This document shows positions 1 through 64,000 of a stretch of DNA of 64,000 nucleotides, piece after piece. How positions within the stretch are numbered: position 1 is the stretch's first letter; every line of letters starts with the position of its first letter. Made by a program: the position numbers and the translations under genes. Below the pieces are notes generated by a model, which had not been told where the DNA came from, made no database searches, and worked only from the letters and a program-made list of their open reading frames with translations. The DNA comes from Candidatus Omnitrophota bacterium. Its GTDB lineage: Bacteria > Omnitrophota > Gorgyraeia > Zapsychrales > JANLHA01. The stretch is from assembly GCA_963662715.1 (NCBI GenBank), contig OY759724.1:1626662-1690661 (forward strand). Reading direction: 5' to 3'.

Positions 1-1
1 T

Positions 2-343
2 TATAAGGAGGACCGGCTGAACGACCCGATGCTGAACGACACTCACATCCTAGCCCTTGATTTGGCAACTCAGGAGGAATTAGACGTTATTAAAGAGCTC
101 ACGTTTAAGATCAACGACCTTATGACGAGGTTTTTCAAGTCTTTGAATATTACTTTGGTGGATTTTAAGCTGGAGTTCGGACGTTATAAAGATCAAATTA
201 TTCTTGCGGATGAAATTTCGCCGGATACTTGCCGCTTATGGGAAATTGGGACTGGACGAAAGCTGGATAAAGACCGTTTCCGAAAGGACTTAGGCGATAT
301 AGAAGAAGCCTACCAAGAAGTTTTGTGCCGGGTAAGCCGTTAA
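2..343 (+). CDS. purC: SAICAR synthetase (PurC), 3' partial (gene starts upstream of window)
   Basis: Frame-2 ORF running in from the window edge. C-terminal region 'LVDFKLEFG...SPDTCRLWE...DKDRFRKDLG' is typical PurC. Stop TAA at 341-343. Confidence 0.8.
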   Translation, partial: YKEDRLNDPMLNDTHILALDLATQEELDVIKELTFKINDLMTRFFKSLNITLVDFKLEFGRYKDQIILADEISPDTCRLWEIGTGRKLDKDRFRKDLGDIEEAYQEVLCRVSR

Positions 344-383
344 TCTATCTGCTATGAACCTTCCCGTGCTTCTGTATTCATTA

Positions 384-406
384 CAATGTTGACAGATATA
401 ACATTG
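384..406. promoter_or_regulatory. Palindrome caatgtt-N9-aacattg embedding a TTGACA hexamer, 15 bp upstream of purL start
   Basis: Read directly: CAATGTT gacagatat AACATTG (7-bp arms). TTGACA at 389-394. Sits in the 78-bp purC-purL gap. Confidence 0.3.
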
Positions 407-421
407 GTTCCTTAAGATCCG

Positions 422-3388
422 GTGTCTGGGGAACAAACGCTCATCAAAGATAACCTGTTTTATTTTAATAAGTCATGTCCAATGATTTGGCGTATTGAGA
501 TCAAAGAAAAATCAGAAATTTTTGATGCTTTAGGAGAAAGTGTTCTAAAGGACATCCTCGGCCTGGGCATTTCGACGATAACCCGCGTGGGCGTCACGCA
601 CGTCTATACGATAAAATCCGCCTTAACAGAAAAACAGATCCAGCGGGTTGCCTCTCAGCTTCTGGTTGATCCTGTTACCCAGGATTACCGGTGTTTTCCT
701 CTGGAGCGATATGCCTCCGTTGAGCAGAAAAACAGTTCCCGGACCGAGATAGAAATCGCTTATAACCCGGGGGTCATGGATCCTGTCGAGGCTTCGACCA
801 TTAAAGGGATCAAAGACCTGGGGCTTGAAAGCGTGGCTTGGGTGCGGACTGCCAAAAAGTATTATTTGTATGGCCAACTGACCCGGAAACAGACTGAGTT
901 GATTATTGAAAAAGTCCTGTCGAATAAACTTATTCAGCATGCCGTGGAAGACCCCGTTTCCTCTTATGGCGATATTTCCGTTGCCGGCGCCTCGAAAGAC
1001 AATATTCACACGATTGATATTTTATCCATGTCGGACCGTCGCCTGTCGAAACTGAGCGAAGAGGGGCAGCTGTTCCTGAACCTGGAAGAAATGAAAACGA
1101 TTCAGGAATATTATCAGGCCAGGAAACGGAACCCGACGGATTGTGAATTGGAGACTATTGCGCAAACCTGGAGTGAACATTGTCATCATAAAACGTTCCG
1201 GGGCAAGATACATTACGAGTATGAAGAAAACGGACAGACCAAGACGAAGCTGATAAGAAATCTTTTAAAGTCCACGATTATTAAAGCGACAGAGAAAAAT
1301 AATAAATCGTGGTGTGTGTCCGTGTTCCATGATAATGCCGGAGTTATTAAGTTTGATAAGGATACGAATGTCTGTTTCAAGGTCGAAACTCATAACCATC
1401 CTTCGGCTCTGGAACCGTTCGGCGGGGCGAATACCGGCATCGGCGGCGTGATCCGCGATATCTTGGGGACGGGACTGGGGGCCAAGCCTATCTGCAATAC
1501 GGACGTTTTTTGTTTTGCTCCTCCTGATTGCGCGGCAGAAGATCTTCCGGCCGGGACATTGCATCCGAAACGTATTATGAAGGGGGTTGTCTCCGGGGTG
1601 CGGGATTACGGCAATAAAATGGGGATCCCGACGGTTAACGGGGCGATTCTTTTCGACAAGGGGTTTATCGGAAATCCGTTGGTTTATTGCGGCAATGTCG
1701 GGCTGATTCCCAAAGGAAAGGAATTTAAAAAGGTTTCGAAGGGGGACTGCATTGTTGTGGTCGGAGGCCGGACAGGCCGGGACGGTATCCATGGGGCGAC
1801 TTTTTCCTCGGCGGAATTAACCGATGCCTCGGAAGTTGTGTCTTCCGGAGCCGTACAGATCGGGGATCCTATTCAAGAAAAGAAGGTCCTGGATTGTCTT
1901 TTGCATGCCCGGGACAGGGATCTTTATCGTGCTATCACGGACTGCGGGGCCGGAGGGCTCTCCTCGGCTGTCGGGGAAATGGGCGAGGATCTTGGGGCGC
2001 GGGTTGACCTTGAAAAAGTCCCGTTAAAGTATCAGGGGCTCTCTTACATGGAGATCTGGATTTCCGAATCTCAGGAACGCATGGTTTTGGCTGTCAGTCC
2101 CGGTAATGTTAAGGCTTTGTTAGCTGTTTTTGAAGAAGAGAATGTGGAAGCCACCGTGATAGGAACTTTTTCCGGCACCAGGCGGCTGGAACTGTTTTTT
2201 TACGGCCGGAAGGTCTGTGACCTGGATATGGAGTTTTTGCATCATGGTGTCCCGGACATCACAAAGAAGGCCTGCTGGAAACCGCTCCGGAGAAAACAAC
2301 CGCAGGTTCAGTGTGCGGAGGTTTTAACCCCGGACCTTTTAGATGCGCTCTCGCATTATAATGTCTGCTCCAAGGAGTGGGTGATCCGCCAGTATGATCA
2401 TGAGGTTCAGGGAGGGAGTGTCATTAAGCCTTTGGTGGGGGCGCAATGTGACGGCCCTTCAGATGCCAGTGTCATCCGGCCTCACCTGAATTCCCGGAAA
2501 GGACTTGCGGTTTCTAACGGGATTAATATCCTTTACGGGAAAATCGATCCTTACTGGATGGCGGCTGCCTGTATCGATGAAGCTGTCCGTCAGATCATCG
2601 CTGTAGGGGGGAACCCCGACCGTATCGCTATTTTAGATAATTTTTGCTGGGGCAATCCGGACAAACCGGATCGTCTCGGCGGGCTTGTCCGGGCGGCGCA
2701 GGGATGTTATAAGGCTTCCGTCGGATACGGCGTCCCGTTTATCTCCGGGAAAGACAGCCTGTATAACGAGTACACCCTGGATAAGAAATCCATCGCCATC
2801 CCCGGCACCCTGCTTATTTCTGCCATCGGAGTCGTTGAGGATGTCTCCCGCTGTGTGACCATGGATTTCAAGAAAGCGGGGAATTTGATTTATCTTATCG
2901 GAGAAACATATGATGAATTAGGCGGGTCGATTTATTATGATACTCTGGGTGTTCTGGGCTGTGATGTGCCGCAGGTTCGTCTCAGCAAGGGGAAGAAAAA
3001 TTTTGCTGCGGTTGCCCAGGCGGTTCGTCAGGGATGCGTGGTTTCTCTGCATGATTGTTCGGAAGGAGGCCTGGGGGTGGCTCTGGCTGAGATGTCTTTC
3101 AGCGGCGGATTGGGGGTCACGGCTCAGCTGAAGCATGTTTGTTATCGGGGAGAAAACCTACGGAATGATCATATACTATTTTCGGAATCCACATCCCGTT
3201 TCCTGGCGGAAGTCAGCCCCGGGCGACAAAAAGCTTTTGAGAAGATTATGGGAACAGCGGCTTGCCGGTGTATCGGCCGGGTGGAGGAAAGTCCGGAGTT
3301 CGTCATTTACGGGATTGATGAGCGTGTCTGTGTTAATGTGTTGATCCAGGATCTCAAGAAAGCATGGCGGCAGCCGTTAAGCTGGTGA
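422..3388 (+). CDS. purL: Phosphoribosylformylglycinamidine synthase, PurS-PurL fusion (FGAM synthase II with N-terminal PurS-like domain)
   Basis: 988 aa. The N-terminal ~80 aa 'IEIKEKSEIFDALGESVLKDILGLGISTITRVGVTHVY' resembles PurS. The rest has AIR-synthase-related PurL repeats (DNAGV, 'GDPIQEK', two PurM-like halves). GTG start at 422; an alternative ATG lies ~482. Confidence 0.9.
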   Translation: MSGEQTLIKDNLFYFNKSCPMIWRIEIKEKSEIFDALGESVLKDILGLGISTITRVGVTHVYTIKSALTEKQIQRVASQLLVDPVTQDYRCFPLERYASVEQKNSSRTEIEIAYNPGVMDPVEASTIKGIKDLGLESVAWVRTAKKYYLYGQLTRKQTELIIEKVLSNKLIQHAVEDPVSSYGDISVAGASKDNIHTIDILSMSDRRLSKLSEEGQLFLNLEEMKTIQEYYQARKRNPTDCELETIAQTWSEHCHHKTFRGKIHYEYEENGQTKTKLIRNLLKSTIIKATEKNNKSWCVSVFHDNAGVIKFDKDTNVCFKVETHNHPSALEPFGGANTGIGGVIRDILGTGLGAKPICNTDVFCFAPPDCAAEDLPAGTLHPKRIMKGVVSGVRDYGNKMGIPTVNGAILFDKGFIGNPLVYCGNVGLIPKGKEFKKVSKGDCIVVVGGRTGRDGIHGATFSSAELTDASEVVSSGAVQIGDPIQEKKVLDCLLHARDRDLYRAITDCGAGGLSSAVGEMGEDLGARVDLEKVPLKYQGLSYMEIWISESQERMVLAVSPGNVKALLAVFEEENVEATVIGTFSGTRRLELFFYGRKVCDLDMEFLHHGVPDITKKACWKPLRRKQPQVQCAEVLTPDLLDALSHYNVCSKEWVIRQYDHEVQGGSVIKPLVGAQCDGPSDASVIRPHLNSRKGLAVSNGINILYGKIDPYWMAAACIDEAVRQIIAVGGNPDRIAILDNFCWGNPDKPDRLGGLVRAAQGCYKASVGYGVPFISGKDSLYNEYTLDKKSIAIPGTLLISAIGVVEDVSRCVTMDFKKAGNLIYLIGETYDELGGSIYYDTLGVLGCDVPQVRLSKGKKNFAAVAQAVRQGCVVSLHDCSEGGLGVALAEMSFSGGLGVTAQLKHVCYRGENLRNDHILFSESTSRFLAEVSPGRQKAFEKIMGTAACRCIGRVEESPEFVIYGIDERVCVNVLIQDLKKAWRQPLSW

Positions 3389-3475
3389 TCATCGGCGCAG
3401 GAATATGGGCGGGGAGTGTTTTTACGGTGAAAAGAAGGGAACTTTAAAGGCAATAACAAAAAGACAAGGTGGTGC

Positions 3476-4138
3476 GTGATGACAGCAGGACGAAGATCGG
3501 CGGACGAGATCAATAATATGGAAGATCCGTGGCGCGTTTTTCGGATTATGGCCGAGTTTGTCGACGGGTTTCATCAGCTCTCGCAGATAGGGGACGCAGT
3601 GACTATCTTCGGATCCGCCCGGACAACACCCAGTCATCCGATGTATAAAAAGGCGGTTAAGACCGCGGAACTGCTCGTGAAGGAAGGGTATAGTATCATT
3701 ACCGGCGGGGGGCCGGGGATCATGGAGGCCGCCAACAAAGGGGCGTTTGTTGAGCCGGAGCGGTCCATCGGGTTGAATATTGAACTGCCTTTTGAGCAAA
3801 AACCGAATAAATATATTTCCCGGCTTATTAATTTTCATTATTTCTTTTGCCGTAAAGTTATGTTCGTGAAATATGCCAAAGCTTTTGTCATTTTTCCGGG
3901 GGGGTTCGGAACCTTGGATGAATTTTTCGAAAGCATCACGCTGATTCAGACCGAACGCATTAACCGCTTCCCCGTTGTCTTGTTCGGGACAGATTACTGG
4001 AAAGGTCTGGTGCAATGGCTGGAAAACACCTTGCTGACGGAAGGTAATATCCATAAGAGGGATATGGATATCTTTTCTGTCGTCGATAAACCCGAGGATG
4101 TCATTAAATCTATCCGTCGTTTTTATAAGAGAAAGTAA
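3476..4138 (+). CDS. LOG family protein (cytokinin riboside 5'-monophosphate phosphoribohydrolase-like / TIGR00730)
   Basis: Motifs 'ITGGGPGIMEAANKGA' and 'PGGFGTLDEFFE'. RBS AAGGTGG lies 6 nt upstream of the ATG. The overlapping 242-aa minus-strand ORF has no recognisable motifs. Confidence 0.85.
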   Translation: MMTAGRRSADEINNMEDPWRVFRIMAEFVDGFHQLSQIGDAVTIFGSARTTPSHPMYKKAVKTAELLVKEGYSIITGGGPGIMEAANKGAFVEPERSIGLNIELPFEQKPNKYISRLINFHYFFCRKVMFVKYAKAFVIFPGGFGTLDEFFESITLIQTERINRFPVVLFGTDYWKGLVQWLENTLLTEGNIHKRDMDIFSVVDKPEDVIKSIRRFYKRK

Positions 4139-4139
4139 G

Positions 4140-4952
4140 ATGAAAAACAAAGCGCGAGTTGTTGTGTTGCGTACGGCAGGGACAAACTGCGACGCGGAGA
4201 CGGCCTATGCTTTCACGGAAAGCGGCGCGTGTGTTGATCTAGTCCATATGAACAGGTTTTCCCGCCGACAAGTCCTGTTGAAGGATTATCATATCCTGGC
4301 CATCCCGGGAGGCTTTACCTACGGCGACGACATTATGTCGGGGCGTATTTTGGCGAACGAGCTGCGGTTGAGCTTGGGGAAAGATATCGAGGACTTTATT
4401 GCTTCCGGGAAATTAATTATCGGAATCTGCAACGGATTTCAGGTTCTGGTCCGTGCAGGTATTTTGCCCGGCCCGCTTGAGGGGGACAGCGTCTGGCATC
4501 AGGGTGTGCCGCAAACGGTGAGCCTTTGTCATAATGATTCGGGAAAATTTGAGGACCGCTGGGTTCATCTCCAGCTTAGCGGGGAGTCTGTCTGGACAAA
4601 AGGACTGCCCAACATCGTTTTTTTTCCTGTCGCCCATGCGGAAGGAAAGTTCGTTCCCGGAGATGACCGTGTTGTAGATATCTTGAAAGGGAACGGACAG
4701 GTGGTTTTCCGTTATTGTTCCGCAGACGGAGACGCCGTGTCTTATCCCGGCAACCCCAACGGTTCGGTTGATCATATCGCCGGGATTACGGACAGGACCG
4801 GCCGTATCCTGGGGCTTATGCCGCATCCGGAACGGCATTTTCATTTTACGCAGCATCCTTTTTGGACACGGCTGGAGAAGAGTTCTGACTATGGAGACGG
4901 GGCCGGAATTTTTGAAAACGGCGTCAGGTATGTTCAGGAGAATTTATTATAA
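4140..4952 (+). CDS. purQ: Phosphoribosylformylglycinamidine synthase I, glutamine amidotransferase subunit (PurQ)
   Basis: 'MKNKARVVVLRTAGTNCDAETAYAF' and 'LAIPGGFTYGDD...GICNGFQVL' are the class-I GATase catalytic Cys context. The ATG sits 1 nt after the LOG stop. Confidence 0.9.
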   Translation: MKNKARVVVLRTAGTNCDAETAYAFTESGACVDLVHMNRFSRRQVLLKDYHILAIPGGFTYGDDIMSGRILANELRLSLGKDIEDFIASGKLIIGICNGFQVLVRAGILPGPLEGDSVWHQGVPQTVSLCHNDSGKFEDRWVHLQLSGESVWTKGLPNIVFFPVAHAEGKFVPGDDRVVDILKGNGQVVFRYCSADGDAVSYPGNPNGSVDHIAGITDRTGRILGLMPHPERHFHFTQHPFWTRLEKSSDYGDGAGIFENGVRYVQENLL

Positions 4953-4971
4953 GGACGCCACAGGATATATT

Positions 4972-5982
4972 ATGAAATCAGTCACATATAAATCAAGCGG
5001 GGTGGATATTGACCGGGCTAATGCTTTTGTCCGTTCGATCAAAAAGATGACCCGGACGACGTTCTCTTCTCCGTTGCCTTCGGCTTTAGGCGGGTTCGGA
5101 AGTTTGTTCCCGTTCCCCCGGCAGAAGTACCGGGAGCCTGTGCTGGTCTCATCCACGGACGGCGTGGGGACAAAACTTCTTATCGCCCAGGCTTTGGGCC
5201 GGCATGATACGGTCGGGATTGACTGTGTGGCTATGAATGTTAATGATATCTTGTGTTCCGGTGCCCAACCGCTTTTTTTTCTCGACTATATCGCCTGCGG
5301 AAAGTTGCAGCCCGGAATTCTGCAACAGGTCGTCAAAGGCATCGTCAAAGGTTGCCGTCAGTCCGGGTGCGGTCTTATTGGCGGAGAAACGGCTGAGATG
5401 CCCGGGATGTACGGTGCGGATGAATACGATCTGGCAGGATTTTCCGTCGGGGTCGTTGATAAAAAGAACATTGTCGACGGCTCCGGTATCGTTCCCGGAG
5501 ATCAGCTGATTGGGCTGGCCTCCAACGGGCTTCATTCCAACGGATTCAGCCTGGTTCGGAAAGTTTTTTCGCCGGAAGAGCAGAAGATGTTATCCAGGGA
5601 GTTGCTGAAACCGACCCGCATTTATGTCCAGGAAGTGCTGGAAGCTTTGAAGCTTTATCCTATTAAAGGAATGGCCCATATAACGGGAGGGGCCTATTAT
5701 GAAAAATTAACGAAAATTGTTCCGCCCGGACATTGTTTTGTCATCAACCGTCAGGCCTGGCCTGTCCCTAAAATGTTTCAGATGATTCAGACGAAAGGCC
5801 TGGTTCCCGATGAGGATATGTATAAGACTTTCAACATGGGGCTGGGAATGGTTTTGGTTGTCCGCCCTGAGGATGCGCAGCCTGTGAAACATTTTTTTGC
5901 CAAAAAACGCATAAAAGCCTATAGGATAGGAGAAGTGGTTAAAGATAGAAAGAAGAAAGTTAAAATTGTTAAGGGCCCATAG
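4972..5982 (+). CDS. purM: Phosphoribosylformylglycinamidine cyclo-ligase (AIR synthetase, PurM)
   Basis: 'YKSSGVDIDRANAFV...VSSTDGVGTKLLIA...GGETAEMPGMY' are PurM hallmarks. The internal ATG at 4972 gives the typical ~337 aa. The ORF-track start at 4768 overlaps purQ. Confidence 0.9.
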   Translation: MKSVTYKSSGVDIDRANAFVRSIKKMTRTTFSSPLPSALGGFGSLFPFPRQKYREPVLVSSTDGVGTKLLIAQALGRHDTVGIDCVAMNVNDILCSGAQPLFFLDYIACGKLQPGILQQVVKGIVKGCRQSGCGLIGGETAEMPGMYGADEYDLAGFSVGVVDKKNIVDGSGIVPGDQLIGLASNGLHSNGFSLVRKVFSPEEQKMLSRELLKPTRIYVQEVLEALKLYPIKGMAHITGGAYYEKLTKIVPPGHCFVINRQAWPVPKMFQMIQTKGLVPDEDMYKTFNMGLGMVLVVRPEDAQPVKHFFAKKRIKAYRIGEVVKDRKKKVKIVKGP

Positions 5983-6057
5983 CCCTTGTGGCATGATTTG
6001 ACGGGAGCGCGGGAGCCGTGTCAACTCATGAACGCTTAATGGATAGAGGGAGTGATT

Positions 6058-7341
6058 ATGAATGTCCTGGTGGTTGGTTCCGGCGGACGTGAACATGTTC
6101 TTGCCTGGAAGCTGAAGCAAAGTGCGAGAGTGAAAAATGTTTTTTGTGCTCCGGGCAACGGGGGGATGGCGGAGTTTGCGGAGTGTCTGCCTGTCGATGC
6201 GACGGACATAGACGCTTTAGTGAAGTTAGCCAAGGGAAAGAGCGTGGATTTGACAATCGTAGGTCCTGAAGCCCCGCTGGTCAAAGGGATTGTTGATGCT
6301 TTTCACCTGAAAGGGCTGACGGTTTTCGGGCCGAGTCAAAAAGCGGCTATGCTCGAGGGGAGCAAGGTTTTTGCCAAACAATTTATGCAGCGATATAAAA
6401 TACCCACAGCTGATTTTAAGATTTTTGATCAGGCGCAAGAAGCCAGACGTTTTTTGGAGCAGACACGTTTCCCCATCGTTATTAAAGCGGATGGATTGGC
6501 GGCGGGGAAAGGGGTTTTTGTCTGTCAGAATCTTGAGGAAGGGCTGGAGGCTCTTGAGCAGACGATGGTTCAAAAGGTCTTTCAGGACGCGGGACAGAAA
6601 ATTGTTGTTGAGGAATGTCTGACCGGAGAAGAAGTTTCTATCCTCGCCGTTAGTGACGGCATGAATTACGTGCTTCTGGATTCTTCCCAGGATCATAAAA
6701 GGATATTCGATGATGATCTGGGGCCCAACACCGGAGGGATGGGCGCGTATTCCCCGGCCCCGGTCGCCACGAAAAGCAGGCTTTATCATATTGATAAATA
6801 TATTATTGCTCCGACGATCAGAGGCATGTCGCAAGACGGGTGTCCTTTTCAGGGCGTGCTTTATGCCGGCCTGATGATGACAGCTGACGGGCCTAAAGTT
6901 TTGGAATACAATGTCCGGTTCGGTGATCCGGAAGCCCAGGTCGTTTTGCCGCGGCTTAAGAATGATTTGGCGGACCTTCTGCTGGCGGCGAGCCAGGGAC
7001 AGCTTGACGACGTATCCTTGGAATGGGATCAAAGAAGCTGCGTCTGCGTTGTGATGAGCTCGGGAGGGTATCCCGGAGACTATGAGAAAGGTAAGGTTAT
7101 ATCAGGATTGGATCGTTTTTCTGACTCTGAGGATGTTGTTGTCTTTCATGCCGGCACAAAAAAGACAGAGTCCGGGGTTGTGACATCCGGCGGCCGGGTC
7201 TTGGGAGTGACCGCTTTGGGTGAGGGGGTTGAGGCGGCGATTCATAAAGCGTATCAGGCCGTTGAACAGATTCATTTCGACCGTTGCTTTTTCCGCCGGG
7301 ATATCGGGGCCAAAGCTTTGAAAAAGTGTCAAATGACATAA
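6058..7341 (+). CDS. purD: Phosphoribosylamine--glycine ligase (PurD)
   Basis: 'MNVLVVGSGGREHVLAWKL' N-terminus, an ATP-grasp core and 'GPKVLEYNVRFGDPE'. Confidence 0.9.
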   Translation: MNVLVVGSGGREHVLAWKLKQSARVKNVFCAPGNGGMAEFAECLPVDATDIDALVKLAKGKSVDLTIVGPEAPLVKGIVDAFHLKGLTVFGPSQKAAMLEGSKVFAKQFMQRYKIPTADFKIFDQAQEARRFLEQTRFPIVIKADGLAAGKGVFVCQNLEEGLEALEQTMVQKVFQDAGQKIVVEECLTGEEVSILAVSDGMNYVLLDSSQDHKRIFDDDLGPNTGGMGAYSPAPVATKSRLYHIDKYIIAPTIRGMSQDGCPFQGVLYAGLMMTADGPKVLEYNVRFGDPEAQVVLPRLKNDLADLLLAASQGQLDDVSLEWDQRSCVCVVMSSGGYPGDYEKGKVISGLDRFSDSEDVVVFHAGTKKTESGVVTSGGRVLGVTALGEGVEAAIHKAYQAVEQIHFDRCFFRRDIGAKALKKCQMT

Positions 7342-7387
7342 GAGAAAGTTTTTTGTCGTTTATCCTTTTAACGTAAGGAACAAAGGT

Positions 7388-7873
7388 ATGGAATCAATCC
7401 AAGTTGCAGTCATGATGGGAAGTCAGTCCGACGCCCCGACGATGCAGGAGACAGTCAAAATCCTTAAAGATTTTGGTGTCGGATGCGAGGTCAAGATTCT
7501 TTCAGCACACCGTACTCCGAAAGAAACGGCGGAATATGCCGAAGGCCTTCAAGCCCGCGGTATCCAGGTGGTTATTTGCGGTGCGGGAGGGTCCGCGGCT
7601 TTAGCCGGAGTTGTGGCCGCGCATACGTTGTTGCCCGTTATAGGAATTCCGATAGAATCTGTATTGCAGGGGATGGATTCTTTACTGTCCACGGTTCAGA
7701 TGCCTCCGGGCGTTCCGGTCGGCGGGGTTGCTATCGGTAAGCCGGGAGCGAAGAACGCGGCTTTGCTCGCATTGAGAATCTTGGCCTTACGGGACGGGTC
7801 CCTGGGGTCGAAGTTGCGGGAGTTCCAGGAGGCACAGAAACAGAAAATTCTGCAACAAAAGGTGGATTTTTGA
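7388..7873 (+). CDS. purE: N5-carboxyaminoimidazole ribonucleotide mutase (PurE)
   Basis: 'VAVMMGSQSDAPTM...KILSAHRTP...VVICGAGGSAALAGVVAAHTLLPVIGIP' is classical PurE. Confidence 0.9.
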   Translation: MESIQVAVMMGSQSDAPTMQETVKILKDFGVGCEVKILSAHRTPKETAEYAEGLQARGIQVVICGAGGSAALAGVVAAHTLLPVIGIPIESVLQGMDSLLSTVQMPPGVPVGGVAIGKPGAKNAALLALRILALRDGSLGSKLREFQEAQKQKILQQKVDF

Positions 7874-8934
7874 AAACCGAAATAGTCCCGATTAATTCAG
7901 ATTTCCCCGAACTGGATAAGATCGCTTATTGCGCAAAGGTCATCCGTCACGGGGGATTGGTGATTTTTCCCACGGAAACCGTCTATGGAATCGCGGCTGA
8001 TTATAATAATCCCAAAGCGATGGGCCGGTTGCGGGACGTTAAAAAACGGGCGGAGAATAAGCCTTTCTCTATCCATATTGCTCAAAAAGGTCTTGTGTAT
8101 AATTATACATCCATGACCGACCCGAGACTTTATAAATTGATCGATCACTGTTGGCCCGGCCCTTTAACTGTCATTGTCCCTTCCCGGGAAGCGGATCAGA
8201 CTATAGGTATTCGGATGCCGCAGAATAATATCGCCTTGATGCTTGTGCAGGAATCTCAATGTACGGTTGCGGCTCCATCGGCCAATTTTTCCGGCCAGCC
8301 TCCCCCTTCGACCTGTCAGGAGGCCTTGCGTGATCTGGACGGGTTGGTGGACGTGGCTATCGACGGAGGTTCAGCCCAACTTGGACTCGCCTCCTCGGTG
8401 GTTGATTTTACTCAGGGAGATCCGAAAATCCTGCGCGCAGGGGTCATTACCCAGGAAGAGGTGGATGCGATCACTCAAAAGAAATCCATTCTTTTTGTCT
8501 GTACCGGCAATAGCTGCCGGTCGGTGATGGCAGAATATTTATTGAGAGATTTTTTGCGTGGGCGCAATGATGTGGAGATATTTTCTGCGGGGACGGGGGT
8601 TTTCCTGCATTCCTCGGCCAGCAAAGAGACGCTGCATGTCCTTAGCCAGGAAGGGATCGATGCTTCTCTGCATGTGTCTCAGCCCGTAACGAATATTTTA
8701 TTGAATAAGTCGGATTTGATCCTCGTCATGACGCGTTCTCACCGTCAGCAGATCCTGGAGCGTTTGCCGGTTGTGGAAAATCGCGTGTACTTGTTGCGGG
8801 AATTTCATGACGAGCCGCTGTCGACCCACTTGAACCTGGATATCCCTGACCCGATTGGCAAGCCGGCTGAGGCCTATGAAGAATGTCTTATCATGATTAA
8901 GGAAGCTATACAGAAATTGGTTCATTTGATTTGA
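7870..8934 (+). CDS. tsaC: L-threonylcarbamoyladenylate synthase (TsaC/Sua5/YwlC-type) fused to a C-terminal low-molecular-weight protein phosphatase domain
   Basis: N-terminus 'VIFPTETVYGIAADYNNPKAMGRLRDVKKR' is the YrdC/Sua5 fold. C-terminus 'ILFVCTGNSCRSVMAEYL' is an LMW-PTP CX5R P-loop with a downstream 'DPIG' Asp loop. 4-nt overlap with purE. Confidence 0.85.
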   Translation: MKTEIVPINSDFPELDKIAYCAKVIRHGGLVIFPTETVYGIAADYNNPKAMGRLRDVKKRAENKPFSIHIAQKGLVYNYTSMTDPRLYKLIDHCWPGPLTVIVPSREADQTIGIRMPQNNIALMLVQESQCTVAAPSANFSGQPPPSTCQEALRDLDGLVDVAIDGGSAQLGLASSVVDFTQGDPKILRAGVITQEEVDAITQKKSILFVCTGNSCRSVMAEYLLRDFLRGRNDVEIFSAGTGVFLHSSASKETLHVLSQEGIDASLHVSQPVTNILLNKSDLILVMTRSHRQQILERLPVVENRVYLLREFHDEPLSTHLNLDIPDPIGKPAEAYEECLIMIKEAIQKLVHLI

Positions 8935-8990
8935 TTGGTTCAGGAATTGCCCGGTCTTTAAACAATATAAATATAAAACAGGACAAAAGA

Positions 8991-9476
8991 ATGAAGATTT
9001 TTATTGCCGCAGATCACAGAGGATTTTCCCTTAAAGCTTCCCTGAAAAAGATATTGTCGGGGAAAGGCCATGAGGTTATTGACGAAGGTTGTTATGAGGA
9101 GGGGCTAACATGCGATTATCCCGAATTTTCGTATAAAGTTGCGACAGCGGTAAGCCGTACGTCTGATTCCAGAGGCATTTTGGTCTGTTTGACGGGGATC
9201 GGGCATACGATTGCTGCGAATAAAGTTCCCGGTGCTTATGCGGCTTTATGTTACAATAAGCAAGCGGCGTTTTTATCCCGCGCCCATAACAATGCGAATA
9301 TTCTGGTCTTGGGGGCGCAATTTATTCCGGAGACGGATTTGAACGATATCGTGACGACGTGGTTGGAGACGGATTTTCAGGGCGGGCGGCATCTGCGTCG
9401 AGTCGAAAAGATCCGGGATATTGAAAAGAATTTTTTAAAAGTTATTCCGGCTCAGGAAGAGTCTTCCCCTTCTTAA
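8991..9476 (+). CDS. rpiB: Ribose-5-phosphate isomerase B (RpiB/LacAB family)
   Basis: '[15 protein letters not shown]...' and '[24 protein letters not shown]'. Internal ATG at 8991. Confidence 0.85.
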
Positions 9477-9525
9477 GGGACAGGGGATTTTTTTGGGGAA
9501 AAGGGTTTATGTAAAGGGGACACGA

Positions 9526-10794
9526 ATGAAGCACATTAAGATGACAGATCCGGAAGTCTATCAGGCGATTTTTAAAGAACTGCAACGGCAACAGAACAAT
9601 TTGGAGCTTATTGCCTCAGAGAACATCGTGTCGGAAGCTGTCCTGGAGGCTCAAGGTTGTATTATGACGAATAAATACGCCGAGGGATATCCGGAACGGC
9701 GCTGGTATGGAGGCTGTGAATACGTTGATGTCGCCGAACAGTTAGCTGTCGAGCGGGCTAAGAAACTTTTCGGCGCGGAATACGTTAACGTGCAGCCTCA
9801 TTCCGGTTCTCAGGCCAATCAAGCTGTTTACAATGTCGCTGTTCAGCCGCATGATACTGTGCTCGCCCTGGATTTGGCTTGCGGAGGACATTTGACGCAC
9901 GGTCATAAACTGAATTTTTCCGGAAAGATGTTTAATATGGTGGCGTATACCGTCAATCCGGATACGGAAATGCTTGATTACGATGAGATCGCCCGCTTGG
10001 CCCGGGAGCATAAACCTAAAATGATCCTTGCCGGCGCATCCGCTTATTCCCGGTTTATCGACTTTCAGAAATTCCGCGAAATATGTGATTCCGTCGGTGC
10101 TGTTTTATTCGTTGATATGGCGCATATTGCCGGTTTAGTCGCCGCGGGTTTGCATCCTAGCCCGGTCCCTTATGCCGAATTTGTCACAACGACCACGCAT
10201 AAAACTCTCCGCGGCCCCCGCGGCGGGATGATCCTTTGCCGGTCTGAATACGGCAAAAAGATTGATATGAATGTTTTTCCGGGAATTCAGGGCGGACCTC
10301 TTATGCATGTCATCGCCGCCAAAGCCGTGGCCTTTAAGGAAGCTCTTACGGATGAATTTCAGGAATACCAAAAACAGATCCTTGCCAATGCCAAGACCCT
10401 GGCATCCTCTTTGGCAGAAAGAGGCTACCGTATCGTTGCGGGAGGCACGGACAATCATCTGTTCATGGTTGATTTGCGTTCAAAGGATGTCACCGGAAAA
10501 CAGGCTTCGGAAATACTGGATCAGGTCCATATCACGGTTAATAAAAATCTCATCCCTTACGACCCGCAAAGTCCTATGGTGACCAGCGGTATTCGAATCG
10601 GCAGCCCGGCCTTGACAACACGAGGCATGAAAGAAGCTCAAATGAAACAGGTGGCGCGATTCATGGATGAAGCGATAGAGAACAGAAATGATCAGACGGC
10701 TTTGAAGAAGGTGAGGGCTGGGGTTTCCGAATTGACCAGGGCCTTTCCCATTTACCATGATTTGCTTGCCTCGGGCGAGGAGCTTAAGGCATGA
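9526..10794 (+). CDS. glyA: Serine hydroxymethyltransferase (GlyA)
   Basis: '[31 protein letters not shown]' and PLP-lysine context '[14 protein letters not shown]'. RBS AAGGGG lies 6 nt before the ATG at 9526. Confidence 0.92.
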
Positions 10795-11267
10795 AATGCC
10801 CGGCTTGCGGACACAGAGAAACCAAGGTGGTCGATTCCCGTATCAGCGGGGACGGCTGTGCCATCCGGCGCCGCAGGGAATGCCTCAAGTGTGAAAAAAG
10901 ATTTACCACCTATGAATATATTGAGCAAACCCCTCTGATGGTGATTAAGAAGGACGGCCGGCGCCAGCCTTTTGACCGGACAAAGATTATTTCGGGACTT
11001 GTCAAAGCCTGTGAAAAAAGACCCGTCAGTGTCGATAAAATTGAGGAATTGACGCTGGATGTGGAGCGTGCGATTCAAAAAAAATACGACCGGGAAGTGC
11101 AGTCCAGTGAAATAGGGGAAATCATTATGGAGAAACTGGCGGCTTTGGATCAGGTCGCCTATGTCAGATTTGCTTCTGTCTATAGACAATTCCGGGATGT
11201 GAATCATTTTATGACTGAAATTAAATATATTTTAGAGAAGGATAAGGTTCCGGTGCGAAGGAAGTGA
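10791..11267 (+). CDS. nrdR: Transcriptional repressor NrdR
   Basis: Zinc ribbon '[40 protein letters not shown]' followed by an ATP-cone. Confidence 0.9.
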
Positions 11268-11301
11268 CTTGATTGCAAACAAATAATGAAGGAAGGTTTT
11301 T

Positions 11302-11709
11302 ATGGTTCAGGTGGAGTTAACAAAAATTATTATTGATGAGCGGAGACAGGACCAGATCATTGTCTTGAAGGAAAAAGAAGGCGACCGCCAATTCCCGATC
11401 GTGATTGGTTTCATGGAAGCCTCGACAATAAAAATGAAATTATCCGGAGTGGAAGTCCCCCGGCCCATGACGCATGATCTTCTGCTGTCCACTATCCAGG
11501 GGCTAGAGGCTAAAATGGAAAGGCTTGTTATTGACAAGCTGGTTGATAACACTTTTCATGCCAAGCTGATTTTGTTGGCCAAAGACCAGGACAGAAAAAT
11601 TGTTGATGCCCGCCCGTCGGACGGCATCGCTTTGGCTGTCCGGGCGCATGCTCCCATTTTTGTTGAGGAAGCCGTCCTGCAAAAGGCGTCGATATTTAAA
11701 GTGGACTGA
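11302..11709 (+). CDS. Bifunctional nuclease (BFN/DUF151) family protein
   Basis: 135 aa, 'DQIIVLKEKEGDRQFPIVIGFMEA' and 'HDLLLSTIQGLE' are consistent with PF02577. Confidence 0.6.
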   Translation: MVQVELTKIIIDERRQDQIIVLKEKEGDRQFPIVIGFMEASTIKMKLSGVEVPRPMTHDLLLSTIQGLEAKMERLVIDKLVDNTFHAKLILLAKDQDRKIVDARPSDGIALAVRAHAPIFVEEAVLQKASIFKVD

Positions 11710-11765
11710 TCCCCGTCCTGTGCGGGGACATATCGGTTAACGACAAACCGTATCTTCTCTATTTT

Positions 11766-13190
11766 ATGACTTTCCTGGAACAATATCCGCACATGAAAAT
11801 CATCCGAGCTTTGGCCCGAAGACGAAAACAGGACGTTTTTTTGGTCGGAGGTTTTTTGCGCGATTTTATGCTTGGACGGGATTGTCATGATTTTGATTTT
11901 GCCGTTTCAGGACAGGCCATCCCCCTGGCCCGGACCTTTGCCCAAAAAATCAAGGGCGCTTTTGTTTTGTTGGCTCAGGAGCATCATTGCGCCAGAGTGG
12001 CCAAGAAGGAAAAAGGGCGTATTTTGACTTTTGATTTTGCCGGTTACCGCGCTCCGACATTGCGGCAGGACCTGCAGCACAGGGATTTTACGGTGAACAC
12101 TTTAACCGTTCATCTGAACGAATGTGATGATCAGACTGTTCTGCCGAAAGCAGTCGTCGGAACCCGAAAGGCTTTGTCGGATATCCGCGCCCGGAGGATC
12201 AGGATGACGTCCGTTAAGGTTTTCGAGGAGGACCCGTTGCGGATTTTAAGGGCCTTCAGCCTTAAAGCTTCCCTGCCGTTTGAAATAGAGCCGTTAACCC
12301 GCCGTCAGATCAAGAAGGATAGGGCCCTGCTTTCCCGTGTTTCTGCGGAAAGAATCCGGGACGAATTGTTCAAAATATTGGAAACGGAGCGCGCCGCCCG
12401 TTGTCTTAAGGAACTGGACCGGATAAAAGTCCTGGATCTGATTATCCCGCAGATCCGGATTATGGATCAGGTGAAACAAGGCACTTATCATCATCTTGAT
12501 GTCTGGCCGCATTCCCTGGAGACTGTTGTTCAGCTGGAGAAGCTTTTCCGAAAAATTATAAAGATTCCCGGTATGACAGATTATTTGATGGAACCTTTGG
12601 GCGGGCATCGGACCCGGTGGGCGCTTATGAAACTGGGAGCGTTGCTTCATGACATCGGCAAGCCGGAAGCGAAGAGAAAGCAGGATCAGCGGACGTTGTT
12701 TCACGGCCATGAGCGGATCGGAAAAGATATGGTGAATGTCATTGCCCGGATGCTAAAATTATCCACAAAAGAAAGGTTCCGGTTGATGGATATGGTCCTG
12801 TGGCATTTGCGTCCGGGTTATCTGTCTAATTTAAAGAACCCTAGCGCTAAAGCCCTTTTTCGGTATTTTCGTGATACGAAGGAAGAAGCTGTCAGCATTG
12901 CGCTCATTGCCATGGCTGACCAGAAGGCGACCCGCGGCCCGCTTACAACCGAAGAAGACCAAAAACATCATGAGGCGATTTGCTGGCGGCTTATTCATAA
13001 TTATTTTGAACAGAAAAAACAGGTCCCTTGCGCCCGGCTTATTTCGGGACACGACCTCATCCGGGAACTGCAGCTGTCTCCTTCGCCGCTTTTTGCTGTG
13101 ATTTTACAAAGGGTGGAAGAACAGCAGGCTTTAGGGAAGCTTAAATCAAGGCGGGAAGCTTTGGCCCTGGCCCGAAGAATGGCAGCATGA
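11766..13190 (+). CDS. cca: CCA-adding enzyme / poly(A) polymerase family tRNA nucleotidyltransferase with HD domain
   Basis: '[24 protein letters not shown]' is the nucleotidyltransferase head. The HD motif is 'LLHDIGKP'. An alternative start is at 11793. Confidence 0.85.
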
Positions 13191-13191
13191 T

Positions 13192-14169
13192 GTGCATTTT
13201 CACAAAAGGACAGGATCATTCATGAAAATCAAAGATACCCAGTTAGATATTATTCAAGGGGATATTACGGATCTCAATATCGGTGCCGTCGTTAACCCTT
13301 GCGGGCCTGACAGGGCCTTGGCGTCTCCCTTGGCGGGTCTTGTCCTGAAAAAAGATCCTTGCCGGAGAGAGGGGGGGGCTGCCCCCTCCCAGGTTTTGCC
13401 TGCCGGGGCAGTGATGTGCTTTCAAAATCAAGGACCGCAAATCCGTTACATTATCCATGCCGTAAAGGTCGATGATGAGGGGAAGACCGGAGAAAGGGTG
13501 TTGCGGCAAGTTTGCCGCAACGTGTTTCGATGTGTCCGGGAATTGGACGTTGATTCCTTGGCCTTTCTTCCTCTTGTGGAAAATCCGGAAGAGTTCCCTG
13601 TCTTAGGTGCCGCTAAAATTATGGCCCAGGAAATTTTAAAAGCTGTGCGTTATGAAAGCACCCTATTGCGGAAAATCGTGATTTGTCTGCCTGAGGCTGC
13701 GCTTTATGATGTTTATGTGAAGGAACTGACGAGTTATATGAATCATATCCTTTGTGATTTGGGGGCAGGCCCCTATGTGACCGTTGATATCATCATTGAA
13801 GTGCCGGAGGGCATTGTTGTCATAGAACGCTCCAATCCCCCTTATGGGTTGGCCTTGCCCGGAGGTTTTGTTGATCCGGGAGAGTCCCTTGAGCAGGCGG
13901 CATATCGTGAAGCTAAAGAGGAAACAGATTTGGACCTGGTTGATTTAAGGCAGTTTCATACTTATTCTGCTCCTCAGCGGGATCCGCGATTTCATACCGT
14001 CAGCACCGTTTTTGTAGCCCGGGGAGAAGGGGTCCCGCATTTCGGGGACGATGCCAAAGGGCTGCGGGTCATCCCGAGAGAAGAAATCCTCAAGTGTGAC
14101 TTTGCCTTTGATCATGGCATCATCCTTCGGGATTATTTGTCTGGAAGAAAACGGCAGAAAGGTTATTGA
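13192..14169 (+). CDS. Macro domain - NUDIX hydrolase fusion protein (putative ADP-ribose processing)
   Basis: N-terminus '[21 protein letters not shown]' is macro-domain-like. C-terminus '[30 protein letters not shown]' is a Nudix box. An alternative ATG is at 13222. Confidence 0.75.
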
Positions 14170-14171
14170 TT

Positions 14172-14282
14172 ATGGGAGAACAAAGCGCCCCCGGATTATC
14201 GAATGCGGTAGGAGGGCTTATCACCGTTGCGATTGTCGTGATTTTGTATGTTCTGATCCGCATTCTTCAGAAGAAGACCTGA
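14172..14282 (+). CDS. Possible 36-aa single-TM peptide (MGEQSAPGLSNAVGGLITVAIVVILYVLIRILQKKT)
   Basis: The ATG lies 3 nt after the Macro-Nudix stop. It has a hydrophobic helix and is followed by the hairpin at 14289-14317. It is below the ORF-track length cutoff, so this is my own translation. Confidence 0.3.
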   Translation: MGEQSAPGLSNAVGGLITVAIVVILYVLIRILQKKT

Positions 14283-14288
14283 CGGAAA

Positions 14289-14317
14289 ACAGTGAAGTTC
14301 TGCTTCACTGTCTTTCT
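14289..14317 (+). terminator. Hairpin ACAGTGAAG-ttctg-CTTCACTGT followed by CTTTCT
   Basis: Perfect 9-bp stem with a 5-nt loop, read directly. The downstream T-tract is short. Confidence 0.4.
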
Positions 14318-14524
14318 GCCGGTTCCTCCCTGGCCTCGTTTTTATTTTAAGGAAGGACACTGCTTTATCCTGCCAGAATATCCCGTGAAAATATTGAATA
14401 AAAACTAGCGTAAGGCCCACCTGAGGTTATAATTATTTTGAGTCGTTTATAGTGCTGGAGTTTATGTCTCATTTTTGTTTTGGCGGCAACTCCGCGGCAG
14501 AATGTCGCGCCCGTTTAGTGCGTG

Positions 14525-14573
14525 CCGGAGAAACGAGAAAGCGCTTTCTTGTTGCTCCGGGAGGCATTCTTTT
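14525..14573 (+). terminator. Long near-palindromic hairpin (CCGGAG...AGAAAGCGCTTTCT...CTCCGG) followed by a TTCTTTT tract
   Basis: An outer 6-bp stem plus the inner palindrome AGAAAGC|GCTTTCT gives ~17 bp in total. A U-tract lies 7 nt downstream. Confidence 0.4.
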
Positions 14574-14754
14574 GGAAAAAAGAGGGTATGGTTCCTTGCA
14601 GCTTTAAGTTTCTCGTCGATGCGTGTCAAGGAAGCGGGAAGAGAAGGCGTTTGAAAGATGGAATAAGGTAAGAAAAGTATTGTATACTTTTTATAGTAGG
14701 GCCTGACCACGATTTAATTATCGGGAACAAACTAACCGAGCAGGTAGGAGAATA

Positions 14755-15618
14755 ATGATGAAACACAAAAGAAAACTGTTTGCTGTTTTTGCGGGGGCCG
14801 TTTGTTGTCTGTTTCTTGCGGGCATGGTCTATGCCGGAACATTAACTTTAACGACATATTATCCCGCTCCTTTTGGTTCTTATTCCCAGGTGCGATTAGT
14901 GCCGCGGGCCGCCATATCAGGAGCCTGTGATGTGGGGAGTATGTACGTTGATGAAACAAACGGGTTATTAATGTATTGCCGTGATGATTCGACCTATGGC
15001 CTGTTGCCGACAGCCTGGACGCAGGACAGCAATTCTGTTTTCTTAACAGATGTGGCCAATTACAGCACTTTAAAAGTCGGGATCGGGACCATAAACCCTG
15101 ACAGCCAGCTGCAGATCGAATCCCAGGGAAGCGGCGCCACGTTTAAAGTCGATCAGATGGGAGGGAGCGCTTTTACCGTAAACAGCCAGTTAAGCAACTC
15201 GGTGATAGGAACGGAGGGGAACACGTCCCTGGAATTGAAGACAAATGGCACGTCCCGCATATACATTACATCAGCAGGCAAGGTGGGTATCAATTCCGCC
15301 AGCCCGACGCATGATTTGGAAATTAACGGGGATGTGGAAATTTCCGTTGAGGCCGGGGAGGACAGCCAGGTTACTTTTTCAAGGGGTACGACCTTTGTGA
15401 CGATGGGGCTCGATGCCGCAGATAATTATTTTAAGATAAATTACGGGTCCTCTTTGGGAGCCACGACAGAGCTGACATTGCTCCCGAGCGGTAAATTGCG
15501 CATTAACGGACCTATTGAAGTCAAACTCGGAAGTGATCCTGTTGGAGAAATAAAATTACGATATATTGATACGGGCGATCCCAACACATCGGGATATTAT
15601 GCCATGTACGCCCCTTAA
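14755..15618 (+). CDS. Secreted hypothetical protein, Gly/Ser/Thr-rich beta-type, with a single Cys pair
   Basis: Signal peptide 'MMKHKRKLFAVFAGAVCCLFLAGMVYA', then 'GTLTLTTYYPAPFGSY'. Strand-like G/S/T/N-rich composition. I recognise no family. Confidence 0.7.
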   Translation: MMKHKRKLFAVFAGAVCCLFLAGMVYAGTLTLTTYYPAPFGSYSQVRLVPRAAISGACDVGSMYVDETNGLLMYCRDDSTYGLLPTAWTQDSNSVFLTDVANYSTLKVGIGTINPDSQLQIESQGSGATFKVDQMGGSAFTVNSQLSNSVIGTEGNTSLELKTNGTSRIYITSAGKVGINSASPTHDLEINGDVEISVEAGEDSQVTFSRGTTFVTMGLDAADNYFKINYGSSLGATTELTLLPSGKLRINGPIEVKLGSDPVGEIKLRYIDTGDPNTSGYYAMYAP

Positions 15619-15649
15619 TCAACACGTTTAACAGGGAGATGAGAGAGAT

Positions 15650-18600
15650 ATGCTAAGTTACAGAAAGATTTGGCGTTTTTGCGCGATGGTTGTCTGTACG
15701 GTGTTTTTGGTCCTTCTGTCTGAATACGGCGCGTTTTCTCAAACTTGGACAGATGATGATCTGGCGACCGCCCAAAGACCGGTCAAGCCTATTCATATCC
15801 GGGAAATGCGGCGGGCTATTTATAACAAACGCATGCTCTGCGGGATGTCTTCTCCGACATGGCAGGAACCCAATATCATTGAAAAAGTGACGCCTATCCG
15901 GGCTCAGCATGTTGAAGAATTGCGGCAGGCGATCAGAGATGTTTATGACATGCCGCCGTCCCGTACTCTCCCTGACGGTGTGATATTGGCGACGGATGTC
16001 CCGGAGGAATCAGCTATCAGGGCCGATCATATTTTTGAAATAAGACTCTCTATCGAAGAGGTCAGTTGCTGCGGGGACGGGGAATGCAACCCGCCGTTTG
16101 AAGACCTGGATAACTGCCCGGTGGATTGCGGGGCCTGCACCTATAGCGACTGGGTGATTTTGGGTTGTGGCGTGTCTCCTTGCGATGGCAATGAAATTCA
16201 GCGCAAAAAAACGGCTCCGGAAGACGGCTGTCAGGATCTGATCGAATGTATTGCGGCTTATGACACATGCTGCAACTACGGGGCGTGGGAAGATTATGAC
16301 TGCGGCGGAGGCGAATGCGACCCGACAGCGATGAGGCAGATTCAGCAATCAGCCACCAGTGTGGCGGGCTGCGAGGACCGTTACCGCTGCCTGGAGCTTG
16401 AATCCTGCTGTGATTATGCGGGTTTTGTCTGGCAGTGCGGCTATGATATCCTTTATCCGGATACACAATGGCTGGAGGTTAACATCCCTGATAATTCCGC
16501 GTGTGAGCCAGAGTTCGGGACGATTTATGAAGCGGATGATCCCATATCAAAAGCAAACTGCTGCGATTACGGGGCGCAAAGCAGCAGCTGCGGCGGGGAA
16601 GTCGAAGGCGTGACCTATCCCGACTCCACCCTTATAACGCAACGCGCGGCGGGCAATCCCAATTGTGAAGATGATATCACCATCACTCCCAATGCCGATG
16701 ATTGTTGTGACTACGGACCGATTGAGACGCCTCCCAGCTGTGGGGCGACATTAAGGGTGGATGGAGTCATGACGACGTTCCCTGACACGACGTTCCTGCA
16801 GTTCCGGACACCGACAAATCCTAACTGTGATCATAAAATTGTCCAGGAACTCGCTATTGAAGAGGATCCGACAAAATACTGCTGTCAATACAGCGGTTTT
16901 CAGGGAGATTGCGGTTATGATCCCGTATACCCGGATACGGACTGGATCGAATATAATATCGCGGGAGTTGTCGACGTATCCTGTCCTGTGGAATACAGAA
17001 ATCATCTGCCGAATGCCGACAGCTGCTGCTGTTACGAATCGACCTCTATATGCGGAGACGGGGTCACCTACCCCACGTCCAGCATGATCACGTCGAAAAC
17101 TCCGACGTGTAATCCTTCCTGCTCGACCGAGGTAACAGAGGATACTTTTAATGAAGCCTGTTGCGGTTACGGGCCTTGGCAGTATGATCAGTGCGGATAT
17201 GCCGGATATTATGACGATACTTATCTGGTGGATTACCGTTCTCCGACCAATCCTCTGTGTGATCCTATCTTCGGTGATGTCTGCGGCCCGAATCATGAAG
17301 ACTGTTGCGGTTACCCGGAAAAAGATGTTGTCTGCGGAGGAACCTGGGAAGGGGTGGTTTATCCGGAGACCACCTGTATTTATGATGCCGCTAAACCGGC
17401 CAACCCGAATTGCCCGGATAAATGCGGTTCTATTGAAGAGATGTGCGATTATTGCTGTGATTATGAAATTACGAGTTCCCACTGCGGGGACGGGGTGACG
17501 ATCCCGGTCACCACTCAGGTTGTCACCAGGACGCCCAATAACCCGAACTGTGACGTGATCGTGGACGAACAGATCCCGGATGGCTGTTGCGGTTATCCGG
17601 CAGGGTCGAGCCGGATTTGCGGATACGACGGGCGCCCGGCAACGACATCCGTTGAAGTCATGGAACCGACCCAGGACTTTGATGATTGCGAAACGATTAT
17701 ACAGAATGAAATAGAGAACGATCCGTTCTGTTGTGATTATGCCGGGTTCCAGGCCTCGCAATGCGGGTATTCGGGGTGGTATGAGGCGCACACCCGGTTA
17801 GAGGTGAATGAGCCTAACAACGCCATAACAGGCTGTGATCCTCTGTTTCAGAACGTTGTTCCCTATGAGTATGAGTGCTGTGAATACGGGACCGCAACGT
17901 CGACCTGCGGGGACGGGGTAAGTTATCCGACGAGTTCCTGGGTGACGACGCAAACATCCGCCGCGGGGTGCGATGCTATCGAGGGAGAGGAGACGAATCA
18001 TCAAAACTGCTGCAATTATCCGGCCTCCCCGACCACGGAATGCGGGGCCTTGGGATATCCCGAGACTTATTTGGTTTCGTACCTGGAATCATCAACGAAT
18101 CCGACGTGTGAAATTCAGATTATCGGAACACCGGCTTATGACGAAGTGTGTTGCCAGTACGGATCTTTGCAGCAGGGGTGCGGGGACGGGGTCCAGTTCC
18201 CGTTGACAGACTATGTCAGCTGGCATGAGCCGGGGCTCGTGCACGTTGATTGCCCGGTTAAAGTTATCAGCCAGATCGAAAATGACGACACGTGTTGTGG
18301 GTATCCGGCGGAGTATACAGCCGTTTGTGGATATTCAGCCTTAGGCTATCCGGAAACAACATTAGTGGAGATTAAAGAGCCGACGCTGGCGGAATGTCCG
18401 GTGAAATCACGGAATCCGGTCCCTTATGACGACACATGCTGTGAATATACGACAAATTATTATTGCGGGTATCCGTCTCCTTTGGACATCCCGGACACCA
18501 ATTATGTTGAAGTGAAAGAACCGGGAGGAGGAAAAAGTTGCCCGGTAGAGGCTGTGAATGAAACAGCGTATGCTGAAATATGCTGCGGATACACGACCGG

Positions 18601-19450
18601 AACCGTTCAGGATTTGGGCTGCATGGCCTCATATGACGGTCTAACCTGTTCGTACGATCAACGATTGATTGTGACCACTCCGACGAACGCGAATTGTCCT
18701 GAAGAAAAAGAATGTAATTATGATGTGTCCTGTACAACATGTACGACCGGAGACACCCTGGCCTGCGCTGACGTAAACGGCTGTCCCTACCAGCGTATCT
18801 GCGAAGACGGTTACTGGAGCAGCTGTCAGCAGGTTAATCCTCTTTGCACTCCGGGAGAGATTGTTGATTGTGAGCCCAATGCCGACGGGTTTATTTCCAA
18901 AAAGACCTGTAATGTCTGCGGGACAGCCTGGGGACCCTGCTGGTGTGACCCGCAGGAAACACAAAGCTGTACAACCTCCGCTTCCTGCCCCGGGATCGGC
19001 ACATGTTCCGGAGGAGGCTGGTCTCCTTGCGAGCAAAGCAACCCGACATGTATTCCCGGCTCGACCCATGACTGTACTTTGGGCGACGGAAACCCGGGGG
19101 TCGAAGATTGTAATTCCTGCGGAGACGGCTTTGGTACGTGCCGCTGCTTGGCCGGCGCGGTTTATTGTTATATCGAAGGGGTTCTGGGAACCCAGACATG
19201 TAATACGACGACGGGGTTGTATGAGGATTGTGTCTGTATCAGCGGATCAACCAAGCAATGTACCACGACTTCGGGATGTACGGCCGGGGTTATTTATTGT
19301 AACGACGGCACCGGGCTCTTTGACGGCGACTGTGAATTGCCGTATTCTGAATGTACTCCGGGAGAAACCAGGTCTTGTCTGAAATACTTTATCATCCCTG
19401 GGACGGAGACATGTATGTCCTGCGGGAACTGGAGTGGTGTGTGTGAGTAA
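15650..19450 (+). CDS. Giant secreted hyper-cysteine-rich tandem-repeat protein (1266 aa; ~18 'CC-x-Y...CG...YP[DE]T...NP-x-C' modules plus C-terminal EGF-like modules)
   Basis: N-terminal signal/TM 'FCAMVVCTVFLVLLSEYGAFSQ'. Iterated motifs include CCDYG, CCGYP, CCEYG, CCNYP and CCQYG. 'C[TI]PG[ES]' modules appear at the C-terminus. The RBS-like GGGAGATGAGAGAG precedes the ATG. Confidence 0.85.
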   Translation: MLSYRKIWRFCAMVVCTVFLVLLSEYGAFSQTWTDDDLATAQRPVKPIHIREMRRAIYNKRMLCGMSSPTWQEPNIIEKVTPIRAQHVEELRQAIRDVYDMPPSRTLPDGVILATDVPEESAIRADHIFEIRLSIEEVSCCGDGECNPPFEDLDNCPVDCGACTYSDWVILGCGVSPCDGNEIQRKKTAPEDGCQDLIECIAAYDTCCNYGAWEDYDCGGGECDPTAMRQIQQSATSVAGCEDRYRCLELESCCDYAGFVWQCGYDILYPDTQWLEVNIPDNSACEPEFGTIYEADDPISKANCCDYGAQSSSCGGEVEGVTYPDSTLITQRAAGNPNCEDDITITPNADDCCDYGPIETPPSCGATLRVDGVMTTFPDTTFLQFRTPTNPNCDHKIVQELAIEEDPTKYCCQYSGFQGDCGYDPVYPDTDWIEYNIAGVVDVSCPVEYRNHLPNADSCCCYESTSICGDGVTYPTSSMITSKTPTCNPSCSTEVTEDTFNEACCGYGPWQYDQCGYAGYYDDTYLVDYRSPTNPLCDPIFGDVCGPNHEDCCGYPEKDVVCGGTWEGVVYPETTCIYDAAKPANPNCPDKCGSIEEMCDYCCDYEITSSHCGDGVTIPVTTQVVTRTPNNPNCDVIVDEQIPDGCCGYPAGSSRICGYDGRPATTSVEVMEPTQDFDDCETIIQNEIENDPFCCDYAGFQASQCGYSGWYEAHTRLEVNEPNNAITGCDPLFQNVVPYEYECCEYGTATSTCGDGVSYPTSSWVTTQTSAAGCDAIEGEETNHQNCCNYPASPTTECGALGYPETYLVSYLESSTNPTCEIQIIGTPAYDEVCCQYGSLQQGCGDGVQFPLTDYVSWHEPGLVHVDCPVKVISQIENDDTCCGYPAEYTAVCGYSALGYPETTLVEIKEPTLAECPVKSRNPVPYDDTCCEYTTNYYCGYPSPLDIPDTNYVEVKEPGGGKSCPVEAVNETAYAEICCGYTTGTVQDLGCMASYDGLTCSYDQRLIVTTPTNANCPEEKECNYDVSCTTCTTGDTLACADVNGCPYQRICEDGYWSSCQQVNPLCTPGEIVDCEPNADGFISKKTCNVCGTAWGPCWCDPQETQSCTTSASCPGIGTCSGGGWSPCEQSNPTCIPGSTHDCTLGDGNPGVEDCNSCGDGFGTCRCLAGAVYCYIEGVLGTQTCNTTTGLYEDCVCISGSTKQCTTTSGCTAGVIYCNDGTGLFDGDCELPYSECTPGETRSCLKYFIIPGTETCMSCGNWSGVCE

Positions 19451-19486
19451 CGCAGGTTAAAGAGAAGTTCTACATAAATAAACAAA

Positions 19487-19510
19487 AAGTCGGCGAATCC
19501 TGGCTGACTT
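19487..19510 (+). other. Imperfect hairpin AAGTCGGC-gaatcctg-GCTGACTT just after the Cys-rich gene
   Basis: 7/8 complementary arms with no clear T-tract. It may be a weak terminator or processing site. Confidence 0.2.
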
Positions 19511-19549
19511 CGTGTGTCTCCCTGTAATTTTCAGGTGGATTAGGTTGAC

Positions 19550-20167
19550 GTGTCTCAAGAACCAGAATCCCAGCTAAATCAGATTTATTCGGATCCGGAT
19601 GTTTTGCTTATGCTTGAGGTCCAGAAAGGCCACCAGGCCCCTTTTGAGAGCCTGATGCGTAAGTATTATAAACGGATTTATAATTTTATTTACCGTTTTG
19701 TCGGACATCGACAGCTGGCCGAAGATTTGACACAGGATGTTTTTATCCGTGTGTATAAATCGGCGGATTCTTACCATCCCAAAGCAAAATTTCAAACCTG
19801 GATTTATACTATTGCTAAGAATTTGAGTCTTAATGAATTAAGAAAAAAGAGCTCTCGAAACAGTATTTCTTTAGAACAAGAAATTCCGACTTCCCGTGGG
19901 GCCGTGCTGCCCCAGGTCGAAGACCCTCGTGCGAAGAGTCTCTGGGAATCCATGGCGCAGGAAGAAAAACAGTCTGTTGTCAGGGAGGCCATTCAGAGTC
20001 TTCCTGAGAATCAGAGGATGGCTGTTATTTTGCGGAGATACGAAGATCTTTCTTACGAACAGATTGCTCAGACACTCCAATGTTCCGTGCCTGCCGTTAA
20101 GTCTCTTTTGAATCGGGCTAAAGAAGGGCTGAAAGGGAAGCTCAGGAATGTTATGGGAGATTATTGA
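19550..20167 (+). CDS. RNA polymerase sigma-70 factor, ECF subfamily
   Basis: Region 2 'YKRIYNFIYRFVGHRQLAEDLTQDVFIRVYK' and region 4 'LPENQRMAVILRRYEDLSYEQIAQTLQCSVPAVKSLLNRAKEGL'. GTG start. Confidence 0.9.
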   Translation: MSQEPESQLNQIYSDPDVLLMLEVQKGHQAPFESLMRKYYKRIYNFIYRFVGHRQLAEDLTQDVFIRVYKSADSYHPKAKFQTWIYTIAKNLSLNELRKKSSRNSISLEQEIPTSRGAVLPQVEDPRAKSLWESMAQEEKQSVVREAIQSLPENQRMAVILRRYEDLSYEQIAQTLQCSVPAVKSLLNRAKEGLKGKLRNVMGDY

Positions 20168-20233
20168 CGCGAGACAAATAAATCGCAACTTTTCCGCTTT
20201 TTTTGTGTTAAATATATAGAAGAGGATTTTATT

Positions 20234-20722
20234 ATGAAATGTCATGAAATCAAAGAACTTCTCCCGGCCTACAGCAATTCTGATGTCTCTCCAGAAAAAG
20301 CTATGGAAATAGGAGAGCATTTAAAGGTCTGCGAGGATTGCCTGCAGGAATATAATCTTATTGTTAAGAGCTGGGAGTCTTTGGACGTCTGGCCGGATAT
20401 TGAGCCGGAAGAAGGATATGTTTCAAGGTTCTGGACGCGTTTGTCTGCAGAACAGACCTGGAGAGAACGGGTTATGAGCGGAATGAAGAACCTGCTTGCA
20501 AAAAGAGCTCTTGTCCCGGCCTATGCCGGAACGCTCGTTGCGGTCCTTGTTGCTTTCTTGTATTTTCAGGTCCCTTTATCAAAAAACCGGCCTCCTGAAA
20601 TGATCATTGAAGAGGATGTCGATTTTGTTGAATCTCTGGAATTGACAGAGCAAATGGATATATTGCAGGAGATGGATTGGTTAGAGGATTTGGATGTTAT
20701 CGAAAAACTTGATGCTGTTTAA
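20234..20722 (+). CDS. Anti-sigma factor, zf-HC2 (ChrR/RsrA-like zinc-binding) type with one TM helix
   Basis: 'MKCHEIKELLPAY...HLKVCEDC' is an H-x3-C-x2-C zinc motif. TM helix 'ALVPAYAGTLVAVLVAFLYF'. Acidic C-terminus 'EQMDILQEMDWLEDLDVIEKLD'. Confidence 0.85.
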   Translation: MKCHEIKELLPAYSNSDVSPEKAMEIGEHLKVCEDCLQEYNLIVKSWESLDVWPDIEPEEGYVSRFWTRLSAEQTWRERVMSGMKNLLAKRALVPAYAGTLVAVLVAFLYFQVPLSKNRPPEMIIEEDVDFVESLELTEQMDILQEMDWLEDLDVIEKLDAV

Positions 20723-21002
20723 TCAGCAAAACAATTTTGTGCTAAAAGGAAGGGCTATTTTTGTGCTGAGCCTCTGTGCTTTTATCTTTATGGGGGGCCG
20801 GAATGGAGATTGCGGGAAAGAACAACAGAAGGATTCTTTGAAAAAGAAAACACAAGATGAGTCTGTTGTCGAATATATGGATATTTTAGATATATTGGAA
20901 ATTCTGGATGAGCGGGACATTGATTTCTTTCAGGATGATTTTTTTAGTTATCAGGAATTCGAGGGAGAGAAGGATGGAAAGGACAAAACAAAAAAGAAGT
21001 AG
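20694..21002 (+). CDS. Small acidic protein with signal peptide-like N-terminus; shares an 'MDIL...L..D' motif with the anti-sigma C-terminus
   Basis: 'AIFVLSLCAFIFMGG' hydrophobic segment, then 'VVEYMDILDILEILDERDIDFFQDDFF' and a Lys-rich tail. It overlaps both neighbours by 29 nt in different frames. The true start is uncertain. Confidence 0.4.
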   Translation: MLSKNLMLFNQQNNFVLKGRAIFVLSLCAFIFMGGRNGDCGKEQQKDSLKKKTQDESVVEYMDILDILEILDERDIDFFQDDFFSYQEFEGEKDGKDKTKKK

Positions 21003-21531
21003 GTGTTTTTCGTGTGTTTTGTTTGTAATTCTGATTTGTTTTATCGGGCGTCCGGCGGCTGCTCAAACAACCGGGCAGGCCCGTGAAATCCGTGACGAAA
21101 AACGGTTGTCGGAAAAATTCGAAAGGTGGCAACAGCTCAGCGAAAAAGAGAAAGCCCTGTTGCGCCGGCGTTTTGAAAAATGGCAGGCGATGTCCCCTGC
21201 GCGGAAAGCAAGAATTCAGGAAAGGTTTAAACGGTTTAAATCCCTGCCTATAGAGAAACAGCAGGAGCTTCGGAAGAACTGGCGGCGCTTTATGAACATG
21301 ACCGAGGGGCAGAAAAGAGAAATCAATGCGCGTTATGCCCGATGGAAGAAAATGACTCCGGAAGAACGCAGAAGACTAAGAAACCGGTTTTACCGGTTTA
21401 TGCAGATGTCCCCGGAGGAACGCAGGCAGCTGCAGCAAAAAAGAGAGCGGTGGCAGTCTCTTTCTCCGGAAGAACGGCAGAGAATACGTCAAAGAATACT
21501 TGAAAAAAGAAGACAGGCCCAGGAAATGTAA
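20974..21531 (+). CDS. DUF3106-type periplasmic repeat protein ('SPEER' repeats) typical of ECF sigma / anti-sigma loci
   Basis: Signal peptide 'MERTKQKRSRCFSCVLFVILICFIGRPAAA'. At least 4 repeats '(M/L)(S/T)PEERxxLxxRxxRW/F'. Internal ATG at 20974. Confidence 0.75.
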   Translation: MERTKQKRSRCFSCVLFVILICFIGRPAAAQTTGQAREIRDEKRLSEKFERWQQLSEKEKALLRRRFEKWQAMSPARKARIQERFKRFKSLPIEKQQELRKNWRRFMNMTEGQKREINARYARWKKMTPEERRRLRNRFYRFMQMSPEERRQLQQKRERWQSLSPEERQRIRQRILEKRRQAQEM

Positions 21532-21540
21532 TCATCTTAA

Positions 21541-21600
21541 GGGATCAGCGCCCTTTTTTATAACTCAAATAGAACCAGGACGCTGATCCCTTTCATTTTT
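21541..21600 (+). terminator. Rho-independent terminator-like inverted repeat GGGATCAGCG ... CGCTGATCCC followed by TTTCATTTTT
   Basis: Perfect 10-bp arms at 21541-50 and 21581-90, a 30-nt loop, then a T-run. It ends the sigma / anti-sigma / DUF3106 block. Confidence 0.55.
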
Positions 21601-21751
21601 CTGAATTGTCGGCCTTTTTATTGTACCCTCCTTTTTAAATATCATCTTCCAATAATTTACAGCTTTTTAAAAATCCAAATAAGTTCTGGCCTCTTGTTGT
21701 CGTTCAGTTTTTTTCGCCCTCTTTTTCTTGCCTCTTGACAATGGTGTATTA

Positions 21752-21773
21752 CTGTATTACACTTGTAATACAG
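21752..21773. promoter_or_regulatory. Perfect palindrome CTGTATTACA-ct-TGTAATACAG (candidate GntR/YtrA operator) overlapping a TTGACA -35 box at 21735-21740
   Basis: Read directly. It has the GT-N-AC core typical of GntR operators. It sits 30 nt upstream of the GntR start and contains a further half-site copy 'gtattac' at 21745-21751. Confidence 0.55.
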
Positions 21774-21802
21774 GTAGCATCAAAACAAGAGTAAAGAAAG
21801 CC

Positions 21803-22207
21803 ATGACAGCCAAAGCAAAATTTTATTTTAATATTTTAACAACTTCCGGAGTCCCGATCTACCGGCAGATCATTGATCAGGTGAAAACTCTTATTGCGGC
21901 CGGCCGGTTGTCGTCAGGGGAGTTCCTGCCTTCTGTTCGTCAGGTGGCGCAGGAGCTGGAAATAAATCCTATGACGGTTTCCAAAGCCTATTCTTTATTA
22001 GAGAAGGAAGGAGTTCTGGAGTTTGCCCGCGGGCAGGGCATGAGAGTGAAGGGAAAAACTATTCCTCAAAAAGATCTGAAACAGCGGGAAGAGGCGCTTA
22101 TTCCTTTATTAAAAGAGGTCATTATGCGGGCTTGTCAATTGTCCGTTCAGCCGGAAAAGGTTATCTTACTTATGGAACATTTGTGGAAGGAGCAGCGTCA
22201 TGAATAA
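21803..22207 (+). CDS. GntR family transcriptional regulator, short YtrA-like subfamily
   Basis: 'IYRQIIDQVKTLIAAGRLSSGEFLPSVRQVAQELEINPMTVSKAYSLLEKEGVLEFARGQGMRV' is a GntR wHTH. The short C-terminal domain is followed by an ABC ATPase, as in YtrA-type operons. Confidence 0.85.
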   Translation: MTAKAKFYFNILTTSGVPIYRQIIDQVKTLIAAGRLSSGEFLPSVRQVAQELEINPMTVSKAYSLLEKEGVLEFARGQGMRVKGKTIPQKDLKQREEALIPLLKEVIMRACQLSVQPEKVILLMEHLWKEQRHE

Positions 22208-23078
22208 TTTTGTGATAAACATGCAGGGCGTTACAAGGCGTTATCGATCTAAAACGGTTTTGCAAAATTTGTCTTTGCGCGTTCCCGAAGGGTCGGTGTT
22301 TGGCCTGTTGGGGAAAAACGGGGCGGGGAAGACGACCCTCATTAAATGTGTTTTGGGTTTATTGCATCCTCATGAGGGCCAGATTTCGGTCCTGGAAGAT
22401 CATCCCGGGGATTTCTCGAATCAAACTAAAGAAAAGATCGGCTATGTCCCTCAGTCAGACCGGATTTATCCCTGGTTAAATGTCAGGCAGCTTGTTGCTT
22501 ATACGGCTTCGTTTTATTTTCACTGGAATACAGGTTTGGTTGAACGGTTGCTGAAAGAGTGGGAGTTGGATGAAGAGGATAAAGTGGGTTTGCTGTCAGA
22601 AGGCCAGGCCCAAAAACTGGCCATCATCCTTGCCTTAGGACATGAGCCGAGTGTATTGATATTTGACGAACCCGTTGCCAGCCTGGATCCTGCCGCCCGC
22701 AGGAATTTCTTAAAGACCATTCTGGATATTGTCGCTGACCGGAAATGCACGATATTTTTCTCCACCCATATCACCTCAGACCTTGAACGGGTCGCCGACC
22801 GTGTCGCTTTGCTGAAAGACGGAAAAATTGATTTTTGCGGTGAGCTTGACGTGTTAAAAGAAGAAGTCAAAAGACTGCGGGTGGTGTCTTCTGTCCCGTT
22901 GTCCCGGGAATTCCAGCTTGACGGCCTTCTTCACTGTGAACTGTCAAAGTATGAGGCTATTTTGTCTGTGCGCGGCTTTCATCCGGATCTGAAAAACCAG
23001 ATAGAGAAAAAAATCGGAGCGAAAATAGAAGTCGAGGATCTGAATCTTGAAGAAATTTTTCTGGAGCTCCATTCATGA
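22200..23078 (+). CDS. ABC transporter ATP-binding protein
   Basis: Walker A 'GKNGAGKTTL', signature 'LSEGQAQKL', Walker B 'LIFDEP', H-loop 'THI'. Confidence 0.9.
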   Translation: MNNFVINMQGVTRRYRSKTVLQNLSLRVPEGSVFGLLGKNGAGKTTLIKCVLGLLHPHEGQISVLEDHPGDFSNQTKEKIGYVPQSDRIYPWLNVRQLVAYTASFYFHWNTGLVERLLKEWELDEEDKVGLLSEGQAQKLAIILALGHEPSVLIFDEPVASLDPAARRNFLKTILDIVADRKCTIFFSTHITSDLERVADRVALLKDGKIDFCGELDVLKEEVKRLRVVSSVPLSREFQLDGLLHCELSKYEAILSVRGFHPDLKNQIEKKIGAKIEVEDLNLEEIFLELHS

Positions 23079-24463
23079 GAAATAAATATTATCAGATTTT
23101 CAACCTTTATTATCAATACATCCCTTTCCGTATCTTGTCGGCGTGTTTAGTGGCCACAGCTTTGCTTTCAAGATTTTCCCTTAAGCAGAAATACTATTAT
23201 GTCGCCGATGATTTTTTCACCTTTTTTCTGGTTGTCAGTGTCTGGCTGGGTTTCACTTCCGGGGTGTTATTAAAGAGACAGATGGCGCATCCCCGGGCCG
23301 CACTGCTGCCGGATTACCGTATCCCCCATATCATTGTCCCTTATAGTTTTTTTGCCTTCTTTATCGCGGTTTACTGTTATTGGCTCAGCAGCCTTTACCC
23401 GCTTATTATCCTGGAGAAAGCAGCTGTGTGGTCGGTTTTTCTGTTAAGTGTTCTTATCATCAACCTGATTATCTGGGTCGGATATCTGTCCATTAGTTTG
23501 CTGGTCTATGTCTCGTATTTTCTTCTGCTCGTGATTTCCTGGCAGACGTTTAACCTGGTTATCCTCATTACCGAACAGGCGCATTGGCAGCTTGCCCTGG
23601 CTCTGGCGAGTGTGGCTTTGCTTCTGCTGCTCGCTTGGCGAATGACGGTCTTAAATGAGGACAAGTTTGAATACGGCTATATTATTTCCTGGCCGCATAA
23701 GGAATTCCTCCACAATCAAATCAAAGCCGGAGAACTTTATGTCCGGGCGATACATTTTATTAAAAGCCGGCTCGGGCTTAAGCCCCGCAGAGTTGCCGTT
23801 CCTCCTTATCCGAGAGAGGCGGCCCTTTGGCGGAGGGCGTACCATTGGCATTATTTGGATTTGGCTGAATTGAAAAGTATTTGGATTCTGCTTGTGGTTT
23901 TGACGCCGGTCTATGTTTACCGCATCCCTGGGATGTCTTTTTTTCATGACTTTTACAGGGATCCTTACAGTAATTTTTTGCTTTATGCCATTGCCCCTGT
24001 CCTGATCGTTTTATGCTCGAATTATCGTAACATGAGCACCTGGCCGCATGATCTTCTGAAACCGGTCCGAAAAAAAGACTTTATTAAAGAGCAGGGGGCG
24101 GGACTTTTGGCGGGGCTGGGGCTGTACTGGCTGTTGTTTGTGATGTACTTGGTCTTTATCCCGCATTGCGTGCTTCAACCCGCTGCCTTGTTGAGCAGCC
24201 GGTTCTGGGGATATTTGGCTTTGTCAGGAAGTTTTGCCTTCTTGACATTGTCCTGGGTCATTTTTATGAGCACTTATTCATCCCGGCCCTGGTTTGTCCT
24301 GGCTAACGGAAGCGTTCTTGTGGGGCTGGCGCAGTTGTTGTTTGTGGTGGCCGGGAAACAGCCTTTCATGATCAATATGTTGAATAGTGCTCTGTGTTGG
24401 GTAGGCATTTATTTATTTTTGAAATGGGGTTACCGGAAATGGTGTCAGGCTGAGACAGCCTAG
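23075..24463 (+). CDS. Polytopic integral membrane protein (putative permease partner of the ABC ATPase)
   Basis: 462 aa with >=10 hydrophobic helices. 4-nt overlap with the ATPase gene. No recognisable family motif. Confidence 0.6.
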   Translation: MRNKYYQIFNLYYQYIPFRILSACLVATALLSRFSLKQKYYYVADDFFTFFLVVSVWLGFTSGVLLKRQMAHPRAALLPDYRIPHIIVPYSFFAFFIAVYCYWLSSLYPLIILEKAAVWSVFLLSVLIINLIIWVGYLSISLLVYVSYFLLLVISWQTFNLVILITEQAHWQLALALASVALLLLLAWRMTVLNEDKFEYGYIISWPHKEFLHNQIKAGELYVRAIHFIKSRLGLKPRRVAVPPYPREAALWRRAYHWHYLDLAELKSIWILLVVLTPVYVYRIPGMSFFHDFYRDPYSNFLLYAIAPVLIVLCSNYRNMSTWPHDLLKPVRKKDFIKEQGAGLLAGLGLYWLLFVMYLVFIPHCVLQPAALLSSRFWGYLALSGSFAFLTLSWVIFMSTYSSRPWFVLANGSVLVGLAQLLFVVAGKQPFMINMLNSALCWVGIYLFLKWGYRKWCQAETA

Positions 24464-24474
24464 GAGGGTTTGAT

Positions 24475-25917
24475 ATGAAAGTCAAAATGATTTTACCCGC
24501 GTTGTCTGAAGCCAAGAGTATATACTGGCGGCCTTTGAAATATTCTTTGTTCCCGCCTTTGGGTTTAGCGACTTTAGCCGGTTTTCTTTCCGCTGAGGAT
24601 GATATCGAAATCCGGGATGAACATGTTGAAGATTTATTCCTGGATGACGATCCTGACCTCGTTGCGATCCAGGTTTATATTACAGCCGCCCACCGGGCTT
24701 ATGAAATAGCCGATCATTACTGCCGGAAAGGCGTTTACGTTGTTTTAGGCGGTTTACACGTAACCTCTCTGCCGCAGGAAGCCGCTCTTCATGCCGACAC
24801 GATTTTTTTAGGTCCGGGCGAAGATACCTGGCCGCAATTTTTGCATGATTTTAGGCATGCGCGTCCCCGCAAAATTTACTCATCAACCCATCGTTCCCTG
24901 ACCGGCATCCCGCCTTTGCGGCGGGATCTTATTAAACGGCATTTGTATCTGGTGCCTAATTCTTTGCTTGTGTCCCGGGGCTGCCCGCACAGATGTGATT
25001 TTTGTTATAAAGAATCTTTTTTCCAGGGGGGCAGATCTTTTTATACCCAGACGGTCGATGATGCGCTTCATGAGATCCGCCGTCTCCCGGGGAAGCATCT
25101 TTTTTTTCTTGATGACCATCTCTTCGCTGATGAACGCTTTGCCTTGTCGTTGTTTGACGGAATGAAAGGAATGAAACGGGTCTGGCAGGCTGCCGGGACA
25201 GTGGCTTCCGTATTAAGGCCTCGTTTAATTGAGAAAGCCGTTGATTGCGGATTGAAAAGCCTGTTTGTCGGGTTTGAAAGCGTTAGGTCGGATACCCTCG
25301 CGGCATACAATAAACAGCATAACAGCAGAAGCGATTATGATGATGCCATCAGAAAGCTGCATGATTTGGGTGTCATGATCAACGGGAGTTTTGTCTTTGG
25401 CTGGGATGAGGACGGCCCGGATGTTTTTGACCGGACGGTCGAATGGGCCATAAGTCACGGGATTGAAACAGCTACCTTTCATGTCCTGACGCCGTATCCC
25501 GGAACCGCGCTTTTTAAACGCTTATTATTTCAGAAACGTCTGCTAAAAAAGAATTGGGACCTGTATGATACCCGGCATGCGGTCTTTGCTCCGGCACAAA
25601 TGTCGGCTGAAGATTTGGAGAAAGGATATGGGAGGGCGTATCGTGATTTTTATAAGTGGGGATCAATCTTTCAGGGGGCGGGGAATCATGCCTCAGGAAA
25701 AGATGCTTTGCGGCACCTGGCTTATGCCGGGGCCTGGAAAAAGTGTGAGCCATTATGGAATTTTATTATCAAGATTCGGCAGATTCAGAAAATGCGTCCT
25801 TTCCTGGAAGCGGTCCTTTCCGGGGGGCGGCGGGAGGAAGGGCGGATTCTTCCCGCCGTAAAAGACAGGGGGGTGCTGCAAAAGGAACGGATGTCATTTA
25901 AAACCGCCGGACCGTGA
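24475..25917 (+). CDS. B12-binding domain / radical SAM protein
   Basis: The N-terminal B12-binding-like domain is followed by 'CPHRCDFCYK', a CxxxCxxC radical SAM cluster motif. Confidence 0.85.
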   Translation: MKVKMILPALSEAKSIYWRPLKYSLFPPLGLATLAGFLSAEDDIEIRDEHVEDLFLDDDPDLVAIQVYITAAHRAYEIADHYCRKGVYVVLGGLHVTSLPQEAALHADTIFLGPGEDTWPQFLHDFRHARPRKIYSSTHRSLTGIPPLRRDLIKRHLYLVPNSLLVSRGCPHRCDFCYKESFFQGGRSFYTQTVDDALHEIRRLPGKHLFFLDDHLFADERFALSLFDGMKGMKRVWQAAGTVASVLRPRLIEKAVDCGLKSLFVGFESVRSDTLAAYNKQHNSRSDYDDAIRKLHDLGVMINGSFVFGWDEDGPDVFDRTVEWAISHGIETATFHVLTPYPGTALFKRLLFQKRLLKKNWDLYDTRHAVFAPAQMSAEDLEKGYGRAYRDFYKWGSIFQGAGNHASGKDALRHLAYAGAWKKCEPLWNFIIKIRQIQKMRPFLEAVLSGGRREEGRILPAVKDRGVLQKERMSFKTAGP

Positions 25918-25985
25918 ATGTCCCAGCATATCCGTTGAGCGCTCAGGCGGGGTTCAGAACATCATAAAAGAAAGGAGGGAGGATT

Positions 25986-26195
25986 ATGACACCGGAAGCC
26001 ATCAGAAGTTTATGCAAAGCGGCATCTCTGGTTTCGGTTGTGGCAGGAGCATACGGAATGGTCTTGTGCGTGCCGTTTATTGCAAGCCCCCACGTGACAG
26101 TTATTGCGGCGGCCAGCCTGCCCTTTATTGCCGGAGCTGTTTTGATTGCCGGAGGATTGGTGAGCTACACGATGCTCATTCGCAAGGAAGCATGA
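25986..26195 (+). CDS. Small two-TM hydrophobic protein (69 aa)
   Basis: 'LVSVVAGAYGMVLCVPFIA...IAAASLPFIAGAVLIAGGLVSY'. Two hydrophobic helices. Confidence 0.45.
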   Translation: MTPEAIRSLCKAASLVSVVAGAYGMVLCVPFIASPHVTVIAAASLPFIAGAVLIAGGLVSYTMLIRKEA

Positions 26196-26207
26196 GTTTG
26201 ACCCTTA

Positions 26208-26221
26208 GGCGGCGCCGCCTA
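26208..26221. other. Perfect GC palindrome AGGCGGCGCCGCCT
   Basis: Read directly. 14-bp self-complementary element 13 nt after the small TM ORF stop. Confidence 0.3.
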
Positions 26222-26280
26222 TTATAAAAAGATGATATGCTTTTGCGATTGTGCCGCAGGCATAAAAAAGGACGCTCCTC

Positions 26281-27030
26281 ATGAGAAAGAGTCTTATCCC
26301 ATTGCTGCTTGTCGTAATGGTCTTTTATTCCTGTTCTTGCGAAGAAAGGCCTGGCAGAGAAGATCCTGTTGCTTTCCGAGATAACAAACTGACTTTCAAG
26401 CTGGAAAACGTTCCTCTAGCCGAGGAGCCTTTGGAAGAGACGGATTATGCAACAGTCATAAAGAACATTTCTTACGAATTGCTTGAGCCTCAAGACGGTC
26501 ATTTTATAACGGATGAGCAGATAGCCAAAGTTAAACTTGAAGCCAGCGGATTCAAAAGGAAAGAAATCATTTCTTCCCATAACCATCCTTTTATAAGTGC
26601 GCTGACATATTCATTCAATGATCATCGCCCGTTAATCCTCTCCCCGGATATGATATGGCTTTTGATTTGTCAGGGGTTCGGGGAACATGTTAATGCCAAC
26701 GCTGAAGAGCTAAGAGACAGATTTGTCGATCATCCCGGCCAAAAAACACTCGTTGTTAAAAGGCATGATTTTGTTAAAGGTCATGAGGCGAATCCCTGGC
26801 CCGAAGTTTTTCCGTTATTTTCAAAACAAATAAAGAAATACTCTAATAATGATTTGTATGACATCCTGGTTGCAAACTATTCTACAACCACGCAAGCCGA
26901 AAAAACCGCATATGAAATGACATTTATGTACACCAATAAATTTTATTTTGCCTATAGATTCGAAACCTGGTGCGGAATTCCGAGCATTACTTTAGAAGGG
27001 ACGAAAGAGGACTGGGAAAAGATTCTTTAA
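26281..27030 (+). CDS. Putative lipoprotein / secreted protein of unknown function
   Basis: Signal 'MRKSLIPLLLVVMVFYSCSC'. An open frame-2 stretch continues past the stop to 27224. Confidence 0.6.
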   Translation: MRKSLIPLLLVVMVFYSCSCEERPGREDPVAFRDNKLTFKLENVPLAEEPLEETDYATVIKNISYELLEPQDGHFITDEQIAKVKLEASGFKRKEIISSHNHPFISALTYSFNDHRPLILSPDMIWLLICQGFGEHVNANAEELRDRFVDHPGQKTLVVKRHDFVKGHEANPWPEVFPLFSKQIKKYSNNDLYDILVANYSTTTQAEKTAYEMTFMYTNKFYFAYRFETWCGIPSITLEGTKEDWEKIL

Positions 27031-27229
27031 AAGAAAGCTTGAGTTCGGGGATTTTCCGTCCGGCATATATATTGCACCCCTGGAATGGTGTTATTTGGGT
27101 GAGACTTTCGATATGAAATTAGTGGCGGGCTTTGTAGGCATGACCCAGGATAAAGATACCAAAGCCGTACGCCCGGAAATAAACTGGATCATATACGATG
27201 TTACTGATGTTTCGGAAAAATAGTGACCT

Positions 27230-28024
27230 ATGAAATCAAATTTGTCTCATAACGTATTGAAATTGACTCTTCTGTTTTCGGGCGTCTCTACTTTGGGCCT
27301 GTTTATAGCCATGGCGATACATGAATTGGGTCATATCATTGTTGTCCTTTATTACGGGGGGCGGGTGACAAATCTTCATTTGCAGCCGTTTTCCCGTTCT
27401 GTCGTATCGTATTCCGTCCCGGCATCAGCGTCACAGTTATGGATCGCCTCCGGGGGCATTGTTTTCAGCATGATCATGGGCGGACTCGCTTTTTTGCTCG
27501 CACGTAAAATACGGTCTCCATACGGGTTGCCGGTCATTATGACAGGAGTCGCGGCTTTCATCGGGAATGGTTTTTATTTTGTTTTTGGTGCAATCATGTA
27601 CGGCGGCTTCGGTGATCCGGCAAAGTTAATGGCTTCGGGGTGCCCGGCCTATGGCCTTGTGATTTGGGGCGGTGTCCTTTTTATTCTTGGCTGCCTAGCT
27701 TTCCTTGCGAATCTTCCTTTGCTCGGGATCGGTCCGGAAGATTCCTGGGGACGAAGATCTGTCATCTTTGCCGGAGGTATTGCGCCTTATTTGATATGCG
27801 TGATGGTTTATAACGCTGTTTTTGATGAGACGCGCATTCCGCATTATTTTACTTTTATTGTTGGAACTATTTTTATGCTGTTGGCCGGGGCTTTTATGAC
27901 CAGGTTTTTGTCTGAGCGTTTGAGATGGCTCCAAAGACCTGCTGTAAGAGTTTGTTGGAAGCATGCATGGTTTGCTGTATACTTAAGTGTGCTTGTGATT
28001 ACGATAGAGCTGGTTTCTTTTTAG
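27230..28024 (+). CDS. Membrane protein with intramembrane HExxH motif (putative M50/S2P-like or DUF3267-like zinc metalloprotease)
   Basis: 'LFIAMAIHELGHIIVVLYYGG' places HELGH inside a TM helix. 6-7 TM segments. Confidence 0.55.
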   Translation: MKSNLSHNVLKLTLLFSGVSTLGLFIAMAIHELGHIIVVLYYGGRVTNLHLQPFSRSVVSYSVPASASQLWIASGGIVFSMIMGGLAFLLARKIRSPYGLPVIMTGVAAFIGNGFYFVFGAIMYGGFGDPAKLMASGCPAYGLVIWGGVLFILGCLAFLANLPLLGIGPEDSWGRRSVIFAGGIAPYLICVMVYNAVFDETRIPHYFTFIVGTIFMLLAGAFMTRFLSERLRWLQRPAVRVCWKHAWFAVYLSVLVITIELVSF

Positions 28025-28106
28025 CGGAGCCTGCCGTAAAGCCGTCAAACTAAACGAAAGAAAACCGGATGACCGTGTTTATTTCATAATTTTTTAAAAG
28101 TGTTCT

Positions 28107-28817
28107 ATGCAGATTTTATTTTCATTTTTTCTGGCCGTATTGCCGGCTTTGCTTTTAGTCCGGTATTTTTACAAAGCTAATCCGGCCCCCAAAGCCCTGA
28201 TCATTAAGCTGTTTCTTCTGGGGATTATATATACTCTTCCGGTTTATATTTTAGAAGAGATTTTGGCCCGCTTTAATGTGTATACGGAAGGCTCTTTTAT
28301 CCTGTATTATTTTTTTGAAGCCTTTATCGTTGCCGGGCTGTGCGAAGAATACATCAAGTTAAGAGTCGTTAAGAAATACGGATATAATTCCCCGTATCTG
28401 CAGGGAGAAGGCGACGGGATCATCCTTACTGTTGTGGCCAGTATGGGTTTTGCCTGTATGGAAAATATTTTGTATGTTATCAATAATTCCTGGTATATGG
28501 CTTTAGCCCGGGGGTTTACGGCGGTTCCCATGCATGCGATTTGTTCCGGAGTCATGGGATATTATCTGGGGCTCGCCAAACGCGCCCGGATAGCCCAAGA
28601 ACCGCAGACAGAAAAATATCTTATTAATAAAGGATTATGGCAGGCCATTTTAATCCACGGGTTATATGACTTTTTCTTGTTCATTTCTCCTATCCTGGGT
28701 TCAGTTTTTGCGACATTCACCGTTCCCCTTATGCTTTGGTATTATTTTTCCTTGAAAAGAACAATTCATAATGCTGTAGAGGATAGACTGCGGTTTTTTA
28801 AGGAGGGACAGGCATGA
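28107..28817 (+). CDS. CPBP/PrsW-family intramembrane glutamic-type metalloprotease (CAAX-protease-like)
   Basis: Motif 1 'CEEYIKL' (EExxK), motif 2 'GFACMENIL' (FxxxE), motif 3 'IHGLYDFF' (HxxxD). Confidence 0.75.
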   Translation: MQILFSFFLAVLPALLLVRYFYKANPAPKALIIKLFLLGIIYTLPVYILEEILARFNVYTEGSFILYYFFEAFIVAGLCEEYIKLRVVKKYGYNSPYLQGEGDGIILTVVASMGFACMENILYVINNSWYMALARGFTAVPMHAICSGVMGYYLGLAKRARIAQEPQTEKYLINKGLWQAILIHGLYDFFLFISPILGSVFATFTVPLMLWYYFSLKRTIHNAVEDRLRFFKEGQA

Positions 28818-29260
28818 GTTTTATTTATGCTGTTTTTGCTTATCCCGCTGCGCAAATGGCGGCCTTTTTCTGGGGGGCAGAGCTTCAGTGGCTGAAAGGA
28901 GAGGAAATTCGGATATTGATCTCTCCGCAGCCTATTCAAGTCACAGCTTCCTGCAGCGGTTTTGGATTTTTTTCTTTATTTTATATTTATATTGTCTTTT
29001 ATGTGGTACGGTATTGTCAAAGATCCCGGATGTGGGCTGCGGTCCTGATTCCTTTGCCGGCCGTTTATTTAGCTACCGTTGTAACTAACGCAGCCAGGAT
29101 GATTTGCGCTTATCATATTGCCCGTGTCAGCGGGGCCTGGTTGCCGTCTTTTTTTCAGCCCATTATTCATATGGGGGTCGGGGTGGCTTTCTTTCTCGGT
29201 GTTTTTATCGTAAGCACTTTATTGTTGGAGAGAATATTGCCTTATGGAAGACAATCATAA
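28814..29260 (+). CDS. Exosortase/archaeosortase-family protein, minimal catalytic core (148 aa)
   Basis: 'IQVTASCSGFGFF' matches the exosortase catalytic 'aCSG' motif. 'VVTNAARMI' matches the N-x-x-R motif. An Arg lies upstream in 'GEEIRIL'. Its ATG overlaps the TGA stop of the upstream gene (ATGA). Confidence 0.65.
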   Translation: MSFIYAVFAYPAAQMAAFFWGAELQWLKGEEIRILISPQPIQVTASCSGFGFFSLFYIYIVFYVVRYCQRSRMWAAVLIPLPAVYLATVVTNAARMICAYHIARVSGAWLPSFFQPIIHMGVGVAFFLGVFIVSTLLLERILPYGRQS

Positions 29261-32200
29261 AATGACGATCCTGCCGGTCTCTGTGAAGAGCCGCATTCTT
29301 GTCTTTTGGGTTTTTATCCTGCCTCAATTTGTCCTTTTCCTTTTGAATGTTTTTTCGTTCTGGATTATCCGGGAGGACATGGCCGCTTCCCATCTTTACA
29401 AAGTCTTTACGATAGCCGGCTGTGAGATTTTTCTTCTGCTTATCATGTGCGTCCTGTGGATGTCCTGGAAGCGTGCGGGGCTAAATTCCATTCCCTGGAA
29501 ATGGAACTGGTTTTTTCTCCTGATGCATATGGCGTATCTCTGGTACGTGAGCTATGAGATTCCCGCCGTCATTCCTGCGGGAACCGAAGCCTGGATTCTT
29601 GACCGGGGCCAGGTTATTTTATCCCAGTATGCTTTCATGATGCCGGCTTTGTTTTATTCGGCCTTGCGCTTAGCGTGTTTTGAGACGCGTTTAACCCGGG
29701 GGGCGGATATCGGACGCAGCCTCCTGGTTGCGGTCGGCATGCCGATGCTCTGGTATACAGCTATGCTGGGGCTGTCAACCTTTTACCGCTGGACCTGGAT
29801 GTGGTTCCCGACGGCCATCGGAATGGTGTTCTTTGTCGGAAGCAGCGTCATCACACTCATAGCCCTTATCCGCCTAAGCGTTTTGATTTATAGCTGGTAT
29901 CAGGGCCGGGATGCCTGGACTCACAATACCGTTATTGCTCTGGTCGCTTTGGTTGGGCCTTTGGCCGGGTTGCTTTTAAACCGGAACATCCCTTTCCCGG
30001 CTGACTTTCAGTCAGAAATCATTTATGGGCTGGCCGTCGTTAACGGGCTTATCCTGCTTGTCCCTTCGATCTTTAGAATGAAATATCAGCGCGTACGGCT
30101 GTTTTTGCGTGCATGGGCGTATCCTTTTACCCTTTATTTCTTTCTCGTGTTTTTACCTTTTCTCCCTTTATCCCTGCTCGCCATTTGTGCCTTGGGATTG
30201 GGATTCCTTTTTTTGATCCCGGTGCTTTTGTTTTTACTTCATACGAAAATACTTATTGAAGATTATCAGTCCTGCGCGCAGCAAGGTAGCCGTATGACCG
30301 CTGTTGCCCTTATCTTGTCGGCATGCCTTGTTTTGCCCGGTGCTTTTGTCGCTGAGACGCTTTGCGATAAAACCGCCGTAGAGCAGGCTCTCGATTATGT
30401 CTACGCATCTGATTATGAACAACCTCAATGGTATCCCGGGTCTGCAAGAGCTGTTGAGCGGACTTTAATAAAAATGCGGCAGGCTAAAGACGGGGCCCAA
30501 TTGCCGTACCTTTCTGCGCTTTACAACCGGATTGTTTTTCACGGTATGGTTCTGCCTAATTCCAAAATGGAGTATATGTTCCGGCTTTTTACCGGAAAGT
30601 CTTTAAACGATGTTTATGAAAAATCGGCCGGCTGGCGCAGCCGTATCCGAGGGAGAGATGGTGCCATGTCCGCGGGCCGGCGCAGAAGGCCTGAACGGGA
30701 CCGGAATGTTGTTCTTTTTTCAACGACCAAGACCAGCCGGAATGAGGGGGTTTCAACCGTAACGAAAATGGTGTTTTATTTTATAAATATCGGTCATGAT
30801 AATGCGGCGGAATTTTTCAGGGAATGCACGCTTCCCCCGGGCGTTCTGATTACCGATTTTCGTTTGCAGCTTAATAACGAACTGGTGCCGGGGCAAATAT
30901 TCGAACAGAAAACGGCCACATGGGTTTATCATATGATCCGGGACTGGACCCGGCGGGATCCCGGCCTCATTGTCTATAAGTCTCCGCAAGTGTTTGAGCT
31001 CAGCATTTTTCCTTTTCGCACGAGAGAAACCCGCTATGCCGAAATTGAATTTACCTATCCGCGTGATGCGGCACCGGTCATCTATATCGGCAGAAAAGGG
31101 ATTGCTTTGCGTTCCCGGGATGAGGGCCCGCCCAGCCCGCCTGTCCCGTTAACGGGCCAGGACGCTTCAGGGAACAATTATTCGCTGGTTTTCCCCGAAA
31201 TGTTGGAGTCTCTGGCAAAGATTAAAAGAAAGCCTTATTTGCATTTTATTCTGGATTTTTCCCTGGGAGAGGATCCGTCCCAATATGCGCAACAGATGAT
31301 GGATGTTGCCGCTGAGTTCCCGGATATCCATAAGGGGAAAATCAGTGCGGCCAATTTTGAAGTTGAATCTTTGACCCGGGATTTTATAGATTTCAGAAAC
31401 AGCGATTTAATAAAACAACATCTGCAACAGGTCCGGCTCCCGTCCCGCGGGGCTCTGGAGCTTTCCAGAGTTTTTAAGCACGAATTGACGATGTATCAAT
31501 CCCGTCTTGAAAGCGAGGATTTTGCCTCATGGTCCGAGTATCCTGTCTTTGTTGTTTTATCGCAGAAAAAAGATAACGTCATATCCCCGGAAGACATGTC
31601 GTATTTTCAATTCCTGACTCCGGAAAATGACAGTTATTATATCAAAACGCCGGATCAGCCGGCGCAGAAACATCCGCTTTTCCGGGCGGTTCTAGACCCT
31701 TACCTGCCGGAAGATGTGGTTGTCTTCAGGAGAGGCCCTTATGTGTCATTCGCTCCCGGACCGAGATGGGAGAGATGGCAATGGCATGTTCTTATAAACC
31801 AGGGAAAGGGGAAGCAGCAGCCTTTGGAGGTTTATGATCCCAATCAAAAATATTTTGTCCCGATTTTATACGAAAGGATTCCCGGGGGCTCTTTTTACGG
31901 GCAAGCCCTGGGGCTGTACGTGAAGAATTATAAGGACATTCTGAACCCTTCTAAACTTAAGCGGTCGCTGCCGGCACTCGTGCAGCAGAGCAAGTCCTTG
32001 GGGGTTTTGATCCCGGCCACAGCTCATATTATTGTCGAACGCAGTTCCCAGTGGAAAACTCTTCAGTTGAGAGAATTTCAGCGGTTGCATAGTCAGCAGG
32101 GCCTGGAGTTTGAAGAGGACTTTGAAACACCTGCCCCGCCTTTCTGGCTGCTCGCGATAGCGTGCTTTTTGTGGCTCCGGAGCAGACGGGCGGGCGCAAA

Positions 32201-32270
32201 ACATCCCATGATACCCTTCCCGGTTAGCGATTGTTGTTCGTCCTCCACGAAGAAAGCTGAAAAAGAATAG
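29244..32270 (+). CDS. Large polytopic-membrane / VIT-like domain protein with C-terminal PEP-CTERM-like sorting element (putative exosortase target)
   Basis: 1008 aa. Residues ~1-370 hold >=10 TM helices. The soluble region carries 'FRLQLNNELVPGQIFEQKTATWVYHMIRDWTRRDPGLIVYKSPQVFELSIFPFRTRETRYAEIEFTYP'. The C-terminus is 'TPAPPFWLLAIACFLWLRSRRAGAK', a Pro-rich motif, TM helix and Arg cluster. Confidence 0.75.
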   Translation: MEDNHKMTILPVSVKSRILVFWVFILPQFVLFLLNVFSFWIIREDMAASHLYKVFTIAGCEIFLLLIMCVLWMSWKRAGLNSIPWKWNWFFLLMHMAYLWYVSYEIPAVIPAGTEAWILDRGQVILSQYAFMMPALFYSALRLACFETRLTRGADIGRSLLVAVGMPMLWYTAMLGLSTFYRWTWMWFPTAIGMVFFVGSSVITLIALIRLSVLIYSWYQGRDAWTHNTVIALVALVGPLAGLLLNRNIPFPADFQSEIIYGLAVVNGLILLVPSIFRMKYQRVRLFLRAWAYPFTLYFFLVFLPFLPLSLLAICALGLGFLFLIPVLLFLLHTKILIEDYQSCAQQGSRMTAVALILSACLVLPGAFVAETLCDKTAVEQALDYVYASDYEQPQWYPGSARAVERTLIKMRQAKDGAQLPYLSALYNRIVFHGMVLPNSKMEYMFRLFTGKSLNDVYEKSAGWRSRIRGRDGAMSAGRRRRPERDRNVVLFSTTKTSRNEGVSTVTKMVFYFINIGHDNAAEFFRECTLPPGVLITDFRLQLNNELVPGQIFEQKTATWVYHMIRDWTRRDPGLIVYKSPQVFELSIFPFRTRETRYAEIEFTYPRDAAPVIYIGRKGIALRSRDEGPPSPPVPLTGQDASGNNYSLVFPEMLESLAKIKRKPYLHFILDFSLGEDPSQYAQQMMDVAAEFPDIHKGKISAANFEVESLTRDFIDFRNSDLIKQHLQQVRLPSRGALELSRVFKHELTMYQSRLESEDFASWSEYPVFVVLSQKKDNVISPEDMSYFQFLTPENDSYYIKTPDQPAQKHPLFRAVLDPYLPEDVVVFRRGPYVSFAPGPRWERWQWHVLINQGKGKQQPLEVYDPNQKYFVPILYERIPGGSFYGQALGLYVKNYKDILNPSKLKRSLPALVQQSKSLGVLIPATAHIIVERSSQWKTLQLREFQRLHSQQGLEFEEDFETPAPPFWLLAIACFLWLRSRRAGAKHPMIPFPVSDCCSSSTKKAEKE

Positions 32271-32320
32271 CGTGTGGTTTTTCATAGAAAAGTGGTTTTA
32301 TTTCTGTTAAGATAAACGCC

Positions 32321-33091
32321 ATGAACAGATTATTTTTAATCCGCAAAATCATGTTCGTCGGATTTTGTCTGACGTTTTTGCTGGGTTTCTCGGATATTAA
32401 ATTGCAGGATATCGAAACAGCTGTGATTGAAAAAGATTATGAAACGGCCAGGAATCTTGCCCAGACATTCCTCGCCTCCAATCCCGGCCGCGCCCAGAAG
32501 AATGAAGCTTCTTATTATCTGGGGTTAAGTGAATTGTTTTTGGGTGAGCCGGAGAAAGCCAGACAGATATTTGTGAAGATTATTGAAAGTGACCCGGATG
32601 CCCCGCTGAAGGGGAAAGCCTATATCGGCGAAGTTGACGCTTACTTTTTTCTGGAGAAGTACGAGGTCGCTTTGCATAAAGCAGAGGCTTTGCTGAATAA
32701 ACGGGCGGGCCGGGGATTCTCGGGGTTAATCTATCTGAAAATGGCCCGTGCCCATCTGAAGCTTGGCCGTTGGGACGAGGCCCGGAAGTATTTAAATAAA
32801 ATTATCTCTTATGCCCCGGACAGTGTGGAAGCTCACCGGGCAAGGCAGCTTCTCCAGGAGCGGCAGTTTTTTTCCGTGCAGTGCGGTTCCTTCCTGCACC
32901 GTTCTCATGCCGAGAATCTGGTGGAAGAATTGAAAGGCCGGGGGGAATATGCCTATATCGTTGAGACCGTCGATAAAGACGGTACGGGATTTTACCGGGT
33001 GCGGGTCGGTCAATTGTCAACCCTTATTGAGGCCAAAAATTTAAAAAAGAAATTAGCTGATTTAGGTTATCCTGCCTTGATTTATCCTTAG
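32321..33091 (+). CDS. TPR-repeat protein with C-terminal SPOR (peptidoglycan-binding) domain
   Basis: N-terminal TM/signal, then TPR-like helices. The C-terminus 'FSVQCGSFLHRSHAENLVEELKGRGEYAYIVETVDKDGTGFYRVRVGQLSTLIEAKNLKKKLADLGYPALIY' is a SPOR fold signature. Confidence 0.75.
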   Translation: MNRLFLIRKIMFVGFCLTFLLGFSDIKLQDIETAVIEKDYETARNLAQTFLASNPGRAQKNEASYYLGLSELFLGEPEKARQIFVKIIESDPDAPLKGKAYIGEVDAYFFLEKYEVALHKAEALLNKRAGRGFSGLIYLKMARAHLKLGRWDEARKYLNKIISYAPDSVEAHRARQLLQERQFFSVQCGSFLHRSHAENLVEELKGRGEYAYIVETVDKDGTGFYRVRVGQLSTLIEAKNLKKKLADLGYPALIYP

Positions 33092-33092
33092 T

Positions 33093-34016
33093 ATGCATCA
33101 TAATAAAATTATTTTCATCGTCGGCCCGACAGCCGTCGGCAAAACAGAAGTGGCTTTTCGTTTGGCTCAGCAGATGCAGGCGGAAATTGTTTCCTGTGAC
33201 GCTATGCAGGTTTATCGGGAGGTTTCCATCGCCACGAACACCCCTTTGCCGGAGATGCTCCGCTCCGTGCCGCATCATTGTGTTCATGTTGTTGAGCCTT
33301 CCCGGGAATTTGATGTCGCGGCGTATAACGATATGGCGCTGCAGGCTGTCCGGGATATCTTTCAAAGACAGAAGACAGTGGTGATCACTGGCGGCAGCGG
33401 ATTGTATATGCAGGTTTTGCTGGACGGCATTTTTCAGGGAGCGCCCAAAGAACGCTATATCAGGGATGAGTTGTGGCAGAGATTTGAAGCAGAAGGCCGT
33501 GAAGCGCTTATCCGTGAATTAAAGGCCCGGGATCCCATGGCCGCTCAACGCATTCATCCTCATGATACCCGGAGGATTATCCGGGCCCTGGAGGTCTGTT
33601 TGGCGACGGATCAGCCTTTTTCCAAGCTGCAAAAGGAACGGCAAGGGCTTTGGGGAAAATATGAGATAAGTCTTTATGCCTTGACGCGGGAGCGGGAGGA
33701 CTTATATGATCGGATTAACCGGAGGGTTGATCAGATGTTTGAGCAAGGGCTTATGGAGGAGATCGGCCGTCTCCGGCAAAGGTCTTTGAGCCTTACGGCT
33801 CGGCGCATTATCGGTTTCAGGGAGGTTTCGGGGTGTTTGGATCATGAATATGATGAAAGCCGGGCCCGGTATCTTATGAAACTGCATACCCGGCATTATG
33901 CCAAAAGGCAGCTGACCTGGTTTAGAAAAGACAATCGTATTCAATGGATTTTCCTGCGGCGGGATGCGGGGGCGGCAGAGCCGCTGGCGGCCCTTGCCAA
34001 AGCGGAACATTTGTGA
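33093..34016 (+). CDS. miaA: tRNA dimethylallyltransferase (MiaA)
   Basis: P-loop 'IVGPTAVGKTEVAFRLA...EIVSCDAMQVYR'. Confidence 0.9.
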   Translation: MHHNKIIFIVGPTAVGKTEVAFRLAQQMQAEIVSCDAMQVYREVSIATNTPLPEMLRSVPHHCVHVVEPSREFDVAAYNDMALQAVRDIFQRQKTVVITGGSGLYMQVLLDGIFQGAPKERYIRDELWQRFEAEGREALIRELKARDPMAAQRIHPHDTRRIIRALEVCLATDQPFSKLQKERQGLWGKYEISLYALTREREDLYDRINRRVDQMFEQGLMEEIGRLRQRSLSLTARRIIGFREVSGCLDHEYDESRARYLMKLHTRHYAKRQLTWFRKDNRIQWIFLRRDAGAAEPLAALAKAEHL

Positions 34017-34028
34017 ATTTTAAAAGGA

Positions 34029-35309
34029 TTGAATATTATGAAGTCTGAGAAAGAAATTGTCTTTATTGTTGTGATTGATTATGACCTTAAACGGGGCTGG
34101 CACGTGGACGATCTGGCGAAAGAAATGCAGGAACTGGTCGTGGCCTGCTATGGAGAAGTGATTGATACGCATATCTGCCGTCTTGAGAAACCCAGCGCGG
34201 CCTGCTTTCTGGGGCAAGGTAAAGTGCAGGAATTGGCCGTGCTGTGCTCTCAGCTTCGAGTCAATACTGTTGTTTTTAGTCATGATTTGAAAGGGAGTCA
34301 GCAGCGCAACCTGGAAGAGATATTAAAAGTTAAAACGATTGACCGCACACAGCTTATCCTGGACATTTTTGCCCGTCACGCCACAAGTCAGGAAGGGAAG
34401 ATGCAAGTTGAATTAGCCCAATTGGAATATTTGCTTCCCCGTTTGGTTGGGAAAGGCATTGCTCTTTCCAGGCTGGGTGGAGGTATCGGCACCTTGGGGC
34501 CTGGGGAAACGAAATTAGAAGTTGACCGGAGGCGCATCGGGCAAAAAATTGCTAAGCTGAAAAGAAGTTTGAAAGATGTCTCTTCGAACCGGGCGATTAA
34601 GAGAAAAAAAAGGCAGGAGCAAGCTGTCCCTTTGCTGTCGCTTGTCGGATATACGAACGCGGGTAAATCAACTTTGCTGAACAGGCTGACGGGAGCGGAA
34701 CAATTGACGCGGGACGGGCTTTTTACAACACTGGATTCTCTTGCCCGGCAGTGCGTCCTGCCAAACAGGCAGAAGATGGTTGTTTCGGATACCGTCGGTT
34801 TTATGCAGAATCTCCCGCATGACTTGATCGAATCTTTTAAGGCCACTTTGGAGGAAGTGATTTTTTCCGATATCCTTTTGCTGGTGCTGGATGTCAGTGA
34901 CCTGAATTTCAGGAACAGACACAATGCCGTTTTGGATGTATTAAAGGAGCTGGGAGCAGAGCAAAAATCGATTATAACGGTGTTAAATAAAATTGATCTT
35001 ATTCAAGACAGAACGTGGCTCAGTGACCTTAAGAGCGTGTGCCAGCATCCGGTTCCTGTTTCGGCTAAAACAGGAGAAAATATAGAAGAACTGCTGCTGA
35101 AGATTCAGGAGATGCTGTCCGCCCTGATCGTGGATGTTGAAGTGAGTCTGCCGATCAGCCGGATGGACCTTGTTAATCTTGCCTATTCGGAAGGGCAGGT
35201 CTATGCCGTGAAGTATTATAACGATACAATTTATCTCCGAGCTTCTCTTCCTACCAGAATTTCCGGAATATATTTAAAAAATCAGATATTCCCGGAGCGT
35301 CATAGTTAA
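34029..35309 (+). CDS. hflX: GTPase HflX
   Basis: 'VSLVGYTNAGKSTLLNRLTGA' is the G1 motif. 'DTVGF' is G3. 'LNKID' is G4. An HflX N-terminal domain is present. Confidence 0.9.
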   Translation: MNIMKSEKEIVFIVVIDYDLKRGWHVDDLAKEMQELVVACYGEVIDTHICRLEKPSAACFLGQGKVQELAVLCSQLRVNTVVFSHDLKGSQQRNLEEILKVKTIDRTQLILDIFARHATSQEGKMQVELAQLEYLLPRLVGKGIALSRLGGGIGTLGPGETKLEVDRRRIGQKIAKLKRSLKDVSSNRAIKRKKRQEQAVPLLSLVGYTNAGKSTLLNRLTGAEQLTRDGLFTTLDSLARQCVLPNRQKMVVSDTVGFMQNLPHDLIESFKATLEEVIFSDILLLVLDVSDLNFRNRHNAVLDVLKELGAEQKSIITVLNKIDLIQDRTWLSDLKSVCQHPVPVSAKTGENIEELLLKIQEMLSALIVDVEVSLPISRMDLVNLAYSEGQVYAVKYYNDTIYLRASLPTRISGIYLKNQIFPERHS

Positions 35310-35426
35310 TTTTAGATATTTGTTATGAATTTGGCCATGGTGTTAAGCCTTAAGTTTATGTATATGAAATGCTTGCAAACACAATCCTTGTGCGGTTAGA
35401 AAATCTAACTGTATTTGTTAGAATTT

Positions 35427-35460
35427 CTTGACACAGGCATTATTTTGTGCTAAATTTTTA
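35427..35460 (+). promoter_or_regulatory. Sigma-70-like promoter TTGACA-N17-TAAATT upstream of hspR, preceded by inverted repeat TCTAAC-N8-GTTAGA (35400-35419)
   Basis: 'cTTGACAcaggcattattttgtgcTAAATt' read directly. An inverted repeat lies immediately upstream. Confidence 0.45.
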
Positions 35461-35474
35461 GTGAGCATAAAAAG

Positions 35475-35762
35475 GTGACGAATATGGATGACATGTCTTT
35501 TGAAGATTTTGATGTCGAGATTAATCCTTTGGAGCCATTGTTTATTATCAGCGTCGTCAGTGAAATGGTGCATATCCCTATCTGGACATTGAGAAAGCTG
35601 GATGAAAAAGGGATCGTCTGTCCCCAAAGGATTGGCAAGAAAACCCGGTGCTATTCCAAGCAGCAAATTAAGAAGCTGAATTATATTCATTACTTGATTT
35701 TTGAAAAGGGCGTAAATATCAGCGGGATCAAAATTATTCTGGAAATAGAGGGGAATGGCTGA
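35475..35762 (+). CDS. hspR: MerR-family heat-shock regulator HspR-like
   Basis: MerR HTH 'FIISVVSEMVHIPIWTLRKLDEKGIVCPQRIGKKTRCYSKQQIKKL'. It lies directly upstream of hsp20-clpB. Confidence 0.75.
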   Translation: MTNMDDMSFEDFDVEINPLEPLFIISVVSEMVHIPIWTLRKLDEKGIVCPQRIGKKTRCYSKQQIKKLNYIHYLIFEKGVNISGIKIILEIEGNG

Positions 35763-35783
35763 AATTTTTTTGAGCAAAAAATA

Positions 35784-35804
35784 GCACTCAAGCATGCAGA
35801 GTGC
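35784..35804. promoter_or_regulatory. Inverted repeat GCACTC-N9-GAGTGC (with central GCATGC) between hspR and hsp20; candidate HAIR-like operator
   Basis: 'GCACTCaagcatgcaGAGTGC' read directly. 'TTGAGC' at 35770-35775 and 'ACTCAAG' at 35786-35792 resemble the HAIR half-sites CTTGAGT / ACTCAAG. Confidence 0.4.
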
Positions 35805-35846
35805 CAGTTAACAGGAAAAACTGTTAAGCAAAAAAGGAGGTTTAAC

Positions 35847-36302
35847 ATGACATTAATTAAATGGAGAAAACAACAGCCGGACGTATGGGATGATTTGTTT
35901 GCCTGGGGGCATCCTCTGTTGGGGTTGTCGCTTTTTCCTCCCGTCACGGAGAAAACAGAAAAAACAAAACCGGTCTATATCCCGTCTTTGGATGTTGTTG
36001 AAAAAAAGAATCAAATCATTGTTAAGGCGGATTTGCCGGGATTGCAGAAGGAAGACATCGAAGTTTTGTTAGACCGCAACAGGCTTACGATCCGCGGTGA
36101 AAGAAAAGCCGAACAGGAAGAGAAAGACGGGAATTGCCGCAGGGTTGAACGTTTTCATGGCCTGTTTGAGCGCAGCATACAACTGGGGTCGGATATTATC
36201 CTTTCTGACGTTAAGGCAAAGTATAAGAATGGAGAACTTGAATTAATTATACCGAAGAAAGAAATTCCGCAGGTAAAGACGATAAAAATTCAGGAGGGAT
36301 AA
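35847..36302 (+). CDS. Small heat shock protein, Hsp20/alpha-crystallin family
   Basis: 'VKADLPGLQKEDIEVLLDRNRLTIRGERK...RFHGLFERSIQL' is an alpha-crystallin domain. Confidence 0.9.
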   Translation: MTLIKWRKQQPDVWDDLFAWGHPLLGLSLFPPVTEKTEKTKPVYIPSLDVVEKKNQIIVKADLPGLQKEDIEVLLDRNRLTIRGERKAEQEEKDGNCRRVERFHGLFERSIQLGSDIILSDVKAKYKNGELELIIPKKEIPQVKTIKIQEG

Positions 36303-36404
36303 TAAAAATTGTCCCTGTAGCATATCCTGGCGCACCGGGCGGAAGGGAAGATGCGTGTCCTCACCGCCCGGGGAGCCCAAGCCAAGGAAGAGAGGGCGGG
36401 AAAA

Positions 36405-38984
36405 ATGTTGCCTTTAAATAAATTCACATTAAAGAGCCAGGAGGCTCTGCAGAAATCCCTTGAACTGGCCGAGGAGTTGCATCATCAGCAGATTGAGCCC
36501 GAACATTTCATCACAGCACTTCTGCATGATAAAGAAGGCGTGTTCCCCGCCATGCTGGAGCGTTTGAATCTTCCTCTGGCTTCCCTTGCGCAGAGCTGTG
36601 AACAGATGCTGGGAAACAAAGCTAAGGTTGAAGGGCAGGCTCCGTTCTTGTCCCATCAGCTGCATAAAATATTGACCCAGGCCCATAAGACCGCCTTGAA
36701 AATGAAAGATGATTATGCGTCCCAGGAGCATATTCTTCTGGCTTTGGTTCATGACGGGAACAATGCTTTGAGCCGGGAATTGCAGAAACATGGTCTCGGG
36801 GAAGAGGATGTCCTTCGTGTTCTGAAGGATATCCGGGGAGGTCAGCGCGTGAAAGATATGAATCCGGAAGATAAATATCAGGCTTTGGACCGTTATGGCC
36901 GGGATTTAACGGCTTTGGCGCAGGCGGGGAGCCTGGACCCGGTGATCGGGCGGGATACGGAAATCCGGCGTGTCATTCAGGTCCTGTCCCGCAGGACCAA
37001 GAACAATCCGGTTCTAATCGGAGAGCCCGGCGTGGGGAAGACAGCCATTGCCGAAGGTTTGGCTCAGAGAATTTTTTCCGGGGACGTTCCGGAGGGCTTA
37101 AAGAACAAGAAGGTCGTCACTCTCGATATGGGGGCGCTTATCGCCGGGGCGAAATACCGGGGAGAGTTTGAGGACCGTCTTAAAGCTGTTTTAAAAGAGA
37201 TTGAGACCCGTAACGGGGAAATCATTCTGTTCATTGATGAACTGCACACGATTGTCGGGACCGGGAAAGCCGAAGGGGCGATTGATGCTTCTAATTTGCT
37301 GAAGCCGGCTTTGGCCCGCGGGTCCTTGCGCTGTGTCGGGGCAACGACCCTGGACGAATACCGGAAATATATTGAAAAAGATGCCGCCTTGGAACGCCGT
37401 TTTCAGCCGGTTATCGTGAATGAACCCGGCGTGGAAGACACGATCGCCATTCTCAGAGGCCTTAAGGAAAGATATGAGGTCCATCACGGCGTCCGGATCC
37501 AGGACAGGGCACTTATCGCCGCTGCGACAATGTCTCAGCGGTATATTACCGACCGGTTCCTGCCGGACAAAGCCATTGATCTTATCGATGAGGCGGCTTC
37601 CCGTCTGCGTATTGAAATTGACAGCATGCCGCAGGAGCTGGATATCAATGAGCGGCGTATCCGGCAGCTGGAAATTGAAAAGCAGGCCCTGAAGAAGGAA
37701 AAAGATGATGCTTCCAAGAAACGGCTGGGTGATCTGGAGGCTGAACTGGAAGAGTTGAAGGAGCAGAATAAAAAGCTGCGTTTGCGCTGGGAGGCGGAGA
37801 AACAGTCGATTGATAGGATTCGCAATATTAAAGCGCAGATAGAAGATCAAAAAAGCGAGGAGGTCCGCGCAGAAAAAGAGGGGAATCTCGGCAAGGTTGC
37901 CGAAATACGTTACGGGATTCTCGTGAACCTGGAAAAGGAATTGCAGAAGGAGAACAATGTCCTTGCTGAATCTCAGAACAAAGGTTCTCTTCTAAAGGAG
38001 GAGGTCGATGACCAGGATATCGCTGAAATCGTGTCTCATTGGACCAAGATCCCTTTGTCCAAATTAATGGAAGGGGAGACAGAGAAATTGATTCATATCG
38101 AGGAAAGTCTTAAATCCCGCGTTGTCGGACAGGATGAAGCGATTGATCTGGTTTCCTCGGCTATAAGGCGTTCCAGGACGGGACTGAGCGACCCTAACCG
38201 TCCGATAGGCTCGTTTATTTTTATCGGGCCGACCGGAGTGGGGAAGACCGAACTGGCAAAGTCATTGGCGTGGTTTTTGTTCGATGATCCCGAGGCGCTG
38301 ATACGTATTGATATGAGTGAATATATGGAAAAGCACAGCGTGTCCCGACTGATCGGGGCTCCCCCGGGATATGTCGGGTATGATGAGGGCGGGCAGCTGA
38401 CAGAAGCCGTCCGGAGACGTCCTTATGCCGTTATTTTGTTTGACGAGATAGAAAAGGCCCATCGGGATGTGTTCAATGCTTTATTGCAGATCCTGGATGA
38501 CGGCCGGCTTACGGACGGACAGGGACGCGTCGTCAATTTTCGGAATACGATTATTATCATGACCTCCAATATCGGTTCTGATGTTATTGCCGATGTCGAT
38601 GACCGCAGGGAGATGGAACGCCGTATGGCAGAAGCCTTGAAGACTTGCTTCCGTCCGGAATTCTTAAACCGGGTGGATGAGAAAATCATATTTAACCGTT
38701 TAAGAAAGGATGATATCCGTAAGATTGTCGATATCCAGATCCGTATTCTTAAGGGCCGTTTGGGGGAAAAGGGGATAGGTCTGGATGTGGGTGCGGACGC
38801 TTTGGCTTGGTTAGGGGAAAAAGGTTATGACCCGGTTTTCGGGGCCAGGCCGTTGAAACGGGTTGTACAGAAGTACGTCCAGGACCCGATCGCCCTGATG
38901 ATACTCCAGGGAAAGATTAAGGAGCAGCAGACGGTTGAAGTGTGTGTGGATTCAGAAAAAGATAATCTTATTATAAAGAAATAA
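36405..38984 (+). CDS. clpB: Chaperone ClpB (AAA+ disaggregase)
   Basis: Two AAA+ modules: '[15 protein letters not shown]' and '[15 protein letters not shown]'. The coiled-coil M-domain is present. The ATG at 36405 follows the RBS GAGGGCGGG. The ORF-track start at 36351 is upstream. Confidence 0.92.
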
Positions 38985-39059
38985 GAAATATTAATAAAAT
39001 ATATAATATTGTTAAATTTAAGTAATCTGTTAAAATAGAAATACTTATCAGAAGGCTTG

Positions 39060-39180
39060 CTTTGAAAAAGGTGGAGACTTCGCTATGGCAGGCACTTCCG
39101 CAAGAGCGTGGTGAGCGGGCTTGGCGTAATACGGCGGGAAAGTGGCAGTCCGGGGCAGTGCCTGGTCGTCGGCACATGAT
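39060..39180 (+). ncRNA. GC-rich structured element in AT-rich intergenic region (candidate cis-regulatory leader or small RNA); class unassigned
   Basis: Long-range perfect 8-bp pairing CAGGCACT (39089-96) / AGTGCCTG (39156-63) encloses CCGC...GCGG and CGC-aaga-GCG hairpins and a GGCAGT direct repeat. It contrasts with the flanking AT-rich DNA. Confidence 0.25.
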
Positions 39181-39201
39181 TTAATTTGTCAATTTAGGAG
39201 C

Positions 39202-39867
39202 ATGATGGGAAATTTTATTTTTCTGCTTATCATAGGCCTTGTCGCATTTATTTTTATTAAAAAAGATGTCAATAAACCGTCAACGGCGAAAAGGTATATG
39301 AAAGCCATGGCGAAATTCCTGGGGTACAAGAACCCGGAAGGAGATAAGGATGCTTTGCCGAATAGAATTGAGTTTACCTACGAGGGGCATCCTTTTGTCT
39401 ACGAGCATATTGAAGAAAGTGTTTCCCGGGGGAAAGTTCTGCACCGGGGGTGTTTGAAAGCCAAAACTTCGTTAAATTTGACTATAAATTTTACTGAGCG
39501 CAGCCGGCAGAGTATCCGTGTGAATTTGGATACACTTCTGGATGCCTCGACCCCCTCGACCCCGGGACAGATCCCCCTGCCGAAGATTTTTGAGGACTTT
39601 GAACTTATTACGAATGACAGAATAAAAGCGATAGAATTATTCAGTGATAATCAGATGTTGAAGATGTTTCAGAAATTCAAGAACCGGGATTCTGTCGGGC
39701 ATCCTGTTATGTCCTTGGAGATTGTGGAAGGTTTTGTTGTCCTGCATTTTCATCCCCCGGGAGGGCTTAAACCCAGCTTGATGAACCTGCAATTGAATGT
39801 GACATCCATTGAAGAGTATATCCGCACGATTCTCCCGCTTGTTAAAAAACTGAACGATATGAATTAA
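39202..39867 (+). CDS. Hypothetical protein with N-terminal membrane anchor
   Basis: 'MMGNFIFLLIIGLVAFIFI' TM, then a soluble domain. RBS AGGAG 4 nt upstream. I recognise no family. Confidence 0.6.
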   Translation: MMGNFIFLLIIGLVAFIFIKKDVNKPSTAKRYMKAMAKFLGYKNPEGDKDALPNRIEFTYEGHPFVYEHIEESVSRGKVLHRGCLKAKTSLNLTINFTERSRQSIRVNLDTLLDASTPSTPGQIPLPKIFEDFELITNDRIKAIELFSDNQMLKMFQKFKNRDSVGHPVMSLEIVEGFVVLHFHPPGGLKPSLMNLQLNVTSIEEYIRTILPLVKKLNDMN

Positions 39868-39883
39868 TATTGACGGGGCGGTT

Positions 39884-40504
39884 ATGATATCCAAATTAAA
39901 GATATTTTTTAAAACATCTGTCATCGGCGGCCTGACGGTTATTCTGCCGGTTGTCATCCTTGTGGCCGTCTTCAGCTGGCTTTTTACCTTTATTACGGGC
40001 TTGATACAACCGTTAACGAAGCTGCTTGTTGCTCATTCTACCCTTAAGGAATTTATCGCGGATTTTTTGGTCTTGCTGATCATTGTCTTATTATGTTTTT
40101 TTGTGGGTGTTGTCGTCCGTACAGGATTTGGACGATTGGTCCATTCTCTTATTGAGGAGAAATTCTTTAAAATTGCGCCAGGATATAATCTGATCAAGGA
40201 AACGGTCCTGCAGCTTCTCGGCGGTCATAAGCGTTCTTTTTCCAAAGTGGCTCTTGTGAATATTTTCGGGACGGATTCTTTGATGACGGCTTTTATTACA
40301 GATGAACATCAAGACGGCAGTTATACCGTTTTTGTCCCTACTGGTCCTAACCCGACAAGCGGTCTGATTTATCATCTTCCGGCAAAAGATGTGACTTTGG
40401 TTAATGTGTCGGTGGAAGAAGCCATGCGTTCCATTATCAGTTGCGGAGCGGGATCCAATCTTTTGATAGATGAGTACTGCAAGTCCCGAAACAAGGTTTC
40501 ATGA
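39884..40504 (+). CDS. DUF502 family membrane protein
   Basis: Two N-terminal TM helices plus 'VFVPTGPNPTSGLIYHLPAKDV', typical of DUF502. Confidence 0.65.
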   Translation: MISKLKIFFKTSVIGGLTVILPVVILVAVFSWLFTFITGLIQPLTKLLVAHSTLKEFIADFLVLLIIVLLCFFVGVVVRTGFGRLVHSLIEEKFFKIAPGYNLIKETVLQLLGGHKRSFSKVALVNIFGTDSLMTAFITDEHQDGSYTVFVPTGPNPTSGLIYHLPAKDVTLVNVSVEEAMRSIISCGAGSNLLIDEYCKSRNKVS

Positions 40505-40578
40505 ATAGTCGCGGTGGTCCCTCTTTTTTCTGAGATAAATATCCTATATTCGGGGTTGTGAATAGCCGAAAAACGATA

Positions 40579-40606
40579 TTGACAAGGAAATTAATTTTGT
40601 TATAAT
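40579..40606 (+). promoter_or_regulatory. Consensus sigma-70 promoter TTGACA-N16-TATAAT for the hrcA-grpE-dnaK-dnaJ operon
   Basis: TTGACA at 40579-84 and TATAAT at 40601-06, read directly. Confidence 0.7.
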
Positions 40607-40612
40607 AGCGCT

Positions 40613-40639
40613 TTAGCAATCAAAGGCATTGAGTGCTAA
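40613..40639. promoter_or_regulatory. CIRCE element (HrcA operator) TTAGCAATC-N9-GAGTGCTAA
   Basis: Matches the consensus TTAGCACTC-N9-GAGTGCTAA with one mismatch. It lies immediately downstream of the -10 box and upstream of hrcA. Confidence 0.85.
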
Positions 40640-40690
40640 AATGTTGAATTTAAACAGTATCAAATAGTTACAATTATATGGGTGAAAACC

Positions 40691-41431
40691 ATGACAGCAA
40701 AAAATATTGACTATCAACTGCGCAAAGAAAGAGTTCTTGGGATTGTGGTGAATGAGTATGTTAAGACCATTACCCCGGTGAGTTCTTCTCTCATCGTGCA
40801 GGAGTATTTGCCGGACTTGAGTTCCGCAACGATAAGAAATATTTTGGCTGAATTGGAAGCTGAGGGGTATCTCACTCATCCGCATGTTTCGGCGGGCCGT
40901 ATTCCCACACAGGAAGGCTATCGTTATTATGTGGACAATCTTATGGCCGAAATAAAACTTTTGGAAGAGGAAAAGGCCAGGATCAGACAGGAATATGAGC
41001 GTGAAGTCAAAGATTTGGAACATTTACTGGAAAAGACTTCGGAAGTCCTTTCTGATGTTACGCAATATACAAGCATTGTGTCTGTCGACTGCTGGGAGGG
41101 GCGCCTTTTTTGCCGGGGTACGAAATATATCGTGACTTACCCGGAATATCAGGATATTCAGAAAATCAGGGATATTCTTATTATGCTGGAGGAAAAAGAA
41201 CGGATTTTGTCTATTCTTAACCAGGAATTGGAAAAAAAGGTGAAGATCCTGATCGGACAGGAGATCTCTTGTGAAATGATTTCCGATTCATGCTCCTTGG
41301 CCGTATCGGAATTTAAGACCTCTTTGGGGGCGCATGGGCGTATTGCTGTTCTGGGCCCCACCCGCATGAATTACGCCCGGGTCGTTTCTACGTTGAATTA
41401 TTTTAAAAGCGTCATTGAAGAAATTATTTAA
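40691..41431 (+). CDS. hrcA: Heat-inducible transcription repressor HrcA (short form)
   Basis: N-terminal wHTH 'RKERVLGIVVNEYVKTITPVSSSLIV...ATIRNILAELEAEGYLTHPHVSAGRIPT' and C-terminal 'AVLGPTRMNYARVVSTLNYF'. Only ~247 aa. Confidence 0.85.
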   Translation: MTAKNIDYQLRKERVLGIVVNEYVKTITPVSSSLIVQEYLPDLSSATIRNILAELEAEGYLTHPHVSAGRIPTQEGYRYYVDNLMAEIKLLEEEKARIRQEYEREVKDLEHLLEKTSEVLSDVTQYTSIVSVDCWEGRLFCRGTKYIVTYPEYQDIQKIRDILIMLEEKERILSILNQELEKKVKILIGQEISCEMISDSCSLAVSEFKTSLGAHGRIAVLGPTRMNYARVVSTLNYFKSVIEEII

Positions 41432-41452
41432 TATATTGGGATAAAAAGAGAT

Positions 41453-42130
41453 ATGAACGAAAAAAACCGCAAAACCACAGCATCAGAAAGTAAGCCGCAA
41501 GAGCAAGATGCGTCTCTGGAGAACGAAACTCTGCAAAATAATAAAGAAACAAATTCCGGGAGACCTCCGGAGGAAAAAGAAAACCTGCAGAATCAGGTTC
41601 AGGAGTATAAGGATAAATATATACGCCTTTGTGCCGAGTTTGACAATGTCCGCAAGCGTTATGAAAGAGAGAAGACGGAATATTTAAAATATGCTAACGA
41701 ACGCCTGCTGGTCGATTTCCTGTCCATCATGGATGATTTGGACCGTTCTGTTGCCGTAGCCCGCGCCCAGCATCAGGATTATGCTGCTTTCTTAAAGGGG
41801 ATTGAAATGGTTATGGCCAGAGTGAGAGACATCCTGAAGACTTATCAGGTTAAGCCGATTGAGGCTGTCGGTCAGAAATTTAATCCTCATTTTCATGAGA
41901 TCCTCATGCAGGTCGAGAGTGAAGATGTGGACGGGGTGAAAGTCATCGAGGAGTTTCAGAAAGGCTATTATATGGCTGACCGGGTGATCCGCACGGCCAA
42001 AGTCAAGGTCGCCGTGGAGAAATCTTCCCCGGGAGCTTCTTCAGACCCGGCGGCACAGGACACGTCTGTCGAAGAAAGTGATGATCCGGAAAATATTATT
42101 CATAAGGAAAATTCTCAAGAAAACAAATGA
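41453..42130 (+). CDS. grpE: Nucleotide exchange factor GrpE
   Basis: 'YIRLCAEFDNVRKRYEREK' and a C-terminal beta-domain 'GYYMADRVIRTAKVKV'. Confidence 0.9.
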   Translation: MNEKNRKTTASESKPQEQDASLENETLQNNKETNSGRPPEEKENLQNQVQEYKDKYIRLCAEFDNVRKRYEREKTEYLKYANERLLVDFLSIMDDLDRSVAVARAQHQDYAAFLKGIEMVMARVRDILKTYQVKPIEAVGQKFNPHFHEILMQVESEDVDGVKVIEEFQKGYYMADRVIRTAKVKVAVEKSSPGASSDPAAQDTSVEESDDPENIIHKENSQENK

Positions 42131-42157
42131 TTTATTTAAAGATGGAGGACAAATCAT

Positions 42158-44092
42158 ATGGCAAAAGCAATAGGTATTGATTTAGGTACATCTAACTCGG
42201 CCGCTGCTGTTATGGAAGGCGGCCGGCCGGTGATTATCCCTTCTGCGGAAGGAGCCGGAGTGGCTTCCGGGAAAGCCTTCCCTTCGTTTGTCGCGTTTAC
42301 AAAAGAAGGAGAACGTTTGGTCGGAGAGCCTGCCCGTCGGCAAGCTCCGATCAATTCCGAGGGAACGGTCTATGCGGCAAAACGGAAGATGGGCACGAGT
42401 CATAAATTTAAAGTGTGGGACAAGGAGTTTACGGCTCAACAGATCAGTGCGTTTATCCTGCAGAAAATTAAAGCCGACGCCGAAAAATATCTTGGGGAAA
42501 CGGTCTCGGAAGCCGTGATCACCGTCCCGGCATATTTTAACGATAATCAGCGCCAGGCGACGAAAGATGCCGGGGAAATTGCCGGACTTAAAGTTTTACG
42601 GATTATTAATGAGCCCACGGCGGCCTGTCTGGCTTACGGTCTGGACAAGGCCGGCAAGGAACAGAAGATCATGGTCTTTGACTTCGGCGGGGGGACCCTG
42701 GATGTCACGGTCCTGGAAATGGGCTGGGATGAGGAGAGCAAAGCCGCGACATTTGAAGTCCTCTCAACGAGCGGAGACAACAACCTCGGCGGAACGGATA
42801 TGGACAACCTTCTGATCGATTATATTACTGAGGAATTTAAAAAGGAGTCCGGGGTTGATCTGAAAAACGACAAGATGGCTTTTCAGCGCCTCAGGGAAGC
42901 CGCCGAAAAGGCCAAGGTGGAATTGTCCAGCACGATTTCGACAGACATCAATTTGCCTTTTATTACCGCGGATCAATCCGGGCCCAAGCATCTTAATATG
43001 ACCATAGAGCGGGCCAAATTGGAAAGTTTAATCAGCGGAATCGTTGACCGCTGCCGGGGCCCTATTCTTCAGGCGTTAAAAGACGCCAGCGGGAAACTGG
43101 GCGAGCAGGTGAAGATCGACCGGATTATTCTCGTGGGCGGGCCGACCCGTATGCCGATCGTACAGCAATTTGTCGAGAAGGAGGTCGGGCAGAAGATTGA
43201 ACGGGGTATCGATCCGATGGAATGTGTGGCCATGGGCGCGTCTATCCAGGCGGGTATCGTCAGAGGAGAGGCCAAGGAAGTGCTCTTGCTGGACGTCACT
43301 CCGCTGTCTTTGGGGATCGAAACTCTCGGCGGGGTCTGTACGAAGTTGATCGAAAGAAACACAACCATCCCGACGAAGAAGAGCCAGGTTTTTTCAACGG
43401 CGGAGGATAATCAGCCGGCTGTGACGATCCGGGTCCTGCAGGGGGAACGCCAGATGGCTAATGATAATACGGAATTAGGCCGTTTTGATTTGGTCGGAAT
43501 CCCTCCGGCTCCGCGGGGTGTCCCGCAGATTGAAGTGGCTTTTGATATTGATACCGACGGTATCGTTCACGTTTCGGCCAAGGATAAAGGGACCGGGAAA
43601 GAGCAGTCTATCCGGATTACCGCTCCGACAAAGTTATCCGATGATGATATTGACCGCATGGTTAAAGAAGCGGAAAAATATGCGGAAGACGATAAGAAGA
43701 AAAAAGAGGAAGTCGAGGTCGTTAACCAGGCGAACAGCTTTGTTTATTCCACGGAGAAATCCCTGAAGGATTATGGGGATAAAATTTCAGCCGGGGACAA
43801 GGACAACATTGAAAAAGAATTGAATAACCTCAAAGAGGCTGTTAAGAACAAAGATCTGGACAAGATTAAAGCCGGCATGGAATCACTGCAAAAAGTGAGC
43901 CACAAACTGGCTGAAGAAATATACAAATCCACAGCGTCTCAACAGGCGGCACAACAGGGAGCGGGGGGGGCTCAGGCTCAAGCGGAGCCGGAACAGCCGC
44001 AGGGGCCGACACCTTCTTCGGATAAAAAAGACACAGGTCCGAAAGAAGATATTATCGACGCTGATTTTAAAGCAGAGGATGATAAGAAATAG
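42158..44092 (+). CDS. dnaK: Chaperone DnaK (Hsp70)
   Basis: '[19 protein letters not shown]' and '[15 protein letters not shown]' are Hsp70 signatures. 'EEVD'-like acidic C-terminus. Confidence 0.95.
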
Positions 44093-44197
44093 AAGATCAT
44101 CAGAAGGGGTTCTGCTGTTTAAATCCAGGCAAACGGTGAAAGTTTGGGAGAGCCAAGCGCCCATTTTAGGAATTTAATTTTTTAACTGATTATTCTT

Positions 44198-45349
44198 ATG
44201 AAAAAAGATTATTATGAAATTTTAGGCGTACCCAAAGACGCGAGTGCGCAGCAGATCAAAAAGGCTTACCGGTCTTTAGCATTGCGCAACCATCCGGACC
44301 GTGTCCCTGATGAAAAAAAGAAAGAGGCGGAAGAAAAGTTTAAAGAGATTTCCGAGGCATACGGCGTTTTGTCTGATGCCCAAAAGCGTCAGATGTACGA
44401 TCAGTTCGGTCATGCGGGTATTGATCAAAGATACACCACGGAAGATATTTTCCGGGGGGCGGACTTCAGCAGTATTTTCGGGGAAGCCGGTCTGGGAGAT
44501 ATCTTCAGCCAGTTTTTCGGGGAATCTCTTTTCGGGGACATTTTTGGCGGGGCGGCAGCCGGGGGACGCCGGGCCCGGGCCCGCCGGGGAAGGGATATCC
44601 AGTATGAACTGGTTGTTGCTTTGGAGGAAGCCTTTTCCGGTGCGCATAAGAAGATTAAAGTTCCCCGGGACGAGTTATGCACTCATTGCGGAGGCAGCGG
44701 AGCCCAGCCCGGGACACAGCCCAAGACTTGTCCGACCTGCCAGGGCCAAGGGCAGGTTTTTATGACCAGCGGGTTTTTCCGTATGGCCCAGACTTGTTCG
44801 ACCTGCCGCGGACAGGGAAAGGTTATTGAACATCCCTGCCCGAAGTGTCAGGGCCGAACCATGGTTCGGGTCACGCGGAATATTGATGTCAATATCCCGG
44901 CCGGTGTTGATAATGATACGCGTTTGAGAATCCGGGGGGAGGGGGAAATCGGCAGTGCCGGTGCGGGGGACCTGTATCTGTATATCGCCGTTAGGCCCCA
45001 CAAGTCGTTCGAACGTAAGGGAAAGGATATTTATTGCCAGTTGCCGGTCAGTTTTGTCGTTGCCGCCCTGGGCGGGGAAGAACCAGTCCCGACCTTAAAC
45101 GGCCAGGTGACGATGAAGGTGCCCTCCGGGACTCAGAGCGGAAAAGTTTTTCGCTTGCGGGGCAAAGGCATGCCGGATCTGCACGGCGGATCCCCGGGAG
45201 ACCAGTTTGTGAGCGTGATGCTTCAGGTTCCCACGCGATTAACGTCTGAACAGCGAAGGCTTTTAGAAGAATATGCCAAAGTCAGCGGTCAGGATATCTC
45301 TAAAGGCGCTGATTCCATAAAGGATAAGATTAAAAGCGTTTTTAAATGA
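44198..45349 (+). CDS. dnaJ: Chaperone DnaJ
   Basis: J-domain '[13 protein letters not shown]...[12 protein letters not shown]'. G/F region. Four CxxCxGxG zinc-finger repeats. Confidence 0.95.
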
Positions 45350-45439
45350 AGCCTTAAAGCCTCCTTGCCCGGGAAGGCGGATATTAAGGGGTTTCTTCAG
45401 AAATTTTAGAAAATATATCAGGGAAGAGGTGAGAACAAA

Positions 45440-45724
45440 ATGCCGACATATCAGTATGAGTGTGAATCTTGTGGTTATCATATGGAGAAGATGCAGTCTA
45501 TCAAGGATGAAAAAATAACCCAGTGTCCTAATTGCCATCAAGAGACTCTCCATCGTCTCATCGGAACCGGAAGCGGGATCATTTTCAAAGGCAACGGTTT
45601 CTTTGAGACCGATTATAAAAGAAAGCCTGCCAAGGCAAATGCGCCGCAAAGCTGTCCTGTGGCTGAAGGCAAGACAAATTCCTGTCCGTGCCCCTGCGAC
45701 GGATCTTCGAAATCTGACGGATAA
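45440..45724 (+). CDS. FmdB-family zinc-ribbon protein
   Basis: 'YECESCGYHMEKMQS...CPNCHQETLHRLI' is a CxxC...CxxC ribbon with a Ser-rich tail, like TIGR02605. Confidence 0.75.
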   Translation: MPTYQYECESCGYHMEKMQSIKDEKITQCPNCHQETLHRLIGTGSGIIFKGNGFFETDYKRKPAKANAPQSCPVAEGKTNSCPCPCDGSSKSDG

Positions 45725-45790
45725 ATGGGGGGATTTTAAGGCAGAAACAGGTTCCCCTTATATGATTTTTGCCGATCATGCTTTCTGTAT

Positions 45791-45824
45791 GCCCGGGCCG
45801 GCATCGGCTGTAAGGGCTTTTTTT
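45791..45824 (+). terminator. Hairpin GCCCGGGCCGgcatCGGCTGTAAGGGC followed by T7
   Basis: Imperfect ~9-bp stem, then 'TTTTTTT' (45818-24). It lies downstream of the FmdB gene. Confidence 0.5.
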
Positions 45825-46065
45825 ATAAATTTTTATTAGTATTATTTGTAGGCAGGGAAACGTAATCCTTAACGGTTGGCCTTTGCCCTGAGACGCTTTG
45901 TCAATACTGGGGGAGTTTTGATAAATTTCAGAGAAATCAATTCCCAGATTGACTTAATTTTGCTATCATGGCATATTGATCTGATAATATTCCCGTATCC
46001 CTGATTGGTGAAAAAGGCAGGAAGATCGAGTCTTTTATTCTATATATGCGGAGGTCCGGAAAAAA

Positions 46066-47331
46066 ATGAGTGAAATAAAACCGTTTAAGGCTGTTTATTA
46101 TAACAAGGAAAAGCTGGGTAACCTAAACAAGGTCGTTTGTCCTCCTTATGACGTGATTACGAAGGAGCAGCAGACGGATTACTATAATCAAAGCGAATAT
46201 AATTTTGTCCGCATTATGCTCGGCAAAGAGTACCCGGATGACGACAGAACGCATAATAAGTATTCCCGGGCGAAGGATCTTTACCAGCAATGGCAAAAGG
46301 ACGGGATCTTTATCGAGGATGACCAGCCGAGTATATATTATTATAAACAGGATTATAAAGTCATGGGAGAGAAACACAGCCGTTTGGGTTTTATTTCTCT
46401 TATGAAGATTCATGATGATCAGGCTGCCAAGATTTTCCCCCACGAAAATACGCACCTTCATGCGAAAGAGGACCGGTTAAAACTTTGGAAGACTTTGTCG
46501 GCAAACCTCAGCCCCATTTTTGTCTGCTTTTCCGATAAAACAAAACGCGTCCAGAAAACTTTTCAGGAACATGTCATTCAAACGGAGCCGATCATTCTGG
46601 TCAAGGACGATGACGGCGTACAGCATACTGTCTGGCGTCTCAGCGACCCGGCCCTTATTCAAAAGATCATTGAGTCTTTGTCCGATCAGCAATTGTTTAT
46701 CGCGGACGGGCATCACCGTTACGAAGTCGCAAGAGAACTGCGCCGTATTTTAAAGGAAAAAAGTTCTCATTATTCCGGGGAAGAATCTTTTAATTATCTG
46801 ATGACCTATTTCACTGATATTAATTCCCGTGATTTGAAGATTTTCCCTATGCACAGGATTGTCAAAAAGATTTCTTTAGAAGCGGAATTGCTGGAAGAGT
46901 TGTTCAGAATTGATAAATTCAAATCAAAAGAAGACCTGGTCCTTCGCCTGGCGAAGGCAGGGAAGAATGAACACGCTTTTGGTCTGTATACGGCAGATGG
47001 CGTCAGATTGCTGCGCTTAAAGAATAAAGCCCTGATTGATAAATATGTCCAGGAAGGATCGGATGAATTCAGGCGTTTGGATGCGACGATATTAAAATAT
47101 TTTGTCTTTGACCGTGTCGGAGTGGCCTCGGAAGATATTACCTATACGAATGATTTGGCGCGCGCAACCCGGGACGTTGATCTTGGGTTGGCGGAAGCCT
47201 GTTTTATTATGAATCCGGTGAAGATCCAGCAGCTCAAGGCCATTGCTCTCAAAGGAGAGCGGATGCCCCCCAAAACAACATATTTTTATCCCAAAGTATT
47301 GTCCGGTCTAACCATTCATCAAATAAATTAA
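46066..47331 (+). CDS. DUF1015 family protein
   Basis: 'IKPFKAVYYNKEKLGNLNKVVCPPYDVIT' is the DUF1015 N-terminal signature. Confidence 0.75.
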   Translation: MSEIKPFKAVYYNKEKLGNLNKVVCPPYDVITKEQQTDYYNQSEYNFVRIMLGKEYPDDDRTHNKYSRAKDLYQQWQKDGIFIEDDQPSIYYYKQDYKVMGEKHSRLGFISLMKIHDDQAAKIFPHENTHLHAKEDRLKLWKTLSANLSPIFVCFSDKTKRVQKTFQEHVIQTEPIILVKDDDGVQHTVWRLSDPALIQKIIESLSDQQLFIADGHHRYEVARELRRILKEKSSHYSGEESFNYLMTYFTDINSRDLKIFPMHRIVKKISLEAELLEELFRIDKFKSKEDLVLRLAKAGKNEHAFGLYTADGVRLLRLKNKALIDKYVQEGSDEFRRLDATILKYFVFDRVGVASEDITYTNDLARATRDVDLGLAEACFIMNPVKIQQLKAIALKGERMPPKTTYFYPKVLSGLTIHQIN

Positions 47332-47340
47332 GCATAAAGG

Positions 47341-48204
47341 ATGTCAGCCCTTACGATGTCGTTATTTGGCAAGAAAAAATATACGTTAATTAGTGTTAAG
47401 AAAAAGAACATCCCGGAGGGTATCTGGTCAAAATGCCCGGAATGCCAGTCTCCGACCTATGTCAAAGCCTTAAATGACAACTTGAATGTTTGTCCGAAAT
47501 GCGAACACCATTTTCCGCTGACGGCCCAGGAGCGGATAGATTTATTGATTGATAAAGACACTTTTGAAGAGTTTGATGCCGGGTTGCTGTCAAAAGACCC
47601 GTTGGAATTTAAGGGGCCTAAAACATATGTTGAAAAATTGACGAGCGACCAGAAAAGGACCGGTTTGCTGGATGCCGTCATCACCGGGAAAGGAAAGCTT
47701 TGCAGCCGCCCGGTTGCTTTTGCCGTGACCGATTCCCGTTTTATCATGGGGTCGATGGGGTCGGTGGTCGGAGAAAGGATAACGCGGTGCATCGAGTATG
47801 CGACCCGGGAAAGATTGCCGGTCGTGATTGTGTCCGGATCCGGCGGCGGCGCCAGGATGTACGAGGGTTTGTTTTCTCTTATGCAAATGGCTAAAACATG
47901 CGCGGCGCTGGCCAAGCATCATGAAGCCGGCTTGTTGCATGTGTCGGTCTTGACGAACCCGACCATGGCGGGGATTATGGCCTCTTTCGCCGGAATCGGT
48001 GATGTCATTATGGCCGAACCCAAAGCCCTGATAGGTTTTACCGGCCCGAGGGTCATTGAGCAGACCATTCGGCAGAAGTTGCCGGAAGGTTTTCAGCGTT
48101 CGGAATTCTTGTTGGAACATGGGCTGATTGATATGATTACGCAGCGAAAAGACATGAAACAAACTTTAAATCATCTGATGGAATACAGTCAGCAGGATTC
48201 CTAA
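47341..48204 (+). CDS. accD: Acetyl-CoA carboxylase carboxyltransferase subunit beta (AccD)
   Basis: Zinc ribbon 'CPECQSPTYVKALNDNLNVCPKCEHHF' plus carboxyltransferase 'GSMGSVVGE'. Confidence 0.9.
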   Translation: MSALTMSLFGKKKYTLISVKKKNIPEGIWSKCPECQSPTYVKALNDNLNVCPKCEHHFPLTAQERIDLLIDKDTFEEFDAGLLSKDPLEFKGPKTYVEKLTSDQKRTGLLDAVITGKGKLCSRPVAFAVTDSRFIMGSMGSVVGERITRCIEYATRERLPVVIVSGSGGGARMYEGLFSLMQMAKTCAALAKHHEAGLLHVSVLTNPTMAGIMASFAGIGDVIMAEPKALIGFTGPRVIEQTIRQKLPEGFQRSEFLLEHGLIDMITQRKDMKQTLNHLMEYSQQDS

Positions 48205-48285
48205 GTGCTTTTAAATAAGAAGTTTGCGGAAATGCGAATTCCTTATTAGAATTTAGGGGATATTTTTTTACAAGAGGGTTGAATT

Positions 48286-49389
48286 CTGGCGCAAATCAGC
48301 ATTAAAAATGTCAGTAAGATATATAAAGGCGGAGTCCGCGCCGTAGATAATGTGTCTCTTGGGGTGGAAAACAAAGAGTTCCTCGTTCTGGTCGGACCAT
48401 CCGGCTGCGGGAAATCAACGACACTTCGCATGATCGCCGGTTTGGAAGAGATATCCGAAGGGAATATCTGGATCGGAGACCGGGTTGTCAATGATGTCCC
48501 GGCCAAGGACCGCAACATTGCGATGGTCTTTCAGAATTACGCTCTTTATCCGCATATGACGGTATTCGAGAATATGGCGTTCGGCCTGAGGTTGCGGAAA
48601 TATCCTAAGGCCGAAATTTCCCGCCGTGTTCATGAAGCGGCGGAAATCTTGGGTATCAAAAATTACCTGGACCGTAAGCCGCGGCAGTTGTCTGGCGGGG
48701 AAAGGCAGCGCGTCGCATTGGGACGCGCTATTGTCCGCAAGCCGGAAGTCTTTTTGTTCGATGAGCCTTTGAGCAACCTGGACGCCAAGATGAGAGTCCT
48801 CATGCGAACGGAAATTCATAAGCTGCGTATGCGTTTGCAGACGACATTTGTTTATGTGACGCATGACCAGACGGAAGCTATGACGTTGGGTGACCGTATT
48901 GCCGTTATGCGCGGCGGAAAGATTCAGCAGTGCGATGATCCGATAACCATTTATGACCGGCCGGCGAACAAATTCGTCGCAAGTTTTATCGGTTCCCCTC
49001 CCATTAATCTTATGGAAGGGCGGATTATCAAAAATGACCGGAAGTATTATTTTGATGAGGGAAAAATCCGGGTTAAAATTGTCGAGGAAATGTTTAAGCC
49101 CATAGCTCCTTATCAGGGGAAAGATGTCATTCTCGGAATACGGGCGGAAGATATTTATGATAAACTTTTTGTTTCCGAGGCTTCTCCGGAAAACACGATT
49201 AAAGCCACGTGTGAAGTTGTAGAGCCTATGGGGTCCGAGGTTTATTTATACCTCAATACCGGGAAGAACACTTTCCTGGCCCGGGTGGGAGCTCATGACC
49301 GGCCGGAAGTCAATCGTGACATGGACCTTGTTTTTGATATGAGTAAGGTGCACTTTTTTGATAAGGAAACTGAAGAGACAATTATTTAA
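48286..49389 (+). CDS. ABC transporter ATP-binding protein, MalK/UgpC/MsmX-like (orphan; no permease adjacent)
   Basis: Walker A 'GPSGCGKSTTLRMIAGLE', 'LSGGERQRVALGRA', 'FLFDEPLSNLD', and a MalK-type C-terminal regulatory domain. The in-frame region upstream of ATG 48352 (IKNVSKIYKGGVRAVDNVSL) is conserved ABC sequence with no ATG/GTG/TTG. A CTG at 48286 follows RBS GAGGG. Confidence 0.85.
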   Translation: MAQISIKNVSKIYKGGVRAVDNVSLGVENKEFLVLVGPSGCGKSTTLRMIAGLEEISEGNIWIGDRVVNDVPAKDRNIAMVFQNYALYPHMTVFENMAFGLRLRKYPKAEISRRVHEAAEILGIKNYLDRKPRQLSGGERQRVALGRAIVRKPEVFLFDEPLSNLDAKMRVLMRTEIHKLRMRLQTTFVYVTHDQTEAMTLGDRIAVMRGGKIQQCDDPITIYDRPANKFVASFIGSPPINLMEGRIIKNDRKYYFDEGKIRVKIVEEMFKPIAPYQGKDVILGIRAEDIYDKLFVSEASPENTIKATCEVVEPMGSEVYLYLNTGKNTFLARVGAHDRPEVNRDMDLVFDMSKVHFFDKETEETII

Positions 49390-50653
49390 TCAAAGGCTTT
49401 CTTCTCTCGTCTTCCTCTCTCTATTGCTTGTAGGTTTTTTTCTCTATTCCTACCTATTTAATTCTATCTATTTTTATCTCATTGCCTCTGGAATACTGCT
49501 GAGCTTGTGTTACCTTGTTTATATTCATATTGATATCACCAGGCAAAAGGCTGCTTTGGAACTGGAAAAGCAGGATTTGACGGAAAAGTCTAATATTATT
49601 GAAGTCGAAATGAACCAGGAATGGAAAAGCATCGAATCTTACTGCAAAAAGATCCTGAATTATTCCCAGTTAAAAGGCCTGACAGAAAAGTTGTGCACAA
49701 GTTTTACCCTGCAGGACACGTCCGCTGTCCTTTCTGCCGAAGTGAATAAATTTTTTGGCGATAAAGAAGTCACAGTTATTTTGTATTTGTTTCATTCCCG
49801 GACAGGCGAACTGGGGTTGTCTTCCTCCCAGAAGGGGGAAATGCGTATTAATATTGAAGCGAAAAACGGGGATATTTATGATCAATGGGTCGTTAAAACG
49901 ATGAAACCCCTGCTCATTGAGGACAGCCGGACGGATTTCCGGTTTGACGTTGAGAAACTGGAACATGCACGCTCTAAAGCTGTCCGGTCTCTTATGAGCG
50001 TCCCGATTGCCTTAGACTCAAAAGCCATTGGTATTCTGAGAGTTGACAGTTCAAAGGAAGGGTATTTCTCCACGGAGGATATCCGTTTGTTGAATACCAT
50101 TGCCGACCTGGGGGCCATGGCTATTGAAAATGCCCAATTGTATGAGCGCGTAGAGGATCTTGCTGTGCGGGACAGCCTGACCGGCTTGTTTTTAAGGAGA
50201 CATTTTTTGGAGCGCGTTACCATGGAAATGGCCCATCATCTCAAATACAACAAGCCTCTTTCTTTTCTTATGATTGATCTGGATGAGTTCAAGCAATACA
50301 ATGACCGTTACGGACATCCTGCGGGAGACATTGTGCTGAAAACCATAGGGACTCTTTTGCAAAAGATATTCGATGACCCGCTGCATTGTATCTGCCGGTA
50401 CGGGGGGGAGGAGTTCGCGGTTCTTCTCCCGGAATGTCCCAAGGCCAAGGCTTTAAGTTTTGCAGAGCAATTGCGTCAAAATATTGAGAAGCAGTCCATT
50501 GTTCTTCGCCGGGAGAAAACATTCGTTACCGTTTCTATCGGTGTCGCGACATTTCCGCAGGATGCTCAACTCAAAGAGGAACTGGTGGGCAAGGCGGATT
50601 TCGCCATGTATAAAGCAAAGGAAAGCGGGCGGAATCAGGTGTGCAGTGCATAA
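49358..50653 (+). CDS. Membrane-anchored GAF-GGDEF diguanylate cyclase
   Basis: N-terminal TM helices, a GAF-like region, then 'RYGGEEFAVLLP' (GGEEF active site) with the upstream 'DxLTG' context 'RDSLTGLFLRRHF'. Confidence 0.85.
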   Translation: MIRKLKRQLFNQRLSSLVFLSLLLVGFFLYSYLFNSIYFYLIASGILLSLCYLVYIHIDITRQKAALELEKQDLTEKSNIIEVEMNQEWKSIESYCKKILNYSQLKGLTEKLCTSFTLQDTSAVLSAEVNKFFGDKEVTVILYLFHSRTGELGLSSSQKGEMRINIEAKNGDIYDQWVVKTMKPLLIEDSRTDFRFDVEKLEHARSKAVRSLMSVPIALDSKAIGILRVDSSKEGYFSTEDIRLLNTIADLGAMAIENAQLYERVEDLAVRDSLTGLFLRRHFLERVTMEMAHHLKYNKPLSFLMIDLDEFKQYNDRYGHPAGDIVLKTIGTLLQKIFDDPLHCICRYGGEEFAVLLPECPKAKALSFAEQLRQNIEKQSIVLRREKTFVTVSIGVATFPQDAQLKEELVGKADFAMYKAKESGRNQVCSA

Positions 50654-50683
50654 GACAGAAGCATACTATCAAGGGCGTGTTTT

Positions 50684-51724
50684 GTGATGGAATTTACCAA
50701 TATTGAACTTCTGGCCGGAGGCGGTTATTTTTCCTGTGTTTTGTGGATTTTGAATTCTATTCACAGGTCTTATATCCGGCAGTATGCCCGGGAAGCGAAG
50801 GATGCCAAGAGGTTGTTCCGGTCTTTGCAGCAGAAGAAAATAGAAATCGATGAGGAAAAAGTGAATTTTGCGGAGGAGGCACAGGAAATATTCACGTTAT
50901 ACGACATGACGAAAGAAATCACGAAAAATTTCAGCGAAGAGGATTCTGTGCGTATTTTTAAAAGCAAATTGTCCGAGAGTGTTTATTGTGAGGACTGCCA
51001 GTTTATCCTCCCGGATACGGAGGAGGTAGAAGTATATGCTCATAAAAAAGGCTTTTCTGTGGTTCCGCTTATAGCCCAGAAACAAATATTAGGTTATTTG
51101 ATCATTAAAGGGTGTTCTCCGGAAGACCTGGAAAAAGTCTCTATCTTGGCCCATCAGCTGGCCTTGGTGCTCCGCAGGGACCGTTTATATAAACAGGTTG
51201 AATCTTTAGCCATAACTGATAGCTTGACGGGAGTTTACACTCGAAGATATATTATGGAACGTTTTAAGGATGAACTGGCCCGCGCCCGGACACAAAATAT
51301 CCCGATATCATTTCTTATGGTAGACGTGGATTATTTTAAGCATTTTAACGATCAGTACGGTCATTTAACGGGAGACCAGATATTAAGAAAAGTTGCGCAT
51401 CTCATACGGGAAAATATCCGGGAAATTGATATTATCGGTCGCTATGGGGGAGAAGAATTTTCTGTTGTTTTGCCTGATGCTGACGGCAGCGGAGCCCAAT
51501 ATGTGGCAGAACGTATGCGGTTGGCGGTTGCAAAATCGGTCGTAAAAGCATATGATACAAAGGTTCGATTAACAATAAGTATCGGGATATCATGCTTTCC
51601 TGCGGACGGAAAGCATCTGGCGGAGCTGATTGACAAGGCTGACTGGGCCTTGTATCGTGCCAAAAAGATGGGCCGAAATAAAGTGTGTGTCTTTGGCATT
51701 TATGATGAGGATGAAAAACATTGA
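50684..51724 (+). CDS. GAF-GGDEF diguanylate cyclase (second copy)
   Basis: 'ITDSLTGVYTRRYI' and 'RYGGEEFSVVLPD'. Confidence 0.85.
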   Translation: MMEFTNIELLAGGGYFSCVLWILNSIHRSYIRQYAREAKDAKRLFRSLQQKKIEIDEEKVNFAEEAQEIFTLYDMTKEITKNFSEEDSVRIFKSKLSESVYCEDCQFILPDTEEVEVYAHKKGFSVVPLIAQKQILGYLIIKGCSPEDLEKVSILAHQLALVLRRDRLYKQVESLAITDSLTGVYTRRYIMERFKDELARARTQNIPISFLMVDVDYFKHFNDQYGHLTGDQILRKVAHLIRENIREIDIIGRYGGEEFSVVLPDADGSGAQYVAERMRLAVAKSVVKAYDTKVRLTISIGISCFPADGKHLAELIDKADWALYRAKKMGRNKVCVFGIYDEDEKH

Positions 51725-51912
51725 GATGTTGAGGAGCCGGAGCACAGCAGTATTCTGTCCTTCCTCTTTAAGTATGTCTTTTTAAAAGGTTTGAATAATA
51801 TAGCAGAGTGATCCCCTGATCATATCTCACAGAGTTCCCTGCTTTTTCGTCTTGAATCCCCGGGGAAATTCAGGTAGAATGAAGGCAATTTTTATTAAAT
51901 AAATATACTATT

Positions 51913-52860
51913 ATGAATAAGATTACTATTGGGATTGATGTCGGTGGGACCAACACGAAATGCGGTCTGATTGACTTTAAAGGGCGCATCCTTGTCCGGA
52001 GCCGTTTTGAAACGAAAAAATATCTTTCTCAACGGAAGAAACTCGTTGATGCTATTGTAGAAGCCTCTTTAAGATTAATGGATCAATATCAAGGCCCCCT
52101 TAAAGACATTCAAGGTGTCGGTATCGGCCTCCCCGGCTTGATTGATACTCAGCAGGGCCTCGTTAAATTTCTTCCGAATATCCCTGGGTGGAAAAATGTT
52201 CCTTTGAAAAAGATACTGGAACAACGTTTGGGCCTCAGGACCGCTGTTGAGAATGATGTCAACCTCATTACGCTCGGAGAATGGAAATTTGGGGCCGGCC
52301 GGGGTTTTAAAAATATTATTTGCGTTACCTTGGGGACCGGTGTCGGAGGAGGTCTTATTCTGGATGACCGTCTTTACCGCGGAGAGGGGTTTGCCGCGGG
52401 GGAAGTCGGGCATATGCCCCTTTTCCGCAAGGGGGCTCGCTGTAATTGCGGGGGAACAGGATGCCTGGAAAGGTCGGTAGGCAATAAATATCTTTTGCAG
52501 CGTGCCGTAAAATTATTCAGAGACAACATGATAACTTTGGAAGATGTTTTTGCCCGTGCCTCCCGGGGAGATCCTCGGGCATTACGATTTTGGGAAGAAG
52601 TATCCGAACTCATCGGAGACGGGCTGATAGGTGTCGTTAACCTTCTGAACCCCAGACTTATTATTATCGGCGGCGGGGTTGCGAAAAGCCATCGCTTTAT
52701 GTTTCAGACGATAACGAAAGTTATTAAATCCAGAGCCATGATGGTTCAGGGGGCTATGTTTAAAATTAGAAAGGCAAGATTGGGGGATGATGCCGGTCTT
52801 GCGGGAGCGCGTGTTTTGGTTGACGAATTGAATCAAAACCGTTTGAACGAGATGTCATGA
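51913..52860 (+). CDS. ROK-family sugar kinase (glucokinase-like)
   Basis: 'IGIDVGGTNTKCGL' and the zinc motif 'CNCGGTGCLE'. Confidence 0.85.
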   Translation: MNKITIGIDVGGTNTKCGLIDFKGRILVRSRFETKKYLSQRKKLVDAIVEASLRLMDQYQGPLKDIQGVGIGLPGLIDTQQGLVKFLPNIPGWKNVPLKKILEQRLGLRTAVENDVNLITLGEWKFGAGRGFKNIICVTLGTGVGGGLILDDRLYRGEGFAAGEVGHMPLFRKGARCNCGGTGCLERSVGNKYLLQRAVKLFRDNMITLEDVFARASRGDPRALRFWEEVSELIGDGLIGVVNLLNPRLIIIGGGVAKSHRFMFQTITKVIKSRAMMVQGAMFKIRKARLGDDAGLAGARVLVDELNQNRLNEMS

Positions 52861-55001
52861 ACAGGAGAATCTATAAAAAAAAATTTCTATGGAGCACCTT
52901 CCTGATCCCCTGGGCCTGTCTGGGAGTGACGTGCTGGTTCAGTCTATCCCTTTTGATGTCTGCGGGAGCGCAAGAGGACGTCGCCCCGGTGGAAATTAAC
53001 GGCGATCAGGTTGAGTACCTCATCAATGAAAACAAGGTCATTGCCCAGGGGCAGGTGTCCGTTAAGAAAGAGAACGTTACGTTATTGTGTGACAAAATGG
53101 AATTTTCCAACCAATCCAATATGGCTTTGGCTGAGGGGAATGTCGTTCTCATTCAAGGGGATCAGCGGCTCACGGGGGATAAACTGGAGTTTAATTTTTT
53201 CACGATGAAAGGCCACTTTCTGGATACGGCTATGATGGCCAAACCTTTTTTCGGAGCCGGGGAGAAAGTGTCTAAGATCGGAGATGATCATATGGTTCTT
53301 GACCGGGGGTTTATCACAACCTGCGATCATGACAAGCCGCACTTTCGTTTTGTGGCTAAGAGGGTTGATATTTATCCGGGAGACAAAGCCGTGGCCCGGA
53401 ACGTAAAACTGAAAATAGGCGAAGTGCCTATTTTGTATATTCCAAAATATACCCAGGATTTGACGGGAAAAGAGCCGGCGTTTCTGATAACCCCGGGATA
53501 TGACAATGACTGGGGGGCTTTTTTCCTGACCCGCTGGCGGTATGAACTTGTTCCGGAGGTTAAAGGGACTGTTCATCTGGATTACCGGCAGAAAAAGGAT
53601 TTGGCCTGGGGGATTGATACAGATTATGATACAAAGCGTTTCGGGTACGGTCTCATCCGTACTTACTATATGAATGAGCGGGATGTTTCGGCAGACCATT
53701 TTTTTGATGAACGGACACCCCCGACAGTTGAACAGGAAAGATTCAAGGTCGAATGGCGGCACAAGTGGAAAATTTCTGACGACACGGACGCGATTCTGCA
53801 GTATTACAAGCTTAGCGACAGCAATTTTCTTAAAGATTATTTTGAGCGGGAACACGAACAATCGTCCTCTCCGCCCACGTATTTTTTGCTGACCAGAAAC
53901 CTTCCGGTCGGGACTTTGAGCTTTCAGACCGACGCGCGTGTTAACCGTTTTGTCAGCACGGTCGAGCGTTTGCCGGAAATAAGCTATGACCTGCCCAGCA
54001 GGAGGATTGCCGACACGGGATTTTATTTTAAGGATACGGCCACATATTCTAATTTGAGCCTGAAACCGGCCAGCCCCTCGGACAGTTCGGCCAAAACGAT
54101 GAGGGTGGACACGGATCATGAATTGTCTTATCCATTGAAGGTCGGGTTTGTTGAGATGAAGCCGTTTGCCGGGGGAAAGCACACCTATTATAGCCGGACG
54201 ATCGATCCGGACAATTATCATTCCATCCGCGGCATTTTCCGTACGGGAGCTGATTTAAGCACCAAGTTTTATAAGATATATGATACCCACACGGACCGGT
54301 GGGGCCTGAATATCAACCGCCTGCGCCATGTCGTGACGCCGTCTATCTCCTATCTGTACCGCCATGATCCCACGGTCGACAACGAGGAGCTCAACCAGTT
54401 TGATGCTATTGATTCGCAAAACAGAGCCCACTCTATTAATTTTAACCTGGAGAACAAGTTGCAGACCAAGCGGGACGGGAACAGTGTTGATGTCGCCCGT
54501 ATTATCCTTGGGTCGGCTTTTTTATTAAAAGAAGATCCTGGGAAGGGGGGATTCAACAACGTCTCCGGGGATTTTGAAGTGCATCCTTATGACTGGTGGT
54601 CGCTTCACTTTGACACCAATTACGATACGATAGATGAGCATTTGAGCACGGCTAACGTTGACCTGTACATCAATGAGGTAAGCGACAGGTGGTACGGCCG
54701 GTTTGGTAAAAGATATAACCGGGAGGTGGACGATCAAATCACCACGGAAATGGGATACCGGTTGAACCAAAAATGGAGTTTTAATGTTTATCAACGGTAT
54801 GATATCGATTCCGGGACGTTAAAAGAACAGCAATACGGTTTTAAACGGGATCTGCACGCATGGACCATGGACCTGACATTTAACCAGACGCGGGGGGAGG
54901 GCAGCGAAGTATGGGTCGTCATGACGATGAAGTCCTTCCCGGATATAGGATTTGACTTCGGGACGAGTTTTAACCGGAGGAAAGCAGGTTCGCAGAATTA
55001 A
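52857..55001 (+). CDS. lptD: LPS-assembly protein LptD (OstA) homologue
   Basis: Signal/TM N-terminus. OstA-N-like 'EINGDQVEYLINENKVIAQGQVSVKKENVTLLCDKMEF...LTGDKLEFNF'. The long C-terminus is aromatic-rich and beta-barrel-like. Confidence 0.7.
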   Translation: MNRRIYKKKFLWSTFLIPWACLGVTCWFSLSLLMSAGAQEDVAPVEINGDQVEYLINENKVIAQGQVSVKKENVTLLCDKMEFSNQSNMALAEGNVVLIQGDQRLTGDKLEFNFFTMKGHFLDTAMMAKPFFGAGEKVSKIGDDHMVLDRGFITTCDHDKPHFRFVAKRVDIYPGDKAVARNVKLKIGEVPILYIPKYTQDLTGKEPAFLITPGYDNDWGAFFLTRWRYELVPEVKGTVHLDYRQKKDLAWGIDTDYDTKRFGYGLIRTYYMNERDVSADHFFDERTPPTVEQERFKVEWRHKWKISDDTDAILQYYKLSDSNFLKDYFEREHEQSSSPPTYFLLTRNLPVGTLSFQTDARVNRFVSTVERLPEISYDLPSRRIADTGFYFKDTATYSNLSLKPASPSDSSAKTMRVDTDHELSYPLKVGFVEMKPFAGGKHTYYSRTIDPDNYHSIRGIFRTGADLSTKFYKIYDTHTDRWGLNINRLRHVVTPSISYLYRHDPTVDNEELNQFDAIDSQNRAHSINFNLENKLQTKRDGNSVDVARIILGSAFLLKEDPGKGGFNNVSGDFEVHPYDWWSLHFDTNYDTIDEHLSTANVDLYINEVSDRWYGRFGKRYNREVDDQITTEMGYRLNQKWSFNVYQRYDIDSGTLKEQQYGFKRDLHAWTMDLTFNQTRGEGSEVWVVMTMKSFPDIGFDFGTSFNRRKAGSQN

Positions 55002-55040
55002 AAAGGAGAAAATAAGGAAGAAACAACAAAAGGATGTCGC

Positions 55041-56351
55041 ATGAAAATTTCAATTATCGGATGTGGTTATGTGGGTTTGGTTACGGGGGTGTGTCTAGCA
55101 TCCATAGGACATCATGTCCTTTGCATTGATAATGATTTGGAAAAAATCAAAAAACTGAGGTCCGGGAAAGTTACGATTTATGAACCCGGTCTGCAAGAAT
55201 TGATGAAGAACGCTATCAAGAAAAAGTATTTGAGTTTCAGCAGTTCAGTGCGGGAAGCAACAAGAAAGACCGACGTTATTTTTATCGCTGTCGGGACGCC
55301 TTCCAAGAAAAACGGAGAGGCGGATTTGACCTATGTGGAAAACGTCGCTAGGCAGATCGCGGCGAATATGTCTTCTTATAAGTTGATTGTCGAGAAGTCA
55401 ACGGTTCCGGCCGAGACAGGAAAACGCATTGAACGGACCATCCGGTTGAACCTTCCGAAACGAAGCAAAAAGATTGATTTTGATGTCGCCTCAAACCCGG
55501 AATTCCTCCGGGAAGGCTCTGCCGTTGAGGACTTTATGAAGCCGGACCGCGTTGTCCTCGGGGTGGAATCAGCCAAGGCGGAAAAAATACTCCGTGAAAT
55601 CTACCGCCCGGTTAAGACGCATATCGTTGTGACAAACATCAATTCGGCTGAGATTATTAAACATGCTTCCAATTCTTTCCTGGCGACAAAAATATCTTTT
55701 GCCAATGCGCTATCCCAGATTTGCGACAAGGTCGGAGCGGATATCCTTAAAGTGGCCGAGGGGATGGGGTTTGACAAAAGAATCGGAAAAAGCTTCCTGC
55801 AGGCCGGAATCGGGTATGGGGGCAGCTGTTTTCCAAAGGATGTTGATGCGTTTATCCGTTTGAGCGAGAGAAACGGGTATTCTTTTGCTCTCCTGCAGGA
55901 GGTCCGCCGCGTGAACGAAGAACAGAAAAGCGCGTTTGTCCAGCTGATCGAAGATAAACTGTGGATTCTCAAAGACAAGGTTATCGGGGTGCTGGGGTTG
56001 GCCTTTAAACCCGATACTGATGACATGCGCAACGCCCCGTCCCTGGACATTATCGCGGCCCTGCAGAAGGAGGGCGCTAAAATCAAGGCGTATGACCCGC
56101 AGGCCATGGGGAACGCCAGGAGAGTTCTGAAATCCGTAACATTCTGCAAAGACATCACGAGTTTGGCCAAGGGGTGTGACTGCCTTCTGCTGCTGACGGA
56201 ATGGGATGAATTCAGGAAGTGCAATTTTAAGAAAATCAAACCGCTTATGAGGCAGGCTATTATTTTTGACGGCCGGAATCTCTACCATGCGGATCGTTTA
56301 AGCGAGTTAGGGTATGAATATTATGGTATTGGGCGCGGGATGTTAGCGTAG
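55041..56351 (+). CDS. ugd: UDP-glucose 6-dehydrogenase
   Basis: 'MKISIIGCGYVGLVTGVCLA' Rossmann. 'GGSCFPKD' catalytic Cys. Confidence 0.9.
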   Translation: MKISIIGCGYVGLVTGVCLASIGHHVLCIDNDLEKIKKLRSGKVTIYEPGLQELMKNAIKKKYLSFSSSVREATRKTDVIFIAVGTPSKKNGEADLTYVENVARQIAANMSSYKLIVEKSTVPAETGKRIERTIRLNLPKRSKKIDFDVASNPEFLREGSAVEDFMKPDRVVLGVESAKAEKILREIYRPVKTHIVVTNINSAEIIKHASNSFLATKISFANALSQICDKVGADILKVAEGMGFDKRIGKSFLQAGIGYGGSCFPKDVDAFIRLSERNGYSFALLQEVRRVNEEQKSAFVQLIEDKLWILKDKVIGVLGLAFKPDTDDMRNAPSLDIIAALQKEGAKIKAYDPQAMGNARRVLKSVTFCKDITSLAKGCDCLLLLTEWDEFRKCNFKKIKPLMRQAIIFDGRNLYHADRLSELGYEYYGIGRGMLA

Positions 56352-56365
56352 AAAAGGAGGACGGG

Positions 56366-57667
56366 ATGTCGACTGCTTTAAAGAGAAAAATTAATTCAAA
56401 AAAAGCCAAGATCGCCGTGTTGGGATTAGGGTATGTCGGGCTCCCCCTGGCGGTGAATTTTGCTAAAAAGGGTTTCAGGGTTTTTGGCCTGGACAAGGAC
56501 CAGGACCGGGTTCAGCATATCAATCGTCAGGAGAGTTATATCTCGGATATCCCTCAGCGGGAACTCTCGCGGGTCGTGCAGCGGGGGCTGTTAACAGCGG
56601 GGACGGATTTTTCCGTTATTAAAGATATGGATGTGCTCATCATTTGCGTGCCCACACCGCTGAAAAAGAAATACACCCCGGATATTTCCTATATCGTCGG
56701 CGCTGTAAAAATCATTCGGAAGTATCTCAGCCGGGATACCTTGATCGTTCTGGAAAGCACGACCTATCCCGGGACGACCAAAGAATTGATACTGCCGGAA
56801 ATAGAGAAATCCGGGCTGAAAGTCGGGCAGGATTTTTACCTGTCCTTCTCCCCGGAGAGAATAGATCCCGGCAACAAGGTTTACGATGTTACGAAGATTA
56901 CAAAGGTCGTGGGAGGGGTGACCGCCGAAAGCGGGAAGCTGACAAAATGTCTTTACGAAAAGATTATTCGTGAAATCTGTTGTGTCTCCTCTGCTGATGC
57001 CGCGGAAATGACAAAATTGCTCGAGAACTCTTTCCGGATCATTAATATCGGCTGGATTAATGAGCTGGCGATTATGTGCCATAAGTTCGGCATTGACGTT
57101 TGGGAGGTTATTGATGCCGCCAAAACAAAACCTTTCGGCTTTATGCCTTTTTATCCCGGCCTGGGTGTGGGGGGGCACTGCATCCCTGACGATCCCCTGT
57201 ACCTTTACTGGAAGGCCAAACAATACGGGTTCGGGTCCAAATACATAAAGTTGTCCGCCGACACGAATTCATATATGACACAATATGCCGTGGATCGCTT
57301 AAAAGATCTTTTGAGCCAAGAAGGGAAGTCTTTGGCGGACGCCCGTATTCTTATCCTGGGGGTGACATATAAAAAAGACGTGAAGGATTTGCGGAAGTCT
57401 CCGCCTTTGAAACTGATCAGTCTTTTGCAGGCGGCTCATTGTCAGGTGGATTATCATGATCCGATTATCCCGTATCTCGAATTTTCCAAGATTTATTTGA
57501 AATCCGTGCCGCTTACTCCTAAGATATTAAAGTCTTATGATTGTGTTGTGGTCGCTACGGATCACACTGTGGTTGATTATGCTCTTGTGCATCGCCATGC
57601 CCGTCTGATTTTTGATGTCCGGAACGTTTACAAGAAGATTCAAGATAAAAAAATCATTAAATTGTGA
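56366..57667 (+). CDS. Nucleotide-sugar dehydrogenase (UDP-N-acetyl-D-mannosamine / glucosamine dehydrogenase-like, WecC/TviB type)
   Basis: 'KIAVLGLGYVGLPLAVNFA' and 'GGHCIPDDP' catalytic Cys. Confidence 0.8.
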   Translation: MSTALKRKINSKKAKIAVLGLGYVGLPLAVNFAKKGFRVFGLDKDQDRVQHINRQESYISDIPQRELSRVVQRGLLTAGTDFSVIKDMDVLIICVPTPLKKKYTPDISYIVGAVKIIRKYLSRDTLIVLESTTYPGTTKELILPEIEKSGLKVGQDFYLSFSPERIDPGNKVYDVTKITKVVGGVTAESGKLTKCLYEKIIREICCVSSADAAEMTKLLENSFRIINIGWINELAIMCHKFGIDVWEVIDAAKTKPFGFMPFYPGLGVGGHCIPDDPLYLYWKAKQYGFGSKYIKLSADTNSYMTQYAVDRLKDLLSQEGKSLADARILILGVTYKKDVKDLRKSPPLKLISLLQAAHCQVDYHDPIIPYLEFSKIYLKSVPLTPKILKSYDCVVVATDHTVVDYALVHRHARLIFDVRNVYKKIQDKKIIKL

Positions 57668-57689
57668 AATGTTTTAAAAGGAGTTGCTT

Positions 57690-58637
57690 GTGGGAACTCG
57701 AAAAAAAATTGCCGTCGTTACCGGAGGGGCCGGGTTTTTAGGCAGCCACCTCTGCGACCGCCTGATTGAAGAAGGCTACAAAGTTATCTGCCTGGACAAC
57801 TTCCTGACGGGAAGCGAAAGTAATATTAAGCATTTATATAAAAATAAGAATTTCCGTTTTATGCGACATGACGTTTCCCGGGAAATCAGCATCCCCGGGC
57901 CGGTTCATTTTGTGCTGCATTTCGCATCTCCGGCCAGCCCTATTGATTATCTGCTTTTCCCTATCCCGACTTTGAAAGTCGGCGCTTTGGGGACGCACAA
58001 CACTCTGGGCCTGGCGAAATTGAAAAAGGCCCGATACCTGCTGGCTTCCACATCCGAAGTTTACGGCGATCCCCAGGAACATCCGCAAAAGGAGACCTAT
58101 TGGGGCCATGTGAATCCTATCGGGCCGCGCGGGGTATATGACGAGGCCAAACGTTTTGCGGAAGCCATCACGCTGGCCTATCACCGCTATCACAAGATCG
58201 ACACGAGAATTGTCCGGATCTTTAATACCTATGGGCCCCGGATGAGGATCAAGGACGGGCGAGTGGTTCCTAACTTTATTTTTCAGGCCCTTCACCGTAA
58301 GCCGTTGACAATATACGGGACAGGAAAACAGACGCGTTCGTTCTGTTTTTACACCGATCTTATCGACGGCATCGTGCGGCTGCTGCATTCCCGTTACACC
58401 GGTCCGGTCAATATCGGGAATCCCAGCGAGTTTACCATTTTGCAGTTTGCGGAACTGGTCATACAATTGTCAGGATCGGCCTCCAAGATCACTTATAAAC
58501 CCCTTCCGAAAGATGACCCTCGTCAGCGGCAGCCGGACATTTTTCTGGCTAAGAAAGTGCTTAAATGGAAGCCCGAGGTCCCCTTGCAGGAGGGATTAGA
58601 AAAAACCATGGTGTGGTTTAAACAGCAGAAAATTTGA
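57690..58637 (+). CDS. UDP-glucuronate decarboxylase (UDP-xylose synthase-like SDR)
   Basis: '[31 protein letters not shown]', 'STSEVYGDP', 'YDEAKR'. GTG at 57690 follows RBS AAAGGAG. The ORF-track start is TTG at 57684. Confidence 0.85.
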
Positions 58638-58646
58638 GCGGTTTAT

Positions 58647-59645
58647 ATGAACGAATTCCCTTCCGACAATTCTGCCGGCGTCATTTCAACAGACCAGCTG
58701 ATCGGTCTCTACCGGGAGATGGCCCGTATCAGGCTTGTTGAGTTGAAAGTTGAAGAGCTGTATCATCTTGATGAAATGAAAACTCCTGTCCATTTAGCCC
58801 TTGGCCAGGAAGCCGTGTCGTCCGGGGTCTGCGCTCATCTCGGAACGGATGATCGTATATTCAGCAATCACCGTAGTCATGCCCATTATTTGGCTAAGGG
58901 GGGAGACCTCAAAGCCATGATTGCCGAATTTTACTGTAAGGAAACCGGCTGCGCCAAAGGCCGGGGCGGATCGATGCATTTGATTGATACGGCTGTCGGT
59001 CATTTCGGCTCTTCGGCCATTGTGGGGGGCGGGATCCCGCACGCCGTGGGAGCTGCTTTGGCTTTCAAGATGCAGAAAAAGCCGTGTGTGGCCGTGTCCT
59101 TTTTCGGAGATGCTGCCAGTGAACAAGGGGTGTTCTTTGAAAGTATGAGTTTGGCTGTTTTAAAACGGCTGCCGGTTATTTTTGTTTGTGAAAATAATGC
59201 CTATTCTGTCTGCTCCCATATCTCTGTCCGGCAGCCCAACCCTGACGTGGTCATGCGCCCGCGGGCTTTTGATATGCCGGCAGCACAGGTTGACGGCATG
59301 GATGTTTCAGCTGTTTTTGCCAAGGCTAAAGAAGCTGTGGAATTCTCCCGGCAGGGGCATGGTCCGTATTTGCTGGAGTGCCGTGTGCAGCGCTGGCGGG
59401 GGCATGCGGGCGCCGGTGATCCTTTAAGGGAAAAGTACCGCGCCCCGCAGGACTTAACCCCGGACTGGATGCGGGATCCTTTGGCCGACTGCGAAAAAAT
59501 TTTAATGGCCGATAGACAGGTTAACGGCGAAGCACTCGAAGGTATCAAAGCCGAATTGAAAAAAGAAATCGATCAGGCTTTTCAGTACGCCCAGGAAAGC
59601 CCTTTGCCTGACAAAGGTGATCTGGAAAAGTTCTTGTTTAAATAA
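58647..59645 (+). CDS. Thiamine-diphosphate-dependent dehydrogenase E1 component, alpha subunit
   Basis: 'GGSMHLID...GIVGGGIPHAVGAALA...FFGDAASEQGVFFESMSLA' is a TPP-binding E1-alpha fold. Confidence 0.8.
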   Translation: MNEFPSDNSAGVISTDQLIGLYREMARIRLVELKVEELYHLDEMKTPVHLALGQEAVSSGVCAHLGTDDRIFSNHRSHAHYLAKGGDLKAMIAEFYCKETGCAKGRGGSMHLIDTAVGHFGSSAIVGGGIPHAVGAALAFKMQKKPCVAVSFFGDAASEQGVFFESMSLAVLKRLPVIFVCENNAYSVCSHISVRQPNPDVVMRPRAFDMPAAQVDGMDVSAVFAKAKEAVEFSRQGHGPYLLECRVQRWRGHAGAGDPLREKYRAPQDLTPDWMRDPLADCEKILMADRQVNGEALEGIKAELKKEIDQAFQYAQESPLPDKGDLEKFLFK

Positions 59646-59670
59646 TATATAACCACAGGGAAAGATTTTT

Positions 59671-60711
59671 ATGCCTTGGACAAAGTTGCAGATAGAACGC
59701 GAAGAGCCGGCTTTTGATGAAAATTTGGGACAGGATATCCGCAAACTCAATTTTGGAGAAGCCCTGCGGGAGGCCTTAGACCAGGCTTTGGAACGGGATC
59801 CCAGGGTTTATGCGATGGGGCAGGGCATAAACGATCCCGGAGGTATTTTCGGGACGACCGATGGCTTACGGGAGAAATATGGGAACGAACGGGTCTTTGA
59901 CACTCCCTTAGCGGAAGAAGCCACCATTGGCATGGCCATTGGTTCAGCTATGGCGGGATTGCGTCCGGTGTCTATCCATAACCGGCCGGACTTCCTTATG
60001 ATGGCGATGGATCAGATTGTCAATGCCGCTGCTAAGTGGTGCTACATGTTTGCCGGGCAGGTTCCTATCCCTCTTGTCATCCGGGCGTGTATCGGACGGG
60101 GATGGGGGTCGGCGGCACAGCATTCCCAGTCCCTGCACGGTTTGTTTACGCATGTCCCCGGGCTGAAAGTTGTTCTGCCCAGCACAGCCTATGACGCCAA
60201 GGGCCTGTTCATCACAAGTATCGCTGACGAGAATCCGGTTATCTTTATTGAGCACCGCTGGCTTTTCAAGCATCAAGGCTCTGTTCCCGAGCATGTTTAT
60301 TCGATCCCTTTCGGTCAGGCCACAGTAAAACGCCCGGGAAAAGATATTACGGTGTTAGCCATTTCTCACATGGTTATTGAATCTCTTCGGGCGGCCGAGG
60401 AACTGGAAAAGAAAGGGATAAGTCTGGAGGTTATTGATCCCCGGTCATTACACCCTTTTGATGAGGAGACATTGCTGCAGTCACTTTCTAAAACCGGCAA
60501 GCTGATTGTCGCGGATGTGGACTGGAAGACCGGCGGATTTGCCGCGGAGGTCGTAGCTACTGTTGCTGAAAAGGGGTTTCATGATTTGAAAAAACCGCCG
60601 GTCCGCGTATGTCTCCCGGATGTCCCGACCCCTGCGAGTTACGTCCTGGAAGAAGCTTTTTACAGAGGGGTTCCGGATATTGTGCAAGCGGCGGAAAAAT
60701 TAATGCGTTAA
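59671..60711 (+). CDS. Thiamine-diphosphate-dependent dehydrogenase E1 component, beta subunit (transketolase-like pyrimidine-binding/C-terminal domains)
   Basis: 'VFDTPLAEEATIGMAIGSAMAGLRPV' plus a C-terminal transketolase-C-like domain. Confidence 0.8.
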   Translation: MPWTKLQIEREEPAFDENLGQDIRKLNFGEALREALDQALERDPRVYAMGQGINDPGGIFGTTDGLREKYGNERVFDTPLAEEATIGMAIGSAMAGLRPVSIHNRPDFLMMAMDQIVNAAAKWCYMFAGQVPIPLVIRACIGRGWGSAAQHSQSLHGLFTHVPGLKVVLPSTAYDAKGLFITSIADENPVIFIEHRWLFKHQGSVPEHVYSIPFGQATVKRPGKDITVLAISHMVIESLRAAEELEKKGISLEVIDPRSLHPFDEETLLQSLSKTGKLIVADVDWKTGGFAAEVVATVAEKGFHDLKKPPVRVCLPDVPTPASYVLEEAFYRGVPDIVQAAEKLMR

Positions 60712-60773
60712 AGCGTCCGGGATTTCCCGGAGGCAGAAGGGTTTAAATTAATCAACAGTGAGGTGGGGGTAAA

Positions 60774-61703
60774 ATGAAAATACTTGTTACAGGGGGGGCG
60801 GGATATATCGGCTCTGTGTTGGTCCCGCAGCTGTTATGCGAAAGTTATGAGGTGGTTGTCCTGGATAATTTTATGTATAACCAGACATCTCTTTTGGACT
60901 GCTGTTGTTCGCCCCGGTTGTCCATTGTCCGGGGGGATGCGAGAGACAAGCCGCTGCTGACGGATTTAATGAAAGATGTTGACGCCGTTTTCCCGCTGGC
61001 TTGCCTGACGGGCGCCCCGTTGTGCAAAAAAGATCCCTGGGCAGCACAATCTGTTTTGCTGGAAGCCGTGGAACTGATTCTGCAATTACGCAGCCGGGAC
61101 CAGATGATTATTTTCCCGACCACCAACAGCGGATACGGCGTGGGGCAGAAAGAAAAATTTTGTACGGAAGAAACGCCCCTGAATCCCATTTCTCTTTACG
61201 GCCAGCTTAAAGTACAGGCGGAACAGGCTGTTTTGGCCGCCGGCGGAATTACGCTGCGGCTGGCAACGGCTTTTGGTGTCAGCCCGCGTATGCGGCTGGA
61301 TTTATTGGTTAATGATTTTGTCTACCGGGCTGTCTTTGACCGTTTTGTTGTGCTGTTTGAAGCTCATTTTAAAAGAAATTATATTCATGTGCGGGATGTT
61401 GCCAAAGCCTTCGTGCATGCTTTGCAGAATTTTGAAACCATGAAGAGCGAGGCATATAACGTGGGGCTCAGTGAGGCGAATTTAAGCAAGAAAGAGTTGT
61501 GCGAAGAGATTAGAAAGCAGGTCAGGGAATTTTATATTGTTGAATCTGAGATCGGGGAAGACCCGGATAAAAGGGATTATATTGTGTCGAATGAGAAAAT
61601 AGAAAAAACCGGATACCGGCCGGACGTTTCTTTGCAGAGCGGGATTGCCGAACTTATTAAGGGGTATCAGGTGATCAAAAGAAATCAGTTTGCGAATATT
61701 TGA
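60774..61703 (+). CDS. NAD-dependent epimerase/dehydratase (SDR family)
   Basis: 'MKILVTGGAGYIGSVLVPQLL' Rossmann GxxGxxG. The 'YGQLK' context fits the YxxxK catalytic dyad. Confidence 0.8.
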   Translation: MKILVTGGAGYIGSVLVPQLLCESYEVVVLDNFMYNQTSLLDCCCSPRLSIVRGDARDKPLLTDLMKDVDAVFPLACLTGAPLCKKDPWAAQSVLLEAVELILQLRSRDQMIIFPTTNSGYGVGQKEKFCTEETPLNPISLYGQLKVQAEQAVLAAGGITLRLATAFGVSPRMRLDLLVNDFVYRAVFDRFVVLFEAHFKRNYIHVRDVAKAFVHALQNFETMKSEAYNVGLSEANLSKKELCEEIRKQVREFYIVESEIGEDPDKRDYIVSNEKIEKTGYRPDVSLQSGIAELIKGYQVIKRNQFANI

Positions 61704-61750
61704 GCGCTTTTTTGAGGCTGGCTCTCCTGAGACGGCTTCCCCGGATGGCC

Positions 61751-61779
61751 TTGACCAGCCGGCTGATTCCCCCTATAAT
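61751..61779 (+). promoter_or_regulatory. Sigma-70 promoter TTGACC-N17-TATAAT upstream of the second B12-radical SAM gene
   Basis: TTGACC at 61751-56 and TATAAT at 61774-79, read directly. Confidence 0.6.
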
Positions 61780-61814
61780 TAAAAAATATTCTAGAAAAGG
61801 AGCTTTTGTTTGCT

Positions 61815-63320
61815 ATGACGGATATTGTCCTCGTAAAAGCCAATAATCAAAAAAAGATTTATCAGCATCTCAGCCGTGATTTCACCGGTCTGGAGCCCCC
61901 TTTATGGATCATTCTGACAGCCGCTTTTTTGCGGGAACAAGGCTTTCAGGTTCAGGTGATTGATGCCGAAGTGGAGAATCTCAACGCCCAGGAAACCGTG
62001 CAAAAGGCCCTGTCCTATCAGCCGTTGCTGGTAACGGCCATTGTTTCCGGAACCAATCCTTCGGCTTCAACTATGAATATGCCGGGAGCCAGCGAATTTT
62101 TCAAGGAAATCAAACGTGTTCAGCCCCAATGTCCTACCGCCATATCCGGACTTCACCCGTCTTCTTTGCCGGAACAAACCATGCAGGATGAAGTCATGGA
62201 CTTCCTCTGCGAGGGGGAAGGATTTTCGACATACGCCGAACTTATTAATCAGCTGAAGTCCGGCCGGTCGTTGGGAGAGGATTTTCCGATTGACGGGCTG
62301 TGGTACCGGAAAGGGGACCAAGTGGTTTCTAACCCCCGTGCGGCGAACATCCCTGATTTAGGCGCCCTTCCTATGGCCGCGTGGGACCTTTTGCCCATGT
62401 CCAAATACCGGGCCCATAACTGGCATGCTTTTGATGACGTGGACAAGCGTCAGCCTTATGCTGTTATATATACAAGTCTCGGCTGTCCTTTCCACTGCAG
62501 TTTCTGCTGTATCAACAGTATTTTCGGCGGGCCGGGCATCCGCTACCGCTCTCCGGAGAAAGTCGTCGAGGAAGTGGATTACCTTGTGAAAAATTTTGGC
62601 GTAAGGCATATCAAAATATTGGACGAGATGTTCGCCTTAAAGATCAGTCATGTCGAGGAATTGTGCGACAGGCTTATTGCTCTCGGACATGATTTGAACT
62701 TCTGGGTGTACGGCCGGATCGATACGGTCAAAGAACACATGTTGCACAAAATGAAGCAGGCCGGTATTAACTGGATCGCTTACGGGATAGAAGCCGGGAG
62801 CAAAAAAGTGAGGGAAGGCGTTTCCAAAGGACGTTTTGATCAGGAACAGATCAAGCGGGTCGTTGAGATGACTCATGCCGCGGGCATTCACATTGTCGGC
62901 AACTATATCTTCGGCCTGCCGGATGACGATATGGAAACCATGCAGGAGACTTTAGACCTGGCCAAGGATCTGAATTGCGCCTACGGGAATTTCTATTGCG
63001 CCATGGCCTACCCCGGGTCCCATTTATATGATGAGGCTATCGCCCAGGGGATCCCTTTGCCGGAAACCTGGAGCGGTTATTCGCAGTTCGGAGAGGATAC
63101 GCTGCCTCTGCCGACAAAATATCTTGCCAGCGGGGACGTGCTCCGCTTCCGGGACCGCGCTTTTCAGGAATATCATACAAGCCCGGAATATTTAAATATG
63201 ATCGAAGAGAAGTTCGGCAGCAAGACTGTCGAACACATTAAACAAATGTGCGCCATGAAACTTAAGCGGAAACATTACGATGATACGGAAGGGATCCATT
63301 TTCATAGAGAAATTGATTAA
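61815..63320 (+). CDS. B12-binding domain / radical SAM protein (class B radical SAM methyltransferase-like) within sugar cluster
   Basis: The N-terminal B12-binding region is followed by 'YTSLGCPFHCSFCCINS' (CxxxCxxC). The ATG at 61815 is preferred. A TTG at 61806 is also possible. Confidence 0.85.
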   Translation: MTDIVLVKANNQKKIYQHLSRDFTGLEPPLWIILTAAFLREQGFQVQVIDAEVENLNAQETVQKALSYQPLLVTAIVSGTNPSASTMNMPGASEFFKEIKRVQPQCPTAISGLHPSSLPEQTMQDEVMDFLCEGEGFSTYAELINQLKSGRSLGEDFPIDGLWYRKGDQVVSNPRAANIPDLGALPMAAWDLLPMSKYRAHNWHAFDDVDKRQPYAVIYTSLGCPFHCSFCCINSIFGGPGIRYRSPEKVVEEVDYLVKNFGVRHIKILDEMFALKISHVEELCDRLIALGHDLNFWVYGRIDTVKEHMLHKMKQAGINWIAYGIEAGSKKVREGVSKGRFDQEQIKRVVEMTHAAGIHIVGNYIFGLPDDDMETMQETLDLAKDLNCAYGNFYCAMAYPGSHLYDEAIAQGIPLPETWSGYSQFGEDTLPLPTKYLASGDVLRFRDRAFQEYHTSPEYLNMIEEKFGSKTVEHIKQMCAMKLKRKHYDDTEGIHFHREID

Positions 63321-63349
63321 GATAAGACCTGTTTACCGAAGGGGTAACG

Positions 63350-64000
63350 ATGATTATTAGCCGGACGCCATTTAGAATGTCTTTTTTCGGGGGAGGCACG
63401 GATTATCCTGCCTGGTTTGAAAAACATAAAGGGGCTGTGTTAGCCACGACAATTGACAAGTATTGTTATATTACCTGCCGTTATCTTCCTCCTTTTTTTA
63501 ATCATAAATCCCGTATCGTTTATACAAAAACGGAACTTGTACAAAAAGTCTCTGAAATTGACCACCCGGCGGTCCGGGAAATCCTGAAATTCCTCAAGGT
63601 GCATCAAGGGATTGAAATCCATCACGACGGTGATTTGCCGGCCCGGACAGGATTGGGGTCCAGCTCTTCTTTTACTGTGGGCCTTTTAAACAGCCTGTAT
63701 GCTTTAAAGGGGGTTATGCCGACCAAAGAACGTCTGGCCAAAGAAGCTATCTGTATCGAGCAGGAAAAATGCGGGGACAATGTCGGGTGCCAAGACCAGG
63801 TCCTGGCCGCTTACGGCGGTTTTAATTTTATTGAATTTGGTGGGGCGAAACACTTGCAGGTCCGGAGAGTAACTTTTAAACAGGAAAAAGTCAAGGAGCT
63901 GCAGAATCATCTTATGCTTTTCTTTACGGGTTTCTCCCGGATGGCATCAACGATAGCGGCTCATCAGATAAAGAATATCCCTAAAAAGAAATCCGAGCTC
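63350..64000 (+). CDS. GHMP-family sugar kinase (D-glycero-D-manno-heptose 7-phosphate kinase-like), 3' partial - runs off window
   Basis: My own translation from ATG 63350: 'MIISRTPFRMSFFGGGTDYP...PARTGLGSSSSFTVGLL' has a GHMP ATP-binding motif. No stop occurs before position 64000. Confidence 0.8.
   Translation, partial: MIISRTPFRMSFFGGGTDYPAWFEKHKGAVLATTIDKYCYITCRYLPPFFNHKSRIVYTKTELVQKVSEIDHPAVREILKFLKVHQGIEIHHDGDLPARTGLGSSSSFTVGLLNSLYALKGVMPTKERLAKEAICIEQEKCGDNVGCQDQVLAAYGGFNFIEFGGAKHLQVRRVTFKQEKVKELQNHLMLFFTGFSRMASTIAAHQIKNIPKKKSEL

Follow-up and report, generated by a model that had tools for sequence, protein, structure and literature searches.

Positions 19550-21531 of the 64,000-nt stretch of DNA that we analysed (the window) form a self-contained four-gene signalling cassette built around an ECF sigma factor, and the cassette belongs to a type that is widespread and uncharacterised by experiment. 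We put the probability of this reading, taken together with the mechanism that we propose for it below, at roughly 0.6. The four genes encode the sigma factor, a zf-HC2 anti-sigma factor, a small acidic protein and a DUF3106 protein (Table 1). All four open reading frames that a preliminary description had listed here are present on the + strand, and its gene identifications are correct. The strong domain E-values, and a gene order that recurs in more than 30 unrelated contigs, show that the cassette is not a chance assemblage.

Table 1. Features of the cassette and its surroundings (positions in the window).
Feature	Position	Strand	Basis or remark
287-aa exported protein (context, outside the cassette)	14755-15618	+	Pair with the giant conserved in relatives
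Cys-rich giant, 1266 aa (context, outside the cassette)	15650-19450	+	Pair with the 287-aa protein conserved in relatives
Hairpin, 8-bp stem, without T-run	19487-19510	+	RNA fold; within the giant-sigma spacer
ECF (group 4) sigma factor, 205 aa, GTG start	19550-20167	+	Pfam Sigma70_r2 and Sigma70_r4_2, TIGR02937
Single-pass zf-HC2 anti-sigma factor, 162 aa	20234-20722	+	Pfam zf-HC2, hydropathy, charge
Small exported acidic protein, 102 aa as longest ORF	20694-21002	+	Homology, profile match
DUF3106 protein, 185 aa	20974-21531	+	Pfam PF11304
Terminator-like hairpin with T-run, closes the cassette	21539-21563	+	Terminator scan

Layout of the cassette

The sigma gene starts 99 nt after the stop codon of the Cys-rich giant, close to the 100 nt originally reported, and the anti-sigma gene begins 66 nt downstream of the sigma gene. 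The last three genes are joined by two 29-nt overlaps and lie in three different frames, as had been described; this holds for the start codons used in Table 1. We set the boundaries of the cassette where we do because a terminator follows the DUF3106 gene and the GntR gene further downstream has a separate promoter (TTGACA-17-TACACT). An alternative long hairpin, in which 21539-21550 pairs with 21581-21592, can also be drawn past the DUF3106 gene. An Rfam scan of 14000-22300 gave no credible RNA family, and none of the indexed contigs contained an exact match to the sigma factor, anti-sigma factor or giant of the window. The GC content of the cassette is 0.438, compared with 0.479 for the window, which is uninformative about horizontal acquisition: the GntR gene next door has the same low value (0.438), and the cassette proteins are rich in K and E.

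The sigma factor and its anti-sigma factor

The sigma factor matches Sigma70_r2 (E = 2e-20) and Sigma70_r4_2 (E = 2e-17) in Pfam, and the sigma70-ECF model TIGR02937 with 117.5 bits (cutoff 42.9). Only sigma2 and sigma4 were found in the Pfam search, with no region 3 and no region 1.1. With a length of about 200 aa, these two domains alone, and the gene for its cognate anti-sigma factor adjacent in a pairing that is kept in relatives, it has the features of an ECF (group 4) sigma factor. A public gene call (P0042) is exactly the 205-aa product, and the N-terminal sequence SDPDVxLML is retained in relatives. Its nearest solved structures are 6in7_B (annotated as 'sigma-H factor'), RpoE (1or7) and SigW (5wuq).

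The product of the next gene matches zf-HC2 (PF13490; E = 5.7e-7, 29.9 bits against a cutoff of 22.2), and its N-terminal anti-sigma domain carries the HxxxCxxC motif as H29-x3-C33-x2-C36. Hydropathy gives one hydrophobic, transmembrane segment at about residues 91-116, so the zinc-binding, single-pass protein of the preliminary description is what we see. We predict that it binds and inhibits the cognate sigma factor. Its outer part is a 49-aa tail with a net charge of -13 and LExxDhI-type repeats, and a profile built from the tails at other loci matches it with E = 8.6e-10. Pfam also gives the protein a weak LED_rpt match. The tail is general: every recognised anti-sigma factor adjoining a DUF3106 gene has one, and at 27 loci the anti-sigma profile recognises the protein, whose last 35 residues there have a net charge of -4 to -15.

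A small protein that resembles the anti-sigma tail

The third gene encodes an acidic protein whose start codon is uncertain (20694, 20712 or 20739). Over its whole length the protein has a pI of 4.8 and a net charge of only -4; the charge is concentrated in a core at residues 56-92 (-13), and this core, VVEYMDILDILEILDERDIDFFQDDFF, resembles the acidic tail of the anti-sigma factor. The resemblance extends to the family. In a set of 5848 ORFs, a profile made only from tails matches small acidic proteins, at best with E = 1.7e-9, and a profile of the small proteins in turn matches anti-sigma tails, at best with E = 7.6e-6; neither profile has a single unrelated match in that set.

The ORF overlaps both of its neighbours, and it could in principle be a chance frame lying between the anti-sigma and DUF3106 genes. 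It has no Pfam or NCBIfam match, its start is ambiguous, and the gene is missing from some cassettes (L100, L021, L017 and L023; loci are designated by numbers of this kind). We nevertheless consider a chance frame very improbable. The counterpart in L098 is a called gene of 81 aa with 54% identity, and members of the family, each with a signal peptide and an acidic core, stand at this place in the gene order at no fewer than 17 loci, drawn from several phyla. The profile of these small proteins also matches the window's protein, with E = 1.4e-3 and no unrelated matches. Judged by this conservation, the acidic ORF is a real gene.

The DUF3106 protein

Membership of the last protein in the DUF3106 family is clear (PF11304; E = 1e-25, 90.6 bits against a cutoff of 24.3). 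A hydrophobic, signal-like segment at the N-terminus precedes a strongly basic mature part with a net charge of +26, and the pI of the whole protein is 11.5. It contains seven 18-residue basic repeats of the form [ML][ST]PE[EQ][RK]..L..R..R[WF], of which three have [ST]PEE[RK] and only two have exact SPEER; the earlier count of at least four SPEER repeats thus stands for the degenerate motif and falls to two for the exact one. An AlphaFold2 model with a mean pLDDT of 87 has an N-terminal signal helix followed, in the mature part, by eight helices of about 15 residues each, and a Foldseek search of the PDB with this model gave no match at E < 1. There is no significant sequence similarity to the CpxP/Spy families either (LTXXQ, PF07813, E = 2.2; Metal_resist, PF13801, E = 6.3).

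Our literature search found no paper that discusses the function of DUF3106: the name occurred only in two papers on Helitrons, and PF11304 was not mentioned at all. It is also absent from the main text of the paper that reclassified ECF sigma factors (PMC7826278). The statement in the preliminary description that sigma/anti-sigma/DUF3106 triads are an established envelope-stress arrangement was therefore too strong, since the search turned up no such account, and a role of the cassette in envelope stress is something that we only infer.

Distribution and co-variation of the cassette genes

The association of DUF3106 with ECF sigma and anti-sigma genes is tight and not confined to the window. 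We scanned for DUF3106 loci with a 3-sequence alignment (a 12-sequence alignment was too diverse). At 31 of them the upstream sequence reaches at least 1.8 kb, and at 29 of these an ECF sigma gene immediately precedes the DUF3106 gene on its strand. The cassettes come from Desulfobacterales, Gamma- and Zetaproteobacteria, Nitrospirota, Bdellovibrionota, Acidobacteriota and Omnitrophota. Starting instead from the sigma factor, anti-sigma, acidic and DUF3106 genes accompany all seven relatives that have at least 52% identity and enough downstream DNA. At six loci where the sigma factor is only 28–47% identical, the zf-HC2 anti-sigma factor lacks the acidic tail and there is no DUF3106 gene; these loci have a CpxP/Spy-like Metal_resist/LTXXQ protein instead (E = 1e-12 to 1e-14 in the four that were scanned). 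This comparison of gene contents shows that the acidic tail and DUF3106 co-vary, and that a Metal_resist protein takes their place in the six more distant sigma loci.

In many variants, from Gamma- and Zetaproteobacteria and Bdellovibrionota, the anti-sigma factor lacks HxxxCxxC yet the acidic tail and DUF3106 are kept. The zinc finger is therefore not the conserved sensory part of these cassettes. This bears on the idea that the cassette is a sensor of metals or of thiol-redox state. The zinc finger would then be a redox switch like that of RsrA, or DUF3106 a periplasmic metal sensor, a role that has been suggested for the heavy-metal-resistance proteins in ECF281-type cassettes. The zf-HC2 motif is indeed present in the window, with a weak match to the RsrA model (E = 6e-4, far under the cutoff), and PF13801 'heavy-metal resistance' proteins stand at the equivalent position in the six distant loci. 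Against this, besides the variants without the motif, the mature DUF3106 protein of the window contains no Cys and no His, hence no typical metal ligands, and the similarity of DUF3106 to PF13801 is not significant. We regard metal or redox sensing as quite improbable.

Three observations made here go beyond the preliminary description: the likeness of the acidic protein to the tail, the generality of the tail beside DUF3106, and the Metal_resist replacement in six loci.

Relation to the Cys-rich giant

The preliminary description had linked the sigma module to the giant that precedes it. In this reading the cassette would be tied to, and co-transcribed with, the pair of genes for the 287-aa protein and the giant, and would either sense the load that the giant places on export and oxidative folding or control the giant as a member of its regulon. 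Neither protein has a Pfam or NCBIfam family, and the gene pair is conserved in L004-L009 and L100. The cassette comes straight after the giant in the window and also in L100, whose sigma factor is 66% identical, and in L098/L099, where the identity is 83%; the order recurs in three close relatives. Between the giant's stop codon and the GTG start of the sigma gene there are just 20 nt in L100 and 16 nt in L098/L099, too little to hold a terminator as well as a promoter. From these spacer lengths, the cassette is probably co-transcribed with the 287-aa/giant pair, at least in L098 and L100, and a real functional coupling would be compatible with this. The longer spacer of the window contains a hairpin in about 82 nt that are missing from L098 and L100; the RNA fold of 19445-19560 has an energy of -32.5 kcal/mol (z = -2.5). 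The hairpin has no T-run, which counts in favour of the link, and the terminator scan did not call it.

Other loci argue against the link. The giant of L004 shares 76% identity with the window's and 82.5% with that of L100, but the GntR-ABC genes follow at once after its stop codon, and the whole 2.25-kb cassette is missing. No sigma or DUF3106 gene lies within about 4–10 kb on each side of the giant homologues at about 33% identity (L005-L009), and no giant was found in the DNA around about 33 other cassettes, up to 10 kb per side, including those of Omnitrophota L021 and L101. From L004 we first drew the conclusion that the cassette was a simple insertion beside the giant, and we dropped it once L100 and L098 showed the same adjacency. 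We favour loss of the cassette in the L004 lineage. If divergence has been roughly clock-like, the ancestor already had the cassette here and the adjacency has been kept since, which speaks for the link.

Promoter searches count against regulation of the giant by the sigma factor. The motif AAC-N16/17-CGT, suggested in the preliminary description as a mark of sigma control upstream of 14755 and 15650, occurs at neither place, nor upstream of 19550, and the GAAC-type motif is likewise absent upstream of all three (the region searched for the sigma gene was 19300-19560). The pattern is a loose one, with 17 chance occurrences on the + strand of the window. Upstream of 14755, the only block that is conserved with L100 carries a sigma-70-type TATAAT. 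De novo enumeration of bipartite motifs in 18 sigma upstream regions did not define a usable ECF autoregulatory promoter: a weak TTTC-N15-18-AAT was present in 8 of the 18, compared with a null maximum of 6, and is absent from the window.

What stands of the proposed link is a gene order shared with close relatives, with short spacers; what does not is its extension to L004, to distant homologues, to other cassettes, or to a shared promoter motif. The neighbourhood is specific to a narrow Omnitrophota lineage, dispensable, and not a defining feature of the cassette. We consider a dedicated connection to the giant somewhat unlikely and its status local and unproven, and on present sequence evidence the cassette should not be taken as a dedicated regulator of the giant.

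A proposed mechanism

Pairs of ECF sigma and anti-sigma factors are a well-known kind of signalling system, but to our knowledge the way in which the outer part of the anti-sigma factor senses a signal is understood for only a few groups. In the mechanism that we propose, the cytoplasmic zinc-finger domain of the anti-sigma factor would hold the sigma factor at the membrane, and the acidic outer tail would be the regulated element. The basic DUF3106 protein may bind this tail electrostatically and so govern its conformation or its exposure to proteolysis. The putative interaction is suggested by opposite charge, co-occurrence and gene position. Free acidic protein could then act as a decoy that competes for DUF3106, although the absence of its gene from some cassettes means that such a decoy cannot be essential. 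Since the sigma operon encodes DUF3106 and the acidic protein alike, both would feed back on signalling.

A more specific version of this scheme is that the tail, its secreted look-alike and DUF3106 make up an extracytoplasmic partner-switching circuit based on mimicry. DUF3106 would clamp the tail and keep the sigma factor off, until the decoy, or polyanionic or polycationic cues in the envelope, titrated DUF3106 away and left the tail exposed to proteolysis. We think this version unlikely as it stands. If it were true, it would be the periplasmic equivalent of PhyR-NepR-EcfG mimicry in the cytoplasm, and a widespread mode of ECF control in which the CpxP/Spy-like partner known from ECF281-type systems is replaced.

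The cassette type spans at least seven phylum-level groups, and our literature search found no discussion of its function. What the analysis adds is its anatomy (an acidic tail, a tail-like decoy candidate and a basic repeat protein) and the co-variation of tail and DUF3106. Together these make a specific model of binding and competition directly testable.

Comparison with known systems

Among solved structures the sigma factor is closest to the RpoE/AlgU type (6in7_B, E = 2e-27; 1or7, E = 2e-26). The gene order also recalls sigmaE-RseA-RseB-RseC of E. coli and AlgU-MucA-MucB of P. aeruginosa, in which the gene for a single-pass anti-sigma factor comes next, followed by one for an exported protein. 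Exported proteins of the RseB/MucB type bind the outer domain of the anti-sigma factor and gate its proteolysis. In role and operon position DUF3106 would thus resemble RseB/MucB acting on RseA/MucA, or the CpxP/Spy-like protein of the sister cassettes. The systems are nonetheless distinct. The sigma factor scores 126 bits against the RpoE equivalog TIGR02939, well below the cutoff of 236, and the three downstream proteins have no homology to RseA, RseB or RseC. RseA has a folded periplasmic domain, whereas the window's anti-sigma factor combines zf-HC2 with an outer part that is a 49-aa acidic repeat; its candidate partner is a helical repeat protein of basic charge, and an acidic protein is encoded in addition.

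Models and a structure of SigW are also among the best matches of the sigma factor, which invites comparison with sigmaW-RsiW of B. subtilis and its proteases PrsW and RasP. RsiW is the best solved match of the anti-sigma factor, at a weak E = 0.05, and both are zinc-finger, single-pass proteins. However, the sigma factor reaches only 131.6 bits against the SigW equivalog cutoff of 209, and RsiW lacks an acidic repeat tail as well as any DUF3106 or acidic partner. A gene for a PrsW-family protease lies 6.6 kb downstream of the cassette (28107-28817); it is also present in L004, which has no cassette.

In CpxP-CpxA a basic inhibitor in the periplasm works on a sensor domain that is acidic. The likeness to this system is confined to the proposed logic, in which a basic helical periplasmic protein of the regulon would attach to a sensory segment of acidic character. 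The L[ST]PE[EQ][RK] repeat of DUF3106 looks superficially like LTXXQ, but tests of sequence and fold were negative. The comparison of DUF3106 with CpxP or RseB is accordingly offered as a functional analogy, because DUF3106 has neither significant sequence similarity to CpxP/Spy nor a fold match. CpxP-CpxA is moreover a two-component system, whereas the output here is an ECF sigma factor.

A related arrangement is that of ECF281 (original group ECF20; Casas-Pastor et al. 2021), which has a zinc-finger anti-sigma factor at +1 and a PF13801 protein at +2 (PMC7826278). The window shares the sigma factor, the zinc-finger anti-sigma factor at +1 and an exported helical protein further downstream. 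It differs in having an acidic protein and DUF3106 at +2 and +3, rather than a PF13801 Metal_resist/LTXXQ protein, and in the tail of its anti-sigma factor, which ECF281-type anti-sigma factors lack. The six loci with sigma factors 28–47% identical to the window's match the ECF281 arrangement exactly (PMC7826278).

Gene content of the cassette

Immediately downstream of a gene for a 1266-aa Cys-rich exported protein (the giant, 15650-19450), the window encodes an ECF sigma factor, a class I anti-sigma factor of the zf-HC2 type and a DUF3106 protein, with the defining features of each. The ORF list contains the four genes of the preliminary description, three of them with matching Pfam domains, and its two 29-nt overlaps, involving three reading frames, are present as stated.

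Features of the sigma factor cassette in the window
Feature	Position	Strand	Description
ECF sigma factor	19550-20167	+	205 aa, GTG start; Pfam Sigma70_r2 and Sigma70_r4_2
Anti-sigma factor	20234-20722	+	162 aa; Pfam zf-HC2, E = 5.7e-7
Small acidic protein	20694-21002	+	102 aa; no Pfam match
DUF3106 protein	20908/20974-21531	+	207 or 185 aa, depending on start; Pfam DUF3106, E = 1e-25
Terminator-like hairpin and T-run	21539-21563		downstream of DUF3106 gene

The sigma factor is identical to the product of a public gene call (P0042). It scores above the generic ECF cutoff of NCBIfam and below all named equivalogs including RpoE and SigW, and its nearest solved structures are 6in7, 1or7 and 5wuq. 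The anti-sigma factor is a single-pass protein, as proposed, with the motif H29-x3-C33-x2-C36, one hydrophobic segment (about residues 91-116) and an acidic outer tail of 49 residues (net charge -13); its best match is RsiW, a weak one. The pair is of the RpoE/AlgU/SigW-like kind, and shares its operon with two exported partners of opposite charge. We accept the acidic ORF as a gene, with an uncertain start codon, because it shares 54% identity with an 81-aa gene call in L098 (L-numbers denote loci from other genomes or contigs) and because it matches a profile of such proteins (E = 1.4e-3).

The DUF3106 protein has a pI of 11.5, and its mature part a net charge of +26. It was described as having at least four SPEER repeats; there are seven 18-residue repeats, but [ST]PEE[RK] occurs in only three and exact SPEER in two. 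An AlphaFold2 model (mean pLDDT 87) has eight helices of about 15 residues in a run after the signal helix, so the protein is predicted to be an all-helical repeat protein. No similar fold was found among solved structures, and sequence similarity to LTXXQ/Metal_resist was not significant.

Recurrence in other genomes

A scan with a DUF3106 alignment, using one genome per species, found 23 loci in Desulfobacterales, Gamma- and Zetaproteobacteria, Nitrospirota, Bdellovibrionota, Acidobacteriota, Nitrospina and Omnitrophota. With the sigma factor as query, a search of metagenomes added 65 loci, and exact protein look-ups added more; all ORFs of the loci were then translated and searched with the window's proteins. 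A DUF3106 relative is present in 38 loci, and an ECF sigma gene lies directly upstream on the same strand in 29 of the 31 whose upstream sequence extends for 1.8 kb or more. The two are almost always separated by the gene for a single-pass anti-sigma factor. All sigma relatives with at least 52% identity on long enough contigs (L034-L037, L040-L042) have the full set. The zinc finger is present in most groups and absent in gamma-, zeta- and Bdellovibrio-type variants, and the last 35 residues of the anti-sigma factor have a net charge of -4 to -15 in all 27 loci recognised by the anti-sigma profile. Between the sigma and DUF3106 genes, at least 17 loci also encode a 58-100-aa signal-peptide protein with an acidic core, for example SDEDxEVIxNLEILExLxFLEEDL.

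Relationship between the acidic protein and the acidic tail

A profile made from tail sequences alone matches the small acidic proteins (best E = 1.7e-9), and one made solely from small proteins matches the anti-sigma factors (best E = 7.6e-6); the two profiles had zero unrelated matches among 5848 ORFs. The small acidic protein and the anti-sigma tail are thus alike in sequence. Weak LED_rpt (PF20854) matches (E = 2e-4 to 0.03, far under the 59-bit cutoff) occur in the tails, including residues 127-158 of the window's anti-sigma factor, and in several small acidic proteins.

At six loci with 28-47% sigma identity (L063, L074, L076, L084, L094 and L086), the anti-sigma factor has no acidic tail; five of these proteins have a zinc finger and L086 does not. 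At all six it is followed by a CpxP/Spy-like protein, assigned by Pfam to Metal_resist/LTXXQ in the four scanned (E = 1e-12 to 1e-14); at some loci a membrane permease-like gene lies further along. Across the sequences compared, acidic tail and DUF3106 co-vary. The tail-less loci with Metal_resist/LTXXQ have the arrangement described for ECF281, in which the +1 gene encodes a zinc-finger anti-sigma factor and the +2 gene a heavy-metal resistance protein (Casas-Pastor et al., PMC7826278).

Association with the giant

The giant and the 287-aa exported protein encoded before it (14755-15618) are a conserved pair in Candidatus Omnitrophota (window 14755-19450, L004-L009, L100; giants of about 1200 aa), for which we found no family in Pfam or NCBIfam. 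In L005-L008, about 3 kb separates the giant from a DsbA/Thioredoxin_4 gene.

The sigma module had been proposed to sense or control the giant. Their adjacency holds in a narrow lineage: L100 has the window's gene order (CCA enzyme, macro/Nudix, 286 aa, giant, sigma, anti-sigma, DUF3106, GntR, ABC and onward), with a giant of 1268 aa (77% identity) and identities of 66% for the sigma factor, 43% for the anti-sigma factor and 45% for DUF3106, and the L098 and L099 contigs (sigma identity 83%) begin inside the giant gene and include its final 20 nt. The giant stop and sigma GTG are 20 nt apart in L100 and 16 nt in L098, so there the sigma gene is either co-transcribed with the giant or has a promoter inside the giant's coding sequence; the window's 99-nt spacer has about 82 extra nt, including a hairpin without a T-run.

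Elsewhere the association fails. In L004 (Omnitrophota), whose giant is 76% identical, the alignment covers window 15367-19450 and resumes at 21705-24453; the giant is followed directly by the GntR-ABC genes, and the entire 2.25-kb cassette is absent. The more distant giants of L005-L009 (about 33% identity) keep the 283-aa/giant pair, with no sigma or DUF3106 gene found nearby, and we found no giant near other cassettes, including those of Omnitrophota L021 and L101. Because L100 and L004 are closest to each other in four proteins (80-87% identity, the window being further out at 61-77%), loss in the L004 lineage would be the simplest history. Directly after the giant stop, L004 (4090-4102) reads GTTGATGTG / GTTGATGTGATCC, resembling GGTTGACGTGTCTC, the context of the sigma start in the window and in L098; this may be a remnant of that context, the scar of a cassette deletion, but is suggestive only. 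A second insertion/deletion difference is a B12-binding radical SAM gene (24475-25917), present in L100 and absent at this place in L004.

A Cys_Met_Meta_PP gene precedes the cassette in other Omnitrophota and related loci (L101 7697-12968; L034-L036), and in L101 SPOR/TPR and miaA genes follow it, the same pair lying about 11 kb downstream of the window's cassette (32321-34016). These neighbors suggest that this part of the chromosome has long carried the cassette, and that the giant is the later arrival. Within this narrow lineage, co-expression of the cassette and the giant is plausible; dedicated sensing or control of the giant is unproven, and does not characterise the family of cassettes.

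Promoters

We found no ECF-type AAC-N16/17-CGT promoter upstream of 14755, 15650 or 19550, a weak negative because the clade may use another promoter consensus. The sole block upstream of 14755 common to the window and L100 (14389-14442, AAAATATTGAAT...CTAG...GGTTATAATTATTT) carries a sigma-70-type TATAAT, a -10 element located 329 nt upstream of the start codon (ATG) of the 287-aa gene; the rest of this long leader is not conserved, and the leader has no Rfam match.

The region's best sigma-70-type promoter (21735-21763, TTGACA-17-TACACT) serves the gene for a PmtR-like GntR regulator, which is followed by an ABC ATPase and a 462-aa membrane protein. It overlaps a palindrome (21735-21775, TGTATTAC...GTAATACA), probably the regulator's operator, that L004 and L100 share.

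Proposed mechanism and comparison with known systems

We propose that the zinc-finger domain of the anti-sigma factor would tether the sigma factor at the membrane, with the acidic tail as the regulated element. The basic DUF3106 protein would bind the tail, gating its proteolysis or conformation, in an operon position and role analogous to those of RseB/MucB or of the CpxP/Spy-like protein of the sister cassettes. The free acidic protein would compete as a decoy; judging from its distribution it can only be a modulator, because its gene is missing from L100, L021, L017 and L023.

In other bacteria, zinc-finger anti-sigma factors are cleaved at site 1 and site 2 by proteases of the PrsW and M50 families. 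The window encodes a PrsW-family intramembrane protease (28107-28817, E = 3e-31) adjoining a weakly M50-like protein (27230-28024); both positions are also filled in L004, which is without the cassette.

The preliminary description's term "established envelope-stress arrangement" was too strong, since our literature search found no paper discussing DUF3106. The cassette belongs neither to RpoE-RseABC nor to CpxP/Spy, and the window's copy does not have the ECF281 arrangement. Membership of SigW-RsiW is doubtful: its sigma factor falls under the SigW equivalog cutoff, and RsiW is only a weak match to its anti-sigma factor. The output module is ordinary, and what sets it apart is the extracytoplasmic input, comprising an acidic tail, a tail-like putative decoy and a basic repeat protein. 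The window's cassette belongs to a widespread family, whose anatomy leads to a concrete, testable mechanism.

Follow-up and report, generated by a model that had tools for sequence, protein, structure and literature searches.

The region that follows a strong hairpin and begins with a GntR-type regulator gene, in the 64-kb stretch of DNA analysed here (the window), appears to be a composite rather than a single pathway, and we hold, with somewhat better than even confidence, that an autorepressed ABC exporter module forms its core, consisting of the regulator, an ABC ATPase and a polytopic membrane protein of 462 residues (TM462). An earlier note had described six ORFs here as one cluster, from the regulator to a lipoprotein gene, in which a B12-binding/radical SAM enzyme was paired with an autoregulated exporter to make and export a modified product. 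All six are present on the + strand with the coordinates and spacings that it gave. Nonetheless, every long ORF of the 64-kb window lies on this strand, so that the shared direction of the six genes is uninformative, and what recurs in relatives is GntR-ABC-TM462 only, joined by the 69-aa protein p69 in the closer ones. The six-gene set itself is not conserved, the evidence does not support the six ORFs as one functional cluster, and the locus is unlikely to encode a pathway whose product is modified and exported.

Table 1. Features of the locus, in positions of the window.
Feature	Position	Strand	Description
Terminator-like hairpin	21539..21593	+	Strong hairpin, then U-rich tract
Sigma-70-type promoter	21735..21763	+	TTGACA-17-TACACT, upstream of GntR gene
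Putative operator	21753..21772	.	Perfect palindrome, overlaps −10 box
GntR gene	21803-22207	+	134 aa, YtrA-type (predicted)
ABC ATPase gene (NBD)	22200-23078	+	292 aa
TM462 membrane protein gene	23075-24463	+	462 aa
B12-binding/radical SAM gene	24475-25917	+	480 aa
p69 gene	25986-26195	+	69-aa hydrophobic protein, own RBS AAAGGAGG
249-aa ORF	26281-27030	+	Lipoprotein-like signal MRKSLIPLLLVVMVFYSC
DUF4419 pseudogene remnant	26281..27223	+	Two reading frames, internal deletion
Downstream neighbours (M50-like, PrsW, XrtK-like, MSEP-CTERM)	27230..32270	+	Outside module proper

Layout and recurrence of the module

The regulator and ATPase genes overlap by 8 nt and the ATPase and TM462 genes by 4 nt, and an 11-nt gap containing GGAGGG as RBS separates TM462 from the radical SAM gene. 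The GntR-ABC-TM arrangement, with a membrane protein of ~460–496 aa, occurs in the window and in the related loci L081, L084, L085/86, L091, L092, L082/83, L094, L087/88 and L090; the GntR gene is cut in L093, and one further partial contig has ABC-TM only. GntR and ABC genes precede TM462 in every relative locus whose sequence covers the upstream DNA, with the regulator gene directly 5′ of the ATPase gene as in the window, an arrangement characteristic of the YtrA subfamily. Identity of the regulator is 57–78% in all related modules, and that of TM462 drops to about 25% across module loci. In Omnitrophota-type loci TM462 is accompanied by p69, a small membrane protein with two helices that forms only six clusters among 5.8 billion proteins and is 70–91% identical across loci, whether or not these carry the radical SAM gene.

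The last of the six ORFs is not the intact lipoprotein gene it had been taken for. It matches only positions 1–146 of the 303-position DUF4419 profile, while positions 249–303 were found in a different frame (about 26980–27223) and the middle part is missing, which identifies it as a deleted, frameshifted remnant. Its GC3 of 0.41 is the lowest of the region, and it is absent from the syntenic relatives L081, L085 and L091.

Regulator, predicted operator and permease

The sequence of the regulator supports its classification as YtrA-like. PF00392 covers residues 20–82 (59.4 bits; cut-off 27), corresponding to an N-terminal winged helix-turn-helix, and leaves a tail of ~52 aa, as in the YtrA subfamily, which could not accommodate a classical ligand domain; the best short-regulator models in NCBIfam were PmtR (59.8 bits; cut-off 200) and Rv1152 (40 bits). 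The description of a YtrA-type GntR regulator next to an ATPase of the ABC type and its polytopic partner is thus upheld. Upstream, the hairpin (−26.4 kcal/mol, z = −7.2, with none of 200 shuffles folding as well) is terminator-like and would close the preceding DUF3106 gene, with a new transcription unit starting beyond it. The promoter that follows matches the consensus at 10 of 12 positions, and its TTGACA and −10 region are kept in Omnitrophota-type loci despite diverged flanks. Over the −10 box lies a perfect 8-4-8 palindrome, TGTATTAC-ACTT-GTAATACA, with a further half-site in direct orientation, GTGTATTAC, ahead of it. This palindrome has one exact site in the 64 kb (0.08 expected), before the GntR gene, and the pattern GTGTATTA-N4-6-TAATACAC is kept in eight loci, among them the distant L087 and L090. 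We regard it as the putative operator of the YtrA-type repressor, which would imply autoregulation.

The ATPase has a Walker A motif (GKNGAGKT), the signature variant LSEGQ (residue 132) and a Walker B motif (FDEP), matches PF00005 at 97 bits, and finds its best NCBIfam match, over the full length, in PmtA (179 bits; cut-off 350). Neither TM462 nor any of 10 distant relatives gave a Pfam or NCBIfam match, and hence none belongs to an ABC-2 permease Pfam family; the TM462 family is a small one, with 159 representatives among 1.84 billion. Its predicted model (pLDDT 92.5) has 6+6 helices and resembles most closely Rv1217c (8k1o/8k1p, prob 1.0), followed by NosY and ABCG5/8; the top PDB folds are all of type V, at E = 0.03 or worse and TM-scores of 0.46–0.54. 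Judged from this model, TM462 is probably a fused two-TMD type V ABC permease. The exporter reading of the GntR-ABC-TM462 module is supported, and the autoregulated exporter of the earlier note stands as a prediction from the conserved palindrome and the modelled fold.

In the explanation we favour, a YtrA-type GntR repressor would bind the palindrome over its own promoter and control an operon that encodes one ATPase, presumably acting as an NBD homodimer, together with the type V permease (12 helices, fused) and p69, the latter being a lineage-specific membrane component tied to the permease. By analogy with MbrRAB, ClnRAB and PmtR-Pmt, the module would most likely expel or sense membrane-active or hydrophobic compounds, and derepression would occur when the transporter is engaged. 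The radical SAM gene, whose family would work independently of the exporter module in other phyla, would have been inherited at its position in one Omnitrophota sub-lineage and cleanly lost in close relatives, and the DUF4419 gene would be decaying.

The radical SAM gene and alternative readings

The enzyme matches PF02310 (44 bits; cut-off 32.1) and PF04055 (51 bits; cut-off 29.5), and the previously noted CPHRCDFC is present at residues 170–177 and invariant in the family, whose sole invariant cysteines are the three of this CxxxCxxC motif. Its sequence points to a class-B-type radical SAM enzyme, with a B12-binding domain and a CxxxCxxC core. Use of cobalamin is not assured, since AprD4, the closest solved sequence relative, has a B12-binding-type domain but is not known to use cobalamin; the 64-kb window yielded no cobalamin riboswitch. 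Profile classification, which the earlier note had proposed as a check, yielded no characterised equivalog; besides the B12-binding and Radical_SAM domains, only DUF4070 matched, weakly, and no family of RiPP type (SPASM/twitch, RRE or others) was detected, the ApyD model scoring 53 bits (cut-off 750). HpnR, HpnJ and BchE were rejected as identities, with matches to the core region only that fall far under the equivalog cut-offs (73.5 vs 650, 71.2 vs 578 and 65.9 vs 481 bits respectively). The family is a very large, tightly conserved orphan group with no equivalog model, in which we found no characterised member: a database search gave >8000 matches, the top 120 all 65–71% identical; relatives number 549 in species-representative genomes; identity is 62–71% across Chloroflexota, Acidobacteriota, Cyanobacteria and others; and 224 of the 480 positions show conservation of 95% or more across phyla. 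No solved tetraether synthase was among the PDB sequence matches of the enzyme, and its family is abundant in Acidobacteriota, from which homologues of the bacterial membrane-spanning lipid synthase (Mss) are reported absent (PMC13159169).

Neighbourhoods of the family vary by clade, and in the 80 best loci of other phyla (of the 549 relatives) no homologue of GntR, ABC, TM462 or p69 lies beside the enzyme gene. Conversely, L085/86, L091, L092, L093/94 and L082/83 lack the gene, and on four independent contigs of close relatives the whole syntenic region is kept with this gene missing. In the TM462 tree, the clade L085+L091, without the gene, nests inside gene-bearing lineages, an arrangement seen in four independent assemblies. 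Because the enzyme family thus occurs elsewhere without the module and the module without the enzyme, the inference of a modified exported product is not supported, and the proposed pairing largely falls. The earlier note had held that independent transcription, together with a family found in unrelated contexts, would speak against this pairing. The family is indeed broad and its contexts unrelated, but the sequence gives no indication of separate transcription: given the 11-nt gap with its RBS and without a hairpin, the gene would probably be co-transcribed with the permease gene, under the same repressor. It has a native-like GC3 (0.50) and is kept at the locus in at least three lineages with permeases 45–62% identical; in a fourth locus, L089, it lies just after a p69-like gene in a different local gene order. 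Its retention might therefore exceed that of a purely accidental neighbour, and we describe it as a facultative occupant of the operon.

A lineage-specific coupling, in which the enzyme would modify a membrane lipid or hydrophobic envelope component (for instance by methylation) and the transporter with p69 would flip, extract or sense it within one stress-inducible operon, seems to us unlikely without being far-fetched. The spacing from permease to enzyme gene is 11 nt with an RBS in L081, as in the window, and 39 nt in L084, and the enzymes of these three loci form one group, pointing to vertical inheritance at the site; the whole region is syntenic, however, and the gene may have stayed in place simply by descent. 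The enzyme stays beside TM-p69 in L089 despite the other gene order, but a GC-rich hairpin separates it from p63 there, as a structured gap of 712 nt separates it from p69 in L084. The L084 enzyme bears a hydrophobic C-terminal extension, which is unique among the 120 best matches. In other phyla, tight same-strand neighbours of the enzyme are often membrane proteins or permeases (in Acidobacteriota and Chloroflexota, MacB-type permeases in nine loci and DUF4153 in five), so that a membrane-related role of the family could intersect with the exporter. Moreover, a polytopic sensor kinase and a LuxR-type regulator are divergent to the gene in ~20 Chloroflexota loci, mostly of Anaerolineae, UppS lies downstream of it in Blastocatellia, and lipids are commonly handled by type V exporters (PMC11406275). 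Set against this are the 80 loci without a GntR-ABC-2 association and the relatives in which the module, p69 included, is unchanged without the enzyme.

Downstream of the DUF4419 remnant, genes for an HExxH M50-like membrane protease, a PrsW protease, an XrtK-like exosortase (38 bits; cut-off 55) and an MSEP-CTERM protein (378 bits, above the curated cut-off of 150) adjoin the module in the window and in L081, L085/86, L091 and L092, and in the distant L094 (permease 32% and MSEP 37% identical) XrtK and MSEP follow straight after p69. It is nevertheless improbable, in our estimation, that GntR-ABC-TM462-p69 and these genes act together in sorting or processing a surface protein, with the radical SAM gene incidental. 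In L082/83 the module is followed by unrelated DUF2334, methyltransferase and GT2 genes, and in the distant L087/88 and L090 HEAT/Ank or S49 peptidase genes stand in this place; within the window, the only operator is that before GntR and the DUF4419 pseudogene breaks the gene run. The adjacency could be explained by genome-wide synteny in the lineage.

A RiPP-like system, in which the enzyme would modify p69 (the earlier note's possible precursor) or an unnoticed short ORF for export through the ABC transporter, would fit a gene order resembling small RiPP clusters and the proteases downstream but deserves hardly any credence. p69 is a two-helix membrane protein conserved regardless of the radical SAM gene and thus not a dedicated precursor, and none of the 80 enzyme loci elsewhere carries a homologue of it. 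Hundreds of genomes have a member of the enzyme family without such a peptide or transporter, the RiPP-type domains listed above were not detected, and no conserved short ORF lies in the gaps of 68 and 85 nt between the genes.

Comparison with known systems

The downstream neighbours resemble the XrtK/MSEP-CTERM system (TIGR04287, TIGR04286) in that a small exosortase-like protein is followed by an MSEP-CTERM protein of ~1000 aa, but differ in the score of the exosortase, under the XrtK cut-off, and in the interposed PrsW and M50-like proteases. The radical SAM enzyme shares with HpnR, HpnJ, BchE and AprD4, its best-scoring named models or best PDB sequence match, an N-terminal B12-binding-type domain, the CxxxCxxC core and a weak DUF4070-like C-terminal region. 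Its matches to the first three are partial (66–74 bits vs cut-offs of 480–650), and that to AprD4 (E = 1e-8 to 2e-10) covers the core only; its family stands apart from these enzymes and is conserved far more tightly.

Rv1217c-Rv1218c of Mycobacterium tuberculosis (8K1M–8K1P; PMC11406275) likewise combines one NBD gene with one polypeptide containing two non-identical TMDs of type V fold, the fold of TM462 being that of a model. Rv1217c is longer and only ~12% identical to TM462 (Foldseek E-value 0.03, TM-score about 0.5), and the regulator and context of the two systems are unrelated. PmtR-PmtABCD of Staphylococcus (NF047563, NF047565), a type V exporter of small hydrophobic peptides (phenol-soluble modulins), provides the best named model for the ATPase, PmtA, which matches over the full length including the C-terminal domain, and the second-best named model for the regulator, PmtR. 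The module is not itself a Pmt exporter, both scores being well under the cut-offs given above; moreover, Pmt is built from two ATPases and a pair of 6-TM permeases, as against one ATPase and one fused permease in the window.

In the Bacillota YtrA/ABC ‘extruder-repressor’ modules (MbrR-MbrAB of Streptococcus salivarius, YtrA-YtrB and ClnRAB; bioRxiv 10.64898/2026.02.18.706565), a short GntR regulator is likewise followed by an ATPase and a membrane partner, and a palindrome lies at the promoter of the regulator itself, in the window as a predicted operator. By comparison with these, the module described here has an Omnitrophota-type host, its partner would be a single fused 12-helix protein without a Pfam family, and it adds a conserved 69-aa membrane protein and, in some lineages, an embedded radical SAM gene.

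The putative repressor–exporter module and its relatives

All six ORFs that the earlier note had read as one cluster making a modified, exported product were recovered with the same coordinates on the + strand. The motifs it had named were likewise found (LSEGQ at residue 132 of the ATPase and CPHRCDFC at residue 170 of the B12-binding/radical SAM protein, rSAM), as was the 11-nt gap, containing GGAGGG, between rSAM and the 462-aa membrane protein TM462. The GntR and ATPase genes overlap by 8 nt and the ATPase and TM462 genes by 4 nt. Co-directionality is uninformative here, since the + strand carries every long ORF of the 64-kb window. Indeed, every genuine-looking ORF of at least 150 aa across positions 1–64000 lies on this strand, a strict co-orientation over an unusual length. 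Each 2-kb bin has positive GC skew, so that cumulative skew climbs throughout. A search with Rfam at gathering thresholds found no RNA family in the window and hence no cobalamin riboswitch.

Features of the module and its surroundings (window positions)
Feature	Position	Strand	Description
Cysteine-rich protein	15650–19450		1266 aa, secreted-looking; many CC.Y...C type repeats; no Pfam match
ECF sigma factor, zf-HC2 anti-sigma factor, DUF3106 protein	19550–21531		Between cysteine-rich and GntR genes
Hairpin + U-tract	21539–21593		Ends preceding DUF3106 gene; −26.4 kcal/mol, z = −7.2
Promoter	21735–21763		TTGACA-17-TACACT
Perfect palindrome	21753–21772		TGTATTAC-ACTT-GTAATACA; overlaps promoter
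GntR	21803–22207	+	134 aa; wHTH confirmed by Pfam and NCBIfam
ABC ATPase	22200–23078	+	292 aa; domain confirmed by Pfam and NCBIfam
TM462	23075–24463	+	462 aa; polytopic
rSAM	24475–25917	+	480 aa; B12-binding and Radical_SAM domains (Pfam, NCBIfam)
p69	25986–26195	+	69 aa; hydrophobic
249-aa ORF	26281–27030	+	249 aa; the 'lipoprotein' of the earlier note
DUF4419 remnant	26281–27223		Two out-of-frame pieces
M50-like protease, PrsW protease, XrtK-like exosortase, MSEP-CTERM protein	27230–32270		In a row; HExxH membrane protease first, 1008-aa MSEP-CTERM protein last

The palindrome matches a single site in the window, where chance would give 0.08. Omnitrophota-type loci retain the promoter although the flanking DNA is unalignable, and the motif GTGTATTA-N4-6-TAATACAC is kept in each of the eight loci that were compared, even in L087 and L090, which are distant. 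The layout of promoter and palindrome fits an autoregulated YtrA-type repressor, which we infer would bind at the palindrome. Gene order (short GntR and ABC ATPase genes preceding that of the permease) and the overlap of palindrome and promoter support the proposal of a self-regulated YtrA-type exporter.

TM462 has no match in Pfam or NCBIfam. A word-indexed search among 5.8 billion proteins found only nine clusters, the named ones all from Candidatus Omnitrophota, while a full profile search yielded 159 representatives among 1.84 billion, nearly all of 440–500 aa; scanning metagenomes with the nine-sequence alignment returned only four loci. A structure model from nine sequences was too poor for use (pLDDT 60), and an AlphaFold2 model from a 73-sequence alignment (pLDDT 92.5, pTM 0.88) has 6+6 helices joined by a linker. 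Its best PDB matches were Rv1217c (8k1o and 8k1p; probability 1.0, TM-score 0.46–0.54), followed by NosY and then ABCG5/G8, with weak E-values of 0.03 or worse. In the type V ABC exporter to which Rv1217c contributes the membrane subunit, a single fused polypeptide carries both TMDs and acts with a homodimer of one NBD (PMC11406275); its gene count matches that of the window module. From the model, TM462 is a probable fused type V ABC permease, and only probable because the E-values are weak and it belongs to no sequence family. For the ATPase, the best named model was PmtA, matched over its full length at 179 bits, well below the cut-off of 350.

Genomic contexts were recovered for TM462 relatives from 62% down to ~25% identity. 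In every locus with upstream DNA recovered, short GntR and ABC ATPase genes lie immediately 5′ of the TM462 homologue, and the genes 3′ of it vary. In Omnitrophota-type loci p69, the 69-aa two-helix membrane protein, is encoded 3′ of the permease, directly or with the rSAM gene interposed; it belongs to a family of only six clusters and stays 70–91% identical even where permease identity has dropped to 32%. A second small hydrophobic family (67–79 aa, MDYIFHVCV...), unrelated to p69, was observed near the module in two distant loci, L084 (10034–10237) and L082 (10241–10480).

Loci of relatives carrying TM462 homologues
Locus	TM462 identity to window	rSAM gene	Gene order
L081	62%	Present	GntR-ABC-TM-rSAM-p69, M50-like, PrsW, XrtK, MSEP
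L085/L086, L092	62%	Absent	GntR-ABC-TM-p69, M50-like, PrsW, XrtK, MSEP
L091	61%	Absent	As L085
L084	45%	Present (583 aa)	GntR-ABC-TM-rSAM, 712-nt gap, p69
L089	34%	Present, after p63	TM-p63-hairpin-rSAM; contig begins at TM
L082/L083	34%	Absent	GntR-ABC-TM, 276-aa protein, 79-aa protein, DUF2334, methyltransferase, GT2
L093/L094	32%	Absent	GntR-ABC-TM-p69; in L094 XrtK-MSEP directly next
L087/L088	~25%	Absent	GntR-ABC-TM, then HEAT/Ank protein
L090	~25%	Absent	GntR-ABC-TM, then S49 peptidase

The radical SAM family in other phyla

The search for rSAM homologues gave at least 8000 matches (protein clusters), the best 120 all 65–71% identical to the enzyme, and 549 relatives were found in species-representative genomes. 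The best 80 of these 549 loci, at 62–70% identity, come from Chloroflexota, Acidobacteriota, filamentous Cyanobacteria, Armatimonadota and others. Across 83 sequences from several phyla, Omnitrophota among them, conservation is 95% or higher at 224 of the 480 positions (~47%), and the CxxxCxxC motif supplies the only invariant cysteines. The family, listed in databases under generic names, is covered by no curated model; HpnR, HpnJ and BchE reach 66–74 bits over the core only, and the solved relatives by sequence are limited to AprD4 and one unnamed radical SAM protein. No paper characterising it was found, nor did reviews and studies dealing with lipid radical SAM enzymes give a match.

Homologues of GntR, ABC, TM462 or p69 flanked the enzyme gene in none of the 80 best loci, where neighbourhoods are clade-specific and BLAST clustering with Pfam revealed no conserved partner present in more than 20 loci or crossing phyla. 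About 20 Chloroflexota loci, mostly from Anaerolineae, have genes for a polytopic sensor kinase and a LuxR-type regulator divergent to the rSAM gene; in Blastocatellia it is preceded by a STAND-type regulator gene and followed by uppS; and in some Acidobacteriota its neighbours are orphan MacB-type permeases, with no ABC ATPase beside them, UPF0047 or DUF4153.

Probable gain and loss around the module

The rSAM gene lies between those of TM462 and p69 in the window, L081 and L084, and in L089 it follows the p69-like gene, behind a GC-rich hairpin. It is absent from four independent assemblies (L085/L086, L091 and L092) that are otherwise collinear with the window between the cysteine-rich protein and HflX, and also from L093/L094, L082/L083, L087/L088 and L090. 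In the TM462 tree, the rSAM-less clade of L085 and L091 is nested within rSAM-bearing lineages, which indicates that these genomes cleanly lost the gene. No remnant of it was found in their TM462–p69 spacers, where alignment is confined to the p69 RBS region and scores fall within the shuffled range. The rSAM copies of the window, L081 and L084 form one group in a neighbour-joining tree and GC3 of the window gene is native-like, which argues for inheritance at the site and leaves recent horizontal acquisition unsupported. The partial L089 copy is 74% identical to Anaerolineae sequences versus 69% to that of the window, which may stem from a second insertion or from unequal rates. The L084 copy (7210–8961) carries a ~100-aa C-terminal extension with two or three hydrophobic helices, a tail present in none of the other best 120 homologues and possibly either a genuine membrane anchor or the product of an artefactual fusion.

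Further changes were detected on both sides of the module. What had been taken for a lipoprotein is a DUF4419 pseudogene: the 249-aa ORF aligns only to positions 1–146 of the 303-position profile, and positions 249–303 match another reading frame just downstream (~26980–27223), so that the gene has an internal deletion and a frameshift. Its GC3 of 0.41 is the minimum for the region. Relatives lack it in their syntenic regions, which makes a foreign insertion in decay its likely origin. Upstream, the ECF/zf-HC2/DUF3106 cassette is present in the window and L084 but not in L081 and L085, which are collinear in other respects; it is a second indel in the region. The cysteine-rich protein is 76–79% identical in L081, L085 and L092, its gene always just upstream of the GntR module. 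Downstream, the XrtK-like exosortase scores 38 bits, below the cut-off of 55, and the MSEP-CTERM protein 378 bits, above the cut-off of 150; this exosortase/target pair has been described for Bacteroidota, and the window genome is Omnitrophota-type. XrtK-MSEP stays beside the ABC module even in the distant L094, directly 3′ of p69.

A probably composite region

The best-supported reading is that the region is composite. The module would be a self-repressed YtrA-type/ABC exporter system of known kind, apparently working without rSAM in close relatives, and rSAM an orphan enzyme that would work without the module in hundreds of genomes. Since enzyme and module each occur without the other, the logic of biosynthesis plus export advanced in the earlier note is largely unsupported, and the position of rSAM beside an exporter here is mostly a product of lineage synteny. 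In the window genome, the 11-nt spacing and the lack of an intervening hairpin nonetheless make it very probable that rSAM is expressed from the module's repressor-controlled promoter.

This arrangement could reflect a lineage-specific functional link, such as a modification, induced by stress, of some membrane component that a lipid-type exporter handles. Weak hints in its favour come from the persistence of the rSAM gene at the locus, from membrane-protein genes adjoining family members elsewhere and from the unique anchor-like tail in L084; we consider such a link unlikely. Somewhat more doubtful still is a broader proposal, that the widespread family modifies a membrane or envelope component and in Omnitrophota has come under a YtrA-type stress switch coupled to the transporter; if true, a radical envelope modification would be induced together with a lipid-handling type V exporter. 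Assignment of rSAM as an Mss/Tes lipid synthase is unsupported: the family abounds in Acidobacteria, from which Mss is reported absent (PMC13159169), no tetraether-synthase structure appeared among PDB sequence matches, and the reviews and studies of lipid radical SAM enzymes consulted showed no match. A RiPP reading is close to refuted; nothing RiPP-like was found around the enzyme gene in the 80 loci.

The locus ought not to be catalogued as a biosynthetic gene cluster; a 2026 preprint on Omnitrophota genomes makes no mention of it. The rSAM family is among the more conspicuous orphan cobalamin-type radical SAM families and a worthwhile biochemical target, for whose role the Omnitrophota arrangement offers one of few regulatory hints, namely envelope-stress-type control. 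As for the module, YtrA-type repressor/ABC systems, so far studied mainly in Bacillota, extend into Omnitrophota, here with a probable fused permease family that had not been classified before and a putative operator of deep conservation, providing a test case outside Gram-positives for the model in which the transporter controls its repressor. Its closest studied analogues are PmtR-Pmt and MbrR-MbrAB with related Bacillota modules, the latter group having an ATPase that, on engagement of the pump, sequesters the repressor (bioRxiv 10.64898/2026.02.18.706565); the window module differs from both in its new fused permease family and its lineage-specific small membrane partner.

Follow-up and report, generated by a model that had tools for sequence, protein, structure and literature searches.

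A short XrtK-type exosortase and its predicted MSEP-CTERM substrate encoded by overlapping genes in a Candidatus Omnitrophota bacterium

The stretch of DNA analyzed here, 64,000 nucleotides from a Candidatus Omnitrophota bacterium and called the window below, carries a small exosortase-like gene that overlaps the gene of a PrsW-family protease at its 5' end and the gene of an MSEP-CTERM protein at its 3' end. The features of this segment are the following.

28107-28817, + strand: PrsW-family intramembrane protease, 236 aa, full length (PF13367, 108.9 bits, gathering cut-off 23.5)
28800-28807, + strand: Shine-Dalgarno sequence AAGGAGGG, 6 nt 5' of the ATG at 28814, read from the sequence
28814-28817, + strand: ATGA, shared by the exosortase start and the PrsW stop, read from the sequence
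28814-29260, + strand: XrtK-like mini-exosortase, 148 aa, without the first transmembrane (TM) helix of its family
28952-28960, + strand: predicted nucleophile Cys in the CxG motif C47-S-G49 (motif definition PMC1569441)
29087-29098, + strand: predicted catalytic Arg in the NxxR motif N92-A-A-R95 (motif definition PMC1569441)
29168-29182, + strand: predicted catalytic His in the HxxxG motif H119-M-G-V-G123 (motif definition PMC1569441)
29244-29260, + strand: 17-nt overlap of the exosortase 3' end with the MSEP-CTERM start
29244-32270, + strand: MSEP-CTERM sorting-domain protein, 1008 aa (TIGR04286, 378 bits, equivalog cut-off 150)
32121-32189, + strand: tripartite C-terminal sorting signal of FETPAPP, hydrophobic FWLLAIACFLWL and basic RSRR (alignment of 36 family members)

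An earlier sequence-only reading had described the open reading frame at 28814-29260 (+ strand, 148 aa) as an exosortase catalytic core with the segments EEIRIL (residues 30-35), SCSG (46-49) and TNAARM (91-96), with Cys47 at nt 28952 and with a start codon laid over the stop of the 236-aa ORF at 28107-28817. All of this was confirmed. The Cys47 codon is TGC (28952-28954), the exosortase ATG lies over the TGA of the upstream ORF, and the protein passes the exosortase/archaeosortase signature TIGR04178 with 32.2 bits (cut-off 23); its residues 41-143 correspond to model positions 1-96 of 97. Its best family is XrtK (TIGR04287), with 38.2 bits, below the cut-off of 55; the match spans model positions 33-159 of 163, and positions 1-32, which form the first TM helix, are absent. 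Judged by its sequence, the 148-aa protein is an exosortase homologue of XrtK type. Scores below the TIGR04287 cut-off (24-44 bits) were obtained for all tested non-Bacteroidota homologues adjacent to MSEP-CTERM genes, and among ten XrtK-family neighbors tested only two, both from Bacteroidota, passed (Hymenobacter and Flavobacterium, 115 and 151 bits). The curated XrtK model overlooks the enzyme in non-Bacteroidota groups although the model of its MSEP-CTERM partner fires, and the XrtK/MSEP-CTERM system reaches beyond Bacteroidota to Omnitrophota, Verrucomicrobiota, Kiritimatiellia, Lentisphaerota, Planctomycetota and Gammaproteobacteria.

Relatives of the 148-aa exosortase were found only through an exhaustive HMMER search, which gave 189 representatives; a word-index protein search with the same query returned no match except itself, and an exact-sequence look-up among contigs returned none. 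For the best 150 of the 189 the median length is 176 aa, and the family is natively 140-200 aa long. It covers approximately positions 151-254 of the 254 in Pfam Exosortase_EpsH (PF09721) and 166-259 of the 261 in the XrtA model; the 148-aa protein itself did not match PF09721, and its relatives matched over this C-terminal stretch only. The earlier term "reduced" is thus apt in comparison with canonical 8-TM exosortases but not in comparison with the protein's own family, given this median and the 163 positions of the XrtK model. In the same way, alignment for missing TM helices showed only the first one absent relative to the XrtK family, whereas relative to the canonical enzymes only the last ~100 positions are kept. 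On these alignments, small size is the native state of the XrtK family, whose members keep just the C-terminal ~100 positions of the canonical domain, where all invariant residues lie.

Six residues in the motifs CxG, NxxR and HxxxG are the only invariant ones reported for the EpsH/exosortase family (PMC1569441). All six are present in the 148-aa protein and lie within the retained segment, which does not agree with a loss of essential N-terminal residues as considered earlier. C47, N92 and R95 are invariant across the family alignments (134 and 125 sequences), H119 and G123 are conserved at 100% in the 134-sequence alignment and at 90% or more in the second (A2), and the three motifs as a whole are invariant or at least 90% conserved in the 125-134 relatives. 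The arginine of EEIRIL (R33), previously named as the conserved one, varies in the XrtK-like family; the conserved arginine is R95 of N92-x-x-R95, and H119-x-x-x-G123 had been overlooked. A longer exosortase N terminus, reached from an upstream start or through a frameshift, is excluded by an in-frame TAA at 28799-28801, four codons 5' of the ATG, and the PrsW protein is complete against its own profile.

The AlphaFold model of the 148-aa exosortase is compact without the missing helix (pLDDT 95.1, pTM 0.88). It shows helices at residues 3-20, 50-65, 70-109 (kinked) and 112-141, in agreement with the approximately four hydrophobic helices counted earlier, plus a small three-stranded sheet at 23-43. 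An acidic β-loop precedes Cys47, and the loop 66-72 and the C-terminal tail are rich in Lys and Arg, a charge distribution compatible with a catalytic triad at the outer face of the membrane. A Foldseek search of the model against the PDB yielded no meaningful match (best E 0.9, TM<0.3), and a PDB sequence search with the exosortase family profile gave no match at E≤1. As these searches brought up no solved structure resembling the XrtK family, the helix-less forms of 143-148 aa, which are predicted to fold confidently, could serve well for obtaining a first exosortase structure or in in vitro studies.

The 148-aa protein is ~30 aa shorter than the XrtK-like family, the deficit being the first TM helix only. 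An architecture of 143-148 aa is common to six loci, the window and five orthologues, at identities down to 41-50%, and these helix-less forms are the shortest members in this analysis with all six invariant residues. dN/dS among the exosortase orthologues is 0.16-0.40, and ~0.2 for non-saturated pairs; by this measure the gene is under purifying selection. The sister locus L004 has a helix-less XrtK of 143/151 aa and no PrsW gene. In L089, from an unrelated lineage, a helix-less XrtK of 146 aa, with a stop six codons upstream of its start, lies directly 3' of queH, and PrsW is again absent. The gammaproteobacterial locus L035 encodes an XrtK of 140 aa, probably likewise without the first helix, and no PrsW. 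Loss of the first helix, as read from these sequences, recurs in at least one unrelated lineage, L089. A dependence of the helix loss on PrsW was ruled out by the PrsW-less loci L004, L089 and L035. The helix loss also poses a topology problem, which was counted against the main model of the 148-aa exosortase.

The partner that the XrtK family keeps is, on the gene order of the compared loci, the downstream MSEP-CTERM protein and not PrsW. An XrtK-family ORF directly adjoins the MSEP-CTERM gene on its upstream side in 78 of 83 loci, and the commonest spacing among the compared loci is a 17-nt overlap, as in the window. The 1008-aa protein, with 186 homologues of which many are labeled MSEP-CTERM in their source records, comprises a polytopic membrane domain at its N terminus, a VIT domain (a weak match) and the C-terminal sorting signal, which is followed by a 26-aa tail after RSRR. 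T962-P-A-P965 is aligned with M-S-E-P, and P965 is nearly invariant; the signal motif is TPAP, an Omnitrophota variant, instead of SEP/PEP, with Ala in place of the conserved Glu. No second credible tripartite signal of this type was found in the 64-kb window, and by analogy the MSEP-CTERM protein is predicted to be the sole substrate of the adjoining exosortase. An apparent XrtK-MSEP fusion in L021, an ORF of 1523 aa, was rejected as a spurious extension in high-GC DNA in which the XrtK domain is absent. The sequence-only reading was silent on the 17-nt overlap with the MSEP-CTERM gene, which is the more telling of the two overlaps.

The 148-aa protein is likely to be a functional stand-alone XrtK-type mini-exosortase with a dedicated MSEP-CTERM substrate encoded directly downstream. 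By analogy with its genomic neighbors and with other exosortase types, it would be a membrane-embedded cysteine protease/transpeptidase that acts on a C-terminal sorting signal, with a predicted triad of Cys47, Arg95 and His119 at the outer face of the inner membrane. The enzyme would recognize the C-terminal signal of the MSEP-CTERM protein, composed of the TPAP motif, the hydrophobic helix and RSRR, and would cleave at or near the TPAP motif via an acyl-enzyme on Cys47. The new C terminus could then be freed or handed to an acceptor, as in ArtA/PGF-CTERM and XrtA/PEP-CTERM. The Omnitrophota lineage of the window has additionally lost the first TM helix of the XrtK family. As the substrate would remain anchored by its own N-terminal polytopic domain, the gain from its "sorting" is puzzling. 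This counts against the model, as do the enzyme score below the XrtK cut-off and the Ala in place of the conserved Glu in the signal motif.

The main result is a correction: the protein is a normal member of a catalogued system, neither a relic nor evidently dependent on a protease. XrtK/MSEP-CTERM (TIGR04287/TIGR04286) is catalogued yet uncharacterized, and searches of one literature library found no relevant paper on MSEP-CTERM, XrtK or exosortase K; the 148-aa protein is a further member. Like the catalogued system, the window combines a short enzyme with the Cys, NxxR and HxxxG motifs, a gene directly upstream of and overlapping an MSEP-CTERM gene of ~1000 aa above the equivalog cut-off, and one enzyme with one substrate. 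It differs in the enzyme score (38.2 bits against 55) and the missing model positions 1-32, in the signal (TPAP, not MSEP), in the host (Candidatus Omnitrophota, not Bacteroidota) and in the PrsW gene upstream. The locus is ordinary except for the loss of the first helix and the neighboring PrsW protease. A one-enzyme, one-substrate pair whose genes overlap is a well-defined setting in which to test exosortase chemistry.

Canonical exosortases have at least eight TM helices and many PEP-CTERM substrates and are located in EPS loci (PMC1569441). The protein in the window shares with EpsH/XrtA (PF09721, TIGR03109) and XrtD the six invariant residues in the same order and the C-terminal catalytic region. 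However, the canonical models span 254-486 positions, whereas it corresponds to their last ~100, with four long helices and a small sheet, and has a single predicted substrate. XrtM (TIGR04300, a model of 150 positions) is also a natively short exosortase but belongs to another subfamily with other partners, and the one match to its model, a weak one, came from a Lentisphaerales family member. A further natively short exosortase family is XrtF, which has an associated protein and thus another partner. In Flavobacterium johnsoniae, XrtF is required for surface colonization and biofilm formation (PMC10936215), suggesting that short exosortases are functional. The XrtN system (TIGR04477) resembles the present pair in that both targets have VIT domains; residues 226-397 of the MSEP-CTERM protein, in its polytopic N-terminal region, resemble positions 61-232 of the XrtN-system VIT protein, but with a score far under the cut-off (29 against 250).

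The upstream 236-aa protein had been taken for a CPBP protease. It did not match Pfam CPBP (PF02517) even at E≤10 and belongs instead to the PrsW family, with the 108.9-bit match covering positions 2-194 of the 196 in PF13367; with NCBIfam NF033739 it reached 111.6 bits, under the equivalog cut-off of 225. Its EExxK and two His motifs are intact, E80, E81, K84, H143 and H184 being invariant in 50 homologues. An AlphaFold model (pLDDT 94.3) gave as best fold matches APH-1 and a 224-residue chain of the multipass translocon (TM 0.54-0.58, E 0.2-0.6); Rce1 was not among the top fold matches, and a search of the PDB by sequence gave no match. A promoter and terminator scan of 21500-33200 was not informative; in the stretch from prsW through xrtK to the MSEP-CTERM gene it showed no terminator that was convincing. 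The prsW gene is probably co-transcribed with the exosortase gene.

The genes further upstream, of which the sigma and anti-sigma pair is the context for another possible role of PrsW, are listed here.

19550-20167, + strand: ECF sigma factor, conserved in L090
20234-20722, + strand: zf-HC2 anti-sigma factor, conserved in L090
21728-24463, + strand: conserved upstream module of Omnitrophota clusters
21728-22207, + strand: GntR regulator of the upstream module
22200-23078, + strand: ABC ATPase of the upstream module
23075-24463, + strand: 462-aa membrane protein of the upstream module
24475-25917, + strand: B12-binding radical SAM protein within the cluster (PF02310 and PF04055), also in L001
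25986-26195, + strand: two-helix membrane protein, 69 aa, accompanying XrtK/MSEP in Omnitrophota
27230-28024, + strand: candidate M50-like membrane metalloprotease (HELGH), 264 aa (weak PF13398 and PF02163 matches, below cut-off)

PrsW might, as a site-1 protease, cleave the RsiW-type zf-HC2 anti-sigma factor together with the M50-like protein in a site-2-like role, and would then be a mere co-transcribed neighbor of the exosortase; this is possible, though the balance is against it. [quoted passage not shown] PrsW is moreover highly conserved in a housekeeping-like manner, and stand-alone orthologue-like genes exist in other Omnitrophota. However, the M50-like matches remain under the Pfam cut-offs, the M50-like gene is present without PrsW in L004, and the anti-sigma gene is 8 kb away from PrsW, with what appears to be a separate operon, headed by GntR, in the interval.

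The earlier reading had also considered that the exosortase works as a complex with the upstream protease, functionally equal to exosortase-CAAX protease fusions. In a stricter form, the helix-less exosortase of this clade would be active only in such a complex, with PrsW supplying the missing membrane scaffolding or a second cleavage. EpsH-CAAX prenyl protease fusions, later termed XrtE type, do resemble the window in associating an exosortase with a multi-pass membrane protease of the Rce1-like group, but the window has two genes, PrsW (PF13367) and not CPBP (PF02517), and one small clade. Such a complex is improbable. The existence of the fusion proteins (PMC1569441), the description of the PrsW family as structurally Rce1-like (PMC9263693), with best folds of the model that are APH-1-like, the ATGA overlap in the window and the PrsW-XrtK gene order kept in four other loci all speak for it, as does the adjacency of PrsW within the genome set to helix-less XrtK genes only. 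Yet PrsW adjoins XrtK only in the window and in L001, L005, L006 and L007, which keep the same gene order but form one narrow Omnitrophota clade. Synteny in this clade extends over the whole neighborhood (>20 kb, with the ECF sigma factor at one end and ClpB at the other), and the adjacency is thus of little weight. The overlap with the protease stop holds for the window but not as a conserved trait, since in the other four of these five loci a 15-nt spacer keeps the PrsW stop apart from the exosortase start. Helix-less XrtK occurs without PrsW in L004, L089 and L035, and a tblastn search of L004 found no PrsW remnant (best E 0.28, wrong strand). The XrtK-MSEP pair occurs without PrsW in ~70 further loci, and outside the clade the nearest homologues of PrsW, at 52-59% identity, have unrelated neighbors (NadA, a thioesterase or FeoB). 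PrsW (dN/dS ~0.09) evolves far more slowly than XrtK (0.2) or MSEP, unlike co-evolving partners; orthologue identities are 72-78% for PrsW, 47-50% for XrtK and 52-53% for MSEP. The known fusions use a PF02517 CPBP domain, which the PrsW protein does not match, and no protease fusion of an XrtK-like protein occurs among the best 150 of the 189 representatives.

It is similarly improbable that in this Omnitrophota clade the first-helix loss is coupled to the recruitment of PrsW, and perhaps of the M50-like protein, into a two- or three-protease machine processing the MSEP-CTERM protein, which would correspond to the exosortase-CAAX protease fusions but be split and of non-CPBP type. In a milder version, the 143-148 aa form would be the minimal autonomous exosortase catalytic unit. 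In the main reading given above, PrsW is instead a lineage-specific neighbor and not a required subunit of the exosortase. Some role for PrsW within its own Omnitrophota clade is possible.

It is very improbable that the 148-aa gene is a pseudogene left over from a full-length exosortase after N-terminal truncation. The protein is shorter than the canonical enzymes (XrtA model 261, XrtD 486 positions) and ~30 aa below its own family, and it scores under the XrtK cut-off, but all six family-invariant residues are kept, the 143-148 aa form persists in six loci at 41-50% identity with dN/dS of 0.16-0.40, and the predicted fold is compact and confident. The gene moreover has its own strong Shine-Dalgarno site AAGGAGGG, the overlap with the MSEP-CTERM gene is preserved, and the whole XrtK-like family is natively short. 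A single PrsW-exosortase fusion gene split by a sequencing or frameshift artifact, as two ORFs in different frames with a 4-nt overlap could suggest, can be dismissed almost entirely: PrsW fills its profile and ends in a normal cytoplasmic tail, in four independent assemblies the PrsW stop and the exosortase start lie 15 nt apart, with a separate ribosome-binding site in the spacer, and a fusion-length relative is absent among the best 150 representatives.

Two of the genes further upstream follow the exosortase in their distribution. The M50-like gene is found in the six loci with a helix-less XrtK of this clade and its sister, namely the window, L001 and L004-L007. Homologues of the 69-aa membrane protein were found in L001, L002, L004-L007, L009, L011, L013, L014 and L017.

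The 148-aa exosortase ORF, the overlap of its start codon with the stop codon of the 236-aa ORF upstream (ATGA, 28814-28817), the codon of Cys-47 (TGC, 28952-28954) and the peptide strings quoted from it were all present as described in the sequence-only reading. A strong ribosome-binding site and the overlap with the next gene downstream had been missed. The features of the region are as follows.

28107-28817, + strand: PrsW-family protein, 236 aa (PF13367, 108.9 bits, entire profile covered)
28800-28807, + strand: strong Shine-Dalgarno sequence AAGGAGGG, 6 nt 5' of the exosortase ATG
28814-29260, + strand: exosortase, 148 aa
29244-32270, + strand: MSEP-CTERM protein, 1008 aa, its start overlapping the 3' end of the exosortase gene by 17 nt

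Because an in-frame TAA is found at 28799-28801, 5' of the ATG, a 5' extension of the exosortase ORF is impossible. The protein passes the NCBIfam exosortase/archaeosortase signature TIGR04178 (32.2 bits, cut-off 23), and its sequence places it among the exosortases at the superfamily level. Its best family is exosortase K (XrtK, TIGR04287), with 38.2 bits against a cut-off of 55 and coverage of positions 33-159 of the 163-position model. Of the MSEP-adjacent enzymes tested, only those from Bacteroidota reached the curated XrtK cut-off (115 and 151 bits), and the remaining ones scored 24-44 bits, so the sub-threshold score of the query is typical of its phyla.

The enzyme had been described as reduced, which holds against canonical exosortases but not against its own family. 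[quoted passage not shown] The query's family aligns with only about 151-254 of the 254 positions of Pfam Exosortase_EpsH and only 166-259 of the 261 of XrtA. When 1.84 billion representatives were searched exhaustively with HMMER, 189 relatives came up at E<=1e-3. The best 150 matches, less the query, give 149 listed relatives whose median length is 176 aa, most of them measuring 160-200 aa. Only one of these 149 is long enough for a fusion, a 2368-aa match without an aligned stretch. The length distribution indicates that the family is natively short.

All three exosortase motifs, C47-S-G49, N92-A-A-R95 and H119-M-G-V-G123, which hold the six residues reported as invariant among exosortases (PMC1569441), lie inside the retained segment. 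In two alignments of 134 and 125 relatives these residues show either no variation or a conservation of at least 90%. Arg-33 of the EEIRIL string, previously taken for the conserved arginine, is not conserved in relatives. Absence of essential N-terminal residues had been suggested as a mark of a pseudogene; no such residues are known, and the argument does not apply because the three motifs are retained and present.

What the query lacks are the 20-45 extra N-terminal residues of usual family members, consisting of a K/R-rich tail and a strongly hydrophobic helix and equivalent to XrtK model positions 1-32. Across the loci compared (L numbers denote those of other genomes), this first helix is present in 68 of 81 XrtK genes and absent in seven full-length ones, namely those of a six-locus clade that includes the window and of the gammaproteobacterial locus L035; the rest are cut by contig ends or aligned in two pieces. 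XrtK-family ORFs of L054 (4218-4970) and L058 (4181-5017) carry an insertion of about 55-80 aa between the Cys half and the NxxR/HxxxG half, and the profile aligns to them in two pieces. The helix-less orthologues of the query in L001 and L005-L007 (147 aa) and L004 (143/151 aa) have in every case an in-frame stop 5-12 codons upstream. The six proteins of this clade have kept their architecture despite divergence (41-50% identity to the query), and dN/dS is 0.19-0.25 among unsaturated orthologue pairs. AlphaFold predicted the query alone with a pLDDT of 95.1 and a pTM of 0.88, as helices 3-20, 50-65, 70-109 and 112-141 with a three-stranded sheet at 23-43. The kept architecture, low dN/dS and confident predicted fold argue that the helix loss is not decay. 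The helix has also been lost in L089, from an unrelated lineage, where a 146-aa gene starts 10 nt past queH, has a stop six codons upstream and is followed 3' by a gene for a 945-aa VIT protein, and probably also in L035, which has a 140-aa form.

The downstream protein is MSEP-CTERM (TIGR04286, 378 bits, cut-off 150) and contains a weak VIT domain. Scanning an MSEP-CTERM alignment against one genome per species gave 206 relatives, of which 80 loci were kept, covering Omnitrophota, Verrucomicrobiota, Kiritimatiellia, Lentisphaerota, Planctomycetota, Gammaproteobacteria, Bacteroidota and others. All ORFs of the loci were searched with family profiles, and the 83 loci with enough upstream sequence were counted. 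In 78 of these the MSEP gene has an XrtK-family ORF immediately beside it, and in three more such an ORF lies 1-3 kb upstream; only L021 and L034 (both Chthoniobacterales) have none within 5 kb upstream. A 1523-aa ORF in L021 was rejected as a spurious extension in high-GC DNA. The commonest spacing is a 17-nt overlap, identical to that in the window. By gene neighbourhood, the partner conserved with the exosortase is the predicted MSEP substrate and not the protease. A tripartite signal emerges when the C-termini of MSEP proteins are aligned. Its motif reads RMSEP in the Bacteroidota proteins, VPEP or TPEP in those of PVC bacteria, and F[DE]TPAP[PS] in those of Omnitrophota. In the window protein FETPAPP is followed by FWLLAIACFLWL, RSRR and a 26-aa tail, and no other credible signal of this kind was found in the 64-kb window. 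The most conserved part of the protein is the N-terminal polytopic membrane domain of about 400 aa (29244-30450). Within its stretch YFFLVFLPFLPLS, Y298, F300, F303-F306 and P308 show no variation, and L307 and L309 hardly any. Positions 61-232 of the VIT protein of the XrtN system (TIGR04477) resemble this domain, which may work as a partner of the mini-exosortase and not just as an inert anchor.

The upstream gene had been assigned to the CPBP proteases. This is wrong at the family level, as the PF13367 match is accompanied by no Pfam CPBP (PF02517) match even at E<=10; because structural similarity of PrsW to Rce1 has been described (PMC9263693), a distant kinship at the superfamily level is plausible. 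Its EExxK motif and two His motifs are unchanged across 50 homologues. The AlphaFold model (pLDDT 94.3) gave useful TM-scores only with gamma-secretase APH-1 and a 224-residue multipass translocon chain (TM 0.54-0.58). Adjacent PrsW and XrtK genes are limited to the window, L001, L005, L006 and L007, a clade with MSEP proteins at least 52% identical to that of the window. The adjacency says little, because this clade is syntenic over the whole neighbourhood: 1268-aa protein, ECF sigma factor, zf-HC2 anti-sigma factor, GntR, ABC ATPase, 462-aa membrane protein, radical SAM, 69-aa protein, M50-like protein, PrsW, XrtK, MSEP, TPR/SPOR, MiaA, HflX and ClpB.

A plausible, if unproven, role of PrsW is its classical one as site-1 protease for a zf-HC2 anti-sigma factor (PMC9263693). 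Genes for a sigma factor and such an anti-sigma factor are found 8 kb upstream, and the gene next to that of PrsW encodes an HExxH M50-like protein; the anti-sigma factor is possibly the real target of PrsW and this protein. A genuine processing complex of PrsW and XrtK, as the ATGA overlap had suggested, is improbable. The overlap is unique to the window, and helix-less enzymes occur without PrsW in L004, which has no PrsW remnant, L089 and L035. The XrtK-linked PrsW homologues are those with 73-78% identity, and the next tier (52-59%) adjoins nadA, a 4HBT thioesterase gene or feoB with no exosortase nearby. PrsW, with a dN/dS of about 0.09, has also changed far less than XrtK or MSEP. A fusion gene split by a frameshift is ruled out by the TAA, 15-nt spacer with an AAGGA site, and start codon found in L001 and L005-L007.

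The analysis shows the conserved enzyme-substrate gene pair, the catalytic motifs, purifying selection and a confidently predicted fold. A sorting mechanism is proposed by analogy with XrtA/PEP-CTERM and ArtA/PGF-CTERM. Cys-47, Arg-95 and His-119 would be positioned close to the inner membrane's outer face and recognise the TPAP motif where the C-terminal helix of the substrate meets the membrane. Cleavage would proceed via a thioacyl intermediate, after which the new C-terminus would be released or transferred to an acceptor; the MSEP-CTERM protein stays anchored through its own N-terminal polytopic domain. Across the family the loop before Cys-47 is acidic and the 66-72 loop and C-terminal tail are K/R-rich, a charge distribution consistent with an outward-facing triad. 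In helix-bearing members, by a parity argument, helix 3-20 should stop short of fully spanning the membrane. In the helix-less query, either this helix is the first transmembrane segment or the 46-residue N-terminal tail is translocated.

The nearest relatives of the exosortase, PrsW and MSEP-CTERM proteins are from Candidatus Omnitrophota MAGs. The XrtK/MSEP-CTERM pairing is already contained in NCBIfam models, and source annotations already name the Omnitrophota partners MSEP-CTERM; no paper on the pairing was found in the literature library searched. The window adds a member with three minor variations, the missing first helix, the TPAP motif and the PrsW neighbour. The earlier identification as an exosortase stands, and the significance attached to its size and neighbour was over-interpreted.

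Other genes of the region were also surveyed. The M50-like protein (27230-28024) is a membrane protein of about 260 aa with the HExxH motif HELGH and only sub-threshold M50/M50B similarity. It is confined to the six helix-less XrtK loci (window, L001 and L004-L007), a tighter correlation than that of PrsW. The ECF sigma factor, the RsiW-type zf-HC2 anti-sigma factor and a DUF3106 protein are encoded on one strand at 19550-21531, 8 kb 5' of PrsW; in L090 the two sigma-system genes are kept, and the 189-aa ORF after them has no recorded Pfam match. The preceding 1266-aa ORF (15650-19450) has no Pfam match at E<=0.001, and its L090 counterpart of 1268 aa occupies the same position. Many Omnitrophota loci (window 21728-26195, L002, L004, L009, L011, L013, L014 and L017) have, beside the XrtK/MSEP pair, parts of a module composed of a GntR regulator, an ABC ATPase, a membrane protein of about 460 aa without known domain and a two-helix protein of 69 aa. 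The ORF scan followed only the 460-aa and 69-aa proteins across all these loci; the window, L001/L090, L002 and L004 are where the GntR regulator and ATPase were observed. Some loci also carry a B12-binding radical SAM gene. The DUF4419 ORF (26281-27030) covers only profile positions 1-146 of 303, the N-terminal half, and looks like an inserted gene fragment or pseudogene; at the matching position of the syntenic relative L001/L090 no DUF4419 gene is called, and a 69-aa gene is followed there by the M50-like gene. In L086, from another bacterium, a 700-aa VIT/VWA protein gene with a rhomboid-family gene directly 3' (8187-10705) may form a different C-terminal sorting pair, and a stand-alone PrsW homologue lies 2.5 kb away.

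Follow-up and report, generated by a model that had tools for sequence, protein, structure and literature searches.

A putative MSEP-CTERM sorting signal with an extended C-terminal tail, and its paired exosortase-like gene, in a Candidatus Omnitrophota genome

Does the 1008-residue protein encoded here end in a genuine exosortase sorting signal, and what is to be made of the 22 residues that run on beyond its basic cluster? The question arises from a stretch of 64,000 nucleotides of Candidatus Omnitrophota DNA (the window, meaning the whole of the stretch analysed), for which the original prediction had proposed a tripartite, exosortase-type C-terminus with an extra tail, the tail representing either a new sorting-signal variant or a cytoplasmic end retained after cleavage.

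The C-terminal module and the family of the protein

The 1008-aa ORF was confirmed at 29244..32270 on the forward strand, and the features that we distinguish within it are the following:

29244..32270, + strand: gene for an MSEP-CTERM family protein of 1008 aa, the putative substrate (from TIGR04286 and the homologues)
29295..30404, + strand: predicted N-terminal polytopic membrane domain, residues 18-387, with 11 long helices (from AlphaFold2 and hydropathy)
30708..32090, + strand: predicted VIT + vWA-like ectodomain, residues about 489-949 (from Pfam VIT and Foldseek)
32106..32141, + strand: region of the signature motif, E955-P966 (EFEEDFE-TPAPP), where recognition and cleavage presumably take place (from conservation and the linker)
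32142..32177, + strand: short hydrophobic TM segment F967-L978, FWLLAIACFLWL (from sequence, spacing and the model)
32178..32201, + strand: basic cluster RSRRAGAK (R979-K986), the putative cytoplasmic stop-transfer element (from sequence and the family)
32202..32270, + strand: the 22 extra residues of the tail, HPMIPFPVSDCCSSSTKKAEKE, and the stop codon; non-conserved and predicted to be disordered (from comparison and pLDDT)

The C-terminus reads ...EEDFE-TPAPP-FWLLAIACFLWL-RSRRAGAK and then continues for 22 more residues (H987-E1008, C995-C996 included). Every part of the tripartite design is present as originally described: T962-P963-A964-P965-P966, a 12-residue hydrophobic run (F967-L978) and R979-S-R-R982, with K986 in addition. 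The element itself thus stands, with small corrections to its position and wording: nucleotide 32129, given as its start, is 2 nt out of frame (the in-frame start is 32127), and the string quoted as 47 residues has 48 letters, the extra leading E being E961 (nt 32124-32126). The last 47 residues are TPAPPFWLLAIACFLWLRSRRAGAKHPMIPFPVSDCCSSSTKKAEKE.

The full-length HMM TIGR04286, named “MSEP-CTERM sorting domain-containing protein” in NCBIfam, scored 378 bits on the protein (cut-off 150, E = 8.7e-113), and the alignment runs over residues 19-977 and covers positions 8-908 of the 920 in the profile; the score for TIGR04477, the XrtN-system VIT domain protein, was 29 bits and lay below its cut-off of 250. 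We found 186 homologues, many of them already bearing the TIGR04286 name, the best at 52-54% identity and none above 54% among the homologues found; the Omnitrophota homologues with a T-P-x-P motif are among those that NCBI labels MSEP-CTERM. Since an existing curated model captures the element and close homologues are publicly labelled, it is not new.

The literal M-S-E-P is absent from this protein, which has T-P-A-P in its place. P965, which aligns with the Pro of MSEP, occupies an invariant alignment column (Pro in 109 of 113 homologues, drawn from several phyla), and T-P-x-P, preceded by E-E-D-F, was found throughout the window's clade (23/23; consensus EEDFxTP[AS]P[SP]) as the clade-specific counterpart of M-S-E-P. 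MSEP is limited to the Bacteroidota-like clade, with M at -3 in 39/41, and members from the PVC group and Gammaproteobacteria carry a PEP-like motif, even a literal P-E-P. The spacing from Pro to the basic residues is 13 here vs. a family median of 15 (range 12-22), and across the family the helix leads into a K/R cluster. The module was scored by an alignment-anchored measure, a regular expression having missed it in 28 of 120 proteins. Because P965 is conserved and the motif-helix-basic module recurs family-wide, the module of the 1008-aa protein is more than a product of chance.

The comparison with exosortase-signal models, suggested at the outset as a check, had a divided result: the full-length MSEP-CTERM model matched, and no stand-alone model, PEP-CTERM included, did so. 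Neither the last 60 aa nor the tail-less 40 aa of the isolated peptide had an NCBIfam match even at E <= 10, which rules out such stand-alone models for the peptide by itself; the signal assignment stands despite this null result because it rests on the family model for the whole protein and on the gene pairing described below. Nor did any other ORF end in a Pro motif, a hydrophobic run and a basic cluster when all stop-to-stop segments of 100 aa or longer in the 64-kb window were scanned. The original prediction had proposed that a motif shared with no other protein, together with no match to any exosortase-signal model, would indicate an ordinary anchor, a test that is ill-posed for a dedicated system of one enzyme and one substrate: there, a lack of other motif-bearing proteins does not refute the signal, and a scan of the window for further motif endings is uninformative. 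In dedicated one-to-one systems, the criterion is that the two genes are consecutive, in place of a motif common to many proteins (Haft preprint, 10.1101/2023.06.07.544157).

The AlphaFold2 model of the protein (mean pLDDT 85, pTM 0.84) has 11 N-terminal helices, H18-45 through H350-387, vs. 10 segments in a crude hydropathy scan; the odd number of helices, together with K/R at the N-terminus, would place the domain that follows outside the cytoplasm. In that domain, Pfam VIT scored 22.9 bits at residues 507-602, slightly under the gathering score of 26.5, the best Foldseek match was inter-alpha-inhibitor heavy chain 1 (6fpy, E = 3.7e-10), and a profile of A1 gave a weak match to ITIH4. The linker that carries the motif (residues 959-966, pLDDT below 50) is flexible in the model and leads into a single C-terminal helix at 967-985.

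The upstream mini-exosortase and its pairing with the substrate gene

A small ORF precedes the substrate gene on the same strand, and the 17 nt at its 3' end are shared with the start of the 1008-aa gene:

28814..29260, + strand: XrtK-like mini-exosortase of 148 aa, presumably the enzyme dedicated to processing the substrate (from HMMs, invariant residues and pairing)

Judged by its sequence, the 148-aa ORF encodes a member of the exosortase family that most resembles XrtK. It passes the exosortase/archaeosortase signature TIGR04178 (32.2 bits vs. a cut-off of 23), and its best named match is XrtK itself (TIGR04287), at 38.2 bits and below the cut-off of 55. Six other non-Bacteroidota partners tested all scored 28-44 bits with the XrtK model vs. 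150-169 bits for those of Bacteroidota, which were the only partner enzymes to pass the cut-off among the partners tested. C47, N92, R95, H119 and G123 are invariant across 65 partner sequences.

The pairing is widespread: of 80 related loci, 78 have an Xrt-like ORF immediately upstream in the same orientation (77 plus a truncated one in L060), and the paired loci span Omnitrophota, the PVC group, Gammaproteobacteria and Bacteroidota; in L017 and L030, no hidden or fused exosortase was found in the upstream sequence (6,000 nt up to the match). The class of motif varies together with the cluster of the Xrt, MSEP accounting for 17/18 loci in one and xPxP for 50/56 in the other, a co-variation that is confounded with phylogeny. 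The exosortase sorting-signal reading of the original prediction is borne out by the score with TIGR04286, by an exosortase-family gene with its Cys, Arg and His overlapping the start codon, and by this pairing, all of which support the C-terminal element as a genuine exosortase-type signal of the already catalogued MSEP-CTERM family.

The locus of the window sits among housekeeping genes and not in an EPS locus. In the window, as in its three closest relatives (L001-L003), genes for PrsW and M50-like intramembrane proteases come shortly before the pair and in a shared order. We considered these two and a TPR-SPOR protein as parts of the system and rejected them, as they stand beside the pair only in L001-L003.

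The extra tail and the competing explanations

The tail is indeed unusually long, as had been noted: 30 aa follow the helix vs. a median of 12 (IQR 10-15), which is the second longest of the 109 in the protein set and exceeds all 75 of the independent species-representative genome set (maximum 26). One could see in this length, in the vicinal Cys pair and in the Ser/Lys-rich end a functional part of the signal, serving cytoplasmic docking, modification or regulation and thereby making a new variant, and two further observations lean the same way, namely the somewhat longer tails of the window's clade (median 15 vs. 11 in Bacteroidota) and the 10% Pro of the pooled tails. We regard a functional tail as very improbable, however, given what the relatives show. 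The tail sequence is unalignable even with relatives at 52-54% identity, in which the motif and the helix do align well, and its length is not conserved either, even in the closest of them; the CC pair, unique as it is, occurs in no other tail (92 tails); and the post-helix lengths are continuous, not bimodal, with 13 of 109 reaching at least 20 aa and the family spanning 6-38. AlphaFold2 gives residues 986-1008 a pLDDT below 50, and loss of the stop codon in relatives would add a median of 16 codons, so that the excess length has the size expected of a single stop-codon shift. A new sorting-signal variant created by the tail is not upheld by these data; comparison and model instead point to a non-conserved, presumably disordered extension and no new type of signal. 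Near the tail, a promoter and terminator scan of 27000-33200 gave nothing beyond shuffled expectation.

We think it likely that the protein carries an MSEP-CTERM sorting signal in a one-to-one relationship with a dedicated XrtK-like exosortase, that it is cleaved at the motif, and that the tail is the drifting end of the fragment that leaves. For the topology, the cleavage and its site, and the fate of the new C-terminus, we infer the following course. The 11-helix N-terminal domain would insert in the inner membrane, its N-terminus staying on the cytoplasmic side, bringing the VIT-vWA domain (about 489-949) into the periplasm, and the helix F967-L978 would cross the membrane once more, leaving RSRR and the tail on the cytoplasmic face. 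The mini-exosortase, presumably a Cys protease or transpeptidase acting through C47, R95 and H119, would recognise EEDFxTPxP at the outer face and cut there, either hydrolysing the bond or transferring the new C-terminus to some acceptor. The leaving fragment would comprise the helix, the basic cluster and the tail, about 45 residues in all, and such a position would put little constraint on the residues past the basic cluster, so that their length and sequence could drift; the 22 extra residues of the window's protein would most simply come from a stop-codon shift. There is a precedent for a signal in an internal position in Haloferax volcanii, in which archaeosortase ArtA processes a substrate whose tripartite signal precedes a whole fused domain (a NifU domain after the basic cluster), the fusion not preventing processing (PMC6098224). 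The tail is most likely the cytoplasmic end of the cleaved-off fragment. Its retention on the mature protein, the other possibility first raised, does not agree with this scheme, since cleavage at the motif, if it takes place, would remove the tail together with the helix.

A permanent anchor would account for the same C-terminus without any cleavage, the helix being a twelfth membrane helix and the tail a short cytoplasmic end. With 11 membrane helices already present, cleavage is unneeded for anchoring or release, and the protein would in any case stay in the membrane through them afterwards, which counts against the cleavage explanation; the isolated peptide, moreover, matches no signal model. 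Experimental proof of cleavage was found in the literature for no XrtK/MSEP-CTERM pair (our search of the library returned no paper mentioning MSEP-CTERM and no published experiment on such a pair, and a 2018 review states that exosortases had not been experimentally analysed at that date). We nevertheless consider a permanent anchor unlikely, as it leaves aside the acidic/Pro signature with its invariant Pro directly before the helix and its flexible linker, the almost constant presence beside the gene of an exosortase homologue whose Cys/Arg/His are intact, and the arrangement of a short, 12-residue helix followed by an Arg cluster, as in cleaved sortase-type signals.

An assembly or sequencing artefact is a still less probable source of the tail, by which an indel or base error would have shifted the true stop and the 22 residues would not be made in the cell. 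The protein is represented by a single sequence in 15 billion (cluster size 1), an alternative frame stops at about 32225-32227, and a 1-nt indel just past the basic cluster would leave a typical tail of about 15 residues; yet 32178-32270 contains no homopolymer or obvious error-prone context, tails of 20-38 aa in independent assemblies mean that long tails do occur, and the source contig of 3.36 Mb suggests an assembly of high quality. We would give as little weight to the idea that the non-Bacteroidota branch, with T-P-x-P or P-E-P motifs and partners below the XrtK cut-off, is a distinct exosortase subtype in which the longer tails of the window's clade matter after cleavage; the PrsW and M50-like proteases encoded upstream could, for example, act on the released stub of helix and tail or respond to it as a signal.

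Significance and comparison with known systems

Under the preferred reading, a cleaved MSEP-CTERM signal with a drifting tail, there is little here by way of discovery, the element being one that an existing curated model already covers. Its wider implications concern the family, a polytopic VIT-vWA membrane protein with a private exosortase. The MSEP-CTERM/XrtK pairing is found far outside Bacteroidota as well, where the signature is of the Pro-x-Pro or PEP type; the XrtK model misses the non-Bacteroidota partners, and either its cut-off or the model could be broadened. The length past the basic cluster is free to vary (6-38 aa), and detectors that require the signal at the extreme C-terminus would miss the long-tailed members.

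Among the known systems that we compared are the inter-alpha-inhibitor heavy chains, which the window's protein resembles in the VIT + vWA fold of its ectodomain (ITIH1, PDB 6fpy). ITIH chains lose a C-terminal propeptide and are then covalently linked through the new C-terminus, which makes a suggestive analogy to the processing envisaged here; in contrast to the window's protein, however, they are eukaryotic and secreted, share about 10% identity with it, and have neither a membrane domain nor an exosortase. ArtA/PGF-CTERM has an enzyme of a homologous superfamily, for which C-terminal cleavage has been shown experimentally, but differs in being archaeal, in its PGF motif, in its many substrates per enzyme and in its lipid-anchored products. 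The XrtN system (TIGR04477/exosortase N) likewise has a dedicated substrate with an N-terminal multi-helix region and a VIT domain, although the low TIGR04477 score (29 vs. 250 bits) marks the protein as belonging to a different family.

PEP-CTERM/XrtA (TIGR02595/TIGR03109) shares with the window's system the Pro motif, TM helix and Arg cluster as well as an enzyme superfamily with Cys, Arg and His. Unlike its substrates, the peptide studied here had no stand-alone NCBIfam match at E <= 10 (a search taken to include TIGR02595); XrtA serves many substrates where the present system is one-to-one; and the enzyme has 148 aa, whereas XrtA is larger, its profile alone covering 261 positions. The locus, too, lies outside any EPS neighborhood, and the substrate is itself a polytopic membrane protein. 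The closest system is TIGR04286/XrtK (TIGR04287), from which the window differs in having T-P-A-P for M-S-E-P, an enzyme at 38 vs. 55 bits and 30 vs. 12 aa after the helix. The two agree in the full-length HMM match, in an N-terminal multi-helix domain (about 400 aa), VIT-like ectodomain and C-terminal module, and in a small exosortase gene (about 150-200 aa) immediately upstream, forming a dedicated one-to-one pair.

The C-terminal element and its family

The original prediction had described a tripartite, PEP-CTERM-like C-terminal element with a 22-aa tail carrying a CC pair, and all of these parts are present in the translation of the 1008-aa protein, whose last 47 residues read TPAPPFWLLAIACFLWLRSRRAGAKHPMIPFPVSDCCSSSTKKAEKE. 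The placement of the Pro motif, hydrophobic run, RSRR cluster and 22-residue tail held up as well, except that the start at 32129 lies 2 nt out of frame and should be 32127.

29244..32270, + strand: MSEP-CTERM family protein gene, 1008 aa, ORF confirmed
Residues T962-P966: Pro motif
Residues F967-L978: hydrophobic run of 12 residues
Residues 979-982: RSRR basic cluster, plus K986
Beyond the basic cluster: tail of 22 residues, including C995-C996

The reading of this element as an exosortase signal was correct in kind: the protein matches NCBIfam TIGR04286 (“MSEP-CTERM sorting domain-containing protein”) over its full length at 378 bits (E = 8.7e-113; curated cut-off, 150 bits), and the element is a member of this already curated family. 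Profile positions 8-908 (of 920) align with residues 19-977, so that the profile ends about a dozen residues past the helix and about 19 residues short of the protein's end. A search of 5.8 billion proteins returned 186 homologues, many of them already carrying the MSEP-CTERM name, in Omnitrophota, Verrucomicrobiota, Kiritimatiellia, Gammaproteobacteria and Bacteroidota. An identical sequence is present in public data on a 3.36-Mb contig, and the closest relatives (52-54% identity) belong to Candidatus Omnitrophota MAGs, which makes an Omnitrophota-like genome the most probable source of the window. No mention of the MSEP-CTERM family was found in the literature searched.

The neighboring exosortase and the signature motif

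The genes around the 1008-aa gene are as follows:

27230..28024, + strand: M50-like HExxH membrane protein (sub-threshold Pfam matches)
28107..28817, + strand: PrsW (Pfam, 108.9 bits), its stop overlapping the mini-exosortase start by 4 nt
28814..29260, + strand: mini-exosortase, 148 aa, directly upstream and overlapping the start of the 1008-aa gene by 17 nt
32321..33091: TPR-SPOR protein, flanking the enzyme-substrate pair

The 148-aa ORF passes the exosortase/archaeosortase signature TIGR04178 (32.2 bits; cut-off, 23), and among named models it comes closest to exosortase K (XrtK, TIGR04287), at 38.2 bits and under the cut-off of 55. Among 80 related loci from species-representative genomes, an Xrt-like ORF lies immediately 5' on the same strand in 77, or in 78 when L060 is counted, where only the 3' end of the ORF is present at the contig edge. 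In the other two loci (L017 and L030, both Chthoniobacterales MAGs) no exosortase gene was detectable from 6,000 nt upstream to the match; in L017 the open reading frame extends about 560 codons 5' of the homologous region (GC 62.5%). The sole invariant columns among 65 aligned partner enzymes are C47, N92, R95, H119 and G123, and Cys/Arg/His is the catalytic triad proposed for exosortases and archaeosortases (Haft preprint, 10.1101/2023.06.07.544157). Of the partners tested, only those from Bacteroidota pass the XrtK cut-off (150-169 bits), while our enzyme and six other non-Bacteroidota partners (Omnitrophota, Verrucomicrobiota, Gammaproteobacteria) score 28-44 bits; this contrast sets L001-L057, L062, L069 and L080 against the remaining loci of L058-L079. 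The substrates of these non-Bacteroidota enzymes, in contrast, do score above the MSEP-CTERM cut-off, and the reach of the curated XrtK model thus seems limited to the Bacteroidota branch of the system.

The motif was compared by anchoring on the P965 column, which is invariant in one alignment (A1) and is Pro in 109/113 homologues. The signature differs by clade: E-E-D-F-x-T-P-[AS]-P-[SP] in our own (T-P-x-P in 23/23), [AST]-P-[EA]-P, frequently literal PEP, in PVC and Gammaproteobacteria, and M-S-E-P in Bacteroidota. Motif class also co-varies with the cluster of the neighboring enzyme (MSEP in 17/18 loci of one; xPxP in 50/56 and MSEP in none of the other), which supports the pairing, short of proof because both track phylogeny. 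The isolated C-terminal peptide, with or without its tail, matched no stand-alone NCBIfam signal model, and no other ORF of at least 100 aa with such an ending was found in the 64-kb window. Neither result counts against a sorting signal, since dedicated one-to-one systems are diagnosed by adjacent enzyme and target genes and not by a motif common to many proteins (Haft preprint, 10.1101/2023.06.07.544157).

The M50-like protein, PrsW and the mini-exosortase (27230-28817 plus the mini-exosortase gene) form three consecutive membrane-embedded putative proteases in the same orientation. We rejected PrsW, the M50-like protein and the TPR-SPOR protein as system components: they recur only in the three closest Omnitrophota relatives (L001-L003), indicating local synteny. 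The pair does not sit in an exopolysaccharide locus; farther out, its neighbors are housekeeping genes such as miaA, hflX, clpB and one for an ECF sigma factor. All long plausible ORFs (at least 180 aa, non-nested) lie on the + strand across the 64 kb, a very strong bias, and no tRNA genes were found in 1-64000. For a 1266-aa ORF (15650-19450, +) Pfam gave nothing at E <= 1e-5; next come genes for an ECF-type sigma factor (19550..20167) and for a DUF3106 protein (20908..21531). Farther on (23075-25917, +), a 462-aa ORF without a Pfam match adjoins an ABC ATPase (22200..23078) and precedes a B12-binding radical SAM enzyme (24475..25917) and a DUF4419 protein (26281..27030).

Length and origin of the tail

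The post-helix segment of the 1008-aa protein is 30 aa, as against a median of 12 in the protein set (IQR 10-15, range 6-38), where it reaches at least 20 aa in 13/109 homologues and at least 30 aa in 2/109. An independent set of genomes gives an equal median (12, with a maximum of 26), and tails are somewhat longer in our own clade (median 15; at least 20 aa in 5/17). The tail is thus extreme, yet part of a continuous distribution. Its sequence, HPMIPFPVSDCCSSSTKKAEKE, has no recognisable likeness to the tails of the closest relatives (for example RRDPGRAPLHPREIRSSPGD, RRQRRPGRFLAPSVR and RWRQRRRNRLEVPSSWKTCPDT), and the CC pair is absent from every other tail among the 92 compared. The original suggestion of a new sorting-signal variant therefore finds no support, and a functional, novel part of the signal is very improbable for a tail without conservation.

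An assembly error is just as improbable a source of the tail: only a single sequence of the protein exists and an alternative frame reaches a stop at about 32225, but tails of 20-38 aa occur in independent assemblies. A single stop-codon shift is enough to explain the 18-residue excess, since a stop probability of 0.054 per random codon gives a mean of 18.5 codons to the next stop, and computed readthrough in the relatives adds a median of 16 codons (at least 18 in 48% of loci). The family's longest tail (38 residues past the helix) is found in P0103, a 969-aa Bacteroidota-like homologue; it is very K/R-rich and terminates in NRRKRRQIRK, so that long extensions past the basic cluster arise in the canonical MSEP clade too.

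Architecture and proposed processing

The AlphaFold2 model, built with a 34-sequence alignment, is confident overall (mean pLDDT 85, pTM 0.84), with pLDDT below 50 in tail residues 986-1008.

Residues 18-387: 11 long N-terminal helices
Residues about 489-949: beta-rich plus alpha/beta domain
Residues 959-966: low-confidence linker holding the signature motif
Residues 967-985: single C-terminal helix

Among PDB structures the model best matches inter-alpha-inhibitor heavy chain 1 (6fpy, E = 3.7e-10), in agreement with a sub-threshold Pfam VIT match and a weak profile match to ITIH4, and the ectodomain is accordingly VIT plus vWA-like. From the odd number of N-terminal helices and the K/R-containing N-terminus, we infer that this domain sits outside the cytoplasm; the C-terminal helix would then cross back through the membrane, leaving RSRR and the tail cytoplasmic. 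That this helix is instead a permanent, uncleaved twelfth one is unlikely, as it would leave both the invariant Pro signature and the near-obligate exosortase neighbor unexplained. In the cleavage that we propose, by homology with archaeosortase A, the mini-exosortase would cut at or near T-P-A-P, followed either by hydrolysis or by transfer of the new C-terminus to an acceptor, and the mature protein would stay anchored through its N-terminal domain. The fragment so discarded would comprise the helix, the basic cluster and the tail, and the tail would drift because it is part of what is lost. Substrate cleavage by archaeosortase A has been demonstrated experimentally, and an ArtA substrate with a whole NifU domain fused after its signal was still processed (PMC6098224), so that sequence past the basic cluster is tolerated in the exosortase/archaeosortase superfamily.
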